Of a DNA stretch of 64,000 nt, positions 1 through 64,000 are shown one piece after another (within the stretch, counting starts at the first letter, position 1; every line of letters starts with the position of its first letter). The translations under genes were made by a program, and so were the position numbers. The stretch is from a virus. Lineage: Duplodnaviria > Caudoviricetes. The notes beneath the pieces are model-generated. The model was not told where the DNA came from. It made no database searches and was given only the letters and a program-made list of their open reading frames with translations. The DNA is taken from positions 82,653 to 146,652 of IMG/VR virus record IMGVR_UViG_3300029314_000064; one strand, 5' to 3'.

Positions 1-896
1 TTCTTCTGCTTGCTCTTCTGTATTATAGTAATCAGACTCTCTAGAATAAGGTCCGCAGTCGCAATATGTGCCGATATAATAACCGGCAGGACTACGACAT
101 ACCTTAAATTCAGAAGTATTATGGCAATCTTCACACTGTGGTCTTGCTCCAGTGGATATAGTTTCTCCGGGCATCATTTTAGTCTCCGTCCTCTAAGTTC
201 TATATGAAATTCTTCTTCATTTTCTTGATTTGGTTTCGTCATTGAATTCAGTTCTCCATCTACAAATTACTTCTGAAACAAAATCTGCTTCTCCTGGCGT
301 CATCATTACACATCCCATCCGCATCATATTTTCTTCTTCTTCTGCAGAGCCACTAAATTCAATTGAATACACTACAGGAAAATTATGTTTTTCTATCCTT
401 CTTACCCTAACTCTACCAAATGCATGACTGGTATTGTCTGATGTTGATCTTTTCTTATAAACCCTATAAGGATCTTTATTTTGTTTTGTCATTTATTCTT
501 CTTCGGTGGATTGTGTTTGAAATATTCGTGCAATACACGTTGCTGTATGAGTGGATTATCTATATAGCCACGCAGTGCCTCAACAAGATGTTCTGATCTA
601 AGCAGACGCTTACACCACTCTGGCTGTTCTGCACCATGACGGAATCCACATTGACAATGCAACTCTTCTCTAGTTGACCAAACAAACTGCAATGGGAAAC
701 ATGGTATAAAGCAAATCCAAAAGATAATGTCAAATCCTCGTGTATCCCAAAATAATCCAATCCATATATCTCTTGGTTCCCAATAGAAACGTACCTTTAT
801 TTTTCCAATGCGGGCACGTAGCATTGTGCGCCACGAATTATCTGGATTAATTACAGACTTTGTGACAGGTTTAGAAATTTTTGCCATTTAATATCC

Positions 897-1472
897 TTAT
901 CGTACTGTCTCTGCGTGTTCTCCCAAAAGACTTTCAAGTTTCTTATCAAGTTTTCGCGAAGCTTTCTCAATATCATACAATTGACGAGACATTTTCAGGA
1001 ATGCAGGAATATTATGGTCTTTGATAAATCGTACACGGTTCGCATAGACAGGTTTGCCTTTTGTATCACAAACATTTATCTTTAAAATATACTTATCAAT
1101 ACTAAATCTGCCACGTATCTTTATAATATGGACAGACTTTATCTTACCGAGCTTCCATTCTGTTTCTCCTCTTTTATAAATACTATACGCCACAGACTTA
1201 TTTACCAATTTCGCTGCAACGTTCTGGCTCTCTGCAAGCAACAACAAACGAGCGCGTCGCTCACACTTCTTAAGATCACCAGTAAACAATACTTTATTTT
1301 CACCGACCTTAGCGACATGATGACAATCCTCACCAGTGTCTTTATTGTCAAGTGTCATCAAACAATAAGGATCAGCATAAATAGCGTACCGCGTTTCTAC
1401 AATTTCTGATCCAATATGAATCACTGGAGTATGATCTTTAAATGCATCTGCGAACTTATTAGTTTTCACCAT
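897..1472 (-). CDS. hypothetical phage protein
   Basis: 191-aa ORF with upstream GGAG; part of a tightly packed minus-strand run with 217-492 and 489-887. Confidence 0.7.
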   Translation of the reverse strand: MVKTNKFADAFKDHTPVIHIGSEIVETRYAIYADPYCLMTLDNKDTGEDCHHVAKVGENKVLFTGDLKKCERRARLLLLAESQNVAAKLVNKSVAYSIYKRGETEWKLGKIKSVHIIKIRGRFSIDKYILKINVCDTKGKPVYANRVRFIKDHNIPAFLKMSRQLYDIEKASRKLDKKLESLLGEHAETVR

Positions 1473-1676
1473 TTTGGTCTCCTCAGTACCTAATCAGTTG
1501 GTCCAACCTTGGGTAAGGCATTTACCCTCAGCCTTTTCATCACCGTGCGCCATACGCTTACCGAGGCGACGACGCAGGCGTTTCAGCAAACGCTTCTCAA
1601 GACTACGCCATCCTCCAGACCTCTTACTTGGTGGAGAACTTTTATCAATCTGCGAAATACACATAACCGCCTCCTA

Positions 1677-1895
1677 TCAATTATCAATTGTTTTCTTTTT
1701 TCTATATTTATTCTTCATATGAACTGCCTGCCTTGAAATACCAAACAATTTCGCAATATATGCTTGATTATCAAATAGGTCTAATGCAACGAACATCAGT
1801 TTTTCTTTATGTTTCAACAATTTTTCTAGCTTCTCTCTCGTTGAAACAATTTCATGGATTAATATTTTCTTTTGCTTTTCGTTCTTAAAGATCAT
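1677..1895 (-). CDS. small helix-turn-helix DNA-binding protein
   Basis: NQAYIAKLFGISRQAVH is a typical HTH pattern. Confidence 0.65.
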   Translation of the reverse strand: MIFKNEKQKKILIHEIVSTREKLEKLLKHKEKLMFVALDLFDNQAYIAKLFGISRQAVHMKNKYRKKKTIDN

Positions 1896-2456
1896 TCAAT
1901 ATCTTCTCTATGGGTTAACTCTGCGTGCGTGTAGCCATCCTTCTTGAATGAAGATGGCTTAAAATCTTTATGAAATTGTGTCATACGAACATTATTCGGC
2001 TTACGATTGATTGCTTCTGCTTCTGTTTCATACACTGGATAGTTACTTGGAATAGGGATACTGCCTCCAAGTGGATACCACAATCCTTCTCGTTCTCCTT
2101 TTGAGAAGTGTTTCTCGACTTGTTGCGCGCCATTCGGCGAGCTTACCCATCCAGTTGTCCCAATAGGACACACTCGTTTACAGAGTCTCATTTTTAACCT
2201 CAAATTTACCATCAGGGAAAAAGACTGCGAAAATTTCAAGCTCGTTTTCTTTTATATCTTTTTCATTAGTAATAAAAATCTTTTTAGTTTCTCTATTCAT
2301 AAAGACATAGACATTTTTATCCTTGGTTTTTGCCATGTCTGATGAGATAATAAGAAAATCATTTATATTAGCAGGAATCAAGTAGCTCATTTTAATCTCC
2401 CTGTTAACCCACTACCAAAGCATACCACATATGACATTATTAATGTTCAATAAAAC

Positions 2457-3128
2457 TTACTCTGAATCAACCCAATTAAACTTCATCTCAGCTAGATTAG
2501 ATGTAATGTCTTCACCTAAAGAAAAGAAAATAAAATCAGGTGGAGTATCTTGAGGTATACACTTCTTCTTAGAATCATTTGGCTTCATCTCTATCCAATA
2601 CTTAGGAGCAGTAATAATCTTTGATCCAATCTTATGAATACTTGGTGCCCCGTTTCTCTGGATACCTGCAATAGATTGGCTAGCATCCTTCATATCAGGA
2701 GCAACAATAATCTCTTCTACACATTCGCCAGTCTTGGGATCCATACCTCTATAGGTAGGCGCCTTATATGAACCGCTCGGAAAACATCTAAAAACTCCCT
2801 TAGAGTCTGCAGATGGCTGACACAGAGCCTTTAACTTTGTATCAAACAAAGTCACAGTTGTGAACTTCAAACCTTCTGCATTGGTGAACTGACCAACCTT
2901 CAGTCTCTTGGTTGGGCCTGCATCAACACTTGCATCAGCAGACATACCGCCATCATACATGTCAGAAACAATACGGGATCCACCATCAACCAAGGCACCA
3001 CTGCTTGAAACAGAATGACTGCTACTGCTTGATGCTTTCTTTCCTGCATCTACAGTTACAGAAACATTCTTATCCACATTGCATCCAAAAACAACAACCA
3101 TAGAAAGAACAAAGCAAACTGATCTCAT
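2457..3128 (-). CDS. predicted lipoprotein, myxobacterial-like
   Basis: Signal peptide with lipobox VVVFG-C; Ser-rich linker with repeated DAG/DGG; FDTKLKALC...DSKGVFRCFP motif. Confidence 0.6.
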   Translation of the reverse strand: MRSVCFVLSMVVVFGCNVDKNVSVTVDAGKKASSSSSHSVSSSGALVDGGSRIVSDMYDGGMSADASVDAGPTKRLKVGQFTNAEGLKFTTVTLFDTKLKALCQPSADSKGVFRCFPSGSYKAPTYRGMDPKTGECVEEIIVAPDMKDASQSIAGIQRNGAPSIHKIGSKIITAPKYWIEMKPNDSKKKCIPQDTPPDFIFFSLGEDITSNLAEMKFNWVDSE

Positions 3129-3158
3129 TGGTGTAACTCCGTTATGTCGTTCGTTAGG

Positions 3159-3692
3159 TTAAAAAATCATATCACCGCAGATACGTGTATCTTCATTATG
3201 CTGTGAATCACCAAGAAACAAATGCGCAAACTCATGACCTAGACTTTTAAGATTTGGAGAAGAGACTGCTGTTGCCGGGTTCTGTAGGGCACCAGTGTAT
3301 TCTAAATTATTGAATGAGAATATCTCTACTCCATTGACTGTTGTCCAATCTGGAGCAATAAGAACTCTTAGGCCGCAGTGGGTGACACGAATTTCTCTTT
3401 TATGTCTTTTTGATAAGCAAGAAGCAACACGCTCTGCGATCTCATCGATCTTATTGAGGTCAACCTCACCTGATCTATCATCTACTTTAATACCACGTGG
3501 TGTGGTCTTGTTCTGCCTGTATGTAAAACGTACTGCTTCATTTCCTTCCCATTTTGCTCCAGAGTAAGCAGCATCACAGGTGAATGGAGCTATCAGTGAA
3601 ACACACACACATCCATTAAGAGTTAATAGAATTAAAATCACAACAAGCGCATTCAATAAGACAAATATTGTCTTACCTTGTTTGACTGACAT
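3159..3692 (-). CDS. membrane-anchored or lipoprotein putative zinc metallopeptidase
   Basis: N-terminal hydrophobic segment ending LNG-C; LGHEFAH (HExxH) near the C-terminus. Confidence 0.5.
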   Translation of the reverse strand: MSVKQGKTIFVLLNALVVILILLTLNGCVCVSLIAPFTCDAAYSGAKWEGNEAVRFTYRQNKTTPRGIKVDDRSGEVDLNKIDEIAERVASCLSKRHKREIRVTHCGLRVLIAPDWTTVNGVEIFSFNNLEYTGALQNPATAVSSPNLKSLGHEFAHLFLGDSQHNEDTRICGDMIF

Positions 3693-3707
3693 ATATCCTT
3701 TCTGTGG

Positions 3708-4091
3708 TTACCAAGAAGCATAATACTCAATACGTCCACCATCTTTTGCATTATTTCTCAACCATTTTTGGATTTTTTTGATATAACTTTTCATAATTTT
3801 TTTATTCAAATCAGAATAAAAATTTCCTCTAATCTTTTTGTATCCAAGAAGACATGATTCTAATGGCTCTGAATTTCCAAAACTTATTCTAACATGAAAA
3901 CGACCATCTATGTCTGATAATATATCTACATTTACACTATCTCTAAATGCTTTAATAATTTCTTCATTCAAATTATATTCTGATCTAAAATACGCTAATT
4001 CATTTACATCTGAAATATATTTTTCGTATCCTCCAAGAATATATTCTTTTCTTCCACGGCCGACACCGTAAATATACATATCGAGTCCCAT
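3708..4091 (-). CDS. phage protein of the MGLDMY-start family
   Basis: MGLDMY N-terminus and YYASW C-terminus, recurrent in phage small proteins. Confidence 0.55.
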   Translation of the reverse strand: MGLDMYIYGVGRGRKEYILGGYEKYISDVNELAYFRSEYNLNEEIIKAFRDSVNVDILSDIDGRFHVRISFGNSEPLESCLLGYKKIRGNFYSDLNKKIMKSYIKKIQKWLRNNAKDGGRIEYYASW

Positions 4092-4097
4092 AATGAA

Positions 4098-4349
4098 TTA
4101 CCTTTCGTCAGTAAGAATTGCAGTACCTACGATTGGCCTCTTGGCAATTTCACTCGCCACCCTATTAGGTGGAAGATTCTCTAACAAACCTTCCTCATTC
4201 ACAATAAGATAAAAGCAACCCTTCTTGTTATGCATATTAACCCTGACAAATTCAACATATCCTCCGACAGTTTCCTGCATCTGCTTGAGAGAAAGTTTTC
4301 CTTCAACCTTCTTCCTGGAACCGTCAATATTAATAATTTCTGTAGTCAT
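4098..4349 (-). CDS. DUF3846-like protein
   Basis: LKQMQETVGGYVE...VNEEG...NRVAS...IVG pattern. Confidence 0.65.
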   Translation of the reverse strand: MTTEIINIDGSRKKVEGKLSLKQMQETVGGYVEFVRVNMHNKKGCFYLIVNEEGLLENLPPNRVASEIAKRPIVGTAILTDER

Positions 4350-5213
4350 TTTTACTCCTTAGTCAGAAAACCAAAAGCCTTCAAAGCATCCACATGAATT
4401 TTTACTCCATCACAAAAACCTTTTAAAAATTCAATTAATTCATTATCATTATAATTATCAATATAATCAATATAACAAATATTATCATCAAAACCAGCAG
4501 CAACACCTTCTACATATGATGAAGATTCGATTTTACTAGGACCATCAGGGCCATACACAGCACCAAGAGCACACATTCCATAACAAGTTTTTTCATCTAT
4601 AGTAATAAATTGATCAAAACACCCAGCAACAGGAATTGCTTTTTGTTTTTTCAGTCCACTGATAACCATTTTACTGGTTAGTCTTTTCTTTGATTTTGAT
4701 TTTAGCAACATAGTTCACTCCTCCTTATTTTGCTCACCATTATATAGAATTTTCATAAAAGCAATTTGGTCCCATGTGCCGCCACCTTCCCATAATAAAT
4801 CTCCATTTGCAGCAAAAAATTCATAAACAACAAAAGGCCCAGAGAATTCTAATTCCAGTTTGAAACCAAAAAGATCCATTACAGTATTATAATCGTCTTT
4901 TTCTCCTGAATCATATGTAAAACTTTTTATAGTCTTATTTTTATTTAATGTCAAAACAGCTTTTAAAACAAGACCATCTCCTTTCTTTGGAACACCACAG
5001 CAATCCATTTCTAACTTCAGCTTAACGCCTTTTTCCTTGTTGGACTTAACCATATTAACTCCTTAGTTTGGTGTGTAACCAATAGTACCATAATGAAAAA
5101 TATATTTTTTCAGTATAATTTCTAGCAATCTAAGATCTTAATTCAATGACTCGCTGTGAGGTATTTCGTTCTGCTAATAATGGAACCAAATAAATGGTCG
5201 AGATTTGCATTCT

Positions 5214-5250
5214 AATAAAACAAGCCACACTGCAATGGCACAGTGTGGCT
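5214..5250 (-). terminator. intrinsic terminator
   Basis: 10-bp stem agccacactg/cagtgtggct followed by TGTTTTATT on the minus strand. Confidence 0.65.
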
Positions 5251-6095
5251 AGACTATGTGAAGATTACAAGATTGGCCTCAGATGTATTATTACCAAGCA
5301 AGGCATACCCAACCAACCCTTAGTAATAAACTTATCTCAGAGGGTTATCTGGAACAATGACGTCAGGGCCATGTAAGTATGGCGTCTCTTTGTTATTTCT
5401 GTATTGGTCCAGGTGCGAACACCACCATGCGCTGTTTCAGATACTGCGCGAATATTTTTGACCTTACCGTAGGGCGGTATGACATTATACAGTTTTGCTA
5501 TTTTCTTCATCTTATCTTTTCTATTGCGCTCTGTCCACCATGTAACGCCATTACAGTCTACCCATGAGATGAGATCAATAGCTTTATCTTCTTGGATCAA
5601 TTGCTTTTGTTTTTTCAAGTTTTATCTCCAGGTTACGGTGTAAGAATATGATAGATAAGAAACCAAAAAGATCCATTGACTAGAATCCAAATAACTCCAG
5701 TGGCTAAATTACCACTAAAATTCCTAGGTACTGCATCTTTTTTATTTCTCGTATGAAACAATTTAGAAAATGGAGTAAAACTCATTCTGTATCCTTCGCA
5801 CAAGATTTAAGTAAATTCTTTTGTGCTGCCATTGCATCTATCTTTATTTTGTATTTCATAATTCTATGATCTAATTCAATAATTAAACAATCAAGAACTT
5901 CCTTCTTTGTCCTGCGTATAAAAATTCCATCATCAGTGATCTTATGTCTAATAAGTTTATTTGATTTTGATTCTGTATTTGAAACAGAAACAGGCCAACG
6001 TGATTTAGTCCAGACAGTATGGTCTGTACTTTTCTCAACAATAAATGGAACAATTTTATCTGAATAAACATCACCATAATACCATGTCTCAGACA

Positions 6096-6854
6096 TTATA
6101 CATCTCCGTCTATGTCGAATTTAGACAAAGTATTTAAACGAATACCTTCTTCATCTAGAATAACCTTACAAATATTTTCTGCTTCAGTTGCATCTTTTTT
6201 ATTCAACTCTGTTTCCATCCATACACATTGCTTATATTTTTTCTCAATATGATTCCAATCTACCCAGGCATAATGAACAACATAGGTCTTAGAATTATAT
6301 ATGTTCCCAAAATTATCTATTGTTCCAAAAGCGAAATGGTGGTTGTTGTATGCGGAACCAAAACTTTTCAAATCAGGATGTAAACTGAAAAACTTTCCTG
6401 ACAGCTGATCATGAAATTTATCTGTTCTATATTTGGTTCTACTTCTCCACAAATTCATATATCCAAACCTAACAGTATGTCTGATGGCTGGATCATTAAA
6501 CTTTATGAATTTCTTAATATAGAGAATAGCTAGGTTTTCTAAAATCTCATCACCATCAAGATACAAAACCCATTTTGAATCTGTGTATTTACGAGCATAG
6601 TCTAGAAGACTATTAAGGATATTGTTTTCGTTAAATGGTGTCTCTTGTTGAAAGACCTTAACATTCTTATATCTTTTATAAACTTCATCACTGCCATCAT
6701 CAGACATACCATCAGCTATGATAATATGCTCGCAAAAATGAAGGTGATTTAAAACCTGCTCAAGCATAGTATGTTCAGGCTTTTGATCTCCAGGGCCATA
6801 CACATACTTATTTTCATTCTTGAGCATAAGTATAACAACGAGACCTTTAACCAT
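6096..6854 (-). CDS. glycosyltransferase family 2 (GT-A fold)
   Basis: MLKNE, IIIADGMSDDGS, WVLYLDGDE (DxD) and C-terminal VVHY motifs. Confidence 0.85.
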   Translation of the reverse strand: MVKGLVVILMLKNENKYVYGPGDQKPEHTMLEQVLNHLHFCEHIIIADGMSDDGSDEVYKRYKNVKVFQQETPFNENNILNSLLDYARKYTDSKWVLYLDGDEILENLAILYIKKFIKFNDPAIRHTVRFGYMNLWRSRTKYRTDKFHDQLSGKFFSLHPDLKSFGSAYNNHHFAFGTIDNFGNIYNSKTYVVHYAWVDWNHIEKKYKQCVWMETELNKKDATEAENICKVILDEEGIRLNTLSKFDIDGDV

Positions 6855-7476
6855 ACTTCACGATTCCAAATCCGCATGCGGCGTGCCAGTTTGTTTCAAT
6901 TTTTTCATTCTCAATTTTATTCCAAAATAATTCCATTTCTTCATTCAATTCTATATCGTCCCACAAAACAATTCCCTTAAATTTTTGCTTCATTAATTCA
7001 TTATGAATTCTCAGCTCATGATGTCCGTCATGACCTATATCTACAAAAATGGTATCAAAATCATAAAATTTAAAATCAGTACACTCATCAGCATTTCTTA
7101 AATGTCTTACTAATATATTTTTTTCCATAAGAACTTCTTTAGAAATATGGCCCGTATTTACATCAGCAGTCAACACTCTTCTTCCTGGATAAAGAAAACA
7201 AACTGTTCCTGCGCCTGTTTGTGTTCCTAATTCTAAAATATTTTTATCACTTACAAGACTGGAATAAGCGAGGAGATACATATAATATCTCTCGGCTAGC
7301 ATCCAGTTTCGCAAATATCCATGTTTCTCAAAAGTCTCGCCAATTTTATATTTCTCAGATAATGCCTGCAATACTTGCTTGTAATGAGATTCATTCTTAT
7401 GAACTCCAGCATTACAAGTTTCCACAATATTTTTTAATTCAAGGGTCATGAATTTCCTCTGATACTGGCTGCCCAC
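6847..7476 (-). CDS. class I SAM-dependent methyltransferase (Methyltransf_24-like)
   Basis: ILELGTQTG motif I; FDTIFVDIGH; GIVLWDD; overlaps the GT2 start. Confidence 0.8.
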   Translation of the reverse strand: MGSQYQRKFMTLELKNIVETCNAGVHKNESHYKQVLQALSEKYKIGETFEKHGYLRNWMLAERYYMYLLAYSSLVSDKNILELGTQTGAGTVCFLYPGRRVLTADVNTGHISKEVLMEKNILVRHLRNADECTDFKFYDFDTIFVDIGHDGHHELRIHNELMKQKFKGIVLWDDIELNEEMELFWNKIENEKIETNWHAACGFGIVKYG

Positions 7477-7782
7477 GCCCTGCTTTAATCATTGTTTCTT
7501 TCAAGCGTGTAAGTTGAGAAATAACTACATCTACAGATGTAACTCTAGAAAACAACAAACGCACCATAGGTTCTTTAAGATCTGCAACAGTTGTTCCTGG
7601 AGGTACAGGAACTAATGATCCTATAGGGCGATAATCACCAGAAGATAAAACAAATTCATCTAAACTTCCAGACCCAGAAGATGCAGCAGTGCTTACTCTA
7701 ATATCTCCTGATCCAAAAACAACAATAGCTTCTTTTGGATTTATTATGATCATCCAGTCTCCTCGTAGAGTCTTCAGGACAG

Positions 7783-8062
7783 AATAAAAACGAACCAGCT
7801 ATTCCACTGGTTCCGCCGGGTTTGAGCCTTCATGTTGGCTTCACACTACTCCCGCGCCTTTCTCGCGCTTTGCCTTGCGGCACCATGCAGCTTCAACACC
7901 AATGGAGCTTGGCTTCCCTGCATAGCTTCTTTGGTCCACCGGAATTTTTACTATCTATGGTCTTGACCGTCTGGTGTTAACTTCCTCCTAATGAATGCCG
8001 TTTCCGGTCTTCATCCACTAGGCCACTGCTCCGCTGAAGCATCCAGTTGGGATTCGGGCCAT
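7783..8062 (-). ncRNA. candidate structured non-coding RNA of unknown family
   Basis: About 280 nt, GC-rich, no ORF of 60 aa or more, just downstream of tRNA-Leu; GNRA hairpins CCG-GAAA-CGG and TGCC-GCAA-GGCA; ends in a terminator-like hairpin plus T tract. Confidence 0.55.
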
Positions 8063-8090
8063 AACTTTAATTCTATATAAAATACTGGAA

Positions 8091-8176
8091 TGGGAGTAGA
8101 GGGATTCGAACCCTCAAGGTCCCTGAGGACCGAAAGATTTTAAGTCTTTTCCGTAGACCAGTTCCGGCATACTCCC
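8091..8176 (-). tRNA. tRNA-Leu(UAA)
   Basis: Cloverleaf GGGAGTA...TACTCCC-A; anticodon arm AAAGA-CTTAAAA-TCTTT; long variable arm; GGTTCGAATCC. Confidence 0.95.
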
Positions 8177-8890
8177 ATATGATTAATTAATATTTCCATC
8201 TTCCTTGAACAAATATTGTCTTATGCTCTACTGTATCAAATATAGGCGCTGTCTGACCATATGGTAAGCCCAAAACCCAACGAACAGCAGACTTTATTGA
8301 ATCTGTACGAAAAAGCAACCTTTGATGCCTATAAACTTCATAACGACCCACATAGTGTTCCATAAATACTCCTCACACTAAATACATCCTTCAAATAAAG
8401 TTTCATATACATTCATAAAAATATAGAAACAATCATCAATTCGTACAAACTCTATTCTATCTCCATAATATGAGAACCACAATTTTTCGTGATGGGGCTT
8501 GCCTAGTGTTGCCACACTAGCACAAAGAACAAACACAATTATCAACATTAAAAATCTTTTTTTCATTTTATTCTCTAAAATTTGCCTTCAAATTTTTCTG
8601 CCTCAACCCACTCTAATTCAGTTAAGGAAAAATCAGGTACAACCTTCTTTCCTGCTTTAAAAGCTGTTTTCAATTTCTTCTTTGCTTCTTCTCCTAAAAA
8701 TTCTTTATGTAAGTCAGCTTTATTCCTGCAATCAGAACATGTCAGAAGATTGAGTATGGCATGTGCTGGATCTTTAATAGGCCCACCAGGAGGATGAAAT
8801 ACAAGTCTCGGTAAATACTCTCCTGGTTTACCCGATGTGCAATCTTTACGTTGGCATTTTGTCATGTCTTTCTCCTTTACAAGAATCACA

Positions 8891-8962
8891 TAGGCCTATC
8901 CGGAATTGAACCGGAATTAGAGTCTTATAAGGACCCCGTTCTAACCTTTGAACTATAGGCCA
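8891..8962 (-). tRNA. tRNA-Ile(UAU)
   Basis: Cloverleaf; anticodon arm GGGTC-CTTATAA-GACTC; T arm TCCGG-TTCAATT-CCGGA; U1:U72 mismatch; CCA not encoded. Confidence 0.9.
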
Positions 8963-9625
8963 TCAAGGTAATTCTTTTCCAAAAAGTTCTTTATATTTAT
9001 TTTTTCTATACTCATAAGAAGTTTTACCATCAGGAATAATTATTCTTAATTTCTTTGCTCTTCTTGCAATACTTGTATGACTTACACCAAAAAGTTTAGC
9101 AGTACCTGTTAATCCATTTTTCCATATTAATTCAGTTAATGTTCTCTTAGATACATAAAATTTATTTTTACGACCTTTTCTACGAGGAATAATTTTTCCT
9201 ATATTCCTTGTAGATCTTTTAAGATTTTGTTTATTACCCCAATTTCTAAAATTTAAAGTCATTGCATGACAATTAGGACACAATATTCTTAAATTTTCTT
9301 TAGAATTATTGTTATGATTTCCATCTATATGGTCCATTTCTAATATAACACCTCCATTATCTCTTCTTTTATCAAAACCACATTCCTGACAAGACCATTT
9401 ATTCTTCATCAATAGAACAAATTTTTTCCAATCTACGCTCAGCCATTTCCAAGGTATCCTGAAATAATTAAACTTTTCAACATAAAAATATTGACCCACA
9501 ATAACTAAATCAGATTCGTGAGTGTACCTGACGTGTTGAGCGATTCCCTTAGTGGATATAAATTTATGTTCGCATCCATCTATCTTACACTTGATAAAAT
9601 GTTTTTTAATTTCTGACTGTTTCAT
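8963..9625 (-). mobile_element. free-standing HNH homing endonuclease with N-terminal C2H2-like finger and C-terminal HTH
   Basis: CQECG...LEMDHIDGNHNNNSKENLRILCPNCH; GLTGTAKLFGVSHTSI HTH; lies among tRNA genes. Confidence 0.85.
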
Positions 9626-9637
9626 ACACTCTCACAT

Positions 9638-9677
9638 ATTTTTAAGGCATGTGCTCTAACCACTGAGCTACAGGAGG
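9638..9677 (-). pseudogene. tRNA 5'-half remnant
   Basis: CCTCCTG-TA-GCTC-AGTGGTTA-GAGC-A-CATGC-CTT is an acceptor strand, D arm and half an anticodon arm; no T arm follows. Confidence 0.7.
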
Positions 9678-10431
9678 TCTTATTCACAAAAAATTCTTAG
9701 GAAACAAACGAACAATGGTCTCGTAAAAAGTATACCCAAGCTGAATCAAATCTTCTCTGATAATCTTCTTGAGTTCTTCTTGTCTTGCTTTAAGAATAAT
9801 AACAATTCTACTAGAGTCAATATAGTTTTTATTCGACATCCCTTCAAAAGAACATTCATATTCTTCAGCAATAGTCAATTCTTTTTTAAGAAGTCTCTCG
9901 ACATTTTTAAGAATTTTATCATTATTATAAATCTTCAAAACAAAATCCAAAACATCTTTTGCAAGATACAAATGAAAATTATTATGTTCATTACTTTCAA
10001 TCTTAATGCCAGAGTTTTTATCCATCCCAGATTCCTCCATTTAAAGTAGTATGGCCACACAGGGTACACTTCTCTTCATTCAAATCACGAACCGTAAAAC
10101 ACTTCTCGCATGATTCTATCATAGGGTAAATACTATGAACAAACAAAGAAAAACATTCATTATTCATTTCATTAAAACACTTATTCAATTTTGCTTGAAT
10201 AACAAATACATCTTCAGTAGCTTCAAGAAAAAGATATTTATAAATCACTTTCATATCAAAACTATAATTCTCTTTCATTTTAAGATTAAGTTCTTTAGAA
10301 ACTTCTTGAATAACTTTATTCATAATACTTAATGGAAAATTCGCTTCACAAAATACAGGATCCAACATAGTGTATTCTATTTCGACTGAATGCTTAATCA
10401 GCTTACCAGTCATAACCACACTCGAGTTTTA

Positions 10432-10782
10432 TCATAGCACATCCTCATAGCCATACTCGAGTTTATCAGCACATTCATCACACTGATATCCAAGATTAAC
10501 ATCTTTCATGGTTAAAGTATTTTCTGCTCTACATGTTGGACAGGGATAAATACGTGGGTTGTCTGGAGTAGCGGCGCGAAGAGCTGAGTCTTGGTTCTTG
10601 AATTGAATATCTTCGTCCTCATCTTCATCTTCTGCATCTAACTCAAAGTAACATTCATCGCAAAGCATTATTTCGCCCTTACACTTAATAAGTTCAGTTT
10701 CTTCTTCATTTACTCCACACTCATCACAAGTAAGCATAGTATTCTCCCTGTTGTGTCTACTTATTTTCCGTGTATCATCCAT
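10432..10782 (-). CDS. zinc-ribbon protein
   Basis: Four CxxC pairs around an acidic linker. Confidence 0.6.
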   Translation of the reverse strand: MDDTRKISRHNRENTMLTCDECGVNEEETELIKCKGEIMLCDECYFELDAEDEDEDEDIQFKNQDSALRAATPDNPRIYPCPTCRAENTLTMKDVNLGYQCDECADKLEYGYEDVL

Positions 10783-11251
10783 TCCGGTTTAATAGCCACA
10801 AATGCTTGCCACTGTCCATTTACATGTCCCCACGACTCATTATAAACTGTGAAACCTTTAGAATTACTTCCATCATGGTCGGGCTGTGCTCCATAATCCT
10901 GTACTTCCAGCCAGTCTCGTACAAAACCCGCCAATGTTTCTACATTTTTGAGCGGAACAGGGAATTGATGTATGCCTTCAGCATGAGACCAGTACAGAAC
11001 AAAACCCTTAGTTGGAACGACTGCCCAACCGACAGCAGAGGTATGAATATCCATAGCCATCTGGATAGCAGCTTTTAGGTGACTTGGTCTTCCAGATGTT
11101 ACTGATAGACTAAAGTTATCAGCCATATGTGTTATCCCTGTTGTTTGTTGTTACCAATATACCATAATGAAATAAAAAATATTCACTATAAATTCATTAT
11201 GCACTAGGGATATGACAAGCAGCAATGAATTCTATTTTCATAAGATATTGC

Positions 11252-11656
11252 TCATGTATGAATAGACCACCCTCTGGTTGCATTCATAGTCACAGCAAAT
11301 GTTGGTGCTGAGCCAGAACCAAAACCATCATGACTTCCGTGAAAAATCAAACCACCGTTATACATACCAGGAATAAAGAAATTAAAACTGAGCGGCGCAA
11401 AATCTTTTGAAAGAACAACCTTACTTTTATTGTTGTAAGCAATAGAACGTAGAACATTCATTTGGTTTTCAAAATTAACCAACATTCCCATCTCTTCAGC
11501 TTTCTTTTTTGTATCCGTAAAATGTTCCTTAGCCATATCATTAACAAATTCGATATCAGCAAGCAAGGTCTTATTACACACCAAGCACCTCTCCTCTGTA
11601 GTGTGCGTTTCACATTGGGAGCAATAGTTTTTGTTTTTAGATTCAGTATTAGACAT
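11252..11656 (-). CDS. DUF4120-like protein
   Basis: DFAPLSF...NGGLIFHG...GWSIHT C-terminus; start placed at MSNTES after GGAG. Confidence 0.55.
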   Translation of the reverse strand: MSNTESKNKNYCSQCETHTTEERCLVCNKTLLADIEFVNDMAKEHFTDTKKKAEEMGMLVNFENQMNVLRSIAYNNKSKVVLSKDFAPLSFNFFIPGMYNGGLIFHGSHDGFGSGSAPTFAVTMNATRGWSIHT

Positions 11657-12507
11657 TTTTATTTCTCCTTTTACCCAAAAGATAAATTGAATAATGTTCC
11701 TGACCATGACAGTAATCTGATTGTCTTATAATAATATTCTTATATTTCTTAATGAACATATAAATATTTCCCTTTTCATAACCAGAATAATAATACAATC
11801 CAGTATTGAAAATACTCCACTGTGATAATTGTTTAAGAAGTTTCTTAAAAGCAACGTGATGATTTTCGTCTACACTCAAACCATGATCAAATGCTACAGA
11901 ACTTACCATCTTCTTTCCTGATTCAAAATTTTCACCAAGAATTTGTGCGTTTACTTTTCCATCCTTGTAGTATGTGATTGCAATCATTTTCTTCCTTCTT
12001 TTTCTTCAATTTGCTTAATAGTTGTATGAATATCCTTAAGTATCTCTACTGCATCCATTGGATCCCCTTCATCAAGAACCAACAAATCATTAAGATGAAA
12101 ACGCTGTTGATAGTATTTAGAAATTTTATCAACAACGAGATGAAGATTACCAGCATCATCAGCTAAAAATATCTTCATTAGTATCTCCCTATTTACTGCT
12201 ACCCTACCGGCAGCATAACACAATGAAGTGTAATTTTATCATTATTAAAATATCTTATGTTCTTTTTATACAAGAAAGATAAAAACTATTGCTAAGATTT
12301 CCTTTCTTATTTATCCCCAACATAACATCTAAAATATAATCGTGATTATATTCGTCCTCAACACCATCATCATACACATCAAACATGGGACCCCAATGCT
12401 TCAGATCTATAGAGACATCAGAAGAATTTATTCCTTTATTACAATAATATCTAGTATAGACAATTGTATCTTTTGTAATTCTTTTCATATCGTCTCCTGA
12501 TACAGAT

Positions 12508-12870
12508 TCAGAGCATCACAAGAGCGCCATCCTTATTGGTGTACCATACACGCCTCAATTGTAGATCCTCAGCCATCCTGACGCACTTGAAGCACGGCTT
12601 AGAGTGACCTATAGATCCGTCAGCCATAAGGCGAACAACCACAAGGTCAGCCCTATAACAAGAATCAAATCCGGCTTTAAGAGCCGCGTGCATTTCTGCA
12701 TGTGGAATGGCATACTTAAACCATTTCAAAACACCAGAGTGTGTTTTTGTGGAAGAATTAAATCCCGCAGAGATAATTCTATTCCCTTTAACAATCACCG
12801 CACCATGTCTGCATCTACGAGGAGGACCAGAAAGAGCAGCCGATACAGCAATCCTTACAGCATTATTCAT
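12508..12870 (-). CDS. zinc-dependent cytidine/dCMP deaminase-fold protein
   Basis: HGAVIV...GFN, HAE and PCFKC motifs. Confidence 0.85.
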   Translation of the reverse strand: MNNAVRIAVSAALSGPPRRCRHGAVIVKGNRIISAGFNSSTKTHSGVLKWFKYAIPHAEMHAALKAGFDSCYRADLVVVRLMADGSIGHSKPCFKCVRMAEDLQLRRVWYTNKDGALVML

Positions 12871-13364
12871 TTTTCATTCTTATTGAAAATAACAGTTTTA
12901 ATCCAATATGGAGCACAACTACCATTAATTCCAATATTCTTTTTTGTCACAAATTCTGCTGCATTATTTTCTTTTCTAAAAATAGTTATAATTTCACTTC
13001 CACACATCACAATATAAACAGTATTACTTTCTTCTTTTGTTTCTGTTTTAATTCCGTACATCATAATGTTCTGAATTTTCTGGCGTTGTTCAATTGCTTT
13101 TTCTCTTAACGCTTGACCCTTTTGATGAAGTCTTTCATCTTCTGCAGTATAAGGATTATCAAGACAAGAATGAGCACACATTTTTCTTACAGTTTGTTCA
13201 TACTCCCAAATCATTTCATAACAATCATCAACTGTAAGATCAGACATCATCTCTGATTTTGGAGGTTTAGATTTTTTCTTTGATTTTTTGTTTACTTGTT
13301 TCATATCCTCTAAATCTTCTTTCTCATTATAAGACATAGTATTTCTCCTTATAAACATCTTAAA

Positions 13365-13436
13365 TACGCCCACTGGGAATCAAACCCAGATTTATGACTT
13401 AGAAGGTCATTACTTTATTCATTAAGTTATGGGCGC
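13365..13436 (-). tRNA. tRNA-Arg(UCU)
   Basis: Cloverleaf GCGCCCA...TGGGCGT-A; anticodon arm ATGAC-CTTCTAA-GTCAT; variant D and T loops. Confidence 0.9.
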
Positions 13437-13504
13437 GCAAATCCATTTACTATATTCTTCTTCTCTATATTCTCTATCACTCCTACCAGGAATAGACATA
13501 TGGT

Positions 13505-13528
13505 ACTATCCAACTGAGCTACGAGAGC
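13505..13528 (-). pseudogene. tRNA 5' fragment, tRNA-Arg-like
   Basis: GCTCTCG-TA-GCTCAGTTGGATAG, after which similarity ends. Confidence 0.55.
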
Positions 13529-13532
13529 ATAT

Positions 13533-14027
13533 CTAAAAAGAACACGAGATAGGCTTAACATTCCAGAACGGAGGAAGATTAGATTTCATATACTTTTCAT
13601 ATTGTTTCTGAATACTAACATAAGGAACACTATGTTGGTTACGATCAGCAATCCTGGCAAGGTCTTGTTCATAAACAACAATTTCAACAATCGTATAAGG
13701 AACTTTCTTCATATTCGCATACGCAATATACGGAGCAATTTCCCATGCTTCAAGATTGGTATTATCAATAATAATCGGAAGAGGATAATCAGTTTTAGGA
13801 ATCATATCAAAACAATACTTGGCATAATATTGTTCAGTATAACGAGATTTTCCACTTCCAGAAATACCCCGCATAATAATCACTTCAGAAATACCGTAAT
13901 TATAATTATGATCAAACCTATTAACAAAAGTCTTGAAGCAATGATTGTGAGCCTCAGACAAAAGCCTAGGATCAAAATTGTATTTTCCGTCTTTCATAAA
14001 ATAATCATCAGCAGAAATAATAGGCAT
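13533..14027 (-). CDS. N4BP2/AAA_33-like P-loop (poly)nucleotide kinase with permuted motif order
   Basis: ISADDYF...EAHNHC, MRGISGSGKS, IIDNTN...WE..PY and RNQHSVP motifs; start at MPIIS after GGAG because the longer ORF overlaps a tRNA-like gene. Confidence 0.8.
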   Translation of the reverse strand: MPIISADDYFMKDGKYNFDPRLLSEAHNHCFKTFVNRFDHNYNYGISEVIIMRGISGSGKSRYTEQYYAKYCFDMIPKTDYPLPIIIDNTNLEAWEIAPYIAYANMKKVPYTIVEIVVYEQDLARIADRNQHSVPYVSIQKQYEKYMKSNLPPFWNVKPISCSF

Positions 14028-14047
14028 TTTAATCTCCCAATAAGTAG

Positions 14048-14122
14048 TGGATTGCTGACAGGGCTTGAACCTGTATACGTATGAGAACATCATACTGTCT
14101 TACCTGTTAAACGACAGCAATC
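14048..14122 (-). tRNA. atypical tRNA-like gene (GTT at anticodon position, His-like G-1:C73)
   Basis: G-ATTGCTG...CAGCAAT-CCA; anticodon arm GTATG-ATGTTCT-CATAC; T arm ACAGG-TTCAAGC-CCTGT. Confidence 0.7.
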
Positions 14123-14125
14123 ATC

Positions 14126-14392
14126 ATGTGCAGGAATTAAGCTGCCTGCACTCAGCTTTACAACCTCGACTTTAGACTACACTGTTTCGCGAAGTACTCT
14201 TAACCTTAGTCGTACAGGTTTATTCAGCGGATCATAATGCACCTATTTTCTTGGTTTCAGCACCATGTTGAGGACTGGTCTTGCTAGGTGTTTCAAAAAC
14301 GTATGAGTCACTCACCGCTCATACTCAGTAGGCTTCATGCTGTTAGAATTCGCCGTGATGGGGCACGAAACCATCTTATTCCCTACACGGTA
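14126..14392 (-). ncRNA. candidate structured non-coding RNA between two tRNA genes
   Basis: About 265 nt with no minus-strand ORF and several stems (CCGTG/CACGG, GTATGAG/CTCATAC, CACCTA/TAGGTG, GTGCAGG/CCTGCAC). Confidence 0.5.
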
Positions 14393-14393
14393 G

Positions 14394-14470
14394 TGGTGGG
14401 TCCAGTGGGATTTCAACCCACGATCCTCCCATTAAAAGTGGGATGCTTTAAGGCTCTAAGCTATGGACCC
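14394..14470 (-). tRNA. tRNA-Lys(UUU)
   Basis: GGGTCCA...TGGACCC-A-CCA; anticodon arm TCCCA-CTTTTAA-TGGGA; variant D and T loops. Confidence 0.92.
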
Positions 14471-15434
14471 CTATGGTTGACCTCTGGAAAGTGCAGCGCG
14501 ATGAAGTTCTGCATATTCATCATATTCATCATGTTCTTCTTCATTAAGATTCTTTGCTTGATACAATATTCCATCTTGATCTATATATCTAATAATAGGC
14601 GAAAGACCTTGATGGAATCTAATTGAAATATTATAATCTTTAGCACCTCCTACTGTATAGGTAGCGAGCGGAGTAGGTCTAAGCCCATCACTGAAATTAA
14701 CATCCTCTGAATAAATTCTAAGAATTGTATCATTCAACGAGACATAAACTCCAAAATTTAATGCACTACCATTTTCTGACCAAAAATAAATTCCTTTATT
14801 CCTGTTAGGCAAACGAGCAACTTTCACCTTATGGAGCCCATCAGGACCCATGCCACCCACCATAGACACAACAGCGCGGTTCTTTGATGAAATAACAGTA
14901 GATCCGTAAACTTTCTTAATTCTCACCACTGCAAATTCAATATCAGGAGTTATAAGAGTTCTTCTGCTAGGGCACTCACTTACATCAACTTTCTGGCTCC
15001 TGATTTGCGCAATGGTGAGGAACATTGTTTTCTCCCTTTTGTAACCTACAACTACAGTTTAGCACAGTGATATTTAATATATTCACTTTATTTTCTTTAA
15101 AAAATCCTTCTTGCTCTTCATATGAAATATTCACTCATATCAAGTGCTTTCGCAGAACTATACTTTAGCCCAGCAAGAAGGATATTCCATCTCCATGACA
15201 TGAACGCCAATGAAGGCGTCTTGAAAACTATATAACGGGAGCAAATATTTAGCAATCACTAAAGTTCTTCCTTGATTAATTCTAAAAAATTGGTTTCTTT
15301 GATAATACGATCACATCTAGGACAATTAACTTCTTCTAAATTTTCAGTACATCTATGTCTCAAACATACTCCGCATGCTGTTAATCTTCCATTGTTTGTC
15401 GAATATACGAAATGAACATACGTTAAGTCAACCA

Positions 15435-16070
15435 TTACCGAACTTTAAGTCCTCTATAAAATACAGTCCCAACATCATTCACTTTATCAACAAAAATAGA
15501 ACAATGAATATGAATTTTATAACCAAGATACTTTTCAAACTCAGCTTTAGCATCAGACAATGCCGGACCAATTTTCATTGGTTGACACCTATTCCAATTT
15601 CCTGCCCACCACCAATTATCTTTATATTTAAACACACAGACAGCATGTCCACTTATTTTGTTCTGTTTTGTTGAATCATCTTTATACCAATAAAAGAAAT
15701 CAAACATAACATCCGAAGGAGATTTTACAATTCCAGATTTTAACAGGTTCGCAACATAATAATTCGCAAAATCATCACAATCACCTGAGTGACCAGGATC
15801 TTTAATCATAGCTTGCTTCATGAAGGTTGCATGCTTTATGACATCTAGTTTTCCACCAAATGGATCTTCAGTCCACTTCAATAATTTCAAATCATCTCTT
15901 ATCTCATCTGGGGTTTTATAATCTGGAAGAACAACGCTGCGATAGGAGATGATTTGACTTAAGAAAGACATTCCTGTAATGGAGCTAGGAACTAATTTAA
16001 ATCTAGTCTTCATTGAAAGAAATGTTATTTTGATACCAAGAGGTAAATTCTTTCCTTTTAATTCTGCCAT
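15435..16070 (-). CDS. transglutaminase/papain-like cysteine protease-fold protein
   Basis: GDCDDFA and GHAVCV catalytic-type motifs. Confidence 0.65.
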   Translation of the reverse strand: MAELKGKNLPLGIKITFLSMKTRFKLVPSSITGMSFLSQIISYRSVVLPDYKTPDEIRDDLKLLKWTEDPFGGKLDVIKHATFMKQAMIKDPGHSGDCDDFANYYVANLLKSGIVKSPSDVMFDFFYWYKDDSTKQNKISGHAVCVFKYKDNWWWAGNWNRCQPMKIGPALSDAKAEFEKYLGYKIHIHCSIFVDKVNDVGTVFYRGLKVR

Positions 16071-16110
16071 TTTATTTTCCCTTTAATATTAAGATCATTG
16101 TTATTTTCTT

Positions 16111-16848
16111 TTATATCAAGTCTAGCAGGCTCACTATGTTTTTCTTGTATAATTCAAAAATATTACTAAATTCAGATGATGCATTTTCTGAAGCACCATC
16201 TGAAATCATTTTAATCATGGTTAATTGCTTGCCATACATCTTACAGACTTTTCCTAAACTGTATCCTTCCATATCAACAATTTGTGACCCAAATGTAGTT
16301 ATAATTCTATTAGAAACAAAATCAGAATCAACAAAAGAATCGCCTGTCGCTAATTTCACACACTGTAATCCATAGTATAAATCTCTATCTCTAATTATGT
16401 GACTGTGATGTATTTCTATATCCTGATACAAATCATTAAATTGCTCAGACCGTAATGCTTCAGGGATATAAACATCATGTTGGCATACATGAGTTACGAG
16501 AACAAATTGTCCAATTTTAAATAAATCTTTTCTTAATGATCCACACAATCCTATATTTATAATGTCTGTTGGATTAAGAACCTCTATGGCGTATGCAGAG
16601 ACCATAGCGGCATTTGTCTTTCCTATTCCAGTCACAACCAAAGCGTGTTGTTTACCAGGAGACATATATATCTTAATCATATCAGACATTCTAAAAAAAT
16701 AATTCCCAAACATTTTACTTTCAAGATTAAGAAATTTCTTAACAGTATTCTTATCCAATAACAACATCCTATAATGATCTATAATAGGCTGCGCTTCTTC
16801 TTCCATAGCACAACAGTAAAGCCTACCAACACGCACGCTACGATGCAT
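16111..16848 (-). CDS. mtnN: 5'-methylthioadenosine/S-adenosylhomocysteine nucleosidase
   Basis: AMEEEA, TGIGKTNAA, IINIGLCGS, QHD, TGDSFV, VDMEG, MISDGA motifs. Confidence 0.88.
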   Translation of the reverse strand: MHRSVRVGRLYCCAMEEEAQPIIDHYRMLLLDKNTVKKFLNLESKMFGNYFFRMSDMIKIYMSPGKQHALVVTGIGKTNAAMVSAYAIEVLNPTDIINIGLCGSLRKDLFKIGQFVLVTHVCQHDVYIPEALRSEQFNDLYQDIEIHHSHIIRDRDLYYGLQCVKLATGDSFVDSDFVSNRIITTFGSQIVDMEGYSLGKVCKMYGKQLTMIKMISDGASENASSEFSNIFELYKKNIVSLLDLI

Positions 16849-17569
16849 TTCAGGACCCCTAGATTGCCACAGGATTAAAAAATTTTGCCGCAACACCCCA
16901 AACCATGCAAGGTGCGCGGCAAATTAATCTAATGGCAAATCACAGCTTATCCTACCTGTTTAGTCTTTTCGTCTTTTTTGGCCTGTATTAATTCGCCAAT
17001 AGATGCAGTCAAGATAGAGTTTTCCATCTTTTTAACTTTTAACTCTGCAATATCAGAGGCATTGGTCCTCTTGATATTCATAGATTTTTCTTTCATTTCC
17101 TTTTTTCTTTTCTCTATCTCTTCAAGAAATTCCTTGGTCTTATTCTTTTTCTTAGCCTTGGCAGGCTTTTCTGCTTCAATACTTTCACGCTGCTCTTGCA
17201 ATTTCTTTTCTTGTTCTTGAATCTTTTTCTCCTCAATGTTCCTTTCTATCTTTAAAACGCGGGTCATAATTTTCTCTCCCCATTAGGGTTTTAGAATTGG
17301 TTGTTTTTCACATCACAAACTCCTGACCATTTCTTCAGCTATTTCTGTAACACGAGAGGGAAAGCCATCTGCCTGTGCAATCCAAGTCAATAGTCTTCTC
17401 CCTTCCCAGTCATCTCTTAATTGAGAAAATAAAAAACCTTCCCATTTATCTTTAATATTCTTATTGATTCTAACATCCAAATTATCTTTGGTCACAGTAA
17501 ACAATGGACCACTGCTAACCAATTGTTTAGATCTTTTCTTGGATTTTTTAAGACTTGTTTTTTGAAGTT

Positions 17570-18190
17570 TCATTTCCTCCCCTCAACCAACCATGTATGC
17601 AGTTGTTCTGATAAATTATAGATAAAATCTTCTAATTGCATTTCAATTATTCTATTCTTATAGTACAAATTCATTTCATGAAAGTTCATATAATCTTTAT
17701 ACAAGTATACCTCAATAAAAGCACCGACAACATCCAGTTGTTTAACCCCAACCAATACAGCTTCATGAATTTCATTATCTTTAACTTTTAAAAAATCTCT
17801 AATGGTAGTACGGATGTTTGCTTTAAAAGAATCTAATCCAGGAATTTTAACAGGAGCAGGTATATCATTAATCACAATTTCTTCAACATCATGTGTCAAA
17901 ACACTGGTCAGAAGTTTATGTCTGAAATCACTGGACTGATAAGTTTCGGCGTATTCTCGTGTCTTTTCGAAATTGAAACGATTATACATAAAATCACAAT
18001 ACTTTTCAACCATCATAGCACACAAAGCACTGTGTTCTAATACATTTAATCTAATGCCATCAGGAATATTAAATGCTGAGAACCTCCTGATGTTCCTCAG
18101 TGAAGCAATAGAAATTATATCTATTCCTGCGGGATACCATTCTCCGTTAGGCAGTAGTGTCTTGATTTCTGTTTCTTTAGTCTGTTTCAT
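17570..18190 (-). CDS. HD-domain phosphohydrolase, YfbR/5'-deoxynucleotidase-like
   Basis: RRF...NVLEHS...LTHDVEE..INDIPAPVK. Confidence 0.75.
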   Translation of the reverse strand: MKQTKETEIKTLLPNGEWYPAGIDIISIASLRNIRRFSAFNIPDGIRLNVLEHSALCAMMVEKYCDFMYNRFNFEKTREYAETYQSSDFRHKLLTSVLTHDVEEIVINDIPAPVKIPGLDSFKANIRTTIRDFLKVKDNEIHEAVLVGVKQLDVVGAFIEVYLYKDYMNFHEMNLYYKNRIIEMQLEDFIYNLSEQLHTWLVEGRK

Positions 18191-18200
18191 AATTTATCCT

Positions 18201-18248
18201 TAAAAAAAGGGCGACTTATGCATACCGCCATAAGTCGCCCTTTTTATT
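18201..18248 (-). terminator. intrinsic (probably bidirectional) terminator
   Basis: aaaaaagggcgacttatgc-atacc-gcataagtcgccctttttt. Confidence 0.85.
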
Positions 18249-18264
18249 TATATCTTCTTTAAAT

Positions 18265-18822
18265 TCAGCTTGCGGGAGTTGCTGCTTCCTGCTTACGAGA
18301 CCGGGACTTCTTGGTTTCGGTAGTGGCAGGCTGAGTCACACTAACTTCCACAGAGGATGTATGACTGCCCTTACGATTCATGCTCGTCTCAGCATGAGAC
18401 AAAGCCCGCTGCAAATTCAGAAACGCTTCACGTTCGCCTTCTGTACGGATACTGTCTTTGTTGGTTTCAGAAAGAAGGTCCTTAAAGAAACCAAGAAGAA
18501 TCGGAACATGAATCTTCTTGAGCGGAATATTAATACTGGTTGCAGGGAGGCTGAGAGCAGCGCGGTTGTTGGTGCTGAGACGGACAATCTCGGCGGCCAA
18601 CGGTTTCTGGTTCTGGCCTTCCGTAATCTCAAACTCAACCTCGTCACCCTTACGCAGAGTAACAATAGGTTGACCTTCAGATTGAGTTACGCCGCTGATG
18701 TGGAAGAAAATCTCCTCACGGGTCTTCTCTTCCTTGCTCATCTCAGCCGTTGGCCAAATAAATCCATAACCCTTATCGCTCTTGAAAAACTTGACAACAC
18801 CCTGCACGCGGTCATTTTGCAT
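18265..18822 (-). CDS. cold-shock domain protein with C-terminal extension
   Basis: GVVKFFKSDKGYGFI (RNP1), EIFFHIS (RNP2), LRKGDEVEFEI. Confidence 0.9.
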   Translation of the reverse strand: MQNDRVQGVVKFFKSDKGYGFIWPTAEMSKEEKTREEIFFHISGVTQSEGQPIVTLRKGDEVEFEITEGQNQKPLAAEIVRLSTNNRAALSLPATSINIPLKKIHVPILLGFFKDLLSETNKDSIRTEGEREAFLNLQRALSHAETSMNRKGSHTSSVEVSVTQPATTETKKSRSRKQEAATPAS

Positions 18823-18886
18823 TTAAATATCTCCATTTTAGTGAGTTTCCGAGAGAAAATTATTTGCTCCCGGTTAGGTTAAGCAC

Positions 18887-18915
18887 AGCCTACAATAAAG
18901 AAAGCTCTTTTGCAA
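18887..18915 (-). promoter_or_regulatory. sigma70-type promoter of the CSD gene
   Basis: TTGCAA-17 nt-TAGGCT; the same AGTGATTGCAAAAGA context occurs at 31276. Confidence 0.6.
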
Positions 18916-20489
18916 TCACTGTTTTTTAAGACTCAACACTTCTCTCAGGAATATCCTCTAAATCTTCTTTCTCATCATCAAAATAACTCATACCAAGATC
19001 ATGAATGCTGTTTAATTCAGTAATAGCCCACCTTAGAGCATGGTATTCTTGGGAGTCAAAACTGATATCTTTTCCATCTTCCAGCCGGTTGTTAATTCGG
19101 TCATGTAAGTGTTTTGCTCTCTTGATGAGAGACCGTAACTTACTTCTTCGCGATGCCATAGTATAAACCTTTCTGTTGAATCAATCAATTATCTAAAATT
19201 TTAACTTTAGAGAATTTATCCTTCAACCTTTGAAATTCCTTATATTCTTCATCTTTATTGGGATCAAAATCAACAACAATTCTAAGAACAAACTTATTTC
19301 CATTAATTCTAATCAAAGACATTCTTGGACCAACAGCATCTGCATCATAATAATCTGAACATATATCCATAATTTTCTGAAAATCAATACGCAAGCTGTT
19401 ATTAGAGCCTGAAATAATCTTACTAGGAAAATCCAAATTTTGTTCGAACAATACCTTTACCTGCATCTTTTTCTTTTCTGTTTTAACAAGAATAACATTC
19501 CTATTATCTAAATTATTTTTAACTTCTTTATTTTTAGATTTACTTGACTTAATCTTTCTTTTTTCAAGATATTCTGGAATAAACCAATTCTCGTGAAAGT
19601 CTAGACACTCAGTAAATTTGAAATATGATTTATTTTTATTACTCTTGTGTTTTGTGCCCAAATCAAACTTAAAAGATTTCTTTATTTGATCTTGTTTTTT
19701 GACATTAGGAAAACAACCACCTCCACGTTTCTTAAAATAAACAACATGTCCATTAAATTCAATCATATTCATTTCTAGAATTTGACAAAAAGCATTTGTA
19801 TCTATATACAAATCAGTCAAACCCTCAACAGCAATCATTGGGATAACTTCGGAATTGTCTTCGGGAATATCCAAATCAAAACATGTTTTGAGTATTTTTC
19901 TAAGTAAAACATATTGATCATACATAAAAATATTATCATGAAGAAACATAATACTAACAGAATCTCCGCGTTCCTTAATTATTTCATTAAGAATTTTCTG
20001 AGTATCTGTCTTATCCATTTTTAACTCCTTCATATTTTGAAATTAATTTTTCAGAACGATTGGTTAATACTTTTCTTATTCCGTGAAAAAACTCATCCCT
20101 TGTTTGATATTGTAATCCATTCTTCAAAACTACAACACCTTTCTCGAGAAGTATCTGCATTAAGTATTTCTCATCAGCAAAATACTTAATCTTATGGTAT
20201 CCTATAAAATTAGATAATACTCCAGATCTAAATGCAAATTCTTTTAATGTGGCTGTGCTGAATGGAATACAAACAATTTCACAAAAACCCTCTCTAATTA
20301 TTTTGTGGGCTTGATCTATACTTGGATAATTTTTCTTCACCTTTATTCCCTTTTAAAGAGTATACCCCCTTTATAGAACACATACTTCACCCAAGGGAGA
20401 GATGGTGCCTGTCTCGCGTAAAGCGATACAAACTAAAGAAGTATGTGTCCTATAAAGGGGGTATACAGATACCACCCTTTAGTCTTCTA

Positions 20490-21212
20490 TCAACCTGCTG
20501 CTGCCTGAACTTCCTCCTTGTTCTTCTTCTTGAGCTTCTTCTTTTCAGCAGGCTTCTCTTCGGTTTCCTTATCCTTTGCCGCGAAGAGGACCTTTCCACC
20601 TTCCTTTGGAACATCCTTCTTCCCCTCTTTCTTTTCCTTCTTCTTGGCAACCTTCTTCTCTTCGGGCTTCACTTCATAGCCAGCCCACGGGTGACTATTC
20701 CATCCCATGGGGCGGTGGTTGTTCATGAACTCATAGCACTTTTCCAGCATGAGTTCACCCTTTTCGTTGCGGGGAGCCACATAGGCGCCCTTCGCAATCT
20801 TGATGTCCACAAACCCTGCCTTCTTCAGAGCATCTTCATCAGCAGTAAACAAATACAGCTTCTTTCCACTGATGAGGTGCTTCCTTTCAATGAAACAAAC
20901 ACCCTGGTGAGCGTTTGCATCCTTCATGATGCGCAATCCACCCGTGGTAGCAAAGATTGCACACTTATCCTTGGTGGCTGCACTCAGGATGCTGAGCATG
21001 GTCGCATCCACGGCATTCTCAGGCATGCGGGGATGCCCAAGGCCAGTGTACCACCCTTCCTCGGTACGCATCGGCTCATAAGCCGCTTCCTCGGGTGAGG
21101 TGCGAACCATAACACCCGCAAGGCGTTCAAACTTGCCCACCTTCTTCTCAACAACCTTCTCAGACTTCTCAGACTTCACAACGGTATTTTCAGAATCAGT
21201 CTTCTTTTTCAT
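20490..21212 (-). CDS. Lys/Glu-rich protein with GC-richer, AAG-biased codons
   Basis: Strong AAG and GC3 bias; own promoter-like sequence at 21257-21287. Confidence 0.75.
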   Translation of the reverse strand: MKKKTDSENTVVKSEKSEKVVEKKVGKFERLAGVMVRTSPEEAAYEPMRTEEGWYTGLGHPRMPENAVDATMLSILSAATKDKCAIFATTGGLRIMKDANAHQGVCFIERKHLISGKKLYLFTADEDALKKAGFVDIKIAKGAYVAPRNEKGELMLEKCYEFMNNHRPMGWNSHPWAGYEVKPEEKKVAKKKEKKEGKKDVPKEGGKVLFAAKDKETEEKPAEKKKLKKKNKEEVQAAAG

Positions 21213-22649
21213 ATTAGAATCTCCATTTACCAAGACTTAATTGCCTTGGTTGCTTTATTATAACAAGGCTTTACAGCCTAACCTCAATAAAAACTCACTC
21301 ATGCTCTTTTTGTTTTACTCTTAGAACAACCTTCTTCTTCTTACTCTTCTTAGACCATGCCGGAGCAAGATGCTCTGTTTCCTTACAGTCTGGACAAATA
21401 CATCTACCTGAGGTCTTGTAGACTTTAAGTTTCTTCTTTGTGGAATTTCTGACTTGCTTCACAACAGCAGACATAGAAGTAGACTTGAAGGTACCGCTAA
21501 ACAATTCTACTTCTGTTATTGCTTCTCCACATACATCACAAATCGCTACAACGCTGAACACCAGCATTTGTTTTCTCCGGTTTTACATAACCATAGTATA
21601 TAGTATAAAAATTTTCATAAATTCACTTTTAATTCTCAAGACAAAGTACAGATATGAGGTCAGGATCAGATTGAACCTTAGATAAGACCCAAAATAGTGT
21701 CATAAGTTCCTTGATCCTTTTGTCGCTAAGATAAGCAGATTCATTATTCAAGATCAAAAATCTTTCATCTTCAGTTAATGATCTAGCTTCTATATCTGCT
21801 TTCAAAAGGACACTGTGTGAGGCAATAATCAACCAATCAATATGATCATATTCCTGGAATCTAGCAGGCACCATTTTATTGAGTGACTCTTTTAGAATCT
21901 CAAATAATGTACCATAATCTTTTCTCAGGATTCTTATAATCCTTGTCATATATTCTCGCCTTTGCATAGATCTTCATCTGTGTATGTTTTTAGGATCCTC
22001 GGGATAATGTGTGTGCAATCTAATACAGTCCATCTATATTTCTTCGACTCACTAGAATGAATTAAAACACATGCTTTATCTGAAATAGCCTTACTGAGAT
22101 TATTATAAGTTTTTCCAAAAGCAATATCAGGTTTTAATCCTTTTATGAAAAACTTATCAGGATCAATAATTTCAGAAACTTCATTCATAATTGTTCCCAT
22201 ATTTGCAGACAAAGAAAGAATATTTTGTCCTCTAATCTTTATAAGAATCATGAACTACCCTCTGGTTTTTTCATATTTATATTTCTTTCTGTATTATCAT
22301 CTTTGTCTGCATCAGAAACTTCATTAATCAAGTCATTCTCAAATGCATCTTCAATTATTTTTGAAATATAATGCTTAAACAACTCATGATCAAATTTACT
22401 CTTACTAAAAAATATCTTAAGATTTATTGTCGATAAAGTAGAAGTCATGGTGTGATTCATACTGATATTTTCTGTACTAGAAAATTCAAAACTAGCCTGA
22501 AGCAATAAGATAGTAAACAAGAATATATTATTCCTGTTGGACGGATTAAAGTTTCTGGAATTAACAGAGAATATGCCGAACTCTAATTGTTCTAGATCTA
22601 TATTAACTTCAGATTTCTTCTCCAGTTTCTTATTCATCTGCTTTATCCT

Positions 22650-23609
22650 TTAAATATTCTCAAAACTTAATTGCTTCTTTTTCTTTTCGTTTCTAGGAAC
22701 AAACTTATTCCTTGGTCTTCCATATTTATGATATGCCTTATAATATTTGCTGAACTCACAGAAAGTATTCTCTATGTCTGCAAGATGAATACCTTTTTCC
22801 TTACCACCAAGAGAGTCTATATACTGATATTCAAGACCATACTTATTCAGAAAATATGACTGATGCTTTCTTGTAAATCGCATTGCGTCTTCAAAAGAAA
22901 TTTCAGTATCGTATGGGTAAACATGTCTGATTCCACGCTTACATCCAGGACCAGCAACCACAAAATCATCATGACTAAATTTAACAACTCCAGTATTAAT
23001 CATGTCAAGAATGTATTGGTATCCAAGAAATGGACCGAAACCCTGGACTCCAGTTGCAGCCTTATACACTTCTTCAAGTGATTTAGCTTTTATTATTCTG
23101 TCATAAATAACATCTATTTCTTTATAAATCAAATCAACAAGATGAAGAATATTATACAGTTTATCCTTGTAACCACCAAACGCAACACCTGTCACGATGT
23201 GAGCATCTGTCCAAACAGATTGGCCACTCATTCTTATCTTTTCTAGCTCTTCGATAATACCACTCATACTAAAGTGATCTAATTGTAGATACTTTAATAT
23301 CTTCTCCATTGTTTCTATCTTGTTGAATAATCTATGAATGAATGTAGCAAATACTATATCCTTCTTATTTTCAAAAGCACCTATATGATCTTGATACCAA
23401 ATTGTAGTTCTATCTAATGACCTATGGACATTTGTAAATTTATATTCTTTTAAAATAGGATCATTAGTCCACGGAGGATCTTTTTTGGTTTTTCTTCTAA
23501 TATATATATCTTGTCTTTCAGTAATAAATCTCCAATATAATTCCATAGTCTGTTCATGATAATGGAATGATTTATTATTTGTCTTAATTAGAACTAAATT
23601 AGAATCCAT
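22650..23609 (-). CDS. alpha-glutamyl/putrescinyl thymine pyrophosphorylase clade 1-like DNA base hypermodification protein
   Basis: YWRFITERQDIY..R...PPWTNDPILKEYKFTNVHRSLDR; GFGPFLGYQ...D; AGPGCKRG; DIENTFCEFSKY. Confidence 0.85.
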   Translation of the reverse strand: MDSNLVLIKTNNKSFHYHEQTMELYWRFITERQDIYIRRKTKKDPPWTNDPILKEYKFTNVHRSLDRTTIWYQDHIGAFENKKDIVFATFIHRLFNKIETMEKILKYLQLDHFSMSGIIEELEKIRMSGQSVWTDAHIVTGVAFGGYKDKLYNILHLVDLIYKEIDVIYDRIIKAKSLEEVYKAATGVQGFGPFLGYQYILDMINTGVVKFSHDDFVVAGPGCKRGIRHVYPYDTEISFEDAMRFTRKHQSYFLNKYGLEYQYIDSLGGKEKGIHLADIENTFCEFSKYYKAYHKYGRPRNKFVPRNEKKKKQLSFENI

Positions 23610-24019
23610 TCATAATACCTCCTTTATCTTATTTTTTACATTTACATCTCATGAAACAAGAAATATTAACCTTTATCCATTTTGCTTTCCATAATATCAA
23701 TTACCATATTTTCAAACTGTTTATCACTAAAATTATCATAAAAAAACTTAATTCCATAATATTTTTTCAAACAATCCACATCAGTAAAAACCATGAGCTT
23801 TTGATCAAGAACATCAAGTTCTTTCATCACAATAATGCGGTGCCTCCAATCCAAAACATTATTATCATCTAGGGAATTAAATCTAATATATGAAGATAAT
23901 TTCAAAAAATTATAGAATTCATCAGAAAGAAATACCTCTCCATTAATATGATCATAACATTTATTTTCCCAATTAACGACATTAAAAACATCAAATGTTG
24001 GATATGAATATGTATCCAA

Positions 24020-26096
24020 TCATCCTCCCGTGGCGACTTGTTGTTTGGTGTTGAACTTTCCAACCTGCTTAATAATCTTAACAACCACACCCCATTGAGC
24101 ATCGCTCAGTTTCTTATTTGAAATATAGGCTTGAGCAATACTGTTTCCAATAGATGTGTCCAATTTATTAAATCCAATATTGTTTTGCTCACGGGCCATA
24201 TCTTGGTCCATACCACTCAATCTCAAAATACCTTGAATAGCCCACTTTTCCTGTTCGGTTTGCGGCCCTCTAAACTTAGAAACATTCTGTACATGCTCTT
24301 CCTCAACGCTCTTGTGGAGCATGTTATTCTTTTCCAAAATTTGATTAAACTTCTTGAATCCATTAATAACAGACATATCCTCTGTATCTTTCTCAACAGC
24401 CTTAAATACATCAAAACCAAGATTGTACCCTACAGCATCAGAATCTGTAGTAGCAGCAGGGTCAACACCGTGTTCAATAATATGAGACTTAATAGTCAAC
24501 TTTTCATGAACCAATTTTTCAACACTGTGTGAGCATACCAACCTCTTAATCAATACACCCCTGGTCTGCCCAATACGAGCCAAACGGTCTTCGGCCTGGA
24601 GGTTTGCGGCTGGAGTCCACATGAGGTCTACAAACAGAGCATGTGCGGCATGCGTCAAAGTAATGCCAACACCGCCAGAAGCGATGGTCAACCCAAGACC
24701 CTTATATTTTCCAGCTTGAAAATCTTCAACAATTTTCTGCCTGTCGTTTTGAGATGTGTCTCCTGTAATAACAGCCCATCCATCCCTGTCTTTGAGGACA
24801 TCAATAGGTGCCCTGTGCGCTGAAAAAACAACCAGGGTTTCTTGATTATCTTCATAATTCTCGACAATCTCCAACATGTCAGGAATTTTCGCAGTTGCCA
24901 ATTCTGCACGCAGCCTAGCAATTTTATGAAAGAATGCCTCTTCCTTCATCAAATCTTCAAGAGTAATACTTCTCAAATCAATACCTTCATCAGAAAGGTC
25001 TTCACTGAGTTCATTGAGGCGCTGTTGCAATTCCTTATCTCTAAGGTCAATTTCAATATCCTCATAAGACTTTTCAGGCAAATCAGGAAGAACATCGGCG
25101 CGCTTCCTCATAAGACAAACACGCTTCAGAAGAATTGGGGCTTCAGGAAGCGGTGTGCCCCAGACCCAACCAGCATCGCCAGTAGTGCCGTTATACAGAT
25201 GCACAAAGTTTCTCCAATTACCGAAAGCCTGCTCTCCCAAATCAGCAGCTTCAAGAACAGACCACAATTCAGACGGTCTATTCATAAGCGGCGTACCTGT
25301 TGTCAGCCAAATAGCGCCATGAACATTCTTCCACTTCTTCCTAAGCAAAGGCGGAGGCCTATCAAGAACAACATCTCTAAGGCCACGCACGAACTGTGTC
25401 TGCTTTGCCTTTACATTCTTGACTGCATGTGCCTCATCAATGATGACCCGCAATCCCTTTGGAATTTTTCCCAACAACGGGCTAAACGGGTCAACATTCC
25501 TGACAATATCATAATTGAAAATATAAATTTCCCCAGGGTTAGGCCACACAAACGAGCCACGCCCTGAGAAAGTATATACCTTGAGGTCAGGTCTCCAGAC
25601 TTTCGCCTCCTTCATCCAAACATTTTTTACCGTGTTAGGGCAGACCACAATAACAGCAGCATTGTCAGGCCATAAGACTCTGAGGGGTCTTGCCAAGCCC
25701 CATCTGGTCTGCCAACAATGCTCTACGCCTTGGCACCAACCAGTTGACACCAACCCGCTGAAATGGGTAAAGTTTCTTTCCGGTCTTCTTCATTCTCTTT
25801 TCAAGAATGGCAAGTCTTGCCTTGCCTTCTTCCGTATCATTCTTGATGCGGGCTGCAAGTTCAGCAATAGCTACCAGCACTGATTCACTTGGAGCACACT
25901 TAAAGCCCTCTTTGACCAAAGCCTCCATCACTTCAGGAACTTGGTCAAGCTCACAAACTTGTGAACCATAATCAGGATGGAACCGCGCATTTACATTGTC
26001 GCATGTCTCCTTATATTTTGAAAACATTTGAGCATTAGTGCGGTTGCTCAACCTAATTGTGATCTTACCATTCTCGTGAGTATCGAAAATAACCAT
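24020..26096 (-). CDS. SNF2-family helicase/translocase split by a frameshift near 25668
   Basis: Upstream ORF has LYPFQ and LADQMGLGKT; downstream frame has VVCP, DEAH, TGTP, GVGITLT and QAEDRLARIGQ. Confidence 0.88.
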
Positions 26097-26155
26097 CTAA
26101 TCCTCTCTCTCTTAGGCTATTAAATTTTGCCTAGGCGCACACACGTTATATATAC

Positions 26156-26249
26156 AGCATAAAAGTTTGGTTTCACTAAAATATCATTTGAAAACCGTAG
26201 CCTTACATTTAGATATTTTTAGTGATACCAAAGAAATTAAACCTATGCT
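26156..26249. repeat. imperfect inverted repeat at the divergent strand switch
   Basis: tttggtttcactaaaatatc (26166-26185) and gatatttttagtgataccaaa (26212-26232), flanked by agcat/atgct. Confidence 0.7.
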
Positions 26250-27720
26250 AGGGCTTGCGCTTGCCTTACATATGCAAAGTTTGCAGCAAGCAGTTCTAAA
26301 AAAGTCAAGCACACAAACCTTGCATCACCAAACAAACGGGAGATCCAAAAATGAAACAGAAGAAACCTTCAGAGGTTAAATACATTCTGTTGTCAAAAAA
26401 TACAGCATGGATCAACAAAAGGGGGAAGCCACATAAAGAAGTAAATATGTTGTCAAGTGAAGGATGCGCCACCGGAGCTAAAGGCAGAAAGCATCTCACA
26501 CACCACATCATGGCAGTTCTTGAAGACCTACTCTCAGACAAACACCATTTCATACTTCAATCTTCTGAAGGTGATGGAATTAAAATATCTGGAAGTGACA
26601 ATATGACGCGCTGCGTTATGTTTGTCAGAAGCGGCAAGATACAGATTTTCTGTCTCAAAGCAAAACGCCCTGAAGCAATATACCTCCTCGAAGAAGCAAA
26701 GATTAATTCCAAAAAAATCAACATACGCTCTATGACTAAGACAGAGTACGTATATGTTGATTTTGATGATGACCAATCCATAAAGCCCAGTGACATTGCA
26801 ACATTCATAAGGCTTCTTCCTCCCTCAACCGCATGTAATTGCGGAAAACACATCGTAAATTTAAGTTCTCGAACTGCTGAAAAAACGGCTGTCGCTTAAC
26901 ACTTGCGCGCCTTTTTAAATCAGCATATAGGAGACTCATGCCATTTACTCCATATCTTATGTTTGATGGGACAGAATTTAAAATGTCTCTATTAGACAGC
27001 AGTGATTCTAAACATAATCTCAATAATGCCATTAAAGCGAGATTTTGTAATATCTGCGATATGCTTGTAGTTGATGAAGAGTTCGTAATGTATGAAGGAA
27101 GACAATATAAAATAGAAGAACAGTATAGAGTTTGCTGTACTCCAATGCCACCATTAAGAGGCAAAAATGCTTAAATCAAAAAAAGCAGAAAGAAAAAGAA
27201 AAGACTATATCCCTTATATTTTTGCTTCACAGTGTCCTGAACCATGTTTAGTTAATCAATTAAATCCCAATGATGAAGAAACAAATAAATCAATCAAAGA
27301 AGATGAAACAAATCTTTATTTCATGGTTACAAATTTCAAATATCTAAACGAGCATGCCTTGAGAGTCATGGCTGATTTAGCTTGGAGGTCATGTTCAAAA
27401 ATACCATCTTCAAAAATAAGTAGAGTCAAACAATCTGATCCTTATTTTGGAAAGAAATGGTATGCAATTCGATATGTCGGATGTTTTGGAGACAAATCAG
27501 ACCATACCTTCCTTATTTCTGAAGAAGATGAAGACATATTCACAACAAACTCAGCAGTAAGAACAATTATACCTGGGAGAAGATACATCTCCCTAGGAAC
27601 ACCACGCGACACATGCAATGTGTGTGGCTCAGAAGGCGTCAGATTTAAATTGAAACCAAACTCACCTTATATGCGTTGCGGAATTTGTTTGGGCCTTCAC
27701 GGACTCAAGAAGAGCTTCTG

Positions 27721-28347
27721 ATGGCAAACGGAAACATTATTTACGTACATGGATTAAATACTGCTAATCCTTTTTACCACAAAAAATGGTCTAAAAACAT
27801 CCCTGAATCATCAATACTTAAACAACACATTGTTAAATGGGATTCATGGTCTTGGGAAAAAGATTTATTTAGAATCTATATGTCTAAAGTCTATCGAGAC
27901 AAACAGATCCAGAAAGTTATAGATAAGATTACAGAATGCAAAGACGAACCTACCTTAATTATTCCACACTCCTGGGGAACAGTCTGGACATACAAAGCGT
28001 GGAACAGAATGAATAAGGCAGGATTATTAAAGAATCAAAACATATGGATTGTTATGGTTGGCGCTGCACTTGGTGGAACCAATCTGCCTTTTGGTGGTGT
28101 ATACATTAAGAAAATTCAAGAACAATATAGAATAGATAAAACACCTCCGCAAATTCAAAAATTATTCAATATATACAATGATGATGATTATGTATCTTCT
28201 AGAATCTATATGGACAGGATGGAAAATCTGAAAATAGATGTTGGTGGATTTCATCCTGGAATGCAGGAGCATGATGCGACCATCTATTTTAAGACAATGG
28301 AATTTAGATACATCATGCAGTCATTCATGAAAACATTTAATCTTTGA
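27721..28347 (+). CDS. alpha/beta hydrolase
   Basis: IYVHG oxyanion motif, PHSWG nucleophile elbow, DDYVS and EHD. Confidence 0.75.
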   Translation: MANGNIIYVHGLNTANPFYHKKWSKNIPESSILKQHIVKWDSWSWEKDLFRIYMSKVYRDKQIQKVIDKITECKDEPTLIIPHSWGTVWTYKAWNRMNKAGLLKNQNIWIVMVGAALGGTNLPFGGVYIKKIQEQYRIDKTPPQIQKLFNIYNDDDYVSSRIYMDRMENLKIDVGGFHPGMQEHDATIYFKTMEFRYIMQSFMKTFNL

Positions 28348-28436
28348 GGTAAGATACTTTAGGATTAAATCTTTTTCAGCTAATAATGGAGGCCTAGATT
28401 TTTTCGAGATTCTAAAAAACTAAAGGGAGATAATGA

Positions 28437-28946
28437 ATGCAGACGTACCTTCCACACAAGAACTTTAGAAAATGTGCAGAAGTTCTAGACGATACGCTTC
28501 TGTTAAGGCAAAGAAAAAACGCACAAGAATTAATAGACTTCATCCTCTGGAAAGTAAACGCGACAGAGGTAAAGCCCAAAAAAGATTTAACAATGCACCC
28601 GATATTCCAGTATTGGTGGAACAAAGGAGCTCCCTTCATTAAGCCTCTATATAGATACCTTGAGGCATTGAATTTTGAATGTTTTAACAGAAAATTCAAA
28701 AAGGTAGAGCTCAGAAAATATATTAAAATGATAGATAATATTCCAAAGAGTATTCATATAGACGGAAGAATCCCAACACCAACGCGCATCACCAGAGGTT
28801 ACAGAATTGTTCTTCTGTGTTTGAATGAGGAGTTTTATAAAGAACACTTCTATGTAACTTATCTGAAATTTAAAAAAGATATCGATAAACTTAAAAAATC
28901 AAAAGAAGAATTTAAATTCGCAAAATACATGGGGCTGCATCGATGA
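28437..28946 (+). CDS. pyrimidine-dimer DNA glycosylase-like protein (MQTFLP family), possibly degenerate
   Basis: MQTYLPHKNFRKCAEVLD...QR...HPIFQYW. Confidence 0.6.
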   Translation: MQTYLPHKNFRKCAEVLDDTLLLRQRKNAQELIDFILWKVNATEVKPKKDLTMHPIFQYWWNKGAPFIKPLYRYLEALNFECFNRKFKKVELRKYIKMIDNIPKSIHIDGRIPTPTRITRGYRIVLLCLNEEFYKEHFYVTYLKFKKDIDKLKKSKEEFKFAKYMGLHR

Positions 28947-29304
28947 AACTGAGAAAAACAACCATCGAAGAATTCAAATGCATTTATTACGCCACAGACA
29001 AAGATAAGTATCTAAATCCCGTCGTGTGGCTCCGTAAAACGAAAAATATATACCATATGTGTGGGTCACTATTTTTTATCATAGAGTATCTTCCTAAAAA
29101 TTTCTTTAAGAAGGGCTTTAAGACCAAAAAAATGGCTCTAAAATATCTTAAAAAACTGACAATTATTTATTCTAAAATGGATGTTAAAGAAAAAAGAAAA
29201 CTCTATCTCATAGACTCTCACAAAAAAGAATTTGGATGTAAAACCATAAAGCAAAGAAATGAGACTTTCAATTTTATATCCAAATACAAAAAGGAAAAAA
29301 TTAA

Positions 29305-30030
29305 ATGAAAAAAAGCAAGTTCAAAAGTGTTATGCTTGGCAAGCCACTAAAGGCTAAAAAGGTAAAAGCCAAGGAGAATCCAATGAAATTCAATCAATCT
29401 GATGATGATGAGCTGACGCCTCCACCAAAAAACAAAAAGCCGGAATTTGGTGAGGTCTTTGACGCAGATGATGATTTGATGCCCCCCAAAAAGAAAATGA
29501 AGCCAAAAATTCAAGACGAAGAAACGCTTCTAACACCTAAAGCCAAGGGCGCAGGACCACGCTTCAGCCCGGCAGAAGACCAATTCATCATTGATTGGTG
29601 TGATTTTTTTGAGGGTTCTGGAACAATTACCGTTGAAAATCTAAATATGATTTCTGGTAAATGTAATAAGAGATTTCACGACAATAAGCCACAACGCACA
29701 GGAGAGAGTCTGTGGTGGCATATTAAGCGTGAACAAAAGAGAGGCAACCCACTCTTTATGGAGATTGCTATCTCAGGAGGCACACCTAAGCAACGGTGGC
29801 GCGCAGAACGTAGGGTACGTGAAGATGGCTCAGTGGCTCCAGAAATCACGAGCTCAATCAAGGCCACACCTACTAAGCCTGTTAGTGTGAAAGCGAATCC
29901 TAAGCCAAATCACAACCAGTCCCCCAAGGAAGTTATTGAGGTTCTTGTTAAGGATATGAAGGGCAACATTCAGAAGTTCAAAACTTCTAAGTTTGCAACC
30001 ATTGAAGAACTCATGTTTGCATTGGGGTGA
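29305..30030 (+). CDS. Lys/Pro-rich protein with a possible Myb/SANT-like HTH
   Basis: RFSPAEDQFII...RTGESLWWHI. Confidence 0.4.
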   Translation: MKKSKFKSVMLGKPLKAKKVKAKENPMKFNQSDDDELTPPPKNKKPEFGEVFDADDDLMPPKKKMKPKIQDEETLLTPKAKGAGPRFSPAEDQFIIDWCDFFEGSGTITVENLNMISGKCNKRFHDNKPQRTGESLWWHIKREQKRGNPLFMEIAISGGTPKQRWRAERRVREDGSVAPEITSSIKATPTKPVSVKANPKPNHNQSPKEVIEVLVKDMKGNIQKFKTSKFATIEELMFALG

Positions 30031-31280
30031 TAAATGATTAAACGCGTCGCCAAAAACAAAATTGGAAAACGCGCCAAGAAATTAATTGAAGGCCAAAAAA
30101 AGTTAGATGGTATTAAGAAAAGAAAATCCATAATTTATGAACCCATTAAAGATGCGATTAATGAGTTCTATAAAAAATATGAAAATAAGAAATTATGGAT
30201 TAAGTCTGCAACTGATGAGGCATGCGTACGCGTGAAGGTTATTGGTTTTGTTTATGATCAGTATGAATGTATTAAAGTCAAAATATTGGAACCTACTGAA
30301 AATATTAAGTCAATGGAAAACTGTATTGTTTCTATAAAAGATAATATTGGTTCTTACAAAAAAATACATAACATTAAAAAGAATGACATAGTTTTCTGCC
30401 CTATGCACTCTCTGAAAACAAGCAAACAAGCACTAGAGGTGTCAGAAAAAATTCTTATTGAGAAACTTGGAAACAAAAATGTAGTAGAATCAATGCTTAA
30501 AGAAGCAAACAGAAGCATCACCATACTCAATAAGAATATTAAACGAATAAATGCTCTACTCAAGGCCAAATGAATACACGCACACCACGAACAATTCAGA
30601 AAATGAAAAAAGGAATACTATCTGAAAAAGAAAAATTTAATTTAAAGAAGCTTTCAGAATCCGTATCAAAAGAACAACTCGTACACAATGCCGTAAGAAA
30701 TATAAAACAGTATCAAGAAGATAATTTCGAAAAAGATTATGATTTCCTAACTGAAGAAGACTTTAATGGAGAATCAAAATGAAGAAAATCATTGCTGTTC
30801 TTATTCTTATCCCTCTGAATGCTCTTAGCGTGGATGGCTCAAATAAAGTCCATGAGTTCTGTGAAGTCAAATACAAGAGCCAGGCAGATCTTGTTGCAAA
30901 AATTTCAAATATGAGGAATGCCCAACTCTGTATTAAAATCGTAAAATACTGCTCGCAAGCTGAAGGTAAAGTGTTTTTTGATAATAGTAGTTCTGCCACT
31001 CCAGTTTATATCAGTAAGTATGATTCAACATGTATGTAGCCATACTTCTGTTATTAAATTTAAACACGAATCAAGATAATTTCGTATACAGAACATGCTT
31101 CACAAACAAACAAGAAGAAGCAGATATACTTGCAACTGAAACAAAGAATCCTTCAGAAGCAGAATTTTGTATCTGGAAGGAAACATCATGTGACAAGGCT
31201 GAAGTGGTCGTGTACTTGGAGAAGAAATCTAAGAAACGGTTCTACATAAGTACACGTAAGGATTTTTGTAAGTAAAGTGA

Positions 31281-31309
31281 TTGCAAAAGACTAGTGTGGC
31301 GTGTAGGGT
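31281..31309 (+). promoter_or_regulatory. sigma70-type promoter
   Basis: TTGCAA-17 nt-TAGGGT. Confidence 0.55.
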
Positions 31310-31659
31310 AAACAAACCCTAGTGGGTTACATCAACACCAACTTCTGAAAACTCAGGTCTTTTGATGAAAATAAAAGAGGTTTCATCAGAAACTAGGACG
31401 TCCAAGATTATTATTTTGGATGTTGATCTCAAGCACATCAAAGTCATTATTGAAGCTAAAATTTATATTGAATCAAAACAATTAAATCTCAGAATGATTA
31501 AGCTCGTTCATAAGAATAAAGATAAGATGCTTAGAAAAAAGCATGAATATGATTACATGAAAGAAAAACCGCAGAAATACATTAAAGAAGTAATTCGCCG
31601 CAATGTGAAATTAAAACTAGCCACCGTATGGTGGGAACAACAATAACCGGAGTTTTACA

Positions 31660-31956
31660 ATGGCTTCCAAGAAGAAGGTTGTAGAGACCAAGAAGGCCCC
31701 CAAGAAGGAAGAAGTTAAGGTCAAGGCTAAAGCGAAGCCTGTTGAAAAAGAGAAGGAGAAGCCCGCAAAGAAGGCTTCAAAGAAGAAGGAAGAAGAGGAA
31801 GAAGAGAAGACCACCAAGAAGGGCAAGAAGGCTGAGCCTAAGAAAGAAGAGAAGAAGCCAGCTAAGAAGGGTAAGAAGGTAGAGGAAGAAGAGGAAGAGG
31901 TCGAGGAGGAAGAAGAAGAGCAAGACGAGGATGAAGGCGAAGAAGAGGAAGAGTGA
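31660..31956 (+). CDS. low-complexity Lys-rich protein with poly-Glu tail (histone H1-like)
   Basis: KKPAKK-type repeats, tail ending EEEEE, AAG codons, RBS and a strong terminator. Confidence 0.75.
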   Translation: MASKKKVVETKKAPKKEEVKVKAKAKPVEKEKEKPAKKASKKKEEEEEEKTTKKGKKAEPKKEEKKPAKKGKKVEEEEEEVEEEEEEQDEDEGEEEEE

Positions 31957-31986
31957 AATTTCTCTTACTGAAAAACTAAAGAACTA

Positions 31987-32037
31987 AAAGAGGGCGCCTT
32001 GTGGTAACTTACAAACCACAAGGCGCCTTTGCCTTTT
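31987..32037 (+). terminator. intrinsic terminator
   Basis: ggcgccttgtggt...accacaaggcgcc followed by ttt. Confidence 0.75.
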
Positions 32038-32422
32038 AAAAACTAAGGAGGATTCTTTGAAATTCAACATGAGATTCAACGAGAACGATTGTGACCATGT
32101 GGGTAACCCGTTTCCGGCAGTGTATATCAAGGACCACGTGGGCAACGAACAGAAGTTTTTAGCTAAAGATGAATACCCTAGAATTTTTGGTTTACTAAAC
32201 GATATAGAAATTTGGGACAGTGATTTAGAAAAGCTAAAGAAGAATAAGTCTTTTATGGTTACCCCAGAATATTTTCAGCCTTACATTATGTTTTGTGATG
32301 ATGAAGTTAGGATTTGGAACTCTAATCATCCACTATGCCTTGATTTGTTTAACCCAGATTTTAAGGTGAAGTATTCAGACTTGGAAAAAACAGAATTGTC
32401 TTTATGCTGATACAGGAGTTTT

Positions 32423-33118
32423 ATGAAACATATATGCCCCGTGCATGAGCTTTTTGAAGGGAATAATAAAGTTTGGGATTTCTGTCCTGAATGTAATAGA
32501 AATTCTCCTGTAGTTATTCAAACTCATAAGAAAATGAATACGATTTGGGAAAATACTTGGTTGGGAGCTCAATGGCCAGCACCTAATTTGACTCAGGGCT
32601 TCCATGGCGTGCTTAAACAATGGTGGGAAAAATACGGCTTCGGAGACCGATGTTTATTGTCAAGTGAAAATATTAAAACAAAAAATCATTTCATTAAAAA
32701 CTATCCAGGAATTGAATTTGTTTGTACTGACAAATATGAAGATCCAGATTACGATAGTTTTGTAGATTTTAAATTTGATATATGCCAAGATATGAGGCTC
32801 AAACCTTACGAGCATCCTGAAAAAATTATAGATAATTTCTCAAGCATTGTTAGTCATGCACAACTCGAACATGTTATTGATCCAATTACAGCATTAAGAA
32901 ATTTCTCTTTTATGTTAAAGTCAGAAGGTATGCTTTATCTAATGACTCAAGGAGTTAATTATCAATACCATGGGCACCCAAGAAATTACATGCACTTCTT
33001 TGAGGATTTCTTTGAAGACATCCAAAAAGAAATAAATATGAATATAGTAGATTATGTTCAGATTCCTCAGTTGTCTAAAGAGTGCAAAATCATATGCGTA
33101 TGCATGAAGAAGTCTTGA
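32423..33118 (+). CDS. SAM-methyltransferase-fold protein
   Basis: FDIC...FSSIVSHAQLEHVIDP...LKSEGMLYL...YHGHPRNYMHF; motif I is degenerate. Confidence 0.7.
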   Translation: MKHICPVHELFEGNNKVWDFCPECNRNSPVVIQTHKKMNTIWENTWLGAQWPAPNLTQGFHGVLKQWWEKYGFGDRCLLSSENIKTKNHFIKNYPGIEFVCTDKYEDPDYDSFVDFKFDICQDMRLKPYEHPEKIIDNFSSIVSHAQLEHVIDPITALRNFSFMLKSEGMLYLMTQGVNYQYHGHPRNYMHFFEDFFEDIQKEINMNIVDYVQIPQLSKECKIICVCMKKS

Positions 33119-33192
33119 TTTACTTATGACCTATTTTTGCAAACCACTAGGGTAAGTTATGGTTTGCAGCTACAAATAAATCTGGAGGCAAC

Positions 33193-34173
33193 GTGAAGTG
33201 TCTAATACTGTCTCGAATGGCTAACCTGTATGCCACAAGGCGCCTAGCCGAAGAAGGTAGGAAGCTAGATATGAAAGTTCTCATTTATGATACACTGAGG
33301 TTGAGTGTATGTTTGGATGAGAATGGAGGGAAAATCTTTTATAGACAAAAAGAAATTAAGCCTCCACATATTGTGATACCGAGAATAGGTTCAACCATTA
33401 CCGCATTCGGTGGTTGCATTATGTTCCAGATGGAACAAATGGGTATACCTCTTCTCAACTCTTCTAATGGTATGTTTAATTCAAGAGACAAATTCAGAAG
33501 CGGACAAATTCTTACACGCAATAATCTTCCTATACCGCGTACCATGGTATTGCGTAGACCGTCCAAAAAAGATATTGGTGAAATTGACCCAATGAATAGA
33601 AAAATTATTTTGAAAGAGAAAATTCAAAATGTTATCACAATGCTGAATGGTCCGCCTGTTGTGGTAAAGCTGAACAAAGGCACACAAGGAGTCGGAGTAG
33701 TGCTTTGTGATTCAATGAATGATGCATATGCTCAAATTGATTTAATGTGGAAATCGAAAAGTGATTTTATCATACAAGAATTTATTAAGGAAAGTAAAGG
33801 AGTAGATATCAGGGCTTTGGTTGTTGGAAATAAAGTTATTGCCTCAATGAAGAGAGAATCAAAGACAGGTGATTTCAGGAGTAACACACACCAAGGCGGA
33901 GAAGTTTCTGCATATGAGTTGCCTGATTCTGTCAAAAACACTGCTGTAGAGGCAGCTAAAATCATTGGCCTGAATGTGGCAGGTGTTGATTTGCTCATCA
34001 GCAACAATGGTTATAAGATTATAGAGATAAACAGCAGTCCTGGTTTTGAAGGTCTGGAAAAGGCTACTGGTGTGAATGTGGCCGGTGAGATTATGAAATT
34101 CTCTAAAGAATTGGCAAAAAAGAAAATAAACAAAGATAAAGATGTAATTAGCTTCAAAAACGCGATGGGATAG
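33193..34173 (+). CDS. rimK: RimK-family ATP-grasp alpha-L-glutamate ligase
   Basis: LYATRRL, VIPRIG, SRDK, GTQGVGV, IQEFIKES.G.DIR, DFRSN.H.GG, EINSSPG.EG. Confidence 0.92.
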   Translation: MKCLILSRMANLYATRRLAEEGRKLDMKVLIYDTLRLSVCLDENGGKIFYRQKEIKPPHIVIPRIGSTITAFGGCIMFQMEQMGIPLLNSSNGMFNSRDKFRSGQILTRNNLPIPRTMVLRRPSKKDIGEIDPMNRKIILKEKIQNVITMLNGPPVVVKLNKGTQGVGVVLCDSMNDAYAQIDLMWKSKSDFIIQEFIKESKGVDIRALVVGNKVIASMKRESKTGDFRSNTHQGGEVSAYELPDSVKNTAVEAAKIIGLNVAGVDLLISNNGYKIIEINSSPGFEGLEKATGVNVAGEIMKFSKELAKKKINKDKDVISFKNAMG

Positions 34174-34178
34174 GAAGA

Positions 34179-34871
34179 ATGACAACTCACTACACAGAAG
34201 ACAATCTAGGGATAACTGCATATTGCGGTTTCGCAAATGTTGGTTTTTATAATCCTCCAATTAATACAGTGAGAGAAATAAAATTATCTGATTGTCCTAA
34301 ATGTCTTAAAGAATATATAACAACAAAATTAGAAAATAAACCGACAGAAAATAAAGTAACAACCGATCAAGTTATTACCAAACAAAATCTAGAACCGTAC
34401 ATTTCAGAAATTAAGTTCAATAAAAATGAACAATCCTTTAGGGTAAAGGTACAGCACAGCAACCTTGAAGAGGCACTTAATGAATCTGTGTTGATGTATA
34501 ACAAACTCGCAACAGCTTTCAATAAAAAGAATATAAAACTTAATGATATAACAATGCCCGAAATATCTTCAGACCAATTTAAGATAAAACCCAATACAGA
34601 AACCATAATTGAAGATGAAGATTTTGAAACACATCTAGATTCTATTAAAACAATTCCAAAAACATTTGGTTGGAAGTTAAGAAAGTTTAGAAAAGAAAAG
34701 AACATCAAGGGCAGCTACTTAGCGCAACACCTTGGAGTGAGTAATGGAGATTACCTTCTACTAGAAACACAAAGTAAATGCGTTACCACTCTTAAGGAAA
34801 TTTCTTTATCTATTGCAGAAATTCTAGAGTTGGATGATTCAGAATACGCTGCTTTAAAGAAATACTCCTAA
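34179..34871 (+). CDS. protein with C-terminal XRE-type HTH
   Basis: FGWKLRKFRKEKNI...LAQHLGVS...LLE. Confidence 0.65.
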   Translation: MTTHYTEDNLGITAYCGFANVGFYNPPINTVREIKLSDCPKCLKEYITTKLENKPTENKVTTDQVITKQNLEPYISEIKFNKNEQSFRVKVQHSNLEEALNESVLMYNKLATAFNKKNIKLNDITMPEISSDQFKIKPNTETIIEDEDFETHLDSIKTIPKTFGWKLRKFRKEKNIKGSYLAQHLGVSNGDYLLLETQSKCVTTLKEISLSIAEILELDDSEYAALKKYS

Positions 34872-34899
34872 CCAACCTATACATTATCCCAAAATAGCA

Positions 34900-34979
34900 C
34901 AGAGCCCTTAAGAGCCATTTTAATTTGCAACCCACCCCAACCTAGGGCGGCGCAATTAAAATGGCTCTTAAGGGCTCTG
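34900..34979. repeat. perfect 26-bp inverted repeat with 28-nt spacer at the convergent strand switch
   Basis: cagagcccttaagagccattttaatt (34900-34925) and aattaaaatggctcttaagggctctg (34954-34979). Confidence 0.95.
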
Positions 34980-36016
34980 ATGCGTTTGTAGAAGTATTGT
35001 TACCTACCCTGCAACCACCAACCCAGCCCCACCTAGCAGGATTTACTTTGACCATAACACAAGATTAAAAACAATAATCTGAAAGACAACAATGAACTCC
35101 AATATATACACAACATATTCAAGACATTCAATATGTTTCTTAGCTGCCTTTTCACGATCAGCAAATATATCTCGAGCCTCACAAATTCTTTTTGTGAGAT
35201 CCCACTCTTGGCGTAAAAGTTCTTTGTTTTTTTTACATTCAGGGCATTTATTATCAGGAACATCACTCATTGATTTTCCTCATGGTGGATCACTGTTATC
35301 GTCTACTATCACAATTAAATGCACTGGTCGCTTGGTAATATCTTTTGCCCAATCCAATTCGCTTTTTCCGGCGTGAATATATCTATTATTATTATTTTCC
35401 CTTGGATCTGCTTCAATCCACCCCCAAGGGCGATTTCTGACACATGCGCCATATAAATTAGAACAATCTTTTTGAATTTTTTCACATCCAGGACAAATAA
35501 TTTCTTCCTTACTTTCGTTTTTATCTTCCTCTTTTTTAGTAATTGAAACAACAGTATCAGCCTCTCGAGCTTTACTATATGATTCTGCAATTTTTTCAGT
35601 AAAAAATCCAAGTTCTTGTTTTGTAGATTCTATTACAACAGGAGAATCTGTTACAAGCGGAAGAGTTTTAATTATTTGTGGATAAAACCATACTTCATCA
35701 ACAGAAACAAAAATTCTATAACTCTTTAATATTTCTAAAGCCCTAGGAGATTTACAAAAACTAAGATGTTTTTTGCCCTCATAAGTCCCACATCCTATAC
35801 AATACCTTGAATAAATAGAACTATTTCTTTCGGTTGAAAGAAAATAATCATCATTACTTTCAAAACGCGGAACAAGCATTTCTGCAACCAGTACACCTCT
35901 ATTATTTAAACCACCAATCATATCATGCTCTGAATCATATCCTTGCAAAAATATCCATTCAGCAACACCAAGTTCTCTTCCTAGAATAATAGAACTAACA
36001 TGTTTATCACATAATA

Positions 36017-36565
36017 TCATGTTTTCTCCTGTAAAATAAACATAAGAAGAGAAGATATTTTATCATTCTTATATAGAAATTTATTCATCTCTATAGCTTC
36101 TTCCCTATATGTAATCCAAAATTTAGGATCATACTGTTTAATAGAACATGCATTATCATAAAGATCTGCAAGTTTTACAATACTTGCATAGCGCCAAAGA
36201 ATTTCATTATTTTTAGATAATGAATTCCATCTCAAAAACTCTCTGCGTTTTCTGTCTTTACGATTATTTTCTGGAAACGCGTCTTTGGTATAAACGTCAG
36301 TGAGGCAACGCACTACATCACAAATAAATCCATTAAATCCCATTTGTGATAATTCTTCAAAAGTTACACCACAATCTTCTACAACATCATGCAATAAAGC
36401 CGCTTGCTCTAGTCCATCACTATATTCACCATATTGATTCACAGAATGAACCATTGCAGCTACAGCCAGTGGATGATTAATGTATGGATCATCCGTATAA
36501 CGCCGTTTCTGTTTTGCGTGTTTTTCTGCGGCATACAATGCTGTTTGAAGTACAGATGGTCCCAT
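36017..36565 (-). CDS. HD-domain small alarmone hydrolase-like protein (SpoT/MESH1 type)
   Basis: AAEKH.KQ.R...PYINHP..VA, AALLHDVVED, LTD, VKLADLYDN. Confidence 0.82.
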   Translation of the reverse strand: MGPSVLQTALYAAEKHAKQKRRYTDDPYINHPLAVAAMVHSVNQYGEYSDGLEQAALLHDVVEDCGVTFEELSQMGFNGFICDVVRCLTDVYTKDAFPENNRKDRKRREFLRWNSLSKNNEILWRYASIVKLADLYDNACSIKQYDPKFWITYREEAIEMNKFLYKNDKISSLLMFILQEKT

Positions 36566-37083
36566 TTATTCCTCCACTTCCTACACACCTACTGTATTGA
36601 ATTCTTCAGGCATCCATAAAAACAAACAATACTGACACATATGTGTCCGATGAGGCTTAGTAGCCCATTCTCCTTTATCAATATGTCTTTTGCCACATTT
36701 AGGGCAACAAAGTTTCATAGGAGCGCCTGGTTTTTCGCTTCCTACTCTCATTTAAAAAATATTCCCACGTGGTGGCCTATAATCAGAAGAATCATCATCT
36801 GGACTATTACGGTCAGGATTATTTCCTTCAGCAACATTCAGTGGATTAATATTAATATGCTCATGCTTCCAATCACGCTTCCATTCAAATTTAGGGTCCA
36901 ACACATGCACTCCTTTGGCGCAGTAAATTTTAACATCCCTTTTCTTCTTAGCATGCCTCCCAACTTGCTTGTATCCCCAGATACCACATGTTTCACATCT
37001 GAAACGATGTATATTACCTGGATCACTATAAGTATCTTGTTTCGCCCAAATATGTTTCGATTCAGTACAAACCGCTATAGTAG

Positions 37084-37425
37084 TCATTTTTTCTCCTGTA
37101 GTTTACGACACTCAATACAGCGTTCACGTAAATCTTTAAGATTATATTCTTTATCAACAACACCTTCACTCCAAATTAATTTATCTAAATCTTCAGGCAA
37201 TGGAGATTGATGGTTGTATTTTCTTTTTTCCATTTCAAAAACCAACTGCTCATGCCTGTTTCTTAAATTATGTAATTCAATTAACTTATTTTCAAAAAAT
37301 CCCCTAAGTGTACGTTTTGGATTTGAAGAATGACGAATAGTCCCAACAAGCGTATGAAGTTCCCTATGTTCTCCAAGTAGATGTTGCCTGCACAGCAAGC
37401 CTGGATCAACCATCCACATTCTCAT
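37084..37425 (-). CDS. denV: pyrimidine-dimer DNA glycosylase/endonuclease V-like
   Basis: MRMWMVDP..LCRQHLLGEHRELH...RHEQLV.EM..R.YNH. Confidence 0.8.
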   Translation of the reverse strand: MRMWMVDPGLLCRQHLLGEHRELHTLVGTIRHSSNPKRTLRGFFENKLIELHNLRNRHEQLVFEMEKRKYNHQSPLPEDLDKLIWSEGVVDKEYNLKDLRERCIECRKLQEKK

Positions 37426-37611
37426 ATTTATCCTTTCGTTATTTCTTACAATTACAAATAATCTTTGGGCTTTGTTCTATACCATACTTAGAAATAATAT
37501 TGTGATTAGCATAAAAATATCCAAAAATGAAACCAATAACTCCTATCATCATAGATACAGTAAAAGAAAACATAGATATTTTAATATCTCCATCCTTATT
37601 AAGATAGTATA

Positions 37612-37866
37612 TCATTTCTTCTTTTTTGTTACTTTCTGAACCTGATATTTTGAAAAATCATTCCTACAAATATTTCCTTGCTGATTAATAAAGTATACAT
37701 AACCAGATTCTTTATTAATTTTAGATTTATAAATAACCTCAACTTCTATTTTCTTACCAGGAGTCATTATCTCTCTTATCCTGGAAATATTACCGTTGTC
37801 ATCAACAAAATATATGTAATTTTTATCGACTCTTACTCCTGTTTTTTTCACCAATTCTGACGGCAT
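37612..37866 (-). CDS. Cc1-like (crenarchaeal chromatin protein) tandem-repeat DNA-binding protein
   Basis: Two repeats: GVRVDKNYIYFVDDNGNISR and KINKESGYVYFINQQGNICR; start at MPSEL after GGAGG. Confidence 0.6.
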   Translation of the reverse strand: MPSELVKKTGVRVDKNYIYFVDDNGNISRIREIMTPGKKIEVEVIYKSKINKESGYVYFINQQGNICRNDFSKYQVQKVTKKKK

Positions 37867-38355
37867 TTCTATTCCTCCGCATATTAGATAGTTTTGGTCC
37901 ATCAAAGACAGAAGATTCAGCACCCTTTAATGAAGACGATAATTTCTCTGGATCGACTTTAATCCACCTTCTTATCTGAACCCACAACCTTTCTGGAGAA
38001 ATATCCATCATGAGACATATTGTTCCGTATCCAAATGGATGCATTATATTCTTTGTCTTGAACCAGTGAATTGCTTTCTTTTTGTTGTGTAGGTGGTACG
38101 GGTTTTTACCACTGTATAACACATCCCTAATGTGTAATATCAATAAGTACGTTGCTACCCTGTAATAATAATCATCTCTTCTGTCATTGATAACACGTTC
38201 ATATATTGTAGATGGTTGTGTGAAATCAACCTTCTTCAATTTTTCTAGTTCAGCTTCCTTTCTTGATTTTATCTTCTTCTTTAATTTTTTGATTTTCTCT
38301 TTATACTTTTTCTTATTCTTCTTACTAAAACCAGCAGGTGTAGGATAGAACATGA

Positions 38356-39111
38356 TTAATTTTCCACAAAGAATCTTTGTATATTTCCTCCGTCATTCAT
38401 GACAATATTCTTAAGGGCATCCCACTGATGAGACAACTCTTTAGGGAATGGTCCATTTTTGAAAAATCTAATCTTTTTAATCTTTTTAATATCTATAACA
38501 GACAGATTCATTATATTCAAACCAATAAGACATAATCCTGCAGAATCAGACTCATCATTGTTTGAAGTATCAAAACCCCATGATTGAATTGTTCCATGCA
38601 TCTCTTTTTTATCTACCTTCATTGCCTTACCAGTCACAAACTTCTTAAGAGAAGTAGGTGGCACAATGAGACATGGATAAGCCTCAGGAGTGCCGTTTAT
38701 ATGTATTCCAGATTTTATAAAGTTCCTTTTCACTGCATAAGAAACTTCACCCATTAATTCCCTCCACTGAGATGAACTGAATGCATAACCCTCTATTATA
38801 ACCAAAGATGGAGGAAATTTAGCCACTAAATCCCTAAATGATTTTTCTATTTTAAATATTCTTTCATACTGTGTTCCTTTAAATTTATGAGAATAATGAG
38901 ACATGTATTTTGCTATTTTTTTGATACTAGATGTTGGTTTTCCAATTTCAAAAATAGAAACAGCAGGATTAGATAATGATATATCTATACCCCACACATA
39001 TCTATTAAATTTATGCTTATTCTGTTTAAGAACTTTATTGATAAACACAAGATTTGCATAAAAATCATCAATAGTTTTCTTAACCTTTTTTCTTTTTGCC
39101 ATCAAGTCCAC
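38356..39111 (-). CDS. RuvC-like Holliday junction resolvase
   Basis: WGIDIS, VIIEGYAF, PTSLKKFVTG, NDESDS acidic motifs. Confidence 0.82.
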   Translation of the reverse strand: MDLMAKRKKVKKTIDDFYANLVFINKVLKQNKHKFNRYVWGIDISLSNPAVSIFEIGKPTSSIKKIAKYMSHYSHKFKGTQYERIFKIEKSFRDLVAKFPPSLVIIEGYAFSSSQWRELMGEVSYAVKRNFIKSGIHINGTPEAYPCLIVPPTSLKKFVTGKAMKVDKKEMHGTIQSWGFDTSNNDESDSAGLCLIGLNIMNLSVIDIKKIKKIRFFKNGPFPKELSHQWDALKNIVMNDGGNIQRFFVEN

Positions 39112-39326
39112 CGCGCCCTTCTGTGGGATGTCGGCTTTTGATCTCCAAACTTCCTTGATGCTCTAGGGGGTAAGATATACTTTGTCTTAGCCTGAAAATC
39201 ATTGGTGGCCAACACCATATCACAAACATTATCACATTCAGGACACTTACACTTCAGGCGCTCTGAAATAGACTGATATGTATCAAAATCACCATGGGCA
39301 CTACAGTTATACTGATAAATCGGCAT
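39102..39326 (-). CDS. FmdB-family zinc ribbon protein
   Basis: MPIYQYNC..H..F...CPEC. Confidence 0.8.
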   Translation of the reverse strand: MPIYQYNCSAHGDFDTYQSISERLKCKCPECDNVCDMVLATNDFQAKTKYILPPRASRKFGDQKPTSHRRARWT

Positions 39327-39530
39327 ATGCTCTCCTAGGCTCTATATATGAATTTAGATTTTATGAATTGTATATCAAAAATTTGTTTTGGGTGAAGTAT
39401 AACTTGCTTTCTTGATCTATACATATTCTTCACTGAAAGATAATCTATAAATGTAAGAACATGAACTGATGCCTTAACCTCTATATTATTTGAAACTAAA
39501 AACTCATGAATATTTAAATTCTCCTCATTC

Positions 39531-41429
39531 TCATCTATCAGTTCTTGGCTGCTCGACACTACTGACCTCCCCTTTCACTTTTACCTCTATGAAATTCTTA
39601 AACATACTTCTCATGTCCGGCCTATTAGAAACAAACAAAATGTTTCTCTGCTTCTCTTCTTTCAAAAAATCAACAACACGCTGGATGCCATCTGGATCCA
39701 TATCATCGAAGCCTTCATCTATGATCATAATGTTTATTGGAGACTCAAGTATGGAATTAATGGAGTACTCTATTGCAAACCTAATTCTTGTTTGCTCTCC
39801 TCCAGACCATAACTCATACTCTAAAGGCTTATCTTTTTTGGAATCCTGTATAATTATCTTAATATGATCAAATGATCCTCTAGAAACTTTATTATCTATA
39901 GAAACAAAAATATCTCCTTCTGTTAATTTCTTTAATACACTATTGATTTTATGCTCTAGAATAGATATTGTTTTTGTTAATATATCATTCTTCAATCCAC
40001 TGTTACCAAATACCTCAGAAGCATAAACACAATCTTCATATCTCTTCTTGAGAATAATAAACTCCTTCTTTCTTAACACCAATTCATTTGAATATCTGCT
40101 GATGTCTCTATTTGTCTTAGCTATATTTTTCTTCATAGGATTTTTTAATTTCTTAATAAATTCTATTCTATCAGTTAGAAATTTAGTCTCTGAGCTATTA
40201 TTGAATTTAATGTTGGATTCTAATAATCCTATTTCTTTATCTATCTTATGTGTTGTTTCAGATTGTTTTAATTGAATAGATCTTATTTCTTCTTCTACAC
40301 TTATCACCTTAGACGATATCTTACTAAACTTATCAATATTAATTTTTCTTAACTCTTCTATCTTATTGTACCTGCCTGCTAGATTTTTTATATCAATCGT
40401 AATTTGCTTATTTATATTTTCAATCTTACTTAGATCTATTTTAGATCCACAAAATTCACACACCTCACTCTTAGAATTATTCTTCTTTAAAAGATCTTTA
40501 CTAGAATTCAATTTAAAAAAAGCTTCATTACTCTTATTAGATAATTTATCTTTTTTATCCCTCAATAATTTTTGAAGAAACATTAATTTTTTCAATTTAT
40601 CAGACAATAAGCTTCTTCGCTCTTTAAACTCAGTAGAGCATTTTTCTTTTTGCAAATAAAGATCATTAATTTTTCTACGATCTTCACTTAAATCAACTTT
40701 CTTAAAAGCTTCTGCAATCTTTATATTTAGAACTTTTATGTCTTTTACTTTATTGTCTTCAAAAATCTTATATTGATTTTTAAAGTCAGATATTAATTTA
40801 TTGGACTCTTGCAGTAATGCCTTATTTACTTCTATAAGTTTCTTTGATTCATATATCTCTTCTTTAATAACTTTAAAATCATTCTTTGCTTTCTTCAAAG
40901 CCTCATCTATCCAGCTTAAATTAAGAATACCAGTAAGGACATCTTTTCTTTGAGAGTCCTTAGCTTCACAAAAACTGGGAAAGTGTTTGGGCTTTCGAAG
41001 GACAACAGATGAAATAAATAGATCATAGTCTATCTTAAATAACCTCTGTATGTATATGTCTGTATCTGTTTTTGTTTCTTTTTCAAGTGTTGTCCATTTT
41101 TTATTATCTATAGATTCATCTAGTATGACTCTATTTTTAAAATCAGGATCATTTCTGTATCTGCATATTCTATAGTATTTATCGTCAGAATCTGAATACC
41201 ATATCTGAGTCACAAGAGTTCTGTTTTCAAACTTACCAATTATTTTATCTGCATGACCACCGCGAATTGTTTTACCAAACAGACCCCAACTTATCGCATC
41301 AAAAATAAGAGACTTTCCTGATCCATTAAATTTTGAAAAAATGTAATATGATCCACCTTTAGAAAAGTCTATAAAAGATTTCTTATGTGTCACAAAATTG
41401 ATTAATTCTATACTTCTCAAAAAGAACAT
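39531..41429 (-). CDS. SbcC/Rad50/gp46-like SMC ATPase
   Basis: NGSGKS Walker A, coiled coil with CEFC zinc hook, WSGGE signature, IIDEGFD Walker B. Confidence 0.92.
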   Translation of the reverse strand: MFFLRSIELINFVTHKKSFIDFSKGGSYYIFSKFNGSGKSLIFDAISWGLFGKTIRGGHADKIIGKFENRTLVTQIWYSDSDDKYYRICRYRNDPDFKNRVILDESIDNKKWTTLEKETKTDTDIYIQRLFKIDYDLFISSVVLRKPKHFPSFCEAKDSQRKDVLTGILNLSWIDEALKKAKNDFKVIKEEIYESKKLIEVNKALLQESNKLISDFKNQYKIFEDNKVKDIKVLNIKIAEAFKKVDLSEDRRKINDLYLQKEKCSTEFKERRSLLSDKLKKLMFLQKLLRDKKDKLSNKSNEAFFKLNSSKDLLKKNNSKSEVCEFCGSKIDLSKIENINKQITIDIKNLAGRYNKIEELRKINIDKFSKISSKVISVEEEIRSIQLKQSETTHKIDKEIGLLESNIKFNNSSETKFLTDRIEFIKKLKNPMKKNIAKTNRDISRYSNELVLRKKEFIILKKRYEDCVYASEVFGNSGLKNDILTKTISILEHKINSVLKKLTEGDIFVSIDNKVSRGSFDHIKIIIQDSKKDKPLEYELWSGGEQTRIRFAIEYSINSILESPINIMIIDEGFDDMDPDGIQRVVDFLKEEKQRNILFVSNRPDMRSMFKNFIEVKVKGEVSSVEQPRTDR

Positions 41430-41749
41430 TACGGTCTCATCTTTCTACAAGCAACATCTGCAATTTGCCTAACTCTTTCTCTCGTAACATTCATAAATTT
41501 ACCAATCTCCTCAAGAGTCAGGGCGCCATACTTGTCCACTATATCAAGTGAACAATTATCTTTATTCATTGCAGTAACATCTTCGACATCTTGTATGATT
41601 TTTAACTTACCCTTCTCATTCACGTTCAGGAACGTGTTGTGCCTACAGCTAACAAAAGGGCAGGGGCGAGGCACATCTTTACAATCAGCCCTGATTCTGG
41701 GCCTCTCAATACTATTAATCGTCAAAGAGGGTTTCGATGATTTGGGCAA
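41429..41749 (-). CDS. stand-alone sigma-70 region-4-like HTH protein with Cys-rich N-terminus
   Basis: RADC...RPCPFVSCRH...CSLD then LTLEEIGKFMNVTRERVRQI. Confidence 0.8.
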   Translation of the reverse strand: MPKSSKPSLTINSIERPRIRADCKDVPRPCPFVSCRHNTFLNVNEKGKLKIIQDVEDVTAMNKDNCSLDIVDKYGALTLEEIGKFMNVTRERVRQIADVACRKMRP

Positions 41750-42788
41750 ATATTTTTTCCTTTTCAGGATGATTTCTCTTTTTATGAATATTCTTAGATT
41801 TAATTAAAGCATTTTGTATGTCTTTATTTTTCACAACATATGTTCCTGAGTGCCTACATGATTCATAGGCAAGACAATTCACAAAATCAATAAGATTATG
41901 TTTCTTCTTATATTCGTTATTCATAATGTAATAAACCAATGCAGCCATCACTGTATCACCTGCTCCAGTCGAATCAATAACATCACCATTAATATAACTT
42001 TCAGGTAAAGAACTTCCAGTAAGAGTCATATAGTGATCTTCAAAAACAACATGGTTTAAATAAGCTGAAGAATTTTTCTTTAAATAACTTAATTCACAGC
42101 CATCTTCTGATTTGGTTCTCAAAATTACAGGGAACAAACAATCAATATTAGACTGATAATATTTAAATTCACTATCATTAGGCTTAAAAAAATGAACTCC
42201 ATCATAAATATCTAAATGTTTAGACTTACTATCTAAAAACATAATAGATCTTCTAGATAGATATATTATATGTCTAATTACTTTTTTATTCATACATCCT
42301 TTATCATAATCAGAAAAAACTATAGCATCATAATCATATACAGAATTCCAAAACCTAGATGAATAAATATTTTCGTCTAATGATTCTATCTTTGATCTAT
42401 TTAAACTAGACATTTCTTTATCAAATCTTAAACCAACATGATGATTCTTATTATCAAGAAATCTGTGTTTCTGAATAAAATCAATCTCAGGAACACCTAA
42501 AGAATTTTCACTAGAGGGGTAAATCAAATATATGCCACACTGCTCCATAAATTCCAAAATAGTTTTAGTGAAATGATCATTGCCTGGATTAAATGAAAGT
42601 AAGAATGAAACATCAAAACCACAACCTAATAGATTCATTGCTGTATTCGCTGCTCCACCAGGATTAATAGCAGTTGCTATACAATCAAAAACTGGAATAG
42701 GAGCTTCTGGTGAAGTACGCTTAGTGGTGCCGCTATGGAACACATCTGCGATTGGATCACCATAAACAAGTATCTTCTTTTTATTCAT
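41715..42788 (-). CDS. HldE/RfaE domain I-like sugar-phosphate kinase (PfkB family, heptose-7-phosphate kinase-like)
   Basis: ILVYGD..AD....G...RTSPEAPIPV, GGAANTA.NL, FSDYDKG, DSTGAGDT. Confidence 0.85.
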   Translation of the reverse strand: MNKKKILVYGDPIADVFHSGTTKRTSPEAPIPVFDCIATAINPGGAANTAMNLLGCGFDVSFLLSFNPGNDHFTKTILEFMEQCGIYLIYPSSENSLGVPEIDFIQKHRFLDNKNHHVGLRFDKEMSSLNRSKIESLDENIYSSRFWNSVYDYDAIVFSDYDKGCMNKKVIRHIIYLSRRSIMFLDSKSKHLDIYDGVHFFKPNDSEFKYYQSNIDCLFPVILRTKSEDGCELSYLKKNSSAYLNHVVFEDHYMTLTGSSLPESYINGDVIDSTGAGDTVMAALVYYIMNNEYKKKHNLIDFVNCLAYESCRHSGTYVVKNKDIQNALIKSKNIHKKRNHPEKEKIFAQIIETLFDD

Positions 42789-43169
42789 CTAATATAAATA
42801 CCCTCCTCTCTTAATCTTTTAAACATCTTCCTGTAGGCGCTCGCGGGAGTGCGCGCCTTTGTAAATATTTTTTGGAAACCAAGAACCCAAACCTTAAAAT
42901 CTTTTTCCCTTTTCTTTTTAAGATTCAGAATAATCCCCATAAACAAAAGCCTCCTGATGCGTCGAACATCGGAGTCTTTTAAACTCACGCTGAACGGACG
43001 CATGTCAGGAGGCTCAATATGAATCTCTTTTTTCTTTGGCTTTATAAGAGATTCAAGAGAGGCTTCTTCAATTTTTTTGGCCATGGCGTCCTCAACCACT
43101 AAAGGTAACTAACTTTAGCATAGGCTACGCCAAAAGTATTCACTTTTTTTTCTATAGAATCACCTTTAT

Positions 43170-45512
43170 TTAATCACACTTAGAAACAAAACAAGTATCG
43201 CAGATTAAACAGCTTTCCTGGAACATAAGTCTTCCGCCACAAATTTTTCCATCTACAATATTATTGCATGAGTCAATAACAGTGTTGTTGTTCGAAATAT
43301 AACCGGCGAGCAACTTAGAAATCTTTTTATGAAGATTATATAAGTCGTGCTGATTGATTCTTCTCAACTGCTTAATGATACTCTCTATTGGCAAATCATG
43401 TCTTAGACACAAAGAAACCAAACGTGTTGTAACGCTGATGTTCTCTTTAGACATTTGAGAAATTTTACCTGCAATCATCTGAGCTATATCAGGCTTAACT
43501 TGATTATGAATTAAGAATTCTATGAAAGTAGTAATATTATTATCATCTGTATTATGAACAAACAATTCAACAGGGTGACCATTATCATTTTCATTAATTG
43601 TGATATATATATTTTCAGGCTTATGAGTTAAGTTTGTCACAACCTTATGTGTCTTACCGCTGAGAACATCAGGGCGAACAGGCAACTTATCCTGTTTTTC
43701 AACTTGAGACTTATTCTCAGAACCACCAACATTCATAATCTGCAAATTTCTTGTTCCGTCTCTATAAATTGTTCCACCCTTTGCGCCACCCCGCCATAAA
43801 GCAAATATAGCTTCTTTCACATCTTCAATAGAAGATTTTCTAGGAAGATTAATTGTTTTAGAAATTGAATTCTCAATGTATTTTTGAAGTGTACACTGGA
43901 TAGAGACGTGTTCTCTCCAGGTTATATCCATAGCTGTAATTGCTGATTCTCTAATCTCTTTTGGGATAAAATCTAGACCCTGTACTGAACCTTTATTTTC
44001 ATAAATTTTTTCTAGAACACTATCTGTTAAATCAAATCCATGCTTCTTACACAACAGCCTGAATGCCTTTGGAACCATATAGTAAACATTATTAGATCCA
44101 TCTGTTGTTTTCTTTTTGGTTACAATTCCAAACCACGGTTCGCAGCCACCCCAAACATCTGCAATCATAGATGTTGTTCCAGTTGGAGCAATGGTTGTTA
44201 CACAGCAGTTTCTTCTATTTGAAAATTTAGGCAATGCTTCATCATGAGATAAAAACAAGCCTTTTTCTTTTCCTAATTCAACACTTGCATCATGCGCCAC
44301 TTGATCAAATAATCTCATTTTATCTTCAATAAAAATATTCGCTTCTTCACTTCCGTATCCTAAACCAAGAGCTACAAGTGTGTCTGCTAGTCCCATAATT
44401 CCTAAACCAATTCTTCTGTGATTCATTGAAATTTTCTCACAAATATCATCTCTATATTTAAGAGGATAATTATTTAAATCCAAAACATTATCAAGAAATC
44501 TTATGGCAGTCTTAATATCTTCCTTAAATTTATCATCATCAAAATATCCATCTTCAGTAACATACCAGAATAAATTCATTGCCCCTAAATCACAGGCCTC
44601 ATAATAACCAAGAAATTGCTCACCGCAAGGGTTTGTCGTTTGCGGTTTTTCATGTGGGAATGGCCATGTCTTCATTGCTGTATCTAGAAATAAAAATCCT
44701 GGCTCTCCACCACCACCGTCATTATAAATTCCTGAACAAATTTCATTAAATATAGTTCTTGCTTTTACTGTTTGGATAATTTTTCCATCCCACATTAAAT
44801 TGAAATCTTTATCATCTACAACAGCTTCCATAAAATCATCTGTAATACCAACACTGATATTAAAATTCTCAATTGTTCCTTCAACTCTTTTACAATTTAT
44901 AAATTTCATAATATCAGGATGATCTACATTCAATACTGCCATATTGGCGCCACGCCGCCCGCCACCCTGCTTCAGCTCCACAGAACTCGCGTTATACAGC
45001 TTCAAAAAGCTAACAGGCCCGCTAGCACGGTATTTTGGATTACCGCGAATCATAAAGCCTTCAGGGCGCAAATTTGAAAAATTCTCTCCTACCCCGCCTT
45101 CCATAGCTGTAATATCTGCTGCATCCTCTAGAGACTGATAAATACTAGCGGGACCATGCTTACTATCTTCAATAGGAATAACATAACAATTCAGCATCTG
45201 ACCGCATCTTAATTCTGATTTATCATAATTATCAATCATCTCTTTTAAAAATAGTCTTTGATCAAAACTAAGATCCTCAAAATAAGTTCCTGCATTTGCC
45301 AAAATTCTGCCACCAGGAATAAATCTTTTTTCAGATATTAATTGAACAAATTTTTCTGACCATAGCTTCATAAGAAAAGGATTTTTTTCTGCTGCTCCTA
45401 TAAAAGTACCTATTCTTTTTGCCATTTTCTTAAAATCATTTATTTCATTCTTTAAATAATACTTCTCTTCAGAAACTTTTTCAGAAACTTGGTCATAATT
45501 AATTTCTGTCAT
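43170..45512 (-). CDS. nrdJ: class II (adenosylcobalamin-dependent) ribonucleotide reductase
   Basis: PGGRILANAG, NCYV, GGGRRGANM, TNPCGEQ, RRIGLG, TIAPTGT, SISKTIN, C-terminal TSCPD-like region with Cys tail; no beta subunit nearby. Confidence 0.9.
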   Translation of the reverse strand: MTEINYDQVSEKVSEEKYYLKNEINDFKKMAKRIGTFIGAAEKNPFLMKLWSEKFVQLISEKRFIPGGRILANAGTYFEDLSFDQRLFLKEMIDNYDKSELRCGQMLNCYVIPIEDSKHGPASIYQSLEDAADITAMEGGVGENFSNLRPEGFMIRGNPKYRASGPVSFLKLYNASSVELKQGGGRRGANMAVLNVDHPDIMKFINCKRVEGTIENFNISVGITDDFMEAVVDDKDFNLMWDGKIIQTVKARTIFNEICSGIYNDGGGGEPGFLFLDTAMKTWPFPHEKPQTTNPCGEQFLGYYEACDLGAMNLFWYVTEDGYFDDDKFKEDIKTAIRFLDNVLDLNNYPLKYRDDICEKISMNHRRIGLGIMGLADTLVALGLGYGSEEANIFIEDKMRLFDQVAHDASVELGKEKGLFLSHDEALPKFSNRRNCCVTTIAPTGTTSMIADVWGGCEPWFGIVTKKKTTDGSNNVYYMVPKAFRLLCKKHGFDLTDSVLEKIYENKGSVQGLDFIPKEIRESAITAMDITWREHVSIQCTLQKYIENSISKTINLPRKSSIEDVKEAIFALWRGGAKGGTIYRDGTRNLQIMNVGGSENKSQVEKQDKLPVRPDVLSGKTHKVVTNLTHKPENIYITINENDNGHPVELFVHNTDDNNITTFIEFLIHNQVKPDIAQMIAGKISQMSKENISVTTRLVSLCLRHDLPIESIIKQLRRINQHDLYNLHKKISKLLAGYISNNNTVIDSCNNIVDGKICGGRLMFQESCLICDTCFVSKCD

Positions 45513-45520
45513 ATGTCTCT

Positions 45521-46012
45521 CTATTTGTAATCTGGAGCAGGAACGATGCGGTAAGAGTCTTCTTCAAAATGCTGAGTAGAAACCTCAACAAATTGACATT
45601 TTTCTGAATTTTTCTTACCTACGAAATCATTAGGAATAGCCTCGAACCTATGAGGCGTGTAGGGAGGTATCCTAAATGATGTTCCTGGCCAAAGTACAAT
45701 CAATTGGTCTGGTTTGTTTTGTTTTTCTTTTACTTCTTCAATACCGGCAGTTGATGGTGTTGAAATAGAATTCCAAAGTTCTAATTTTAGTATTCCAGAC
45801 ATTATGTGAAAAGTTTCATCTTTGATTCTATGATAATGAATGCTGCATCTTCTCTTTGGAATAACATCTATTATTTTCATACAATATTTATCATTGTTTG
45901 CAATCCAAATCTCATTACCCCAATTTTTTTCCTTATAAACATATGGAATAGAAGAGATACCACCCTGGCTTGCTTGATACAAAGCCAATTTAGATAAATC
46001 ATGTTTTATCAT
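45521..46012 (-). CDS. cupin, sugar isomerase-like
   Basis: KNWGNEIW, CSIHYHRIKDETF, IPPYTPHRF, EVST...DSYR. Confidence 0.75.
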   Translation of the reverse strand: MIKHDLSKLALYQASQGGISSIPYVYKEKNWGNEIWIANNDKYCMKIIDVIPKRRCSIHYHRIKDETFHIMSGILKLELWNSISTPSTAGIEEVKEKQNKPDQLIVLWPGTSFRIPPYTPHRFEAIPNDFVGKKNSEKCQFVEVSTQHFEEDSYRIVPAPDYK

Positions 46013-46470
46013 TTATCAATCATCCCTTGATCAGATACATGGATATCTAGGTTTCCGTGATCTATATAAATAATACCCCTAACATGTTTTGAACCTTGAA
46101 TGTGATCGTATTTTTTGTCTAATACAGTATCTAATCCCTTAACAATAAAATCAATATCGTGAATCTTTATAGCCCTAATTACATCTTCTTCAGTTCCATT
46201 AAATACATCACACTCGACTTCAATCACTTGTGTAATGTATTTTAATCTAGTAAAAGCATCATAAAAAGGACGATTTTCTCCTTTCAATTTTCTCATAGAT
46301 TCATCATCATTAAGTAAGACAATAACATTTCCTAATTTTTTAGCTGCATGTATTAATGACATATGTCCAACATGCATTCTTGGTTCTTCTCCTGATTTCA
46401 TATCAAAACATCCAACCAATAATAAATTAGATTTTCCTGAGTTAGCGTTTTGGCAAGACAATTTCAGCAC
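46009..46470 (-). CDS. HldE/RfaE domain II-like nucleotidyltransferase (heptose-1-phosphate adenylyltransferase-like)
   Basis: GCFD...HVGH, LNDDESMRKLKGENRP, IVKG.D. Confidence 0.82.
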   Translation of the reverse strand: MLKLSCQNANSGKSNLLLVGCFDMKSGEEPRMHVGHMSLIHAAKKLGNVIVLLNDDESMRKLKGENRPFYDAFTRLKYITQVIEVECDVFNGTEEDVIRAIKIHDIDFIVKGLDTVLDKKYDHIQGSKHVRGIIYIDHGNLDIHVSDQGMIDK

Positions 46471-47077
46471 CTTGGCCTTGATATTTTCCTTTTCTATCTA
46501 AATAAGAAACCTTACATTCTTCGCCCTTAAAAAATACAATCTGCGCAACACCTTCTTCTGCGTACAGCTTCGCAGGCATAGGCGTCGCATTACTAATTTC
46601 TATAGTAAGGTAACCTTCCCATCCTGCTTCGAGCGGAGTGACGTTAACAATCAATCCAGCTCTAGCAAGTGTACTCTTACCCCATGCAACTCCAGTAATA
46701 TCACGAGGTAAATTAAATTTCTCCATAGACCTTGTAAGAACATAAGCATTAGGAGGGATAATAACATGTCCCTTTCCTTTGACATTAATAAAATTATCTT
46801 CAGTAATATTTTTAGGATCATTGATAACAGCATTTACATTGGAATAAATCTTAAATTCGTCTGCTGCCCTAATGTCATAACCAAAACTAGATTGTCCATA
46901 TGATGCGATCTTTTCTCCATTTTTTTCTCTAATAGATTCACAAAAATAAGGAGAAATTAATTTACTGTCTTTAGGAAGTGAATCATCAAGAAACATCATC
47001 ATCTGATCATTCATAATCCCAAAATATGTTTGATATTTTTCTATCTTAAGAAAATCTTTAGAAACCAAATTAGACAT
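46442..47077 (-). CDS. dcd: dCTP deaminase
   Basis: SYGQSSFGYDIR, GKSTLARAG...NVTPLEAGWEG..T.EISN, GKYQGQ. Confidence 0.93.
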   Translation of the reverse strand: MSNLVSKDFLKIEKYQTYFGIMNDQMMMFLDDSLPKDSKLISPYFCESIREKNGEKIASYGQSSFGYDIRAADEFKIYSNVNAVINDPKNITEDNFINVKGKGHVIIPPNAYVLTRSMEKFNLPRDITGVAWGKSTLARAGLIVNVTPLEAGWEGYLTIEISNATPMPAKLYAEEGVAQIVFFKGEECKVSYLDRKGKYQGQGAEIVLPKR

Positions 47078-47491
47078 TTACTGCCTCCTTTTGTTGTTCT
47101 TTTATATACATGATATAGTCATTAATCACTGGCTTATGCGGTAATGGAATTTTCTTTGAGTTCTCATCCACAAAATAAGATTCATTCTCATTCAAATAAA
47201 ATATAAATCCTTTGTGCGGTATCACATCACAACTCAAAATATAAGCATATCTGTTTTTGGATATTGTTATTTTATTGATAATAATATCTTTGGTAACCAA
47301 ATTAATATCAAATGTCTTTGCAGCCCGCATGTATATAAATAAAGATCTAATTCTCTTTTCTTGGAATGACAAATTATTCCATGAAGAAACAACAGATGAG
47401 TTTATCTTACCAAGAACAACAAAGTTTTTAAGATTCGATGTTGTATCTCGGCAAACTTTATCTATAAATGCAACAGGGCCCATAGTCATAC

Positions 47492-48715
47492 TCATCTCGT
47501 TTCTTTTATATATTTCTTTAGAATATTGACATGATGATTTCTAACATACGATATCTGATTATAATCTTTATTCTTCACATACTTTTCTATCATCTCAAAA
47601 ACAGACAAATCTTTATTTATAACTTCTGTATTCTTTTTTTCTTTAAACAAATTATCATCCCTAAAAACCTCGTGAGCTCCAGCTTCTATTAGGCTCTTTC
47701 TATAACCATCAAAATTAAAACCATTTATTGCTTCAATTGTACCACTAACTTTTATCGTTATAATTCTGTTTTTTATTTTTTCTGCATGTTTTTTAGTATT
47801 TAGAATCCATGGATGCATATACTGACCAGGAATACATTCTATAATCTTAAAGGTTGGTGATTTAGATTTCACAAAATTCACAGTATTTTTTGTCAAATTA
47901 AGAATCTGATAACCTCTTTTTTGATTTGCATCACCAAAATTCATTTGATTTACACTTCCGCAATAATACACATTCTTCAATTCATTGACATACTGAAATC
48001 TATGAAAGTCACCACACACAACCCAGTCAAACGCCTCAGAGCATTTCTTAATCAGAGCGCTCGGAATGCCGTCAGGACACTTCATACTGCCCATATCGGC
48101 ACCTTGTATACCCCCATGCAAAAGCATAACTCTGAATCGGTCCTTGGGCCTTTTATGGGTCATAGAATCTTTAAGCATATTTTCTATATAATTAATAATG
48201 ATCTTATTAGCTGGAACACAATAATAGTCAACCTTGCCTATGGAAATAACAGACGGGAATGTTATGATGTGATGATTGTTTTCTTTTGGAACAAAGAATT
48301 CATAATGCTTTAGTGTTGAGAAGTTTGCAGCGGCATCATCATACTCATGATTGCCACCTATAATAATAGATCCGTTTTTACGGACAGGATGATACAGATA
48401 AGAAAGCCAGTCGCTAACATAGTGAAGCGTGACTGCATCAACAACTCTTTGATCTATCAAATCACCACATAAAACAAGAGGCGCTCCGATTGAATTAGCA
48501 ATATCGGAGGCCTCTTTGAGTATGAAGTATTTTCTCTCTAGATCAGAATTAACACCTGAACCATTATATTTCCCATAGGTCCAGTGATTCATCATATGAA
48601 CATCAGCTACAGTGACAATGCACTGGTCGCCTTTTTCATAATCAGTTTTGCCAATAATATCACTAATCAATTGATTATTCTTCCTTTGAGTCGCCTTCAT
48701 CTTTTTTACCACCAT
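47492..48715 (-). CDS. SbcD/Mre11/gp47-like metallophosphoesterase nuclease
   Basis: ADVH, CGDLID, GNHE, LH, GDFH motifs. Confidence 0.88.
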   Translation of the reverse strand: MVVKKMKATQRKNNQLISDIIGKTDYEKGDQCIVTVADVHMMNHWTYGKYNGSGVNSDLERKYFILKEASDIANSIGAPLVLCGDLIDQRVVDAVTLHYVSDWLSYLYHPVRKNGSIIIGGNHEYDDAAANFSTLKHYEFFVPKENNHHIITFPSVISIGKVDYYCVPANKIIINYIENMLKDSMTHKRPKDRFRVMLLHGGIQGADMGSMKCPDGIPSALIKKCSEAFDWVVCGDFHRFQYVNELKNVYYCGSVNQMNFGDANQKRGYQILNLTKNTVNFVKSKSPTFKIIECIPGQYMHPWILNTKKHAEKIKNRIITIKVSGTIEAINGFNFDGYRKSLIEAGAHEVFRDDNLFKEKKNTEVINKDLSVFEMIEKYVKNKDYNQISYVRNHHVNILKKYIKETR

Positions 48716-49850
48716 CTTTTAAAAATCTTGAAACATTAAAATTCTTCATATAATCCTTAGTGATTTTCTCATACTCATAAAACACTGAAGGATCTTCCTC
48801 AAACCGAGTTTTTAGATTCCTAAGTGTCATCTTCTCTTCTGCAAATTTACCAACATCAGAAAACACCAAAGAGTTCTTAAGTCTTGTTGCAATTCCTAAG
48901 CCTTCCATACAATCAGCCCAAGAATCAACATAATCAAAACCTTCATCAAAATTAAGAACAACTTGGGTTTTCAAGAATGGACGTACACCACATTGATTTT
49001 TAATATTATCTATATGAATAACTATAGATTTATCATCTTTCTTTTGTGCCCACATCTTCCATCTCTGAGCACAATAATACTTCAATGCATTTCCACCATA
49101 TGTGGTTACACCACCTGCCCTAGAACCAAATCCCAACTTAGCTCTATTCTGATTAATCCATAAAATAGTTACATTTCTCTTAGAGAGCCTATTTGTAATT
49201 CTTCTTTGAGCCTGAGACATTTTTCTCTGAAATACACCAATATTATTATCATTCATATCACCTTCTAATTCTGTGCGGCTTGGCATAGCAGCAACAGAAT
49301 CTACAGCAATAATAGTTCCGAATGCTTTCATATTATCAGGTAATTCATTTCTCTCAGGCATACCATCCATAACTTTATCAATAATCTCTATAGTATCTTC
49401 AAGACAATCAGGCTGTAAAAATAGAGTGTTGTCTCCTAATAAGCCAAGTGTTGAAGCACGAAAAGGATCTAACTTATTTTCATGTTCCAACCAAACAACA
49501 TTCCATCCCATTCTACGTTGAGCACTACCGGCAATCTGACATACTATACTTGTTTTTCCAGATGATTCAGGTCCAGAAAATTCAACTTGACGCCCAATAG
49601 GTAATCCACAATTACCCATTGGTGTTCTTGCACTTATCAAATCAAAATTAGGAAGACCTGATCTTATTACTCTCTTAATTCTAGTAGGAACATTAGGGTC
49701 ATTCATTCTCCAAATAGGTATCTTCATATGATTTTTAATAGTGAAATCAGAAATAATATCAATCATATTGGTTATAACTTGTTGCCTTATTTCATCAGGA
49801 TCAGACTTTAATTGTAAAGCCTCTCTAACTTTAGCTTTCTTTTTCTTCAT
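48675..49850 (-). CDS. recA: RecA/UvsX recombinase
   Basis: GPESSGKT, VDSVAAM, INQ.R, GGNALKYY. Confidence 0.92.
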   Translation of the reverse strand: MKKKKAKVREALQLKSDPDEIRQQVITNMIDIISDFTIKNHMKIPIWRMNDPNVPTRIKRVIRSGLPNFDLISARTPMGNCGLPIGRQVEFSGPESSGKTSIVCQIAGSAQRRMGWNVVWLEHENKLDPFRASTLGLLGDNTLFLQPDCLEDTIEIIDKVMDGMPERNELPDNMKAFGTIIAVDSVAAMPSRTELEGDMNDNNIGVFQRKMSQAQRRITNRLSKRNVTILWINQNRAKLGFGSRAGGVTTYGGNALKYYCAQRWKMWAQKKDDKSIVIHIDNIKNQCGVRPFLKTQVVLNFDEGFDYVDSWADCMEGLGIATRLKNSLVFSDVGKFAEEKMTLRNLKTRFEEDPSVFYEYEKITKDYMKNFNVSRFLKDGGKKDEGDSKEE

Positions 49851-50884
49851 TTAGCCTTCTTAGATTTAGATTGAGACTTCAATCTTTTCTTCATATCCTC
49901 AAGTTGCTCCTTAGAAACTTTTGGCTTTGTAACAGGAGCTGAATCTTTCTTCTTAAATTTCTTCTTGCCTTCAGAATCACCGCTGGCTGGAGAAACACTT
50001 CCTTCTCCAAGCATTTGGCGCATCTGCTCTTCTGTAGAAGGAACAACCAATTTAGACAAATCCTGTGCTTGTTTTTCAACAACAGCAATCACATGCTCAG
50101 GAATCTTAATAGGTGCTGCCCATTCAGTCATATATTCAGTATCCTGTTTACCTTCTCCTGTCCTCTTGATCTTCATAGGAATACATTCTTCAGGATTGGT
50201 TACATCAATTTCATCATCAGACAATTTATCAATAAGAGACTTATATGGTCCGTATTGAATATCCCATGGCTGCACGCCTTTCTGGCATGAAGATAGGAAT
50301 GGGCACTTACGACACTTTGTATGCTTCTCATCTTCTGTGCCATGGTTCTCACCAAAGCACTCAGGAAATTCATCAACAACCTTACCAGACTTATCATAAA
50401 TTCCTGCAACATCAAGAACCTGAACAACTTGTTTCACCCTCATACCTTGGGCTTTTGCTTCTGTTTCATACTTCTTCTGAAGACCCGCTTTTCCTTCAGC
50501 TTTAAAAGCTCTAGCCTTATTCCATAAATCATTCACGCGCGCACACGCAATACAGTCCTTACGTGTTTCTGGATTAGCAGATGTACGCATGCATGAGCCG
50601 AAACCCTTACCTTCAGGCCCAAGGTTGTTATGCATAAATCTATCAACAAATGGAAGACCATTCATACTTTCTGAAACAGGCGGCAAAATCCAAAGGTATG
50701 ATTTTCCCTGCGGGACTTTAAAATATTTTGAGCCACCACGATTCTTACGTCTCTCGTCATCATCCTTAATTTTTTTCTTAATTGCCTTCACATTTGAGGA
50801 GCCTAATTTAACAGAAGACTTTTTCTTAGTCTCTTCATCACCTGATTTAACTTTAACCTTTAATTTCTTCTTATTTTTGATCAA
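49847..50884 (-). CDS. single-stranded DNA-binding protein (gp32-like, Zn-binding)
   Basis: ILPP...H...C...CIAC, DVTNP..., KRTGEG..DTEY; adjacent to recA. Confidence 0.7.
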   Translation of the reverse strand: MIKNKKKLKVKVKSGDEETKKKSSVKLGSSNVKAIKKKIKDDDERRKNRGGSKYFKVPQGKSYLWILPPVSESMNGLPFVDRFMHNNLGPEGKGFGSCMRTSANPETRKDCIACARVNDLWNKARAFKAEGKAGLQKKYETEAKAQGMRVKQVVQVLDVAGIYDKSGKVVDEFPECFGENHGTEDEKHTKCRKCPFLSSCQKGVQPWDIQYGPYKSLIDKLSDDEIDVTNPEECIPMKIKRTGEGKQDTEYMTEWAAPIKIPEHVIAVVEKQAQDLSKLVVPSTEEQMRQMLGEGSVSPASGDSEGKKKFKKKDSAPVTKPKVSKEQLEDMKKRLKSQSKSKKAK

Positions 50885-50895
50885 GACTTTCTCCT

Positions 50896-51612
50896 TTAAT
50901 CTCTGGTTTTGTCGTAAGCAAGTTCATTTTCTATTTCAACATTGTCAGAGTATTCATTCTGAGCTTCTTTTTTCTTTTTCAAAATTTTCTTCAGATTACG
51001 AGGCTTGTCTTCAACAACTCTCCTTTTATTATTAAGATCTTTACTTAAACTCTTTTTTCCAGAATTTGAAAATGAAGAATCATTCGGCCTCATAACATCG
51101 CCACTGTTATGCATCATAGCACGTATATTTGCTGATTTAGTCTGTAACATGCGTGACTTAATATCTAAGGCATTCGTAACTTGCTCAAGGATTAATGCCT
51201 GCCTTTCTTCCCTAGCTAACCTTTTAGATACAGTAACATAAGAATCATGAGACTCAATAAAAGCCCTCACTCTTATGTCAGTCAACTTACCCTGTATTTC
51301 TCCGCCTCTTGCTTTATTCTCAAGTACACCAAACAACTGCCTTCTCTTTGTTCTTGTAACATCAGCTCTTTCAGAAGCGTATGCAGCAAGTATAGAGCAT
51401 ATGGCATAACCTGAAGATATTTTATCTATTTCAGAATCTAAATCTCCATTACTAAGTATTAAATCTAAAACATTAAAGGAAATTTGTTCATCATTTAAAT
51501 TATCTTCAATCTGCATAAACTTCAATACAGAAGGTGAATACAAAGAAGAAGGGGCCCTACGCACAGACCCCTTCTTCTTCGTCTTCACATATTCACTTTT
51601 TTCAGAACTCAC
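50896..51612 (-). CDS. putative UvsY-like recombination mediator
   Basis: Helical protein upstream of SSB and recA; LTD..V.AFI...ALDIKSRMLQ pattern. Confidence 0.4.
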   Translation of the reverse strand: MSSEKSEYVKTKKKGSVRRAPSSLYSPSVLKFMQIEDNLNDEQISFNVLDLILSNGDLDSEIDKISSGYAICSILAAYASERADVTRTKRRQLFGVLENKARGGEIQGKLTDIRVRAFIESHDSYVTVSKRLAREERQALILEQVTNALDIKSRMLQTKSANIRAMMHNSGDVMRPNDSSFSNSGKKSLSKDLNNKRRVVEDKPRNLKKILKKKKEAQNEYSDNVEIENELAYDKTRD

Positions 51613-51950
51613 TTCTTCTTCTTTTCGGCCTTCTTCTTACCCCAAACACGATAAGAATTGGCCAGCTTAAATCTAACTGCCAAACGTGAAGGCACCTTAA
51701 TGGATTCGCCACTGTGCGGATTGCGCGCATTGCGTGGCTTCCGCTGGACAACAATCAGAGTACCCATGGGGGTGGAGACCTTGTCGCCAGGGGTTAGCTT
51801 GTTGTCATAAAGCATCTTCTCAACATCATCAAAGAACCCGCGCACGGTCTTGACATCGCTGCGCTCTTCAATAATGTCTTGCAGTAAATACTTCTTGCCC
51901 TTGGACTTCTTCTCAACTGCCTTCTCGGACTTCTCAGACTTCTTTGCCAT
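51609..51950 (-). CDS. HU/IHF-family DNA-binding protein
   Basis: GTL.V..RKPRNARNPHSGESIKVPSR..VRFK. Confidence 0.9.
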   Translation of the reverse strand: MAKKSEKSEKAVEKKSKGKKYLLQDIIEERSDVKTVRGFFDDVEKMLYDNKLTPGDKVSTPMGTLIVVQRKPRNARNPHSGESIKVPSRLAVRFKLANSYRVWGKKKAEKKKK

Positions 51951-51971
51951 GGTTTTATATCCTAAGTTTGT

Positions 51972-52463
51972 TTATGGTTTGAGTTTATTTCTCTTCATCC
52001 ACGCATCAAATATTTCAGGCTTTGTTAAAATAAATTCCGTAACGGCAAGAAAATGATAAACGCCGCCATCTACAAATGTATCAACTGCTTGCTCTTCATC
52101 GTCATTTGGATCAGGATGATCAATAAATCTAACAATCAGTTCAGTATTCATAAATATTTTTTCAAGCCTATCAAATTTTCTAGCGACGTTTGAAAAAATA
52201 CTAAGAACCCAACCGCGTTTTTTCCATGAATCACGATAAGTATTAGATTTACGAGCATGCAGAATTTTACAAATCGCAAATAAAGTACCTAGAGTGTGCA
52301 TTTCTAATTCTCTAGAGTACATACCATTTAATTCTTTTTTCTTCCTACGTAATATTTCTATATTATTATTCAGTAATTCTAAATGTTTTGCTTCTGTAAG
52401 TGGAGCAGTAATATCTTCAAGATCTTCATCATCAAAATTAACTTGAGTATTGCCTGTATTCAT
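51972..52463 (-). CDS. nucleotide-modification-associated domain 1 (MazG-like all-alpha NTP pyrophosphatase fold)
   Basis: RK..TY.DSWKKRG...NVARKFDRL...DTFVD..VY. Confidence 0.7.
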   Translation of the reverse strand: MNTGNTQVNFDDEDLEDITAPLTEAKHLELLNNNIEILRRKKKELNGMYSRELEMHTLGTLFAICKILHARKSNTYRDSWKKRGWVLSIFSNVARKFDRLEKIFMNTELIVRFIDHPDPNDDEEQAVDTFVDGGVYHFLAVTEFILTKPEIFDAWMKRNKLKP

Positions 52464-53513
52464 ACTTACCTCACTTGTTTATACTGTAGCAAGGAAAAAA
52501 CGCTAACCGGGTCGGTTTTTATTCACTTATAACAACTATTCATCATTCTCGAATACAAATTCACCAGGAATTGCCACTAATTTAAATACTTCAGTACTTT
52601 CAATTTTCAATGTAATAATTCTATCTATCTTTGGAGACACAGCCGTTACATCAATCCATTCAGAATCCATAATCTCCTCTTAATTCTTTTCTGTGTGAAG
52701 TCTTTATAAGTTGTGATTTTCTTCGCAACTTATTTCTTAAGACATCTGAAGTATTAAATATTTTTTGACATTTATCCCCTGTTAACTTCAAAACAAATCC
52801 ATCAACAACACAACCATAACAAGAAATTCTCCTTATAGAGTTTTTCTCTTCCAGATAAATTTCTTGATTAACTGGAAGTACAGAAGAATACTTAATGTGT
52901 TTAGGGATGGATTCTACGCAGTCTATTTCATGAAGACTAAATACTTCATTAACCTCATCATACCATGGAACCTTAAAGGTATTCTCAAGATCATTCACGC
53001 TACAATACCTAAAAATACTTCCATCATATATGAGAATCTTTGAATAACCATTCACAGCGACTTTAGTTCTATTCATAAGTTTTAAGAAAAAGTTTATCTT
53101 ATAATCATATCTTTGAGTTTTAGGTCCGTACCAGTATTTAGAATATCTACCTTCATATCTTTTTTTACCTGGAGGAGCCAAAACATCTAATAAGAAACTG
53201 GTTCCGTATGTCGGCCTATTCTTCGGTATAAAAACACTTAAGAGTTTATAATGCTTTAGAGAATCCTTAAATTTTTTCTTCTGCTCTCTACCCATAAATA
53301 ATGGATAAACCAATACATCCTCAAAAATAAATCTGTCTTTTTCTATTCCAATAAATGCTTTTATCCTAAAGCACTTACTTTTTCTTTTATAACTCTTATA
53401 GTCATCTGCAAGAATCTTAGATCCAAATGGAAGAACAGGTATATAAAATCTATCTCTTACTGATGAGTCATGTGTTTTAATATCTTGAATTAGTTTATCT
53501 ATTTCATCCATAA

Positions 53514-56500
53514 TTATCCTAAAACAAATATCTTATCCCTGGATGGATCACCCAATACAATTTGTTCTTCGCCTCTATTAGAGATACCCTTAACCCCTCT
53601 GATCTCAACAACAGTTCCAGTTTGAGGCTTATCTTTTATGCCCTGATAGACTGAAGCAAACACAACGAGGTCATGGGCCTCGAAGCGATCCTCGACCTTC
53701 AAAAAAGCCATCTTGCCATTACGTGCCTTATGCTCTCTAAAACTCGTCACAATGCCTCCGACACATACTCGAGAGCGCATGGGCGCTGCTTTGTATTGCT
53801 CGTAACTCATAACATTGTTTGTGAAATTATCTTTAAGAATATCTTTATATGAATCAGAAATATAACCAAGAGTTGAATCTTTAAGTTGTTTCCACTTAAA
53901 TTCACTCAAACCTTCTAGTTCGTCAGGAACATTATCTTTTCTTAAAGCAAAATACTTCTTAAGAATCTCTTCCTGTTTGCCAAACTTTCTAAAAACATCT
54001 GCTTGAATCAATTTAATAATAACTCTCTTATTTGCAGGCCTCTTATCTAGTTTTTCAAAAAATTCCTCAAACGTCTTAACTTTTCCAACATTGTTTAATG
54101 CTATCCCTGCTTTATCTCCAATGCCCTTAATCGCAGTGATAGGCCAACATATAGAACCTTTCTTAGTAACATCAAAATCAAGAACTGCTCCACCTATGGT
54201 AGGAGAAACAAATTTAATTCCTTCCTCTAGAGCATGCTGGCGATGTGTATAAATATTTTCATTCTTCTTCAAATCATCAGAAGCAAACTGTAATGTGGAT
54301 GCATAAAACTCTTCTGGAAAGTAAGTCTTTAGCCACTGACAATAATATCCCTGTAGAGCATAGGTAGCAGCGTGGGAATTATGACTTATAATATCATTCG
54401 CAACAAAGTTATGCTCTTGGCCACACATTTCTATATCGTATGTATCTTCAAATCCTAATTTAGTAATAGATTTAATACTATCAAGATGGGTATCTCTGCC
54501 TTTATTCCATCTTTTAATTCTTTCGCCCTTCAAGTAATCGAATTTTTTATGATCAGAGTTACATAGATATAAAATATTATCAGCAGAATGTCTTAACTTA
54601 AAATCTCCACCACACTCTTCAAGAGTTTTAATATGTGCAAACTCAAATCTATCTCCTTTTTTCTTTTCTACACCACAATGTTCGCATTTAGATTTAGATC
54701 TAATAAGAACTTTCTCGCACGCTTTATAGAATAAAACTGATCTACCATCAATCCATGAAGGATTTTTGTTTCGTCCAGGAAAACCCATATTGTTGTAAGT
54801 TTTTCCTTTTGCTCTATCAGATTGATGACCTTTCTTAATGTATCCAGAAACTTCAGACATTACAACAAGATTATCGCCTTTTCTTAATTGATGTATTCTT
54901 CTGTATCCTTTATCAGTCAACAGCCTGTGATTTATTGTTGCTTTAATTTCTTTTCCATTAGCGGTCTTAATTAAATATACCATCTTACGTCCATTATAAT
55001 GAACTTTTTTCATAAAACCAGGACGTACTTTTCCATCATCACACATTTGCAAAATTTTCAATTTTCCTCTACGAATCTTATTACCCCAATCAGTATTTGA
55101 ATTTTGTGCAATAAACAATTCTCTAATAGAAATCCTTGGATCTTTTTGATACTGGTTAGCTCCGGCACGGTGAACAAGTGTACTTCCACTCAAGCACTTA
55201 TTAAATCCGTAACCAGAAAATGCAATAATTTCTTCCCACACCTGCTCACTGTGTTTTGTGGTTAAGCCTTTCTCTTTGCATCCAGAAACAAACTTATCTT
55301 TAAATGGAGTCATAAGTTTTTCATCTTTTTTCTTAATTGCAGAACGCATCATATCTGCTTCTGCCAAACTTAGTCCTCCAAGAACATTTGCCATCTGCAT
55401 GGTTTGTTCTTGGTAAATACAATTATGAACAATCATATTATCTGATATAAAAGAATGATCATCAGAATCTACTTCAATATCATAAACATCTTTTATTCCA
55501 AGATTTTTTCTATCAACTATATTATGAATACAATAATCACCACGAAGAATATTAATATATTTCTCTCTTAATTCTGGAAAATGTTTAACGATATTTCTTA
55601 TTTTGTTCTTATTTTTTGATTTAAATAAAGAAGTAGGTATTTTATTTTTCTTACAATACGCAATTAAACTTTGACCATTTTCTCTTCTATCCCTGACTAA
55701 TTTATCTACAATACCATTATGTACGAGTAAACCATAAAACGGAGTTAAATCTAATTTTTTAGAGTTTTTAAATTTAAGAAAAGGAACGATCATATCATTA
55801 AATCTTTCATTATCAACTATATATATTCTACATGAATTATCATGAGAGTAAAATGTTATCTTAAGAATGTCTAATATATTTCTCAATTGACTTAAAACAA
55901 ATTGATTTACTGTTGTATAAAAAGCAGTTCTTCCTATATGTCCGTCTCCGTCCCACATACCAGCAACTAATCTACATAACTCTTCATCACTCATTCTATA
56001 AATATTATATTTTCCTTTTTCTGGTAGATTTTTTTCATTCTTTGTCTTATGATGAACATCGCACTCTCTTAAAAATCCATAAAATTCATTTTTGTATTCA
56101 CCATCTACTCTAGAAAAACCAACATATTTTGCGGTCTTATGATTAAAAATATTCGCATCACCATGAAAATCTTCTTCAAGTATTTTTTTAATAATTTCTG
56201 CATTTCTGTTATTCTTTAAAGACCCAGAGCAATACCATGATGTGCTTTTATTCGAACAACCATCGGCTATAAATAAACCAAGAAGCCATAATTTATTATT
56301 TTCTAAAATAGATTTCTCACGCTGATACTTATTTTTAAATCTAAGCCTAAAAACGTGAGCAGCTTGTGAAGATTTAACAAAACCTTCTGTTGTGAGAATT
56401 TTATGATCTTCAGTTAAAGAAGTTCCACATTTACCATTAGTAATCAACTTTACAATATGCTTTTCGCCAGTTTTCCAGACTCTTCTAGCCTTAACTAATT

Positions 56501-58976
56501 TTCCTAATCCATTAAAAATAATATCATTACTTTTTAAATTACGAATTTCTTGTTTTCCATACAATGTAGATATTTTTGATTCACCATCTATACACAAACC
56601 ATATGTTGATTCAAGATAAGGAATAATACATTCGTGATGGTATTCAGGCTTTTCAATACCATGCTTCAAATCAATAAACTTTTCGTGTGCCCCTTCTTTC
56701 ATAGGACCAGGACGCAATAAAGCATTGCTCGCGCACAAGTCTTCAATGGAAGAAGGCTTCATTTTTCTCATAAAATCACTTTGGAGATTACTGTTGAATT
56801 GAAATACCCCAAAGTTATCACCAGCATGAAATCTCTTATACACATCTTTATCATCTACTTCTATATTCTTCAAATCTAAATCTATATCATGTCGTTTCTT
56901 AATAAGACTAATACATTTATGAAAAGCATCCAACTGTTTCACACCAAGAATATCTAATTTAAGCAACCCTCTTCTTTCACAATAAACATCTTCCCACTGT
57001 GAAATAACAACCTTTGTATTTTCTTCTTCATCTTCAAGAACCTGAGTTCTAATAGGAACCCATTCAGTAAATGGAGTTGGAGTAATCAACACACCAGCAG
57101 CATGCCGAGACATACTCTTAATTTCACCAATCATTGGCCTTACATATGTCTCAAACCAACCCTGATTCTCTTCATAAAAATTCTTAAAGTCAGGACTGAA
57201 ATCACATGCTTCTTCAATTGTCTTAGTATTAATATCTAAGCTGCCAGTAATCTTATTGATAAATACATAATCATACTGGTTGTCTCCAATTTTATAATCA
57301 AGAACTCTAGCAAAATCTTTTACCAATAATTTCACACCCATTGTTCCATAGCTACCAATAGTAAGAACTCTATCTTTGCCGTATTTTTCAACTATGTATT
57401 TCTTAACAGTTGTTCTTCCATGCCTTTCGAAATCTAAATCAACGTCTGGAAGAGCGTCTGCTGATTTAGCTCTTTCTCCAGACACACGTGTCGGATTAAG
57501 GAATCTTTCAAATAGTAACTTGTATTGGATGGGATCGATATTAGTAATATCAATGGAATAAGCGACCAAAGAACCTGCAACAGAGCCACGTGCAACACAA
57601 TGAATATTGCTGCCTCTAGACCATCTGACAATATCTTCAATGATGAGGAAATAGTCGATAAAGTTAGCCGCTTCGATTGTTTTAAGCTCAAATTTAAGTC
57701 TGTCTTTATACTCGCCGAGCTTATTTTTTGGAATGGTTGGTTTGACATTTTTAAAGAACCCCTTCCATGCTATTTTTCTAAATAGTTTTTCTTTTGTAAG
57801 ACCATCTTCGTAAAGCGGATGAGAATTTAAATCAAATGAAGGTAATTGGTGTTGTCCGATAGGAATTGTAACATTACATTTATCAGCAGCTTTGTGTGTT
57901 GATTTAATAGCTTCAACCAATTTAGATTTAGGAAGATATGGATGGTATTTTCTTCTAGACCTTTCAAAGTCATCATTAGATTTAATATATAATTCCTGAG
58001 AGTAATAACCTCTGCCACTTGATTGTGATTTTTCATCACCACCAGACCTTGCTTTTTTCCAATCAGTAAAACCAACACGAATAATTAAATCCTGAAGAAC
58101 ATGGTCACCCTTATAAGGATAGTGACAGTCTCCAGTTAGAATTATCTTAGTGTTTGTCATTTTAGACAATTTAATCATATGCTTATTCACTGTTGCTTGG
58201 TCAACCCAACTATCCCCAAGCAACTTATACATCTTCTCATAATAATCAGGCTGTATTTCTTTCAAAGAAACATGCCTATCTAATAAATCTACATATGTTC
58301 CTTTATTCTGCTCAAGATATTCTAATTTTTCATTCCTAATAGATTCTTCTTTAATTAGATTAATTTTTCTAATAACTCTTTTTAAATCACTAGAATATAC
58401 TTCTTCCATAAGTTGTATTTCAAGATATAAATTATTTCTAAATATAGATTTTAATTGAGTGATTCTTTGTAATGCCTTATCTAGTTCTCCGCCACCACCT
58501 CTGATGGCATTAGAAACCACTCCGCCCATACATGCGGTCAGAGCAGTCAAGCCATTACGAAATTTCCTTAATCTTTTAAAGTCAACCTTTGGCTTATAAT
58601 AAAAGCCTTGATTCCATGAAAAATTAGAAATCTTGAGTAGGTTCTTTAATCCTTCTTCATTCCTGGCTAACAAAACAAGGTGAGATGATTTATTCACCTG
58701 TTTATCTTTTTCTTTTGTTTTTGCAAGAGCATCATCTACAACATACGCTTCAATTCCAAAAATAGGCTTTATATTTGATTCTGGCTTAATGGCTTCGAGA
58801 TAGAAAGCCATCATGCTTGCCATATTTCCATGCTCAGTAAATGCGAATGCGTCTTTGCCTTTTTCCTTAGCTGCCTTAATAAACTCAGAAACAGGCTTTA
58901 CTCCATCCAGAATAGAAAATTCTGAATGAGCATGTAAATCAACCATCTGTCTTTCAGGAAGCCAAGAATATTTCAT
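53514..58976 (-). CDS. dnaE: DNA polymerase III alpha subunit with two inteins
   Basis: PHP domain LHAHSEFSILDG, RGS.AGS, PDVDLD, HAAGV, LKLDILG, YQEQ, GFNK/SHA, C-terminal OB fold. Confidence 0.97.
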   Translation of the reverse strand: MKYSWLPERQMVDLHAHSEFSILDGVKPVSEFIKAAKEKGKDAFAFTEHGNMASMMAFYLEAIKPESNIKPIFGIEAYVVDDALAKTKEKDKQVNKSSHLVLLARNEEGLKNLLKISNFSWNQGFYYKPKVDFKRLRKFRNGLTALTACMGGVVSNAIRGGGGELDKALQRITQLKSIFRNNLYLEIQLMEEVYSSDLKRVIRKINLIKEESIRNEKLEYLEQNKGTYVDLLDRHVSLKEIQPDYYEKMYKLLGDSWVDQATVNKHMIKLSKMTNTKIILTGDCHYPYKGDHVLQDLIIRVGFTDWKKARSGGDEKSQSSGRGYYSQELYIKSNDDFERSRRKYHPYLPKSKLVEAIKSTHKAADKCNVTIPIGQHQLPSFDLNSHPLYEDGLTKEKLFRKIAWKGFFKNVKPTIPKNKLGEYKDRLKFELKTIEAANFIDYFLIIEDIVRWSRGSNIHCVARGSVAGSLVAYSIDITNIDPIQYKLLFERFLNPTRVSGERAKSADALPDVDLDFERHGRTTVKKYIVEKYGKDRVLTIGSYGTMGVKLLVKDFARVLDYKIGDNQYDYVFINKITGSLDINTKTIEEACDFSPDFKNFYEENQGWFETYVRPMIGEIKSMSRHAAGVLITPTPFTEWVPIRTQVLEDEEENTKVVISQWEDVYCERRGLLKLDILGVKQLDAFHKCISLIKKRHDIDLDLKNIEVDDKDVYKRFHAGDNFGVFQFNSNLQSDFMRKMKPSSIEDLCASNALLRPGPMKEGAHEKFIDLKHGIEKPEYHHECIIPYLESTYGLCIDGESKISTLYGKQEIRNLKSNDIIFNGLGKLVKARRVWKTGEKHIVKLITNGKCGTSLTEDHKILTTEGFVKSSQAAHVFRLRFKNKYQREKSILENNKLWLLGLFIADGCSNKSTSWYCSGSLKNNRNAEIIKKILEEDFHGDANIFNHKTAKYVGFSRVDGEYKNEFYGFLRECDVHHKTKNEKNLPEKGKYNIYRMSDEELCRLVAGMWDGDGHIGRTAFYTTVNQFVLSQLRNILDILKITFYSHDNSCRIYIVDNERFNDMIVPFLKFKNSKKLDLTPFYGLLVHNGIVDKLVRDRRENGQSLIAYCKKNKIPTSLFKSKNKNKIRNIVKHFPELREKYINILRGDYCIHNIVDRKNLGIKDVYDIEVDSDDHSFISDNMIVHNCIYQEQTMQMANVLGGLSLAEADMMRSAIKKKDEKLMTPFKDKFVSGCKEKGLTTKHSEQVWEEIIAFSGYGFNKCLSGSTLVHRAGANQYQKDPRISIRELFIAQNSNTDWGNKIRRGKLKILQMCDDGKVRPGFMKKVHYNGRKMVYLIKTANGKEIKATINHRLLTDKGYRRIHQLRKGDNLVVMSEVSGYIKKGHQSDRAKGKTYNNMGFPGRNKNPSWIDGRSVLFYKACEKVLIRSKSKCEHCGVEKKKGDRFEFAHIKTLEECGGDFKLRHSADNILYLCNSDHKKFDYLKGERIKRWNKGRDTHLDSIKSITKLGFEDTYDIEMCGQEHNFVANDIISHNSHAATYALQGYYCQWLKTYFPEEFYASTLQFASDDLKKNENIYTHRQHALEEGIKFVSPTIGGAVLDFDVTKKGSICWPITAIKGIGDKAGIALNNVGKVKTFEEFFEKLDKRPANKRVIIKLIQADVFRKFGKQEEILKKYFALRKDNVPDELEGLSEFKWKQLKDSTLGYISDSYKDILKDNFTNNVMSYEQYKAAPMRSRVCVGGIVTSFREHKARNGKMAFLKVEDRFEAHDLVVFASVYQGIKDKPQTGTVVEIRGVKGISNRGEEQIVLGDPSRDKIFVLG
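54378..55196 (-). mobile_element. intein 2 in DnaE (273 aa) with HNH-like endonuclease
   Basis: GFNK|CLSGST...AT.NHR...YDIEM...ISHN|SHAATY; CEHCG...AHIK...NILYLCNSDH. Confidence 0.93.
55422..56594 (-). mobile_element. intein 1 in DnaE (391 aa) with LAGLIDADG endonuclease
   Basis: TYGL|CIDGES...YDIEV...IVHN|CIYQEQ; LLGLFIADG and VAGMWDGDG motifs. Confidence 0.93.
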
Positions 58977-58979
58977 ATT

Positions 58980-59639
58980 TCATCCCTTTTGTGCTGTATA
59001 CAACCACCATGTTGCACCAATACTTTTCAGGATATCCTCAGTATATTGGTGTTTCTCAAAACTATGGAAACCACAGTCAGCAAAAACATTCTTCATTGTT
59101 TCAGGATCATGAGAATACATACCACCTGTCACATAATCACGACTGCTTTCTTTATCTAAAAATATAGTATCATGATTTGATTCTTTCCACTGAGTACAAT
59201 GAATAAGTATTCTTGATTTATCCTTAGTGACACGATACGCTTCCTTAATATACTTAATGACATGATTAATATGAATATGCTGGAATACAAGTGAAGAGAA
59301 CACTACGTCGAATCTTTTATCTTCGAACGGTAATGTTCCATCACCGCTTACAGGAATAATACTGCCAAGTTGTTTCGAATCTACGAATCTATCTATAAGA
59401 CTTTGGCATGCAATTTCAGATATATCAACAGCATTATACTCTCTGATGTAATTTTTCATCCAAGCAAAAACATCTCCGTTACCACAGCCTATATCAAGAA
59501 CAGAATCTGTCTTCATTAATTTATTCACAGCATGCGGATTAAAAAGAGCATTGAATAATATATTTCCAGAATACACATCATAACCTTTAGAATGTAAATC
59601 TTCCCATAGCGTCTTATGAGTTTCAATCTTAGTGCTCAT
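58980..59639 (-). CDS. class I SAM-dependent methyltransferase
   Basis: VLDIGCGNG, AVDIS, LPFED..FDVVFS..VFQH. Confidence 0.9.
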   Translation of the reverse strand: MSTKIETHKTLWEDLHSKGYDVYSGNILFNALFNPHAVNKLMKTDSVLDIGCGNGDVFAWMKNYIREYNAVDISEIACQSLIDRFVDSKQLGSIIPVSGDGTLPFEDKRFDVVFSSLVFQHIHINHVIKYIKEAYRVTKDKSRILIHCTQWKESNHDTIFLDKESSRDYVTGGMYSHDPETMKNVFADCGFHSFEKHQYTEDILKSIGATWWLYTAQKG

Positions 59640-60942
59640 TAATATATCTCCTTGTGTTTTCTAGAAATTTTTCATTCTTAAATTTTGAATTTAATCTAAT
59701 TTCATGTAGGACTTTATCAATTAATTCCTGGCGATTGTTTACTAACTGAAAATCATTTGATCTATTTATAAATTCCAAACCAGCAATAGCCCAATCATAA
59801 AATCCTGATGACTCTTTTATCATTTTAATTAAACAATCCATAGATTTCCAATAATCTTTAACTTTATAAAAATCATAAGCAGAAAGATAATATGTGCATG
59901 CTCTTGAATAATTACTCTTAGAATACCTTATATTCACTTCTCCATTATTAACTGCTCTTGTTAATTCATTATTACTCATGACTTCATCTGCGATAAGCAA
60001 ATAACTTCCTAAATTTTTTCCACTTTCTTCTACTTCTCCAATATCTTCATGCTTTAAGACAGTTGGCTCAACATAATCATAAACATCATAATCATATTTT
60101 CTTTCAGATATTCTTTTTGTCACCTCAGATGTATCATAAATATGCAAACTATCAGACATATGAATATAGTGTCCAATATCAACATTTAATGCAGCCGCCA
60201 TAAATTCCTGAAGATGGCCAAACTGAACAAAATTCACCCCGTACAATCCTAAATGCAAATCATTTGATCTATTAGAAACTGTCATATTTAATTTATTATT
60301 TCTTATCTTAAAATAGATGGTAGTATTACATGGACGATCTTTTGTTTCATTCAAATAATAATCAAATAATGGATTCCATAAACTCACAACAGCTTGACGA
60401 GAATCTTTATCTTTCTTAAGAGACTCATAACAATGAAGAAGCTGATCCACTTGTGGTAAACTACCGACATTTACTGAAGTGTATTTTGTTAATGAAACAA
60501 ATTTCTTATCTTTTGTTTTAAATCTATTAAAGAATCTAATTCTTCTACCATAAGGTGCATTAAAATCATTACTATCATCATCAAGTTGATACTCTTTCAA
60601 TTTTGAATTAAAACTACATACCCATTCGTGATTTCCGTGACCACCAAGTATCCACATATTTTCTGCCATATTAAAGAACGGATTCGCTCTTCTTCCTGGC
60701 ATAGTGCATAACTTTTTGTGTGGAGAAATTATCTCATGGACAGCAGGTTGAATCTCATAAGTCTTTAAACCCCTTGGAGAAACAACCATGCCTTTATTCA
60801 TTATATGATCCATTGCTGAAACATATAACTTATTTGGCCTATCTCCAGAAAATACTGCTAAATCTTTAAACTGAGAATTAAAAGGAAAATCTTTTTCATC
60901 TTTGTTATTTTCACTATCACTCTTAATAAAGTCTTCCATCAT
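59629..60942 (-). CDS. thymidylate synthase-fold enzyme, probable dUMP hydroxymethylase
   Basis: NPFF..AE..W, YGRR, DQL...L..D..SRQAV, DRPCN, RSNDLHLGLYGVN (Asn indicates dUMP specificity), SLHIY. Confidence 0.85.
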   Translation of the reverse strand: MMEDFIKSDSENNKDEKDFPFNSQFKDLAVFSGDRPNKLYVSAMDHIMNKGMVVSPRGLKTYEIQPAVHEIISPHKKLCTMPGRRANPFFNMAENMWILGGHGNHEWVCSFNSKLKEYQLDDDSNDFNAPYGRRIRFFNRFKTKDKKFVSLTKYTSVNVGSLPQVDQLLHCYESLKKDKDSRQAVVSLWNPLFDYYLNETKDRPCNTTIYFKIRNNKLNMTVSNRSNDLHLGLYGVNFVQFGHLQEFMAAALNVDIGHYIHMSDSLHIYDTSEVTKRISERKYDYDVYDYVEPTVLKHEDIGEVEESGKNLGSYLLIADEVMSNNELTRAVNNGEVNIRYSKSNYSRACTYYLSAYDFYKVKDYWKSMDCLIKMIKESSGFYDWAIAGLEFINRSNDFQLVNNRQELIDKVLHEIRLNSKFKNEKFLENTRRYINEH

Positions 60943-62435
60943 ACCTCCTGAAATCCTGCAAATAATTCTTTAGGTATATCTTTCCATAAAGAATTACTAA
61001 GGATAATTTCTTTCTTAGGAACTTCCTCAATTACATCTTCTGTTACAATATTATATACCGGATTGTTTTGACCAAAATCACTTAATTTATTGCGACTTGA
61101 ATCTTCATTAAGATAAAACTCATAACCGCGTTTCTTATTTCTAACAACCTCATAATCGACCATATTCTTCTTACATATGGCAATAAATGAATCAACAAAT
61201 CTTTGCCATGTAAAATAAGTCTTACAAAAATCCATTTGTGTATTTATGATTTTAATTCGTTCTGAAAAATTCAAAGACAAAAATGACTTAATCTTTTTCT
61301 GAGCATCTTCTTTATCCTTTAAAACAAACCATGAATCAAAAACTAAATCCTTTGCAGAATGAATAAGATTATCTATAAAGCACATAGACATACAGGACGA
61401 TGTCTCCATGGTCCTTGCAGTCCACCATCCCATCTTTGATGCATCTCCAGGTTGAATCTGAACAACACAACCAGAATCATTAATATGGTCTAACAAATCC
61501 TTACGTGTTTCAACCCAACCCAAGAAATTAATACCTTCAAACCCACTCTTTGCCTCATCAGTCCATTTACCAGACACATAAGTAGGTACACCAATATCCT
61601 CATAAAATTTTCTAAATGACTTCCTTCTTCTTCTATCACCACCTGAATAAAATAATGGATACTTAATTTTTTCCTTAAACTGATAACCTTCACATAATTC
61701 ATACGAGTACGCTGGAGGAATATACTCGAACGAAAGGTGCTTTTGAAATTCTTTATATCCGCAGCGGTCAGAGTTGAATACATCTACCATATATTCGAAA
61801 TTTTCAGGAAGACAACGTGTTACAACAACAGATTTTTTATCCTGAAACATTTCATCAAAAGTACCCCAAGCACTGTCCCTTACCCATTTTTCTCCACGAT
61901 TTTCTTTAACAGGATTCGTATACCCATTCCTCTTATGGCCCCACGGATATTTTCTTCCAGCCATCTGTCTAAAGTAGAAAGGCAGTGAAGGGTCGTTGTG
62001 AAGGTAAATTACCGGCCCCTTGTGTGCATCAACCACCCGCGCAAAGCGACGAATCAGGCCCGTTTCAGACGCATCTATGCCATCATTTTGGGTTGTTTTG
62101 GCAAACGGGTCTGAAAACATAGTGTTGCCTACGCCCGCCTCAACAATCAAAACATCAACCTTAAAATCTCCTACAGGTAATTCTGCGGGAGCATAACCAA
62201 TGTTTTTTAGAAAAGGTAGTGTTTTAGGAATATTTTCTTCATCACCAAGAAGCCATCGTTCTTCTCTTGGATTATTTTTTGTTCCACGAACAAGTGGTGT
62301 GAAAATAATAACTTCATGACCACGACTAATTAATTCCTTCACCAAACCATATCTGTCATCAACTCCCGAATTAGAGGTTGAACTTAATACTTCTAAATCT
62401 ATAGGTATACAGAATTTTACTAATCCGAACCTCAT
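60939..62435 (-). CDS. GT-B glycosyltransferase resembling T4 DNA beta-glucosyltransferase
   Basis: YSGGDRRRR...FLGWV...WTARTMET.....FID parallels T4 BGT YGG..R...FTGKI...ITLRVWET.....LID. Confidence 0.7.
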   Translation of the reverse strand: MRFGLVKFCIPIDLEVLSSTSNSGVDDRYGLVKELISRGHEVIIFTPLVRGTKNNPREERWLLGDEENIPKTLPFLKNIGYAPAELPVGDFKVDVLIVEAGVGNTMFSDPFAKTTQNDGIDASETGLIRRFARVVDAHKGPVIYLHNDPSLPFYFRQMAGRKYPWGHKRNGYTNPVKENRGEKWVRDSAWGTFDEMFQDKKSVVVTRCLPENFEYMVDVFNSDRCGYKEFQKHLSFEYIPPAYSYELCEGYQFKEKIKYPLFYSGGDRRRRKSFRKFYEDIGVPTYVSGKWTDEAKSGFEGINFLGWVETRKDLLDHINDSGCVVQIQPGDASKMGWWTARTMETSSCMSMCFIDNLIHSAKDLVFDSWFVLKDKEDAQKKIKSFLSLNFSERIKIINTQMDFCKTYFTWQRFVDSFIAICKKNMVDYEVVRNKKRGYEFYLNEDSSRNKLSDFGQNNPVYNIVTEDVIEEVPKKEIILSNSLWKDIPKELFAGFQEV

Positions 62436-62444
62436 AGGTTCCCC

Positions 62445-63725
62445 TTATAGGAAGTTTGAATTCATTGGATCATTTTCTATTGACTGATCCATGAGTTGAT
62501 TATAAAACCTAAACGTACATCTCGGACATTCGTCTAAATTAATTTCTGATATCAAATTATAATGTTCTCTACTACCCCATAATTCATTAATGAAATCTTT
62601 CCTTGTTATTTTTCCATCATGCCATCTTCCTAACTGCAACTTTGGATCACCTCTTCTATCACAGCATAAATACAGTGAACCATCTGCAGAAAAAATAAGA
62701 CCTAATGGCGTAGCAGAACAGTGGCTGAAATCAAGCATTGGTTGCCACGCCGGGCCAACCTTATGAATCATACCTATGACTTTAAATGTACTGTCTTCAT
62801 ATAACTCTCTTGCTTTGATTATATTATTCTGAGATTCTTCTATCATTTCTGGAGTGTAAACTTCTTCTGGATTATCAACATATGTCGGTTTAAATTGTAT
62901 TTGATCACATCCTATTTTCTTTGCAATCCTGGCAGCCTCAAGCATAGAAGTATAACTCCATGCGTGAATATTAAATTTATATCCAACATTCAATGGGGTC
63001 TCAACGTATCTCTTTACTTCTTTTCTTAAAGCACACAACATTTCTATATTATCTACTATTGTTTTAAAAGCATCTCTATTTTTATTCTTGTGTTTTGGCT
63101 CATGCTGTTTCTTATGGTCTTCTGTATTACCAGCATCAACACTAAAGCCGGTCCATGAAGCATGCTCAATAAGAAGTTTTGCAATATCTTTTGTAAGTAA
63201 TTCTCCATTTGTAATTAATGCAATTTCAGGTAATTGCTCAAAAGATACTTCATTTCTTATATGTGAATTATAATATCTCAATTCAGAAACTTTCTGTATA
63301 AAGTCTGGAGTATGCTTGTTGAGTAGCGGTTCTCCACCTCCAGCAAGAACAATAGCATTCACCCACGTATGCCCGGATGTAGTCAGCTTTGACCACTTAG
63401 GAATAAACTCTGCTAGTGAAATCAATATATCTTTCTTTAAGACAGTTGAGTCATTTTCTTGTATTGTAGAAGAGATACACCATGGGCATCCGTGGTTGCA
63501 TGCATCAGAAGGATCTATTGTGACATACACAGGAGTCGGTATGAATTCTTTTGGTATATTACTATCAGGATAAGCACTCTTATTGTACGCCATCCATTTT
63601 TTAATTGCGATCATTCTTTTAATATGAAAAGCAGATTTCCAACTGTTGAATGGATTGAATGGACTAGAGTATTGCATAAATGGTTTCTTCTCAGAATCGT
63701 TAGGATATTGCTTTAATTTACTCAT
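62445..63725 (-). CDS. radical SAM enzyme with C-terminal SPASM/Twitch-like Cys cluster
   Basis: CNHGCPWC, GGGEPL, ITNG, C...CC...CPRC. Confidence 0.92.
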   Translation of the reverse strand: MSKLKQYPNDSEKKPFMQYSSPFNPFNSWKSAFHIKRMIAIKKWMAYNKSAYPDSNIPKEFIPTPVYVTIDPSDACNHGCPWCISSTIQENDSTVLKKDILISLAEFIPKWSKLTTSGHTWVNAIVLAGGGEPLLNKHTPDFIQKVSELRYYNSHIRNEVSFEQLPEIALITNGELLTKDIAKLLIEHASWTGFSVDAGNTEDHKKQHEPKHKNKNRDAFKTIVDNIEMLCALRKEVKRYVETPLNVGYKFNIHAWSYTSMLEAARIAKKIGCDQIQFKPTYVDNPEEVYTPEMIEESQNNIIKARELYEDSTFKVIGMIHKVGPAWQPMLDFSHCSATPLGLIFSADGSLYLCCDRRGDPKLQLGRWHDGKITRKDFINELWGSREHYNLISEINLDECPRCTFRFYNQLMDQSIENDPMNSNFL

Positions 63726-63779
63726 GACTCCTCCTTAGATAAATATATCTCATAACAACAATGTCTTTCAAGAAGAAAA

Positions 63780-63827
63780 AATAAAAGGCGCCATTGTACC
63801 GATGCAGGATACAATGGCGCCTTTATT
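63780..63827 (-). terminator. intrinsic terminator
   Basis: aaaggcgccattgta-ccgatgcagga-tacaatggcgccttt followed by a T tract on the minus strand. Confidence 0.8.
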
Positions 63828-63843
63828 CAGTTTATATTTTAAA

Positions 63844-64000
63844 TCAGCCTTCTTCATCTTCAATCTGCTCAACCTTTGTTGCCTTCTTAACAGGCTTCAC
63901 AATAGGAGCAGACTTCTTTTCTGACTTCTTCTCAGACTTTTCTTCCTTGCTTACCTTCTTAACCTTCTTGGGTTCCTCAGAAGCCTCTTCAACCTTCTTC
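63844..64000 (-). CDS. C-terminal fragment of a Lys/Glu-rich protein, truncated by the window edge
   Basis: Translates ...KKVEEASEEPKKVKKVSKEEKSEKKSEKKSAPIVKPVKKATKVEQIEDEEG-stop with AAG codons. Confidence 0.75.
   Translation of the reverse strand, partial: KKVEEASEEPKKVKKVSKEEKSEKKSEKKSAPIVKPVKKATKVEQIEDEEG

Follow-up and report, generated by a model that had tools for sequence, protein, structure and literature searches.

A phage operon predicted to link dUMP hydroxymethylation with glycosylation of 5-hydroxymethyluracil in DNA

The window analysed here, a 64,000-nucleotide stretch from the 147-kb record (rated 100% complete) of an uncultured phage, contains four co-oriented minus-strand genes, encoding a radical SAM enzyme (rSAM), a glycosyltransferase (GT), a thymidylate-synthase-fold enzyme (TS) and a methyltransferase (MT) in this order and followed by dnaE. 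Their sequences favour, with a probability of roughly 0.55, a pathway in which 5-hydroxymethyldeoxyuridine (5hmdU) in the phage DNA would be O-glycosylated by a homologue of the T4 β-glucosyltransferase (BGT) and the sugar would be tailored by the radical SAM enzyme and the methyltransferase.

RESULTS

The four genes and dnaE resemble a single transcription unit

The open reading frame listing showed that the junctions given in the initial annotation are exact: a 9-bp gap, a 4-bp overlap, an 11-bp overlap and, directly ahead of dnaE, a 3-bp gap (Table 1). A terminator-like hairpin and a promoter-like site lie upstream of the rSAM gene, and the ribosome-binding site AAGGAGGAG is located between the promoter candidate and the ATG at 63725. 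Given the terminator and the promoter-like site, this gene set appears to be transcribed together with dnaE as one unit. The dnaE product has about 1155 aa in relatives versus 1820 aa here.

Table 1. Features of the operon and of genes with possible support functions (coordinates within the window)
Feature	Coordinates	Strand	Matches and predicted role
Intrinsic-terminator-like hairpin	63784..63824	-	17-bp stem, 8 GC pairs, T run; closes upstream replication-gene unit
Sigma-70-like promoter candidate	63742..63771	-	TTGAAA-18-TATATT; pattern match only
Radical SAM enzyme P0003, 426 aa	62445..63725	-	PF04055 Radical_SAM (Pfam), E 1e-14; predicted sugar-tailoring enzyme
GT-B glycosyltransferase P0001, 498 aa, remote T4 BGT homologue	60939..62435	-	Predicted 5hmU-DNA glycosyltransferase
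TS-fold enzyme P0002, 437 aa, SPO1 gp29/SP10 gp188 type	59629..60942	-	PF00303; phrog_5131 E 4e-85; predicted dUMP hydroxymethylase yielding 5hmdUMP
Class I SAM-dependent methyltransferase P0004, 219 aa	58980..59639	-	PF08241/PF13649/PF13489; predicted sugar methylation
DnaE-type replicative polymerase with intein insertion(s), 1820 aa	53514..58976	-	PHP, DNA_pol3_alpha, finger, HHH_6, OB, Intein_splicing, LAGLIDADG_3 (Pfam)
dCTP deaminase	46442..47077	-	PF22769; TIGR02274 135 bits (cut-off 92.8); likely supplier of dUTP/dUMP for the hydroxymethylase
HldE domain II-like sugar-1-phosphate nucleotidyltransferase	46009..46470	-	PF01467; rfaE_dom_II E 8e-14, below cut-off; candidate for NDP-heptose-type donor synthesis
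Cupin, sugar-isomerase type	45521..46012	-	PF07385 E 4e-5; weak matches
HldE domain I-like (heptose-7-phosphate kinase-like) PfkB kinase	41715..42788	-	PF00294; rfaE_dom_I E 5.7e-40, below cut-off
Standalone 5-hmdU DNA kinase helical-domain protein, aGPT-Pplase clade 1-like	22650..23609	-	PF18723 E 1e-65; without kinase domain
HD-domain protein, 5'-deoxynucleotidase-like	17570..18190	-	PF12917 E 3e-6; phrog_318 E 3e-7; weak candidate for dTMP depletion
MTA/SAH nucleosidase-like enzyme	16111..16896	-	PF01048; NF004079 E 4.5e-23, below cut-off

The gene set recurs in divergent phages

The gene order is rSAM-GT-MT-TS-dnaE in the relative L002, rSAM-DUF1653-GT-MT-TS in L011 and GT-MT-TS-HNH-dnaE in L010, in which no rSAM gene stands beside the GT gene. 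Because the four-gene arrangement recurs in these relatives, it is not a matter of chance. The associations of GT with rSAM, with MT and with a dUMP-type TS-like gene were found, down to about 25–30% identity, in L002, L009, L010, L011, L018, L019 and the P0110 locus; a methyltransferase with the Pfam signature of P0004 adjoins the GT in L002, L009, L010, L011 and the P0110 locus, and wherever the contig of a relative extends far enough, it shows linkage of the GT to a dUMP-type hydroxymethylase. The rSAM-GT pairing, usually together with a methyltransferase and a dUMP-type hydroxymethylase, is therefore a recurrent feature of divergent uncultured phages.

The glycosyltransferase is a remote homologue of T4 BGT

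P0001 showed no family match in Pfam, PHROG or NCBIfam. In a Foldseek search with its AF2 model (pLDDT 78, with residues 428–498 as a low-confidence tail), T4 BGT took the top six places, and VIA-align gave a Z of 26.2 with 334/351 residues aligned, compared with a Z of 22 for generic GT4 enzymes. Alignment by hhalign of a 110-sequence P0001 family profile with T4 BGT returned a probability of 99.4% (E 1.3e-21). P0001 retains the catalytic Asp of T4 BGT and its UDP-binding Arg and Glu residues (D148 = D100, R268/R270 = R191/R195, R341 = R269 and E344 = E272), and D148, R270 and R341 are conserved in 87, 108 and 104 of the 110 relatives, respectively. The profile and structure searches thus back the BGT-like identity originally assigned to this protein and demonstrate that P0001 is a true remote homologue of the T4 DNA β-glucosyltransferase. 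It is predicted to glycosylate 5hmU in DNA. For T4 BGT itself, 5hmU is a poor substrate unless it is mispaired, so P0001 would have to be adapted to act on 5hmU:A pairs.

The genome also carries at least five GT2 genes, two GT9 genes, further methyltransferase genes and a second radical SAM gene beside the tail genes. With so many GT2 and GT9 genes in the phage, the main rival reading, although unlikely, is a real one: 5hmdU DNA would be made, but the GT, rSAM and MT would serve the phage's glycan system (GT2, GT9 and HldE-like) by glycosylating virion proteins or another non-DNA acceptor, and their location beside the hydroxymethylase would reflect early-gene organisation only. It is consistent with this reading that a cluster of four GT2 genes, two GT9 genes, a methyltransferase gene and a radical SAM/SPASM gene begins directly after the tail genes, that homologues of P0003 are present in cellular polysaccharide clusters, that a podovirus from spring water has a P0003-related enzyme and GTs between its capsid and tail genes, that GT-B enzymes are promiscuous in their acceptor, and that most phage GT contigs are without a base-modification gene (Pyle et al., bioRxiv 10.1101/2023.12.21.572611). 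However, a strong terminator divides most of the GT2/GT9 cluster from the tail operon, and the cluster continues into helicase and primase genes. Furthermore, the nearest solved structure to P0001 is specifically that of a DNA enzyme, T4 BGT, whose catalytic motifs it shares; the conserved linkage of the GT to the hydroxymethylase and the predicted cotranscription with dnaE also argue for DNA as the acceptor.

The radical SAM enzyme and the methyltransferase are predicted to tailor the sugar

P0003 contains a CX3CX2C motif (C76/C80/C83) and four conserved C-terminal Cys residues (C336, C354, C400 and C403), the latter suggesting a twitch/SPASM-type auxiliary cluster. The best structural neighbours of its model (pLDDT 91) are near-tied, namely SkfB (Z 25.1), DesII (Z 24.6) and BlsE (Z 23.4), and the fullest alignment, over 344 residues, is with DesII. 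SkfB is a peptide maturase; DesII and BlsE are sugar-nucleotide or nucleoside modifiers. Homologues of P0003 at about 30% identity lie within glycan clusters with GT2/GT4/GT9, HldE/SIS, UDP-glucose dehydrogenase and methyltransferase genes. P0004 matches Methyltransf_11/25/23 of Pfam (E 1e-16 and weaker), and its NCBIfam matches, including MftM and a Pse-associated methylase, are all weak and below cut-off. The two enzymes had been proposed to tailor the sugar or the base; their conserved partnership with the GT across divergent phages speaks for a tailoring role, and the sugar fits better than the base since relatives of P0003 belong to sugar pathways.

Action of P0003 on the DNA base or the base-sugar junction instead of a free or attached sugar is quite improbable. 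It could involve a C-C link or a rearrangement of the 5-substituent (compare M6 gp53 on glycinyl-thymine), and the final base would then differ from a simple O-glycoside. There is a precedent in gp53 of M6, a radical SAM enzyme that acts on a hypermodified thymine in DNA (PMC8989533); the sugars of SP-15, YerA41 and Carin-5 sit on carbon-linked pentyl linkers of unknown origin (PMC12686479), and the rSAM and GT genes form a very tight and ancient pair. Nevertheless, tblastn with P0003 returned no M6-type enzyme, so that P0003 and gp53 are unrelated at this level, and two of the three near-tied structural neighbours (DesII and BlsE), together with the genomic relatives, indicate sugar or sugar-nucleotide substrates.

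The phage is predicted to make 5-hydroxymethyl-dUMP

P0002 matches Thymidylat_synt of Pfam (E 2e-22), and its best phage matches are the dUMP hydroxymethylases of SPO1, SP8 and SP10 (37–44% identity). The Asn claimed for its specificity position was found in the motif NRSNDLHLGLYGVN. Alignment showed that the active site contains KDRPCN with the catalytic Cys146, as well as Asp143, Asp169 and Asn177, and that a C-terminal extension is common to P0002 and gp29. Position 143 (L143 in E. coli) is Leu in T4 td and Asp in P0002 and all hydroxymethylases aligned, whereas position 177 is Asn in P0002 and Asp in T4 gp42, so that the predicted substrate is dUMP and not dCMP; the functional interpretation of these positions follows PMC13326640. 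The same residues (Asp143/Cys/Asp169/Asn177) occur in all four relatives checked (L002, L010, L011 and L019). Neither a second ThyA homologue nor ThyX was found in the complete genome, in which P0002 is the sole TS-like gene product. The identity to the SPO1 and SP10 enzymes and the active-site alignment back in silico the dUMP-acting type first proposed, and they strongly suggest that P0002 turns dUMP into 5-hydroxymethyl-dUMP. Caution is advised by TS homologues with unexpected chemistry, such as the 5-hydroxy-dCMP synthases (PMC13326640).

Genes elsewhere in the window may provide support functions (Table 1). The MTA/SAH nucleosidase-like enzyme would clear inhibitory by-products of the radical SAM enzymes and methyltransferases. 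Neither a dNMP kinase nor a dTTP-excluding enzyme could be assigned with confidence in the genome. The PF18723 protein is 35% identical to the C-terminal half of SP10 gp186, and may be a 5hmU-DNA-recognising accessory or belong to a second modification branch. Its family is widespread and common in bacteria, so that this gene gives weak support to the 5hmU reading. The chance is small that 5hmdU is mainly the precursor of a non-sugar modification made via this protein by amine or amino-acid transfer, with the GT irrelevant to DNA: the strong PF18723 match, the similarity to gp186 and the name aGPT-Pplase clade 1 given by JGI to one homologue would fit, but the bacterial spread of the family tells against it, the gene is 36 kb away from that of the hydroxymethylase, no PF18748 (5-HMUDK) kinase domain was found in the complete record, and the sole unassigned P-loop ORF has only the Walker A motif in common with the SP10 kinase. 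Least probable is an ordinary thymidylate synthase in a phage with canonical DNA and neighbours of unrelated auxiliary metabolism, because, although Pfam and NCBIfam call P0002 only a thymidylate synthase and many database records label gp29 homologues likewise, Asp replaces Leu at the water-excluding position 143, the KDRPCN motif is exactly that of SPO1 gp29, the gp29-type C-terminal domain is present and the gene is conserved beside the BGT homologue.

DISCUSSION

The operon probably represents a pre-replicative plus post-replicative thymine replacement built like T4 gene 42 (dCMP hydroxymethylase) and beta-gt (CAZy GT63, PDB 1qkj/1j39), with uracil in place of cytosine as the substrate class. 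In both phages a TS-fold hydroxymethylase and a GT-B homologue adjoin near a DNA polymerase gene, and here, too, the hydroxymethyl-pyrimidine is predicted to be made before replication and the sugar transferred after it. P0001 differs from T4 BGT in being longer (498 against 351 aa), in sharing only about 15% identity with it and in having no direct PF09198 match. It also has two conserved extra partners, the radical SAM enzyme and the methyltransferase, for which T4 offers no counterpart.

SPO1 and SP8, two of the Bacillus 5hmU phages that P0002 resembles, have DNA described as plain 5hmU, and in SP10 5hmU is converted to glutamyl-thymine via a 5hmU DNA kinase (PMC8989533); the present phage is without the kinase domain and has a BGT-like GT instead. 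A 5hmdU platform base, as predicted here, is common to the pathways of M6, ViI, PaMx11, phiW-14 and SP10 (Lee et al. 2018, 2021; PMC5889632, PMC8989533), and M6 also uses a radical SAM enzyme (gp53) in DNA hypermodification; the PF18723 helical-domain protein of the present phage is a further resemblance. In those pathways a P-loop DNA kinase activates 5hmU and AADT enzymes attach amino acids, whereas here the glycosyltransferase takes the place of the kinase.

A precedent for such sugar transfer was reported by Pyle et al. (bioRxiv 10.1101/2023.12.21.572611; Cell Rep 2024), in whose phages T4-betaGT-like GT-B enzymes, some of them with a cytidylyltransferase and a kinase, produce heptosyl-5hmC in the DNA. 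In metaviromes GT-B genes often adjoin ThyS genes, a set that was counted and not characterised in the same study (bioRxiv 10.1101/2023.12.21.572611) and that the present operon resembles. The characterised examples differ in acting on 5hmC generated by a methyltransferase and TET, and neither a dUMP-type hydroxymethylase nor this radical SAM enzyme is present in any of the reconstituted clusters. The initial annotation had considered the combination unrecognised; no characterised pathway with this enzyme set was found, but the GT-B and ThyS neighbourhood had already been catalogued by Pyle et al.

The predicted product belongs to the class of base J of kinetoplastids (JBP1/2 and JGT), a sugar O-linked to 5-hydroxymethyluracil in DNA. 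For base J, thymine is oxidised within DNA (TET/JBP) before JGT acts, and JGT has been likened to phage GT-A enzymes (Pyle et al., bioRxiv 10.1101/2023.12.21.572611). In the present phage, by contrast, a TS homologue would produce 5hmU at the nucleotide level and a GT-B enzyme would attach the sugar. A TET/JBP search gave no match, and the control in the same search was also silent. In SP-15, YerA41 and Carin-5, too, thymidine bears sugars, and sugar-nucleotide and GT genes form a block close to the gene for the DNA polymerase (PMC5977210, PMC12686479). However, their bases contain phosphate and a carbon linker of the (di)hydroxypentyl type, they have PolA-UDG fusions as polymerases, unlike the phage here, and the BGT-like/rSAM/MT trio is not described for them.

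In the proposed pathway, dCTP deaminase would provide deoxyuridine nucleotides, the SPO1-gp29-like enzyme would, as its sequence strongly suggests, convert dUMP into 5-hydroxymethyl-dUMP, and after phosphorylation DnaE would place 5hmdU where thymine would go. The T4-BGT-like GT-B enzyme would then flip 5hmU out of double-stranded DNA and load its hydroxymethyl oxygen with a sugar taken from an NDP-sugar; this step, which homology and gene linkage suggest, would yield a base-J-like O-glycoside. Finally, in the weakest step, P0003 and P0004 may alter the sugar, either while it is still on the NDP-sugar donor or once it has been transferred. The conserved linkage and the glycan contexts of the radical SAM family suggest this step, which could for instance consist of a radical dehydration, deamination, oxidation or epimerisation and a subsequent methylation. 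A sugar-on-5hmU modification of this kind is unreported for any virus in the searchable literature; its likely purpose would be to shield the phage DNA from host nucleases.

A putative four-gene modification operon running into dnaE

The IMG/VR record of the phage is 146,652 bp long and is rated 100% complete; the window forms its final 64 kb. The initial annotation had described four tightly packed genes that run into dnaE, and the ORF listing bore this out: the genes for the radical SAM enzyme P0003, the glycosyltransferase P0001, the thymidylate-synthase (TS) homologue P0002 and the methyltransferase P0004 are joined in this order by a 9-bp gap, a 4-bp overlap and an 11-bp overlap, and the last of them stops 3 bp ahead of dnaE. 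A strong terminator and a promoter-like site precede the P0003 gene, which also has a good ribosome-binding site; this suggests that the four genes are transcribed together with dnaE as a single unit. This architecture is parallel to that of T4, in which gene 42 and beta-gt are adjacent and lie beside gene 43. Genes for a primase, DnaB, a DnaC-like protein and an SF2 helicase are found at the record start and would lie upstream of the operon across the record ends if, as is probable, the genome is circularly permuted.

The 1820-aa dnaE product has Intein_splicing and LAGLIDADG matches, which point to one or two inteins that include a homing endonuclease; dnaE of the relatives L002 and L010 (loci with homologues of P0001) encodes about 1155 aa. 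The record starts and ends within one Lys/Glu-rich ORF, its low-complexity sequence is alike at both ends, and no terminal repeat was found at the ends. The genome is probably circularly permuted, the assembly having broken in the Lys/Glu-rich gene.

Features of the phage genome and of related loci (L004, start of the same phage record)
Feature	Sequence	Coordinates	Strand	Remarks
Strong terminator	Window	63824..63784	minus	upstream of P0003 gene
Radical SAM enzyme P0003	Window	63725-62445	minus	426 aa
Glycosyltransferase P0001	Window	62435-60939	minus	498 aa
TS homologue P0002	Window	60942-59629	minus	437 aa
Methyltransferase P0004	Window	59639-58980	minus	219 aa
dnaE	Window	53514-58976	minus	
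Standalone PF18723 protein	Window	22650-23609	minus	E 1e-65
MTA/SAH nucleosidase-like protein	Window	16111-16896	minus	E 4.5e-23, below cut-off
P-loop ORF	Window	13533-14093		
GT2	Window	6096-6854	minus	
Methyltransf_24	Window	6847-7476	minus	overlaps GT2
Lys/Glu-rich ORF, record end	Window	63844-64000		
Lys/Glu-rich ORF, record start	L004	3-800		
GT2	L004	9209-9967		
Methyltransferase	L004	9960-10595		
Terminator	L004	14298-14334	minus	16-bp stem
SPO1 gene 30.2	L005 (SPO1 region)	7460-7864		annotated phosphoheptose isomerase
Glycan cluster	L012 (MW202801.1)	7920-12583		40-kb spring-water podovirus
B12-binding radical SAM	L019	6616-8004		class B methylase type

P0002 as a predicted dUMP hydroxymethylase

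P0002 matched PF00303 (E 2e-22), and in a search of 50,697 phage records it came closest to the dUMP hydroxymethylases of SPO1, SP8 and SP10 (37-44% identity). P0002 was aligned with SPO1 gp29, SP10 gp188 (both dUMP hydroxymethylases), the dCMP hydroxymethylase T4 gp42 and T4 td exon 1, and the diagnostic positions of the ThyA fold (C146, L143, D169 and N177 of Escherichia coli ThyA) were read as set out in PMC13326640. The catalytic Cys146 is kept in all five aligned sequences, and in P0002 it lies in KDRPCN, the same as in gp29. At the water-excluding position L143, P0002 and all the hydroxymethylases aligned have Asp, whereas T4 td, a true synthase, has Leu; an acidic, non-hydrophobic residue here admits water to the methylene intermediate (PMC13326640). 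The substrate-choosing position N177 is Asn in P0002, within GLYGVN, and Asp in the dCMP enzyme T4 gp42, so that the Asn proposed initially for the specificity position is indeed present. The same Asn was found in the TS homologues of L002, L010, L011 and L019. A C-terminal extension is common to P0002 and gp29. P0002 is the sole ThyA homologue in the genome, and ThyX was not found in it.

The 5-hydroxy-dCMP synthases of the RB69 gp48 type are marked by Asn in place of Asp169 together with Asp at position 177 (PMC13326640); P0002 keeps Asp169 and has Asn at 177, and it was rejected as a 5-hydroxy-pyrimidine synthase of this type. On its aligned residues, P0002 is very probably a dUMP hydroxymethylase, with 5hmdUMP as its predicted product.

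P0001 as a remote homologue of T4 BGT

P0001 had no match in Pfam (including PF09198 at E ≤ 0.01), PHROG or NCBIfam. Nothing was found for P0001 or P0003 among PDB sequences by phmmer, nor in 50,697 phage records for the operon by megablast or for P0001 by tblastn, and a pattern scan of IMG/VR confirmed no relatives. A search of 5.8 billion proteins gave 15 relatives of P0001, and when 1.84 billion representatives were searched exhaustively with a profile, the number rose to 194.

When the AlphaFold model of P0001 (pLDDT 78) was used as the Foldseek query, all six top matches were the T4 DNA beta-glucosyltransferase (BGT). VIA-align superposed the model, a GT-B fold of two Rossmann domains, on BGT with Z 26.2 and rmsd 3.9, aligning 334 of 351 residues, compared with Z of about 22 for generic GT4 enzymes and 20 for T4 alpha-GT. 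The hhalign match to BGT was weak with the 15-sequence profile A1 (E 0.043, probability 1.2%) and decisive only with the 110-sequence profile A2 (probability 99.4%, E 1.3e-21, 321 columns). Two of the 110 relatives matched Pfam T4-Gluco-transf (PF09198) directly. In the alignment, IYLHNDPSLPF of P0001 faces YYLFTDIRLPF of BGT, placing D148 at the catalytic Asp100, while R268/R270 and R341 correspond to the UDP-phosphate ligands Arg191/195 and Arg269, and E344 to Glu272. Within the family, D148 is conserved in 87, R270 in 108, R341 in 104 and E344 in 80 of 110 sequences. The BGT likeness claimed for the 498-aa protein is thus supported by the structural matches, the A2 profile and the aligned catalytic residues. 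Judged from profile and model, P0001 is a remote homologue of T4 BGT with its catalytic apparatus intact, and its family is probably a sister of CAZy GT63 (PF09198). P0001 is predicted to transfer a sugar to 5hmU in DNA.

The radical SAM enzyme P0003 and the methyltransferase P0004

P0003 has the CX3CX2C motif (C76, C80, C83), and four cysteines of its Cys-rich C-terminal auxiliary-cluster domain (C336, C354, C400 and C403) were invariant in 56 homologues. By these cysteines and its modelled fold (pLDDT 91), P0003 is a member of the SPASM/twitch subgroup of the radical SAM superfamily. Its fold matches were about equal for SkfB (Z 25.1), DesII (Z 24.6) and BlsE (Z 23.4), all of these and anSME lying within Z 21-25; the longest structural alignment, 344 residues, was with DesII. 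DesII acts on a nucleotide sugar and BlsE on a sugar nucleoside, and SkfB is a peptide maturase. An ESM Atlas look-up of P0003 returned generic radical SAM/SPASM clusters only, and five matches were obtained by tblastn against 50,697 phage records, none of them from phages like M6, the source of the radical SAM isomerase gp53.

As the fold match is tied with the peptide maturase, it is the genomic context of homologues that suggests a sugar substrate for P0003. Homologues of about 30% identity are encoded in a polysaccharide cluster of a deltaproteobacterium, alongside GT2, GT4 and GT9 genes; in a cluster that also encodes a UDP-glucose dehydrogenase, an HldE fusion and a SIS isomerase; and, in a phage, amid GT2 genes and genes for methyltransferases and a B12 radical SAM enzyme. 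By its Pfam and NCBIfam matches, which carry no DNA-methyltransferase signature, P0004 is a class I SAM methyltransferase of a generic kind. P0003 and P0004 are predicted to tailor the sugar, which is the least secure step of the proposed pathway.

Recurrence of the module in other phages

Relatives of P0001 were found with similar neighbours at other loci. The gene order, with rSAM for the radical SAM enzyme, GT for the P0001 relative and MT for a methyltransferase, is rSAM-GT-MT-TS-dnaE in L002, rSAM-DUF1653-GT-MT-TS in L011 and GT-MT-TS-HNH-dnaE in L010, the last with no rSAM adjacent. More divergent arrangements are MT-rSAM-x-GT in L009 (GT 35% identical), rSAM-GT in L018 (about 31%) and MT-x-x-GT at the P0110 locus, which has UDG upstream. 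L019 carries an rSAM, a B12-rSAM and a GT, followed 4 kb downstream by a TS homologue, which again has Asp143/Cys/Asp169/Asn177, and then by two GT2 genes. In both L018 and L019, the rSAM adjoining the GT is an orthologue of P0003, with 25-30% identity (E 4e-36 and 3e-62). Recurrence of the rSAM-GT pair, in most cases accompanied by a methylating enzyme and a dUMP-type hydroxymethylase, argues that the combination is an old, mobile module and no accident of one genome. The B12-binding radical SAM gene of L019 lies between the P0003-type gene and the GT, a position occupied in the lineage of the present phage by a class I methyltransferase. This suggests that the methylation step is conserved but is performed by different enzymes.

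Supporting genes elsewhere in the genome

The downstream nucleotide operon encodes a dCTP deaminase whose score exceeds the NCBIfam cut-off, and HldE domain I-like and HldE domain II-like enzymes and a cupin are encoded within the dNTP operon. In SPO1, gene 30.2, the annotated phosphoheptose isomerase gene, lies two genes after gp29; SPO1 DNA is described as plain 5hmU, and this co-location echoes the HldE-like genes of the present phage. The MTA/SAH nucleosidase-like protein would clear SAH and 5'-deoxyadenosine, as would suit a phage dependent on two radical SAM enzymes and a number of methyltransferases. An HD 5'-deoxynucleotidase-like gene is also present; NT5C was not found in the search of the phage genome. 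TET/JBP (PF12851) had no match in the genome, a result of little weight since control genomes likewise gave none.

The PF18723 protein (5-hmdU DNA kinase helical domain, aGPT-Pplase clade 1-like) shares 35% identity with SP10 gp186 over the C-terminal half of gp186, the only part to match. Standalone PF18723 proteins number more than 1000, some of them encoded in bacterial chromosomes of 3.9-4.5 Mb, and the gene is weak support for this reason. A search of the complete record of 146.6 kb for the P-loop domain of the 5-hmdU DNA kinase (PF18748) gave no match at E ≤ 0.1. One unassigned P-loop ORF was left over from a Walker-A scan of all ORFs; it is PNK-like, has nothing but Walker A in common with the SP10 kinase, and was rejected as a kinase of that type.

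Glycans on DNA or elsewhere

The interpretation in the initial annotation is partly supported: the enzyme identities named there hold, and that P0001 acts on DNA, which sugar it transfers, and what P0003 and P0004 do are inferred. The full mechanism, in which a sugar on 5hmU in phage DNA is tailored by P0003 and P0004, is given a probability of about 0.55.

The main rival is that P0001 and its partners serve non-DNA (virion) glycosylation, a reading that arises because the genome has at least five GT2 genes, two GT9 genes, other methyltransferase genes and another radical SAM/SPASM gene. However, the tail operon, together with the first GT9, is set apart by a strong terminator from the remaining GT cluster; this remainder reads on into the genes for the helicase, DnaB and primase with no obvious terminator between, and in L019 the GT2 genes lie directly 3' of the TS homologue. 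Beyond this terminator, with the replication genes, are the second GT9, four GT2, a methyltransferase and the radical SAM/SPASM gene. The GT2/Methyltransf_24 pair of the window resembles the GT2/methyltransferase pair of L004 in size and order and may be a duplicated glycan module distant from the main cluster. Another uncharacterised phage glycan cluster is that of podovirus MW202801.1, which sits between capsid and tail genes and encodes a related rSAM, two GTs, a PhyH dioxygenase, a DREV methyltransferase and a NodB-like deacetylase.

The link of the GT cluster to replication genes and the GT2 genes of L019 leave room for a further reading, which we consider unlikely: after priming by the BGT-like enzyme, GT2 and GT9 enzymes would build up an oligosaccharide that contains heptose, on 5hmU across the whole genome. 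Phage-made NDP-heptose would feed the GT2/GT9 enzymes, co-transcribed with the helicase and primase genes, and two oxygen-sensitive rSAMs and several methyltransferases would tailor the glycan. Were this so, about twenty genes would be devoted to an undescribed DNA glycan in a phage of an anaerobe.

Relation to known systems and implications

The general class is already known: GT-B enzymes like T4 betaGT, with a cytidylyltransferase, attach heptose to 5hmC, and about 28% of metavirome GT-B contigs have a ThyS gene (Pyle et al., bioRxiv 10.1101/2023.12.21.572611). Kinase-dependent thymidine hypermodification (Lee et al.; M6, ViI, SP10) uses a DNA kinase and amino-acid transferases, unlike the present operon; here the HMUDK helical/aGPT-Pplase-like domain is present but the PF18748 kinase is absent. 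In SP-15, YerA41 and Carin-5, the sugars are borne on a carbon linker. For T-dioxygenase/GT clusters, glycosylation of 5hmU has been predicted, not shown, and a search of open-access papers and preprints yielded no account of virion DNA with O-glycosylated 5hmU. Base J of trypanosomes has an O-linked sugar on 5-hydroxymethyluracil, whereas here a TS homologue would act at the nucleotide level, together with a GT-B enzyme.

If the sugar-on-5hmU mechanism is correct, this would be the first virus we found reported with a sugar O-linked to 5-hydroxymethyluracil, a linkage otherwise known from base J, and the first case of a radical SAM enzyme and a methyltransferase tailoring a DNA-borne or DNA-destined sugar. 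For the mapping of 5hmU, a DNA glycosyltransferase specific to this base would be of practical use. DNA modified in this way is likely to be protected against restriction enzymes, and perhaps also against CRISPR nucleases, and may bias sequencing; the module, present in divergent uncultured phages, would define a DNA-modification family that escapes standard annotation, as P0001 matches nothing in Pfam, PHROG or NCBIfam.
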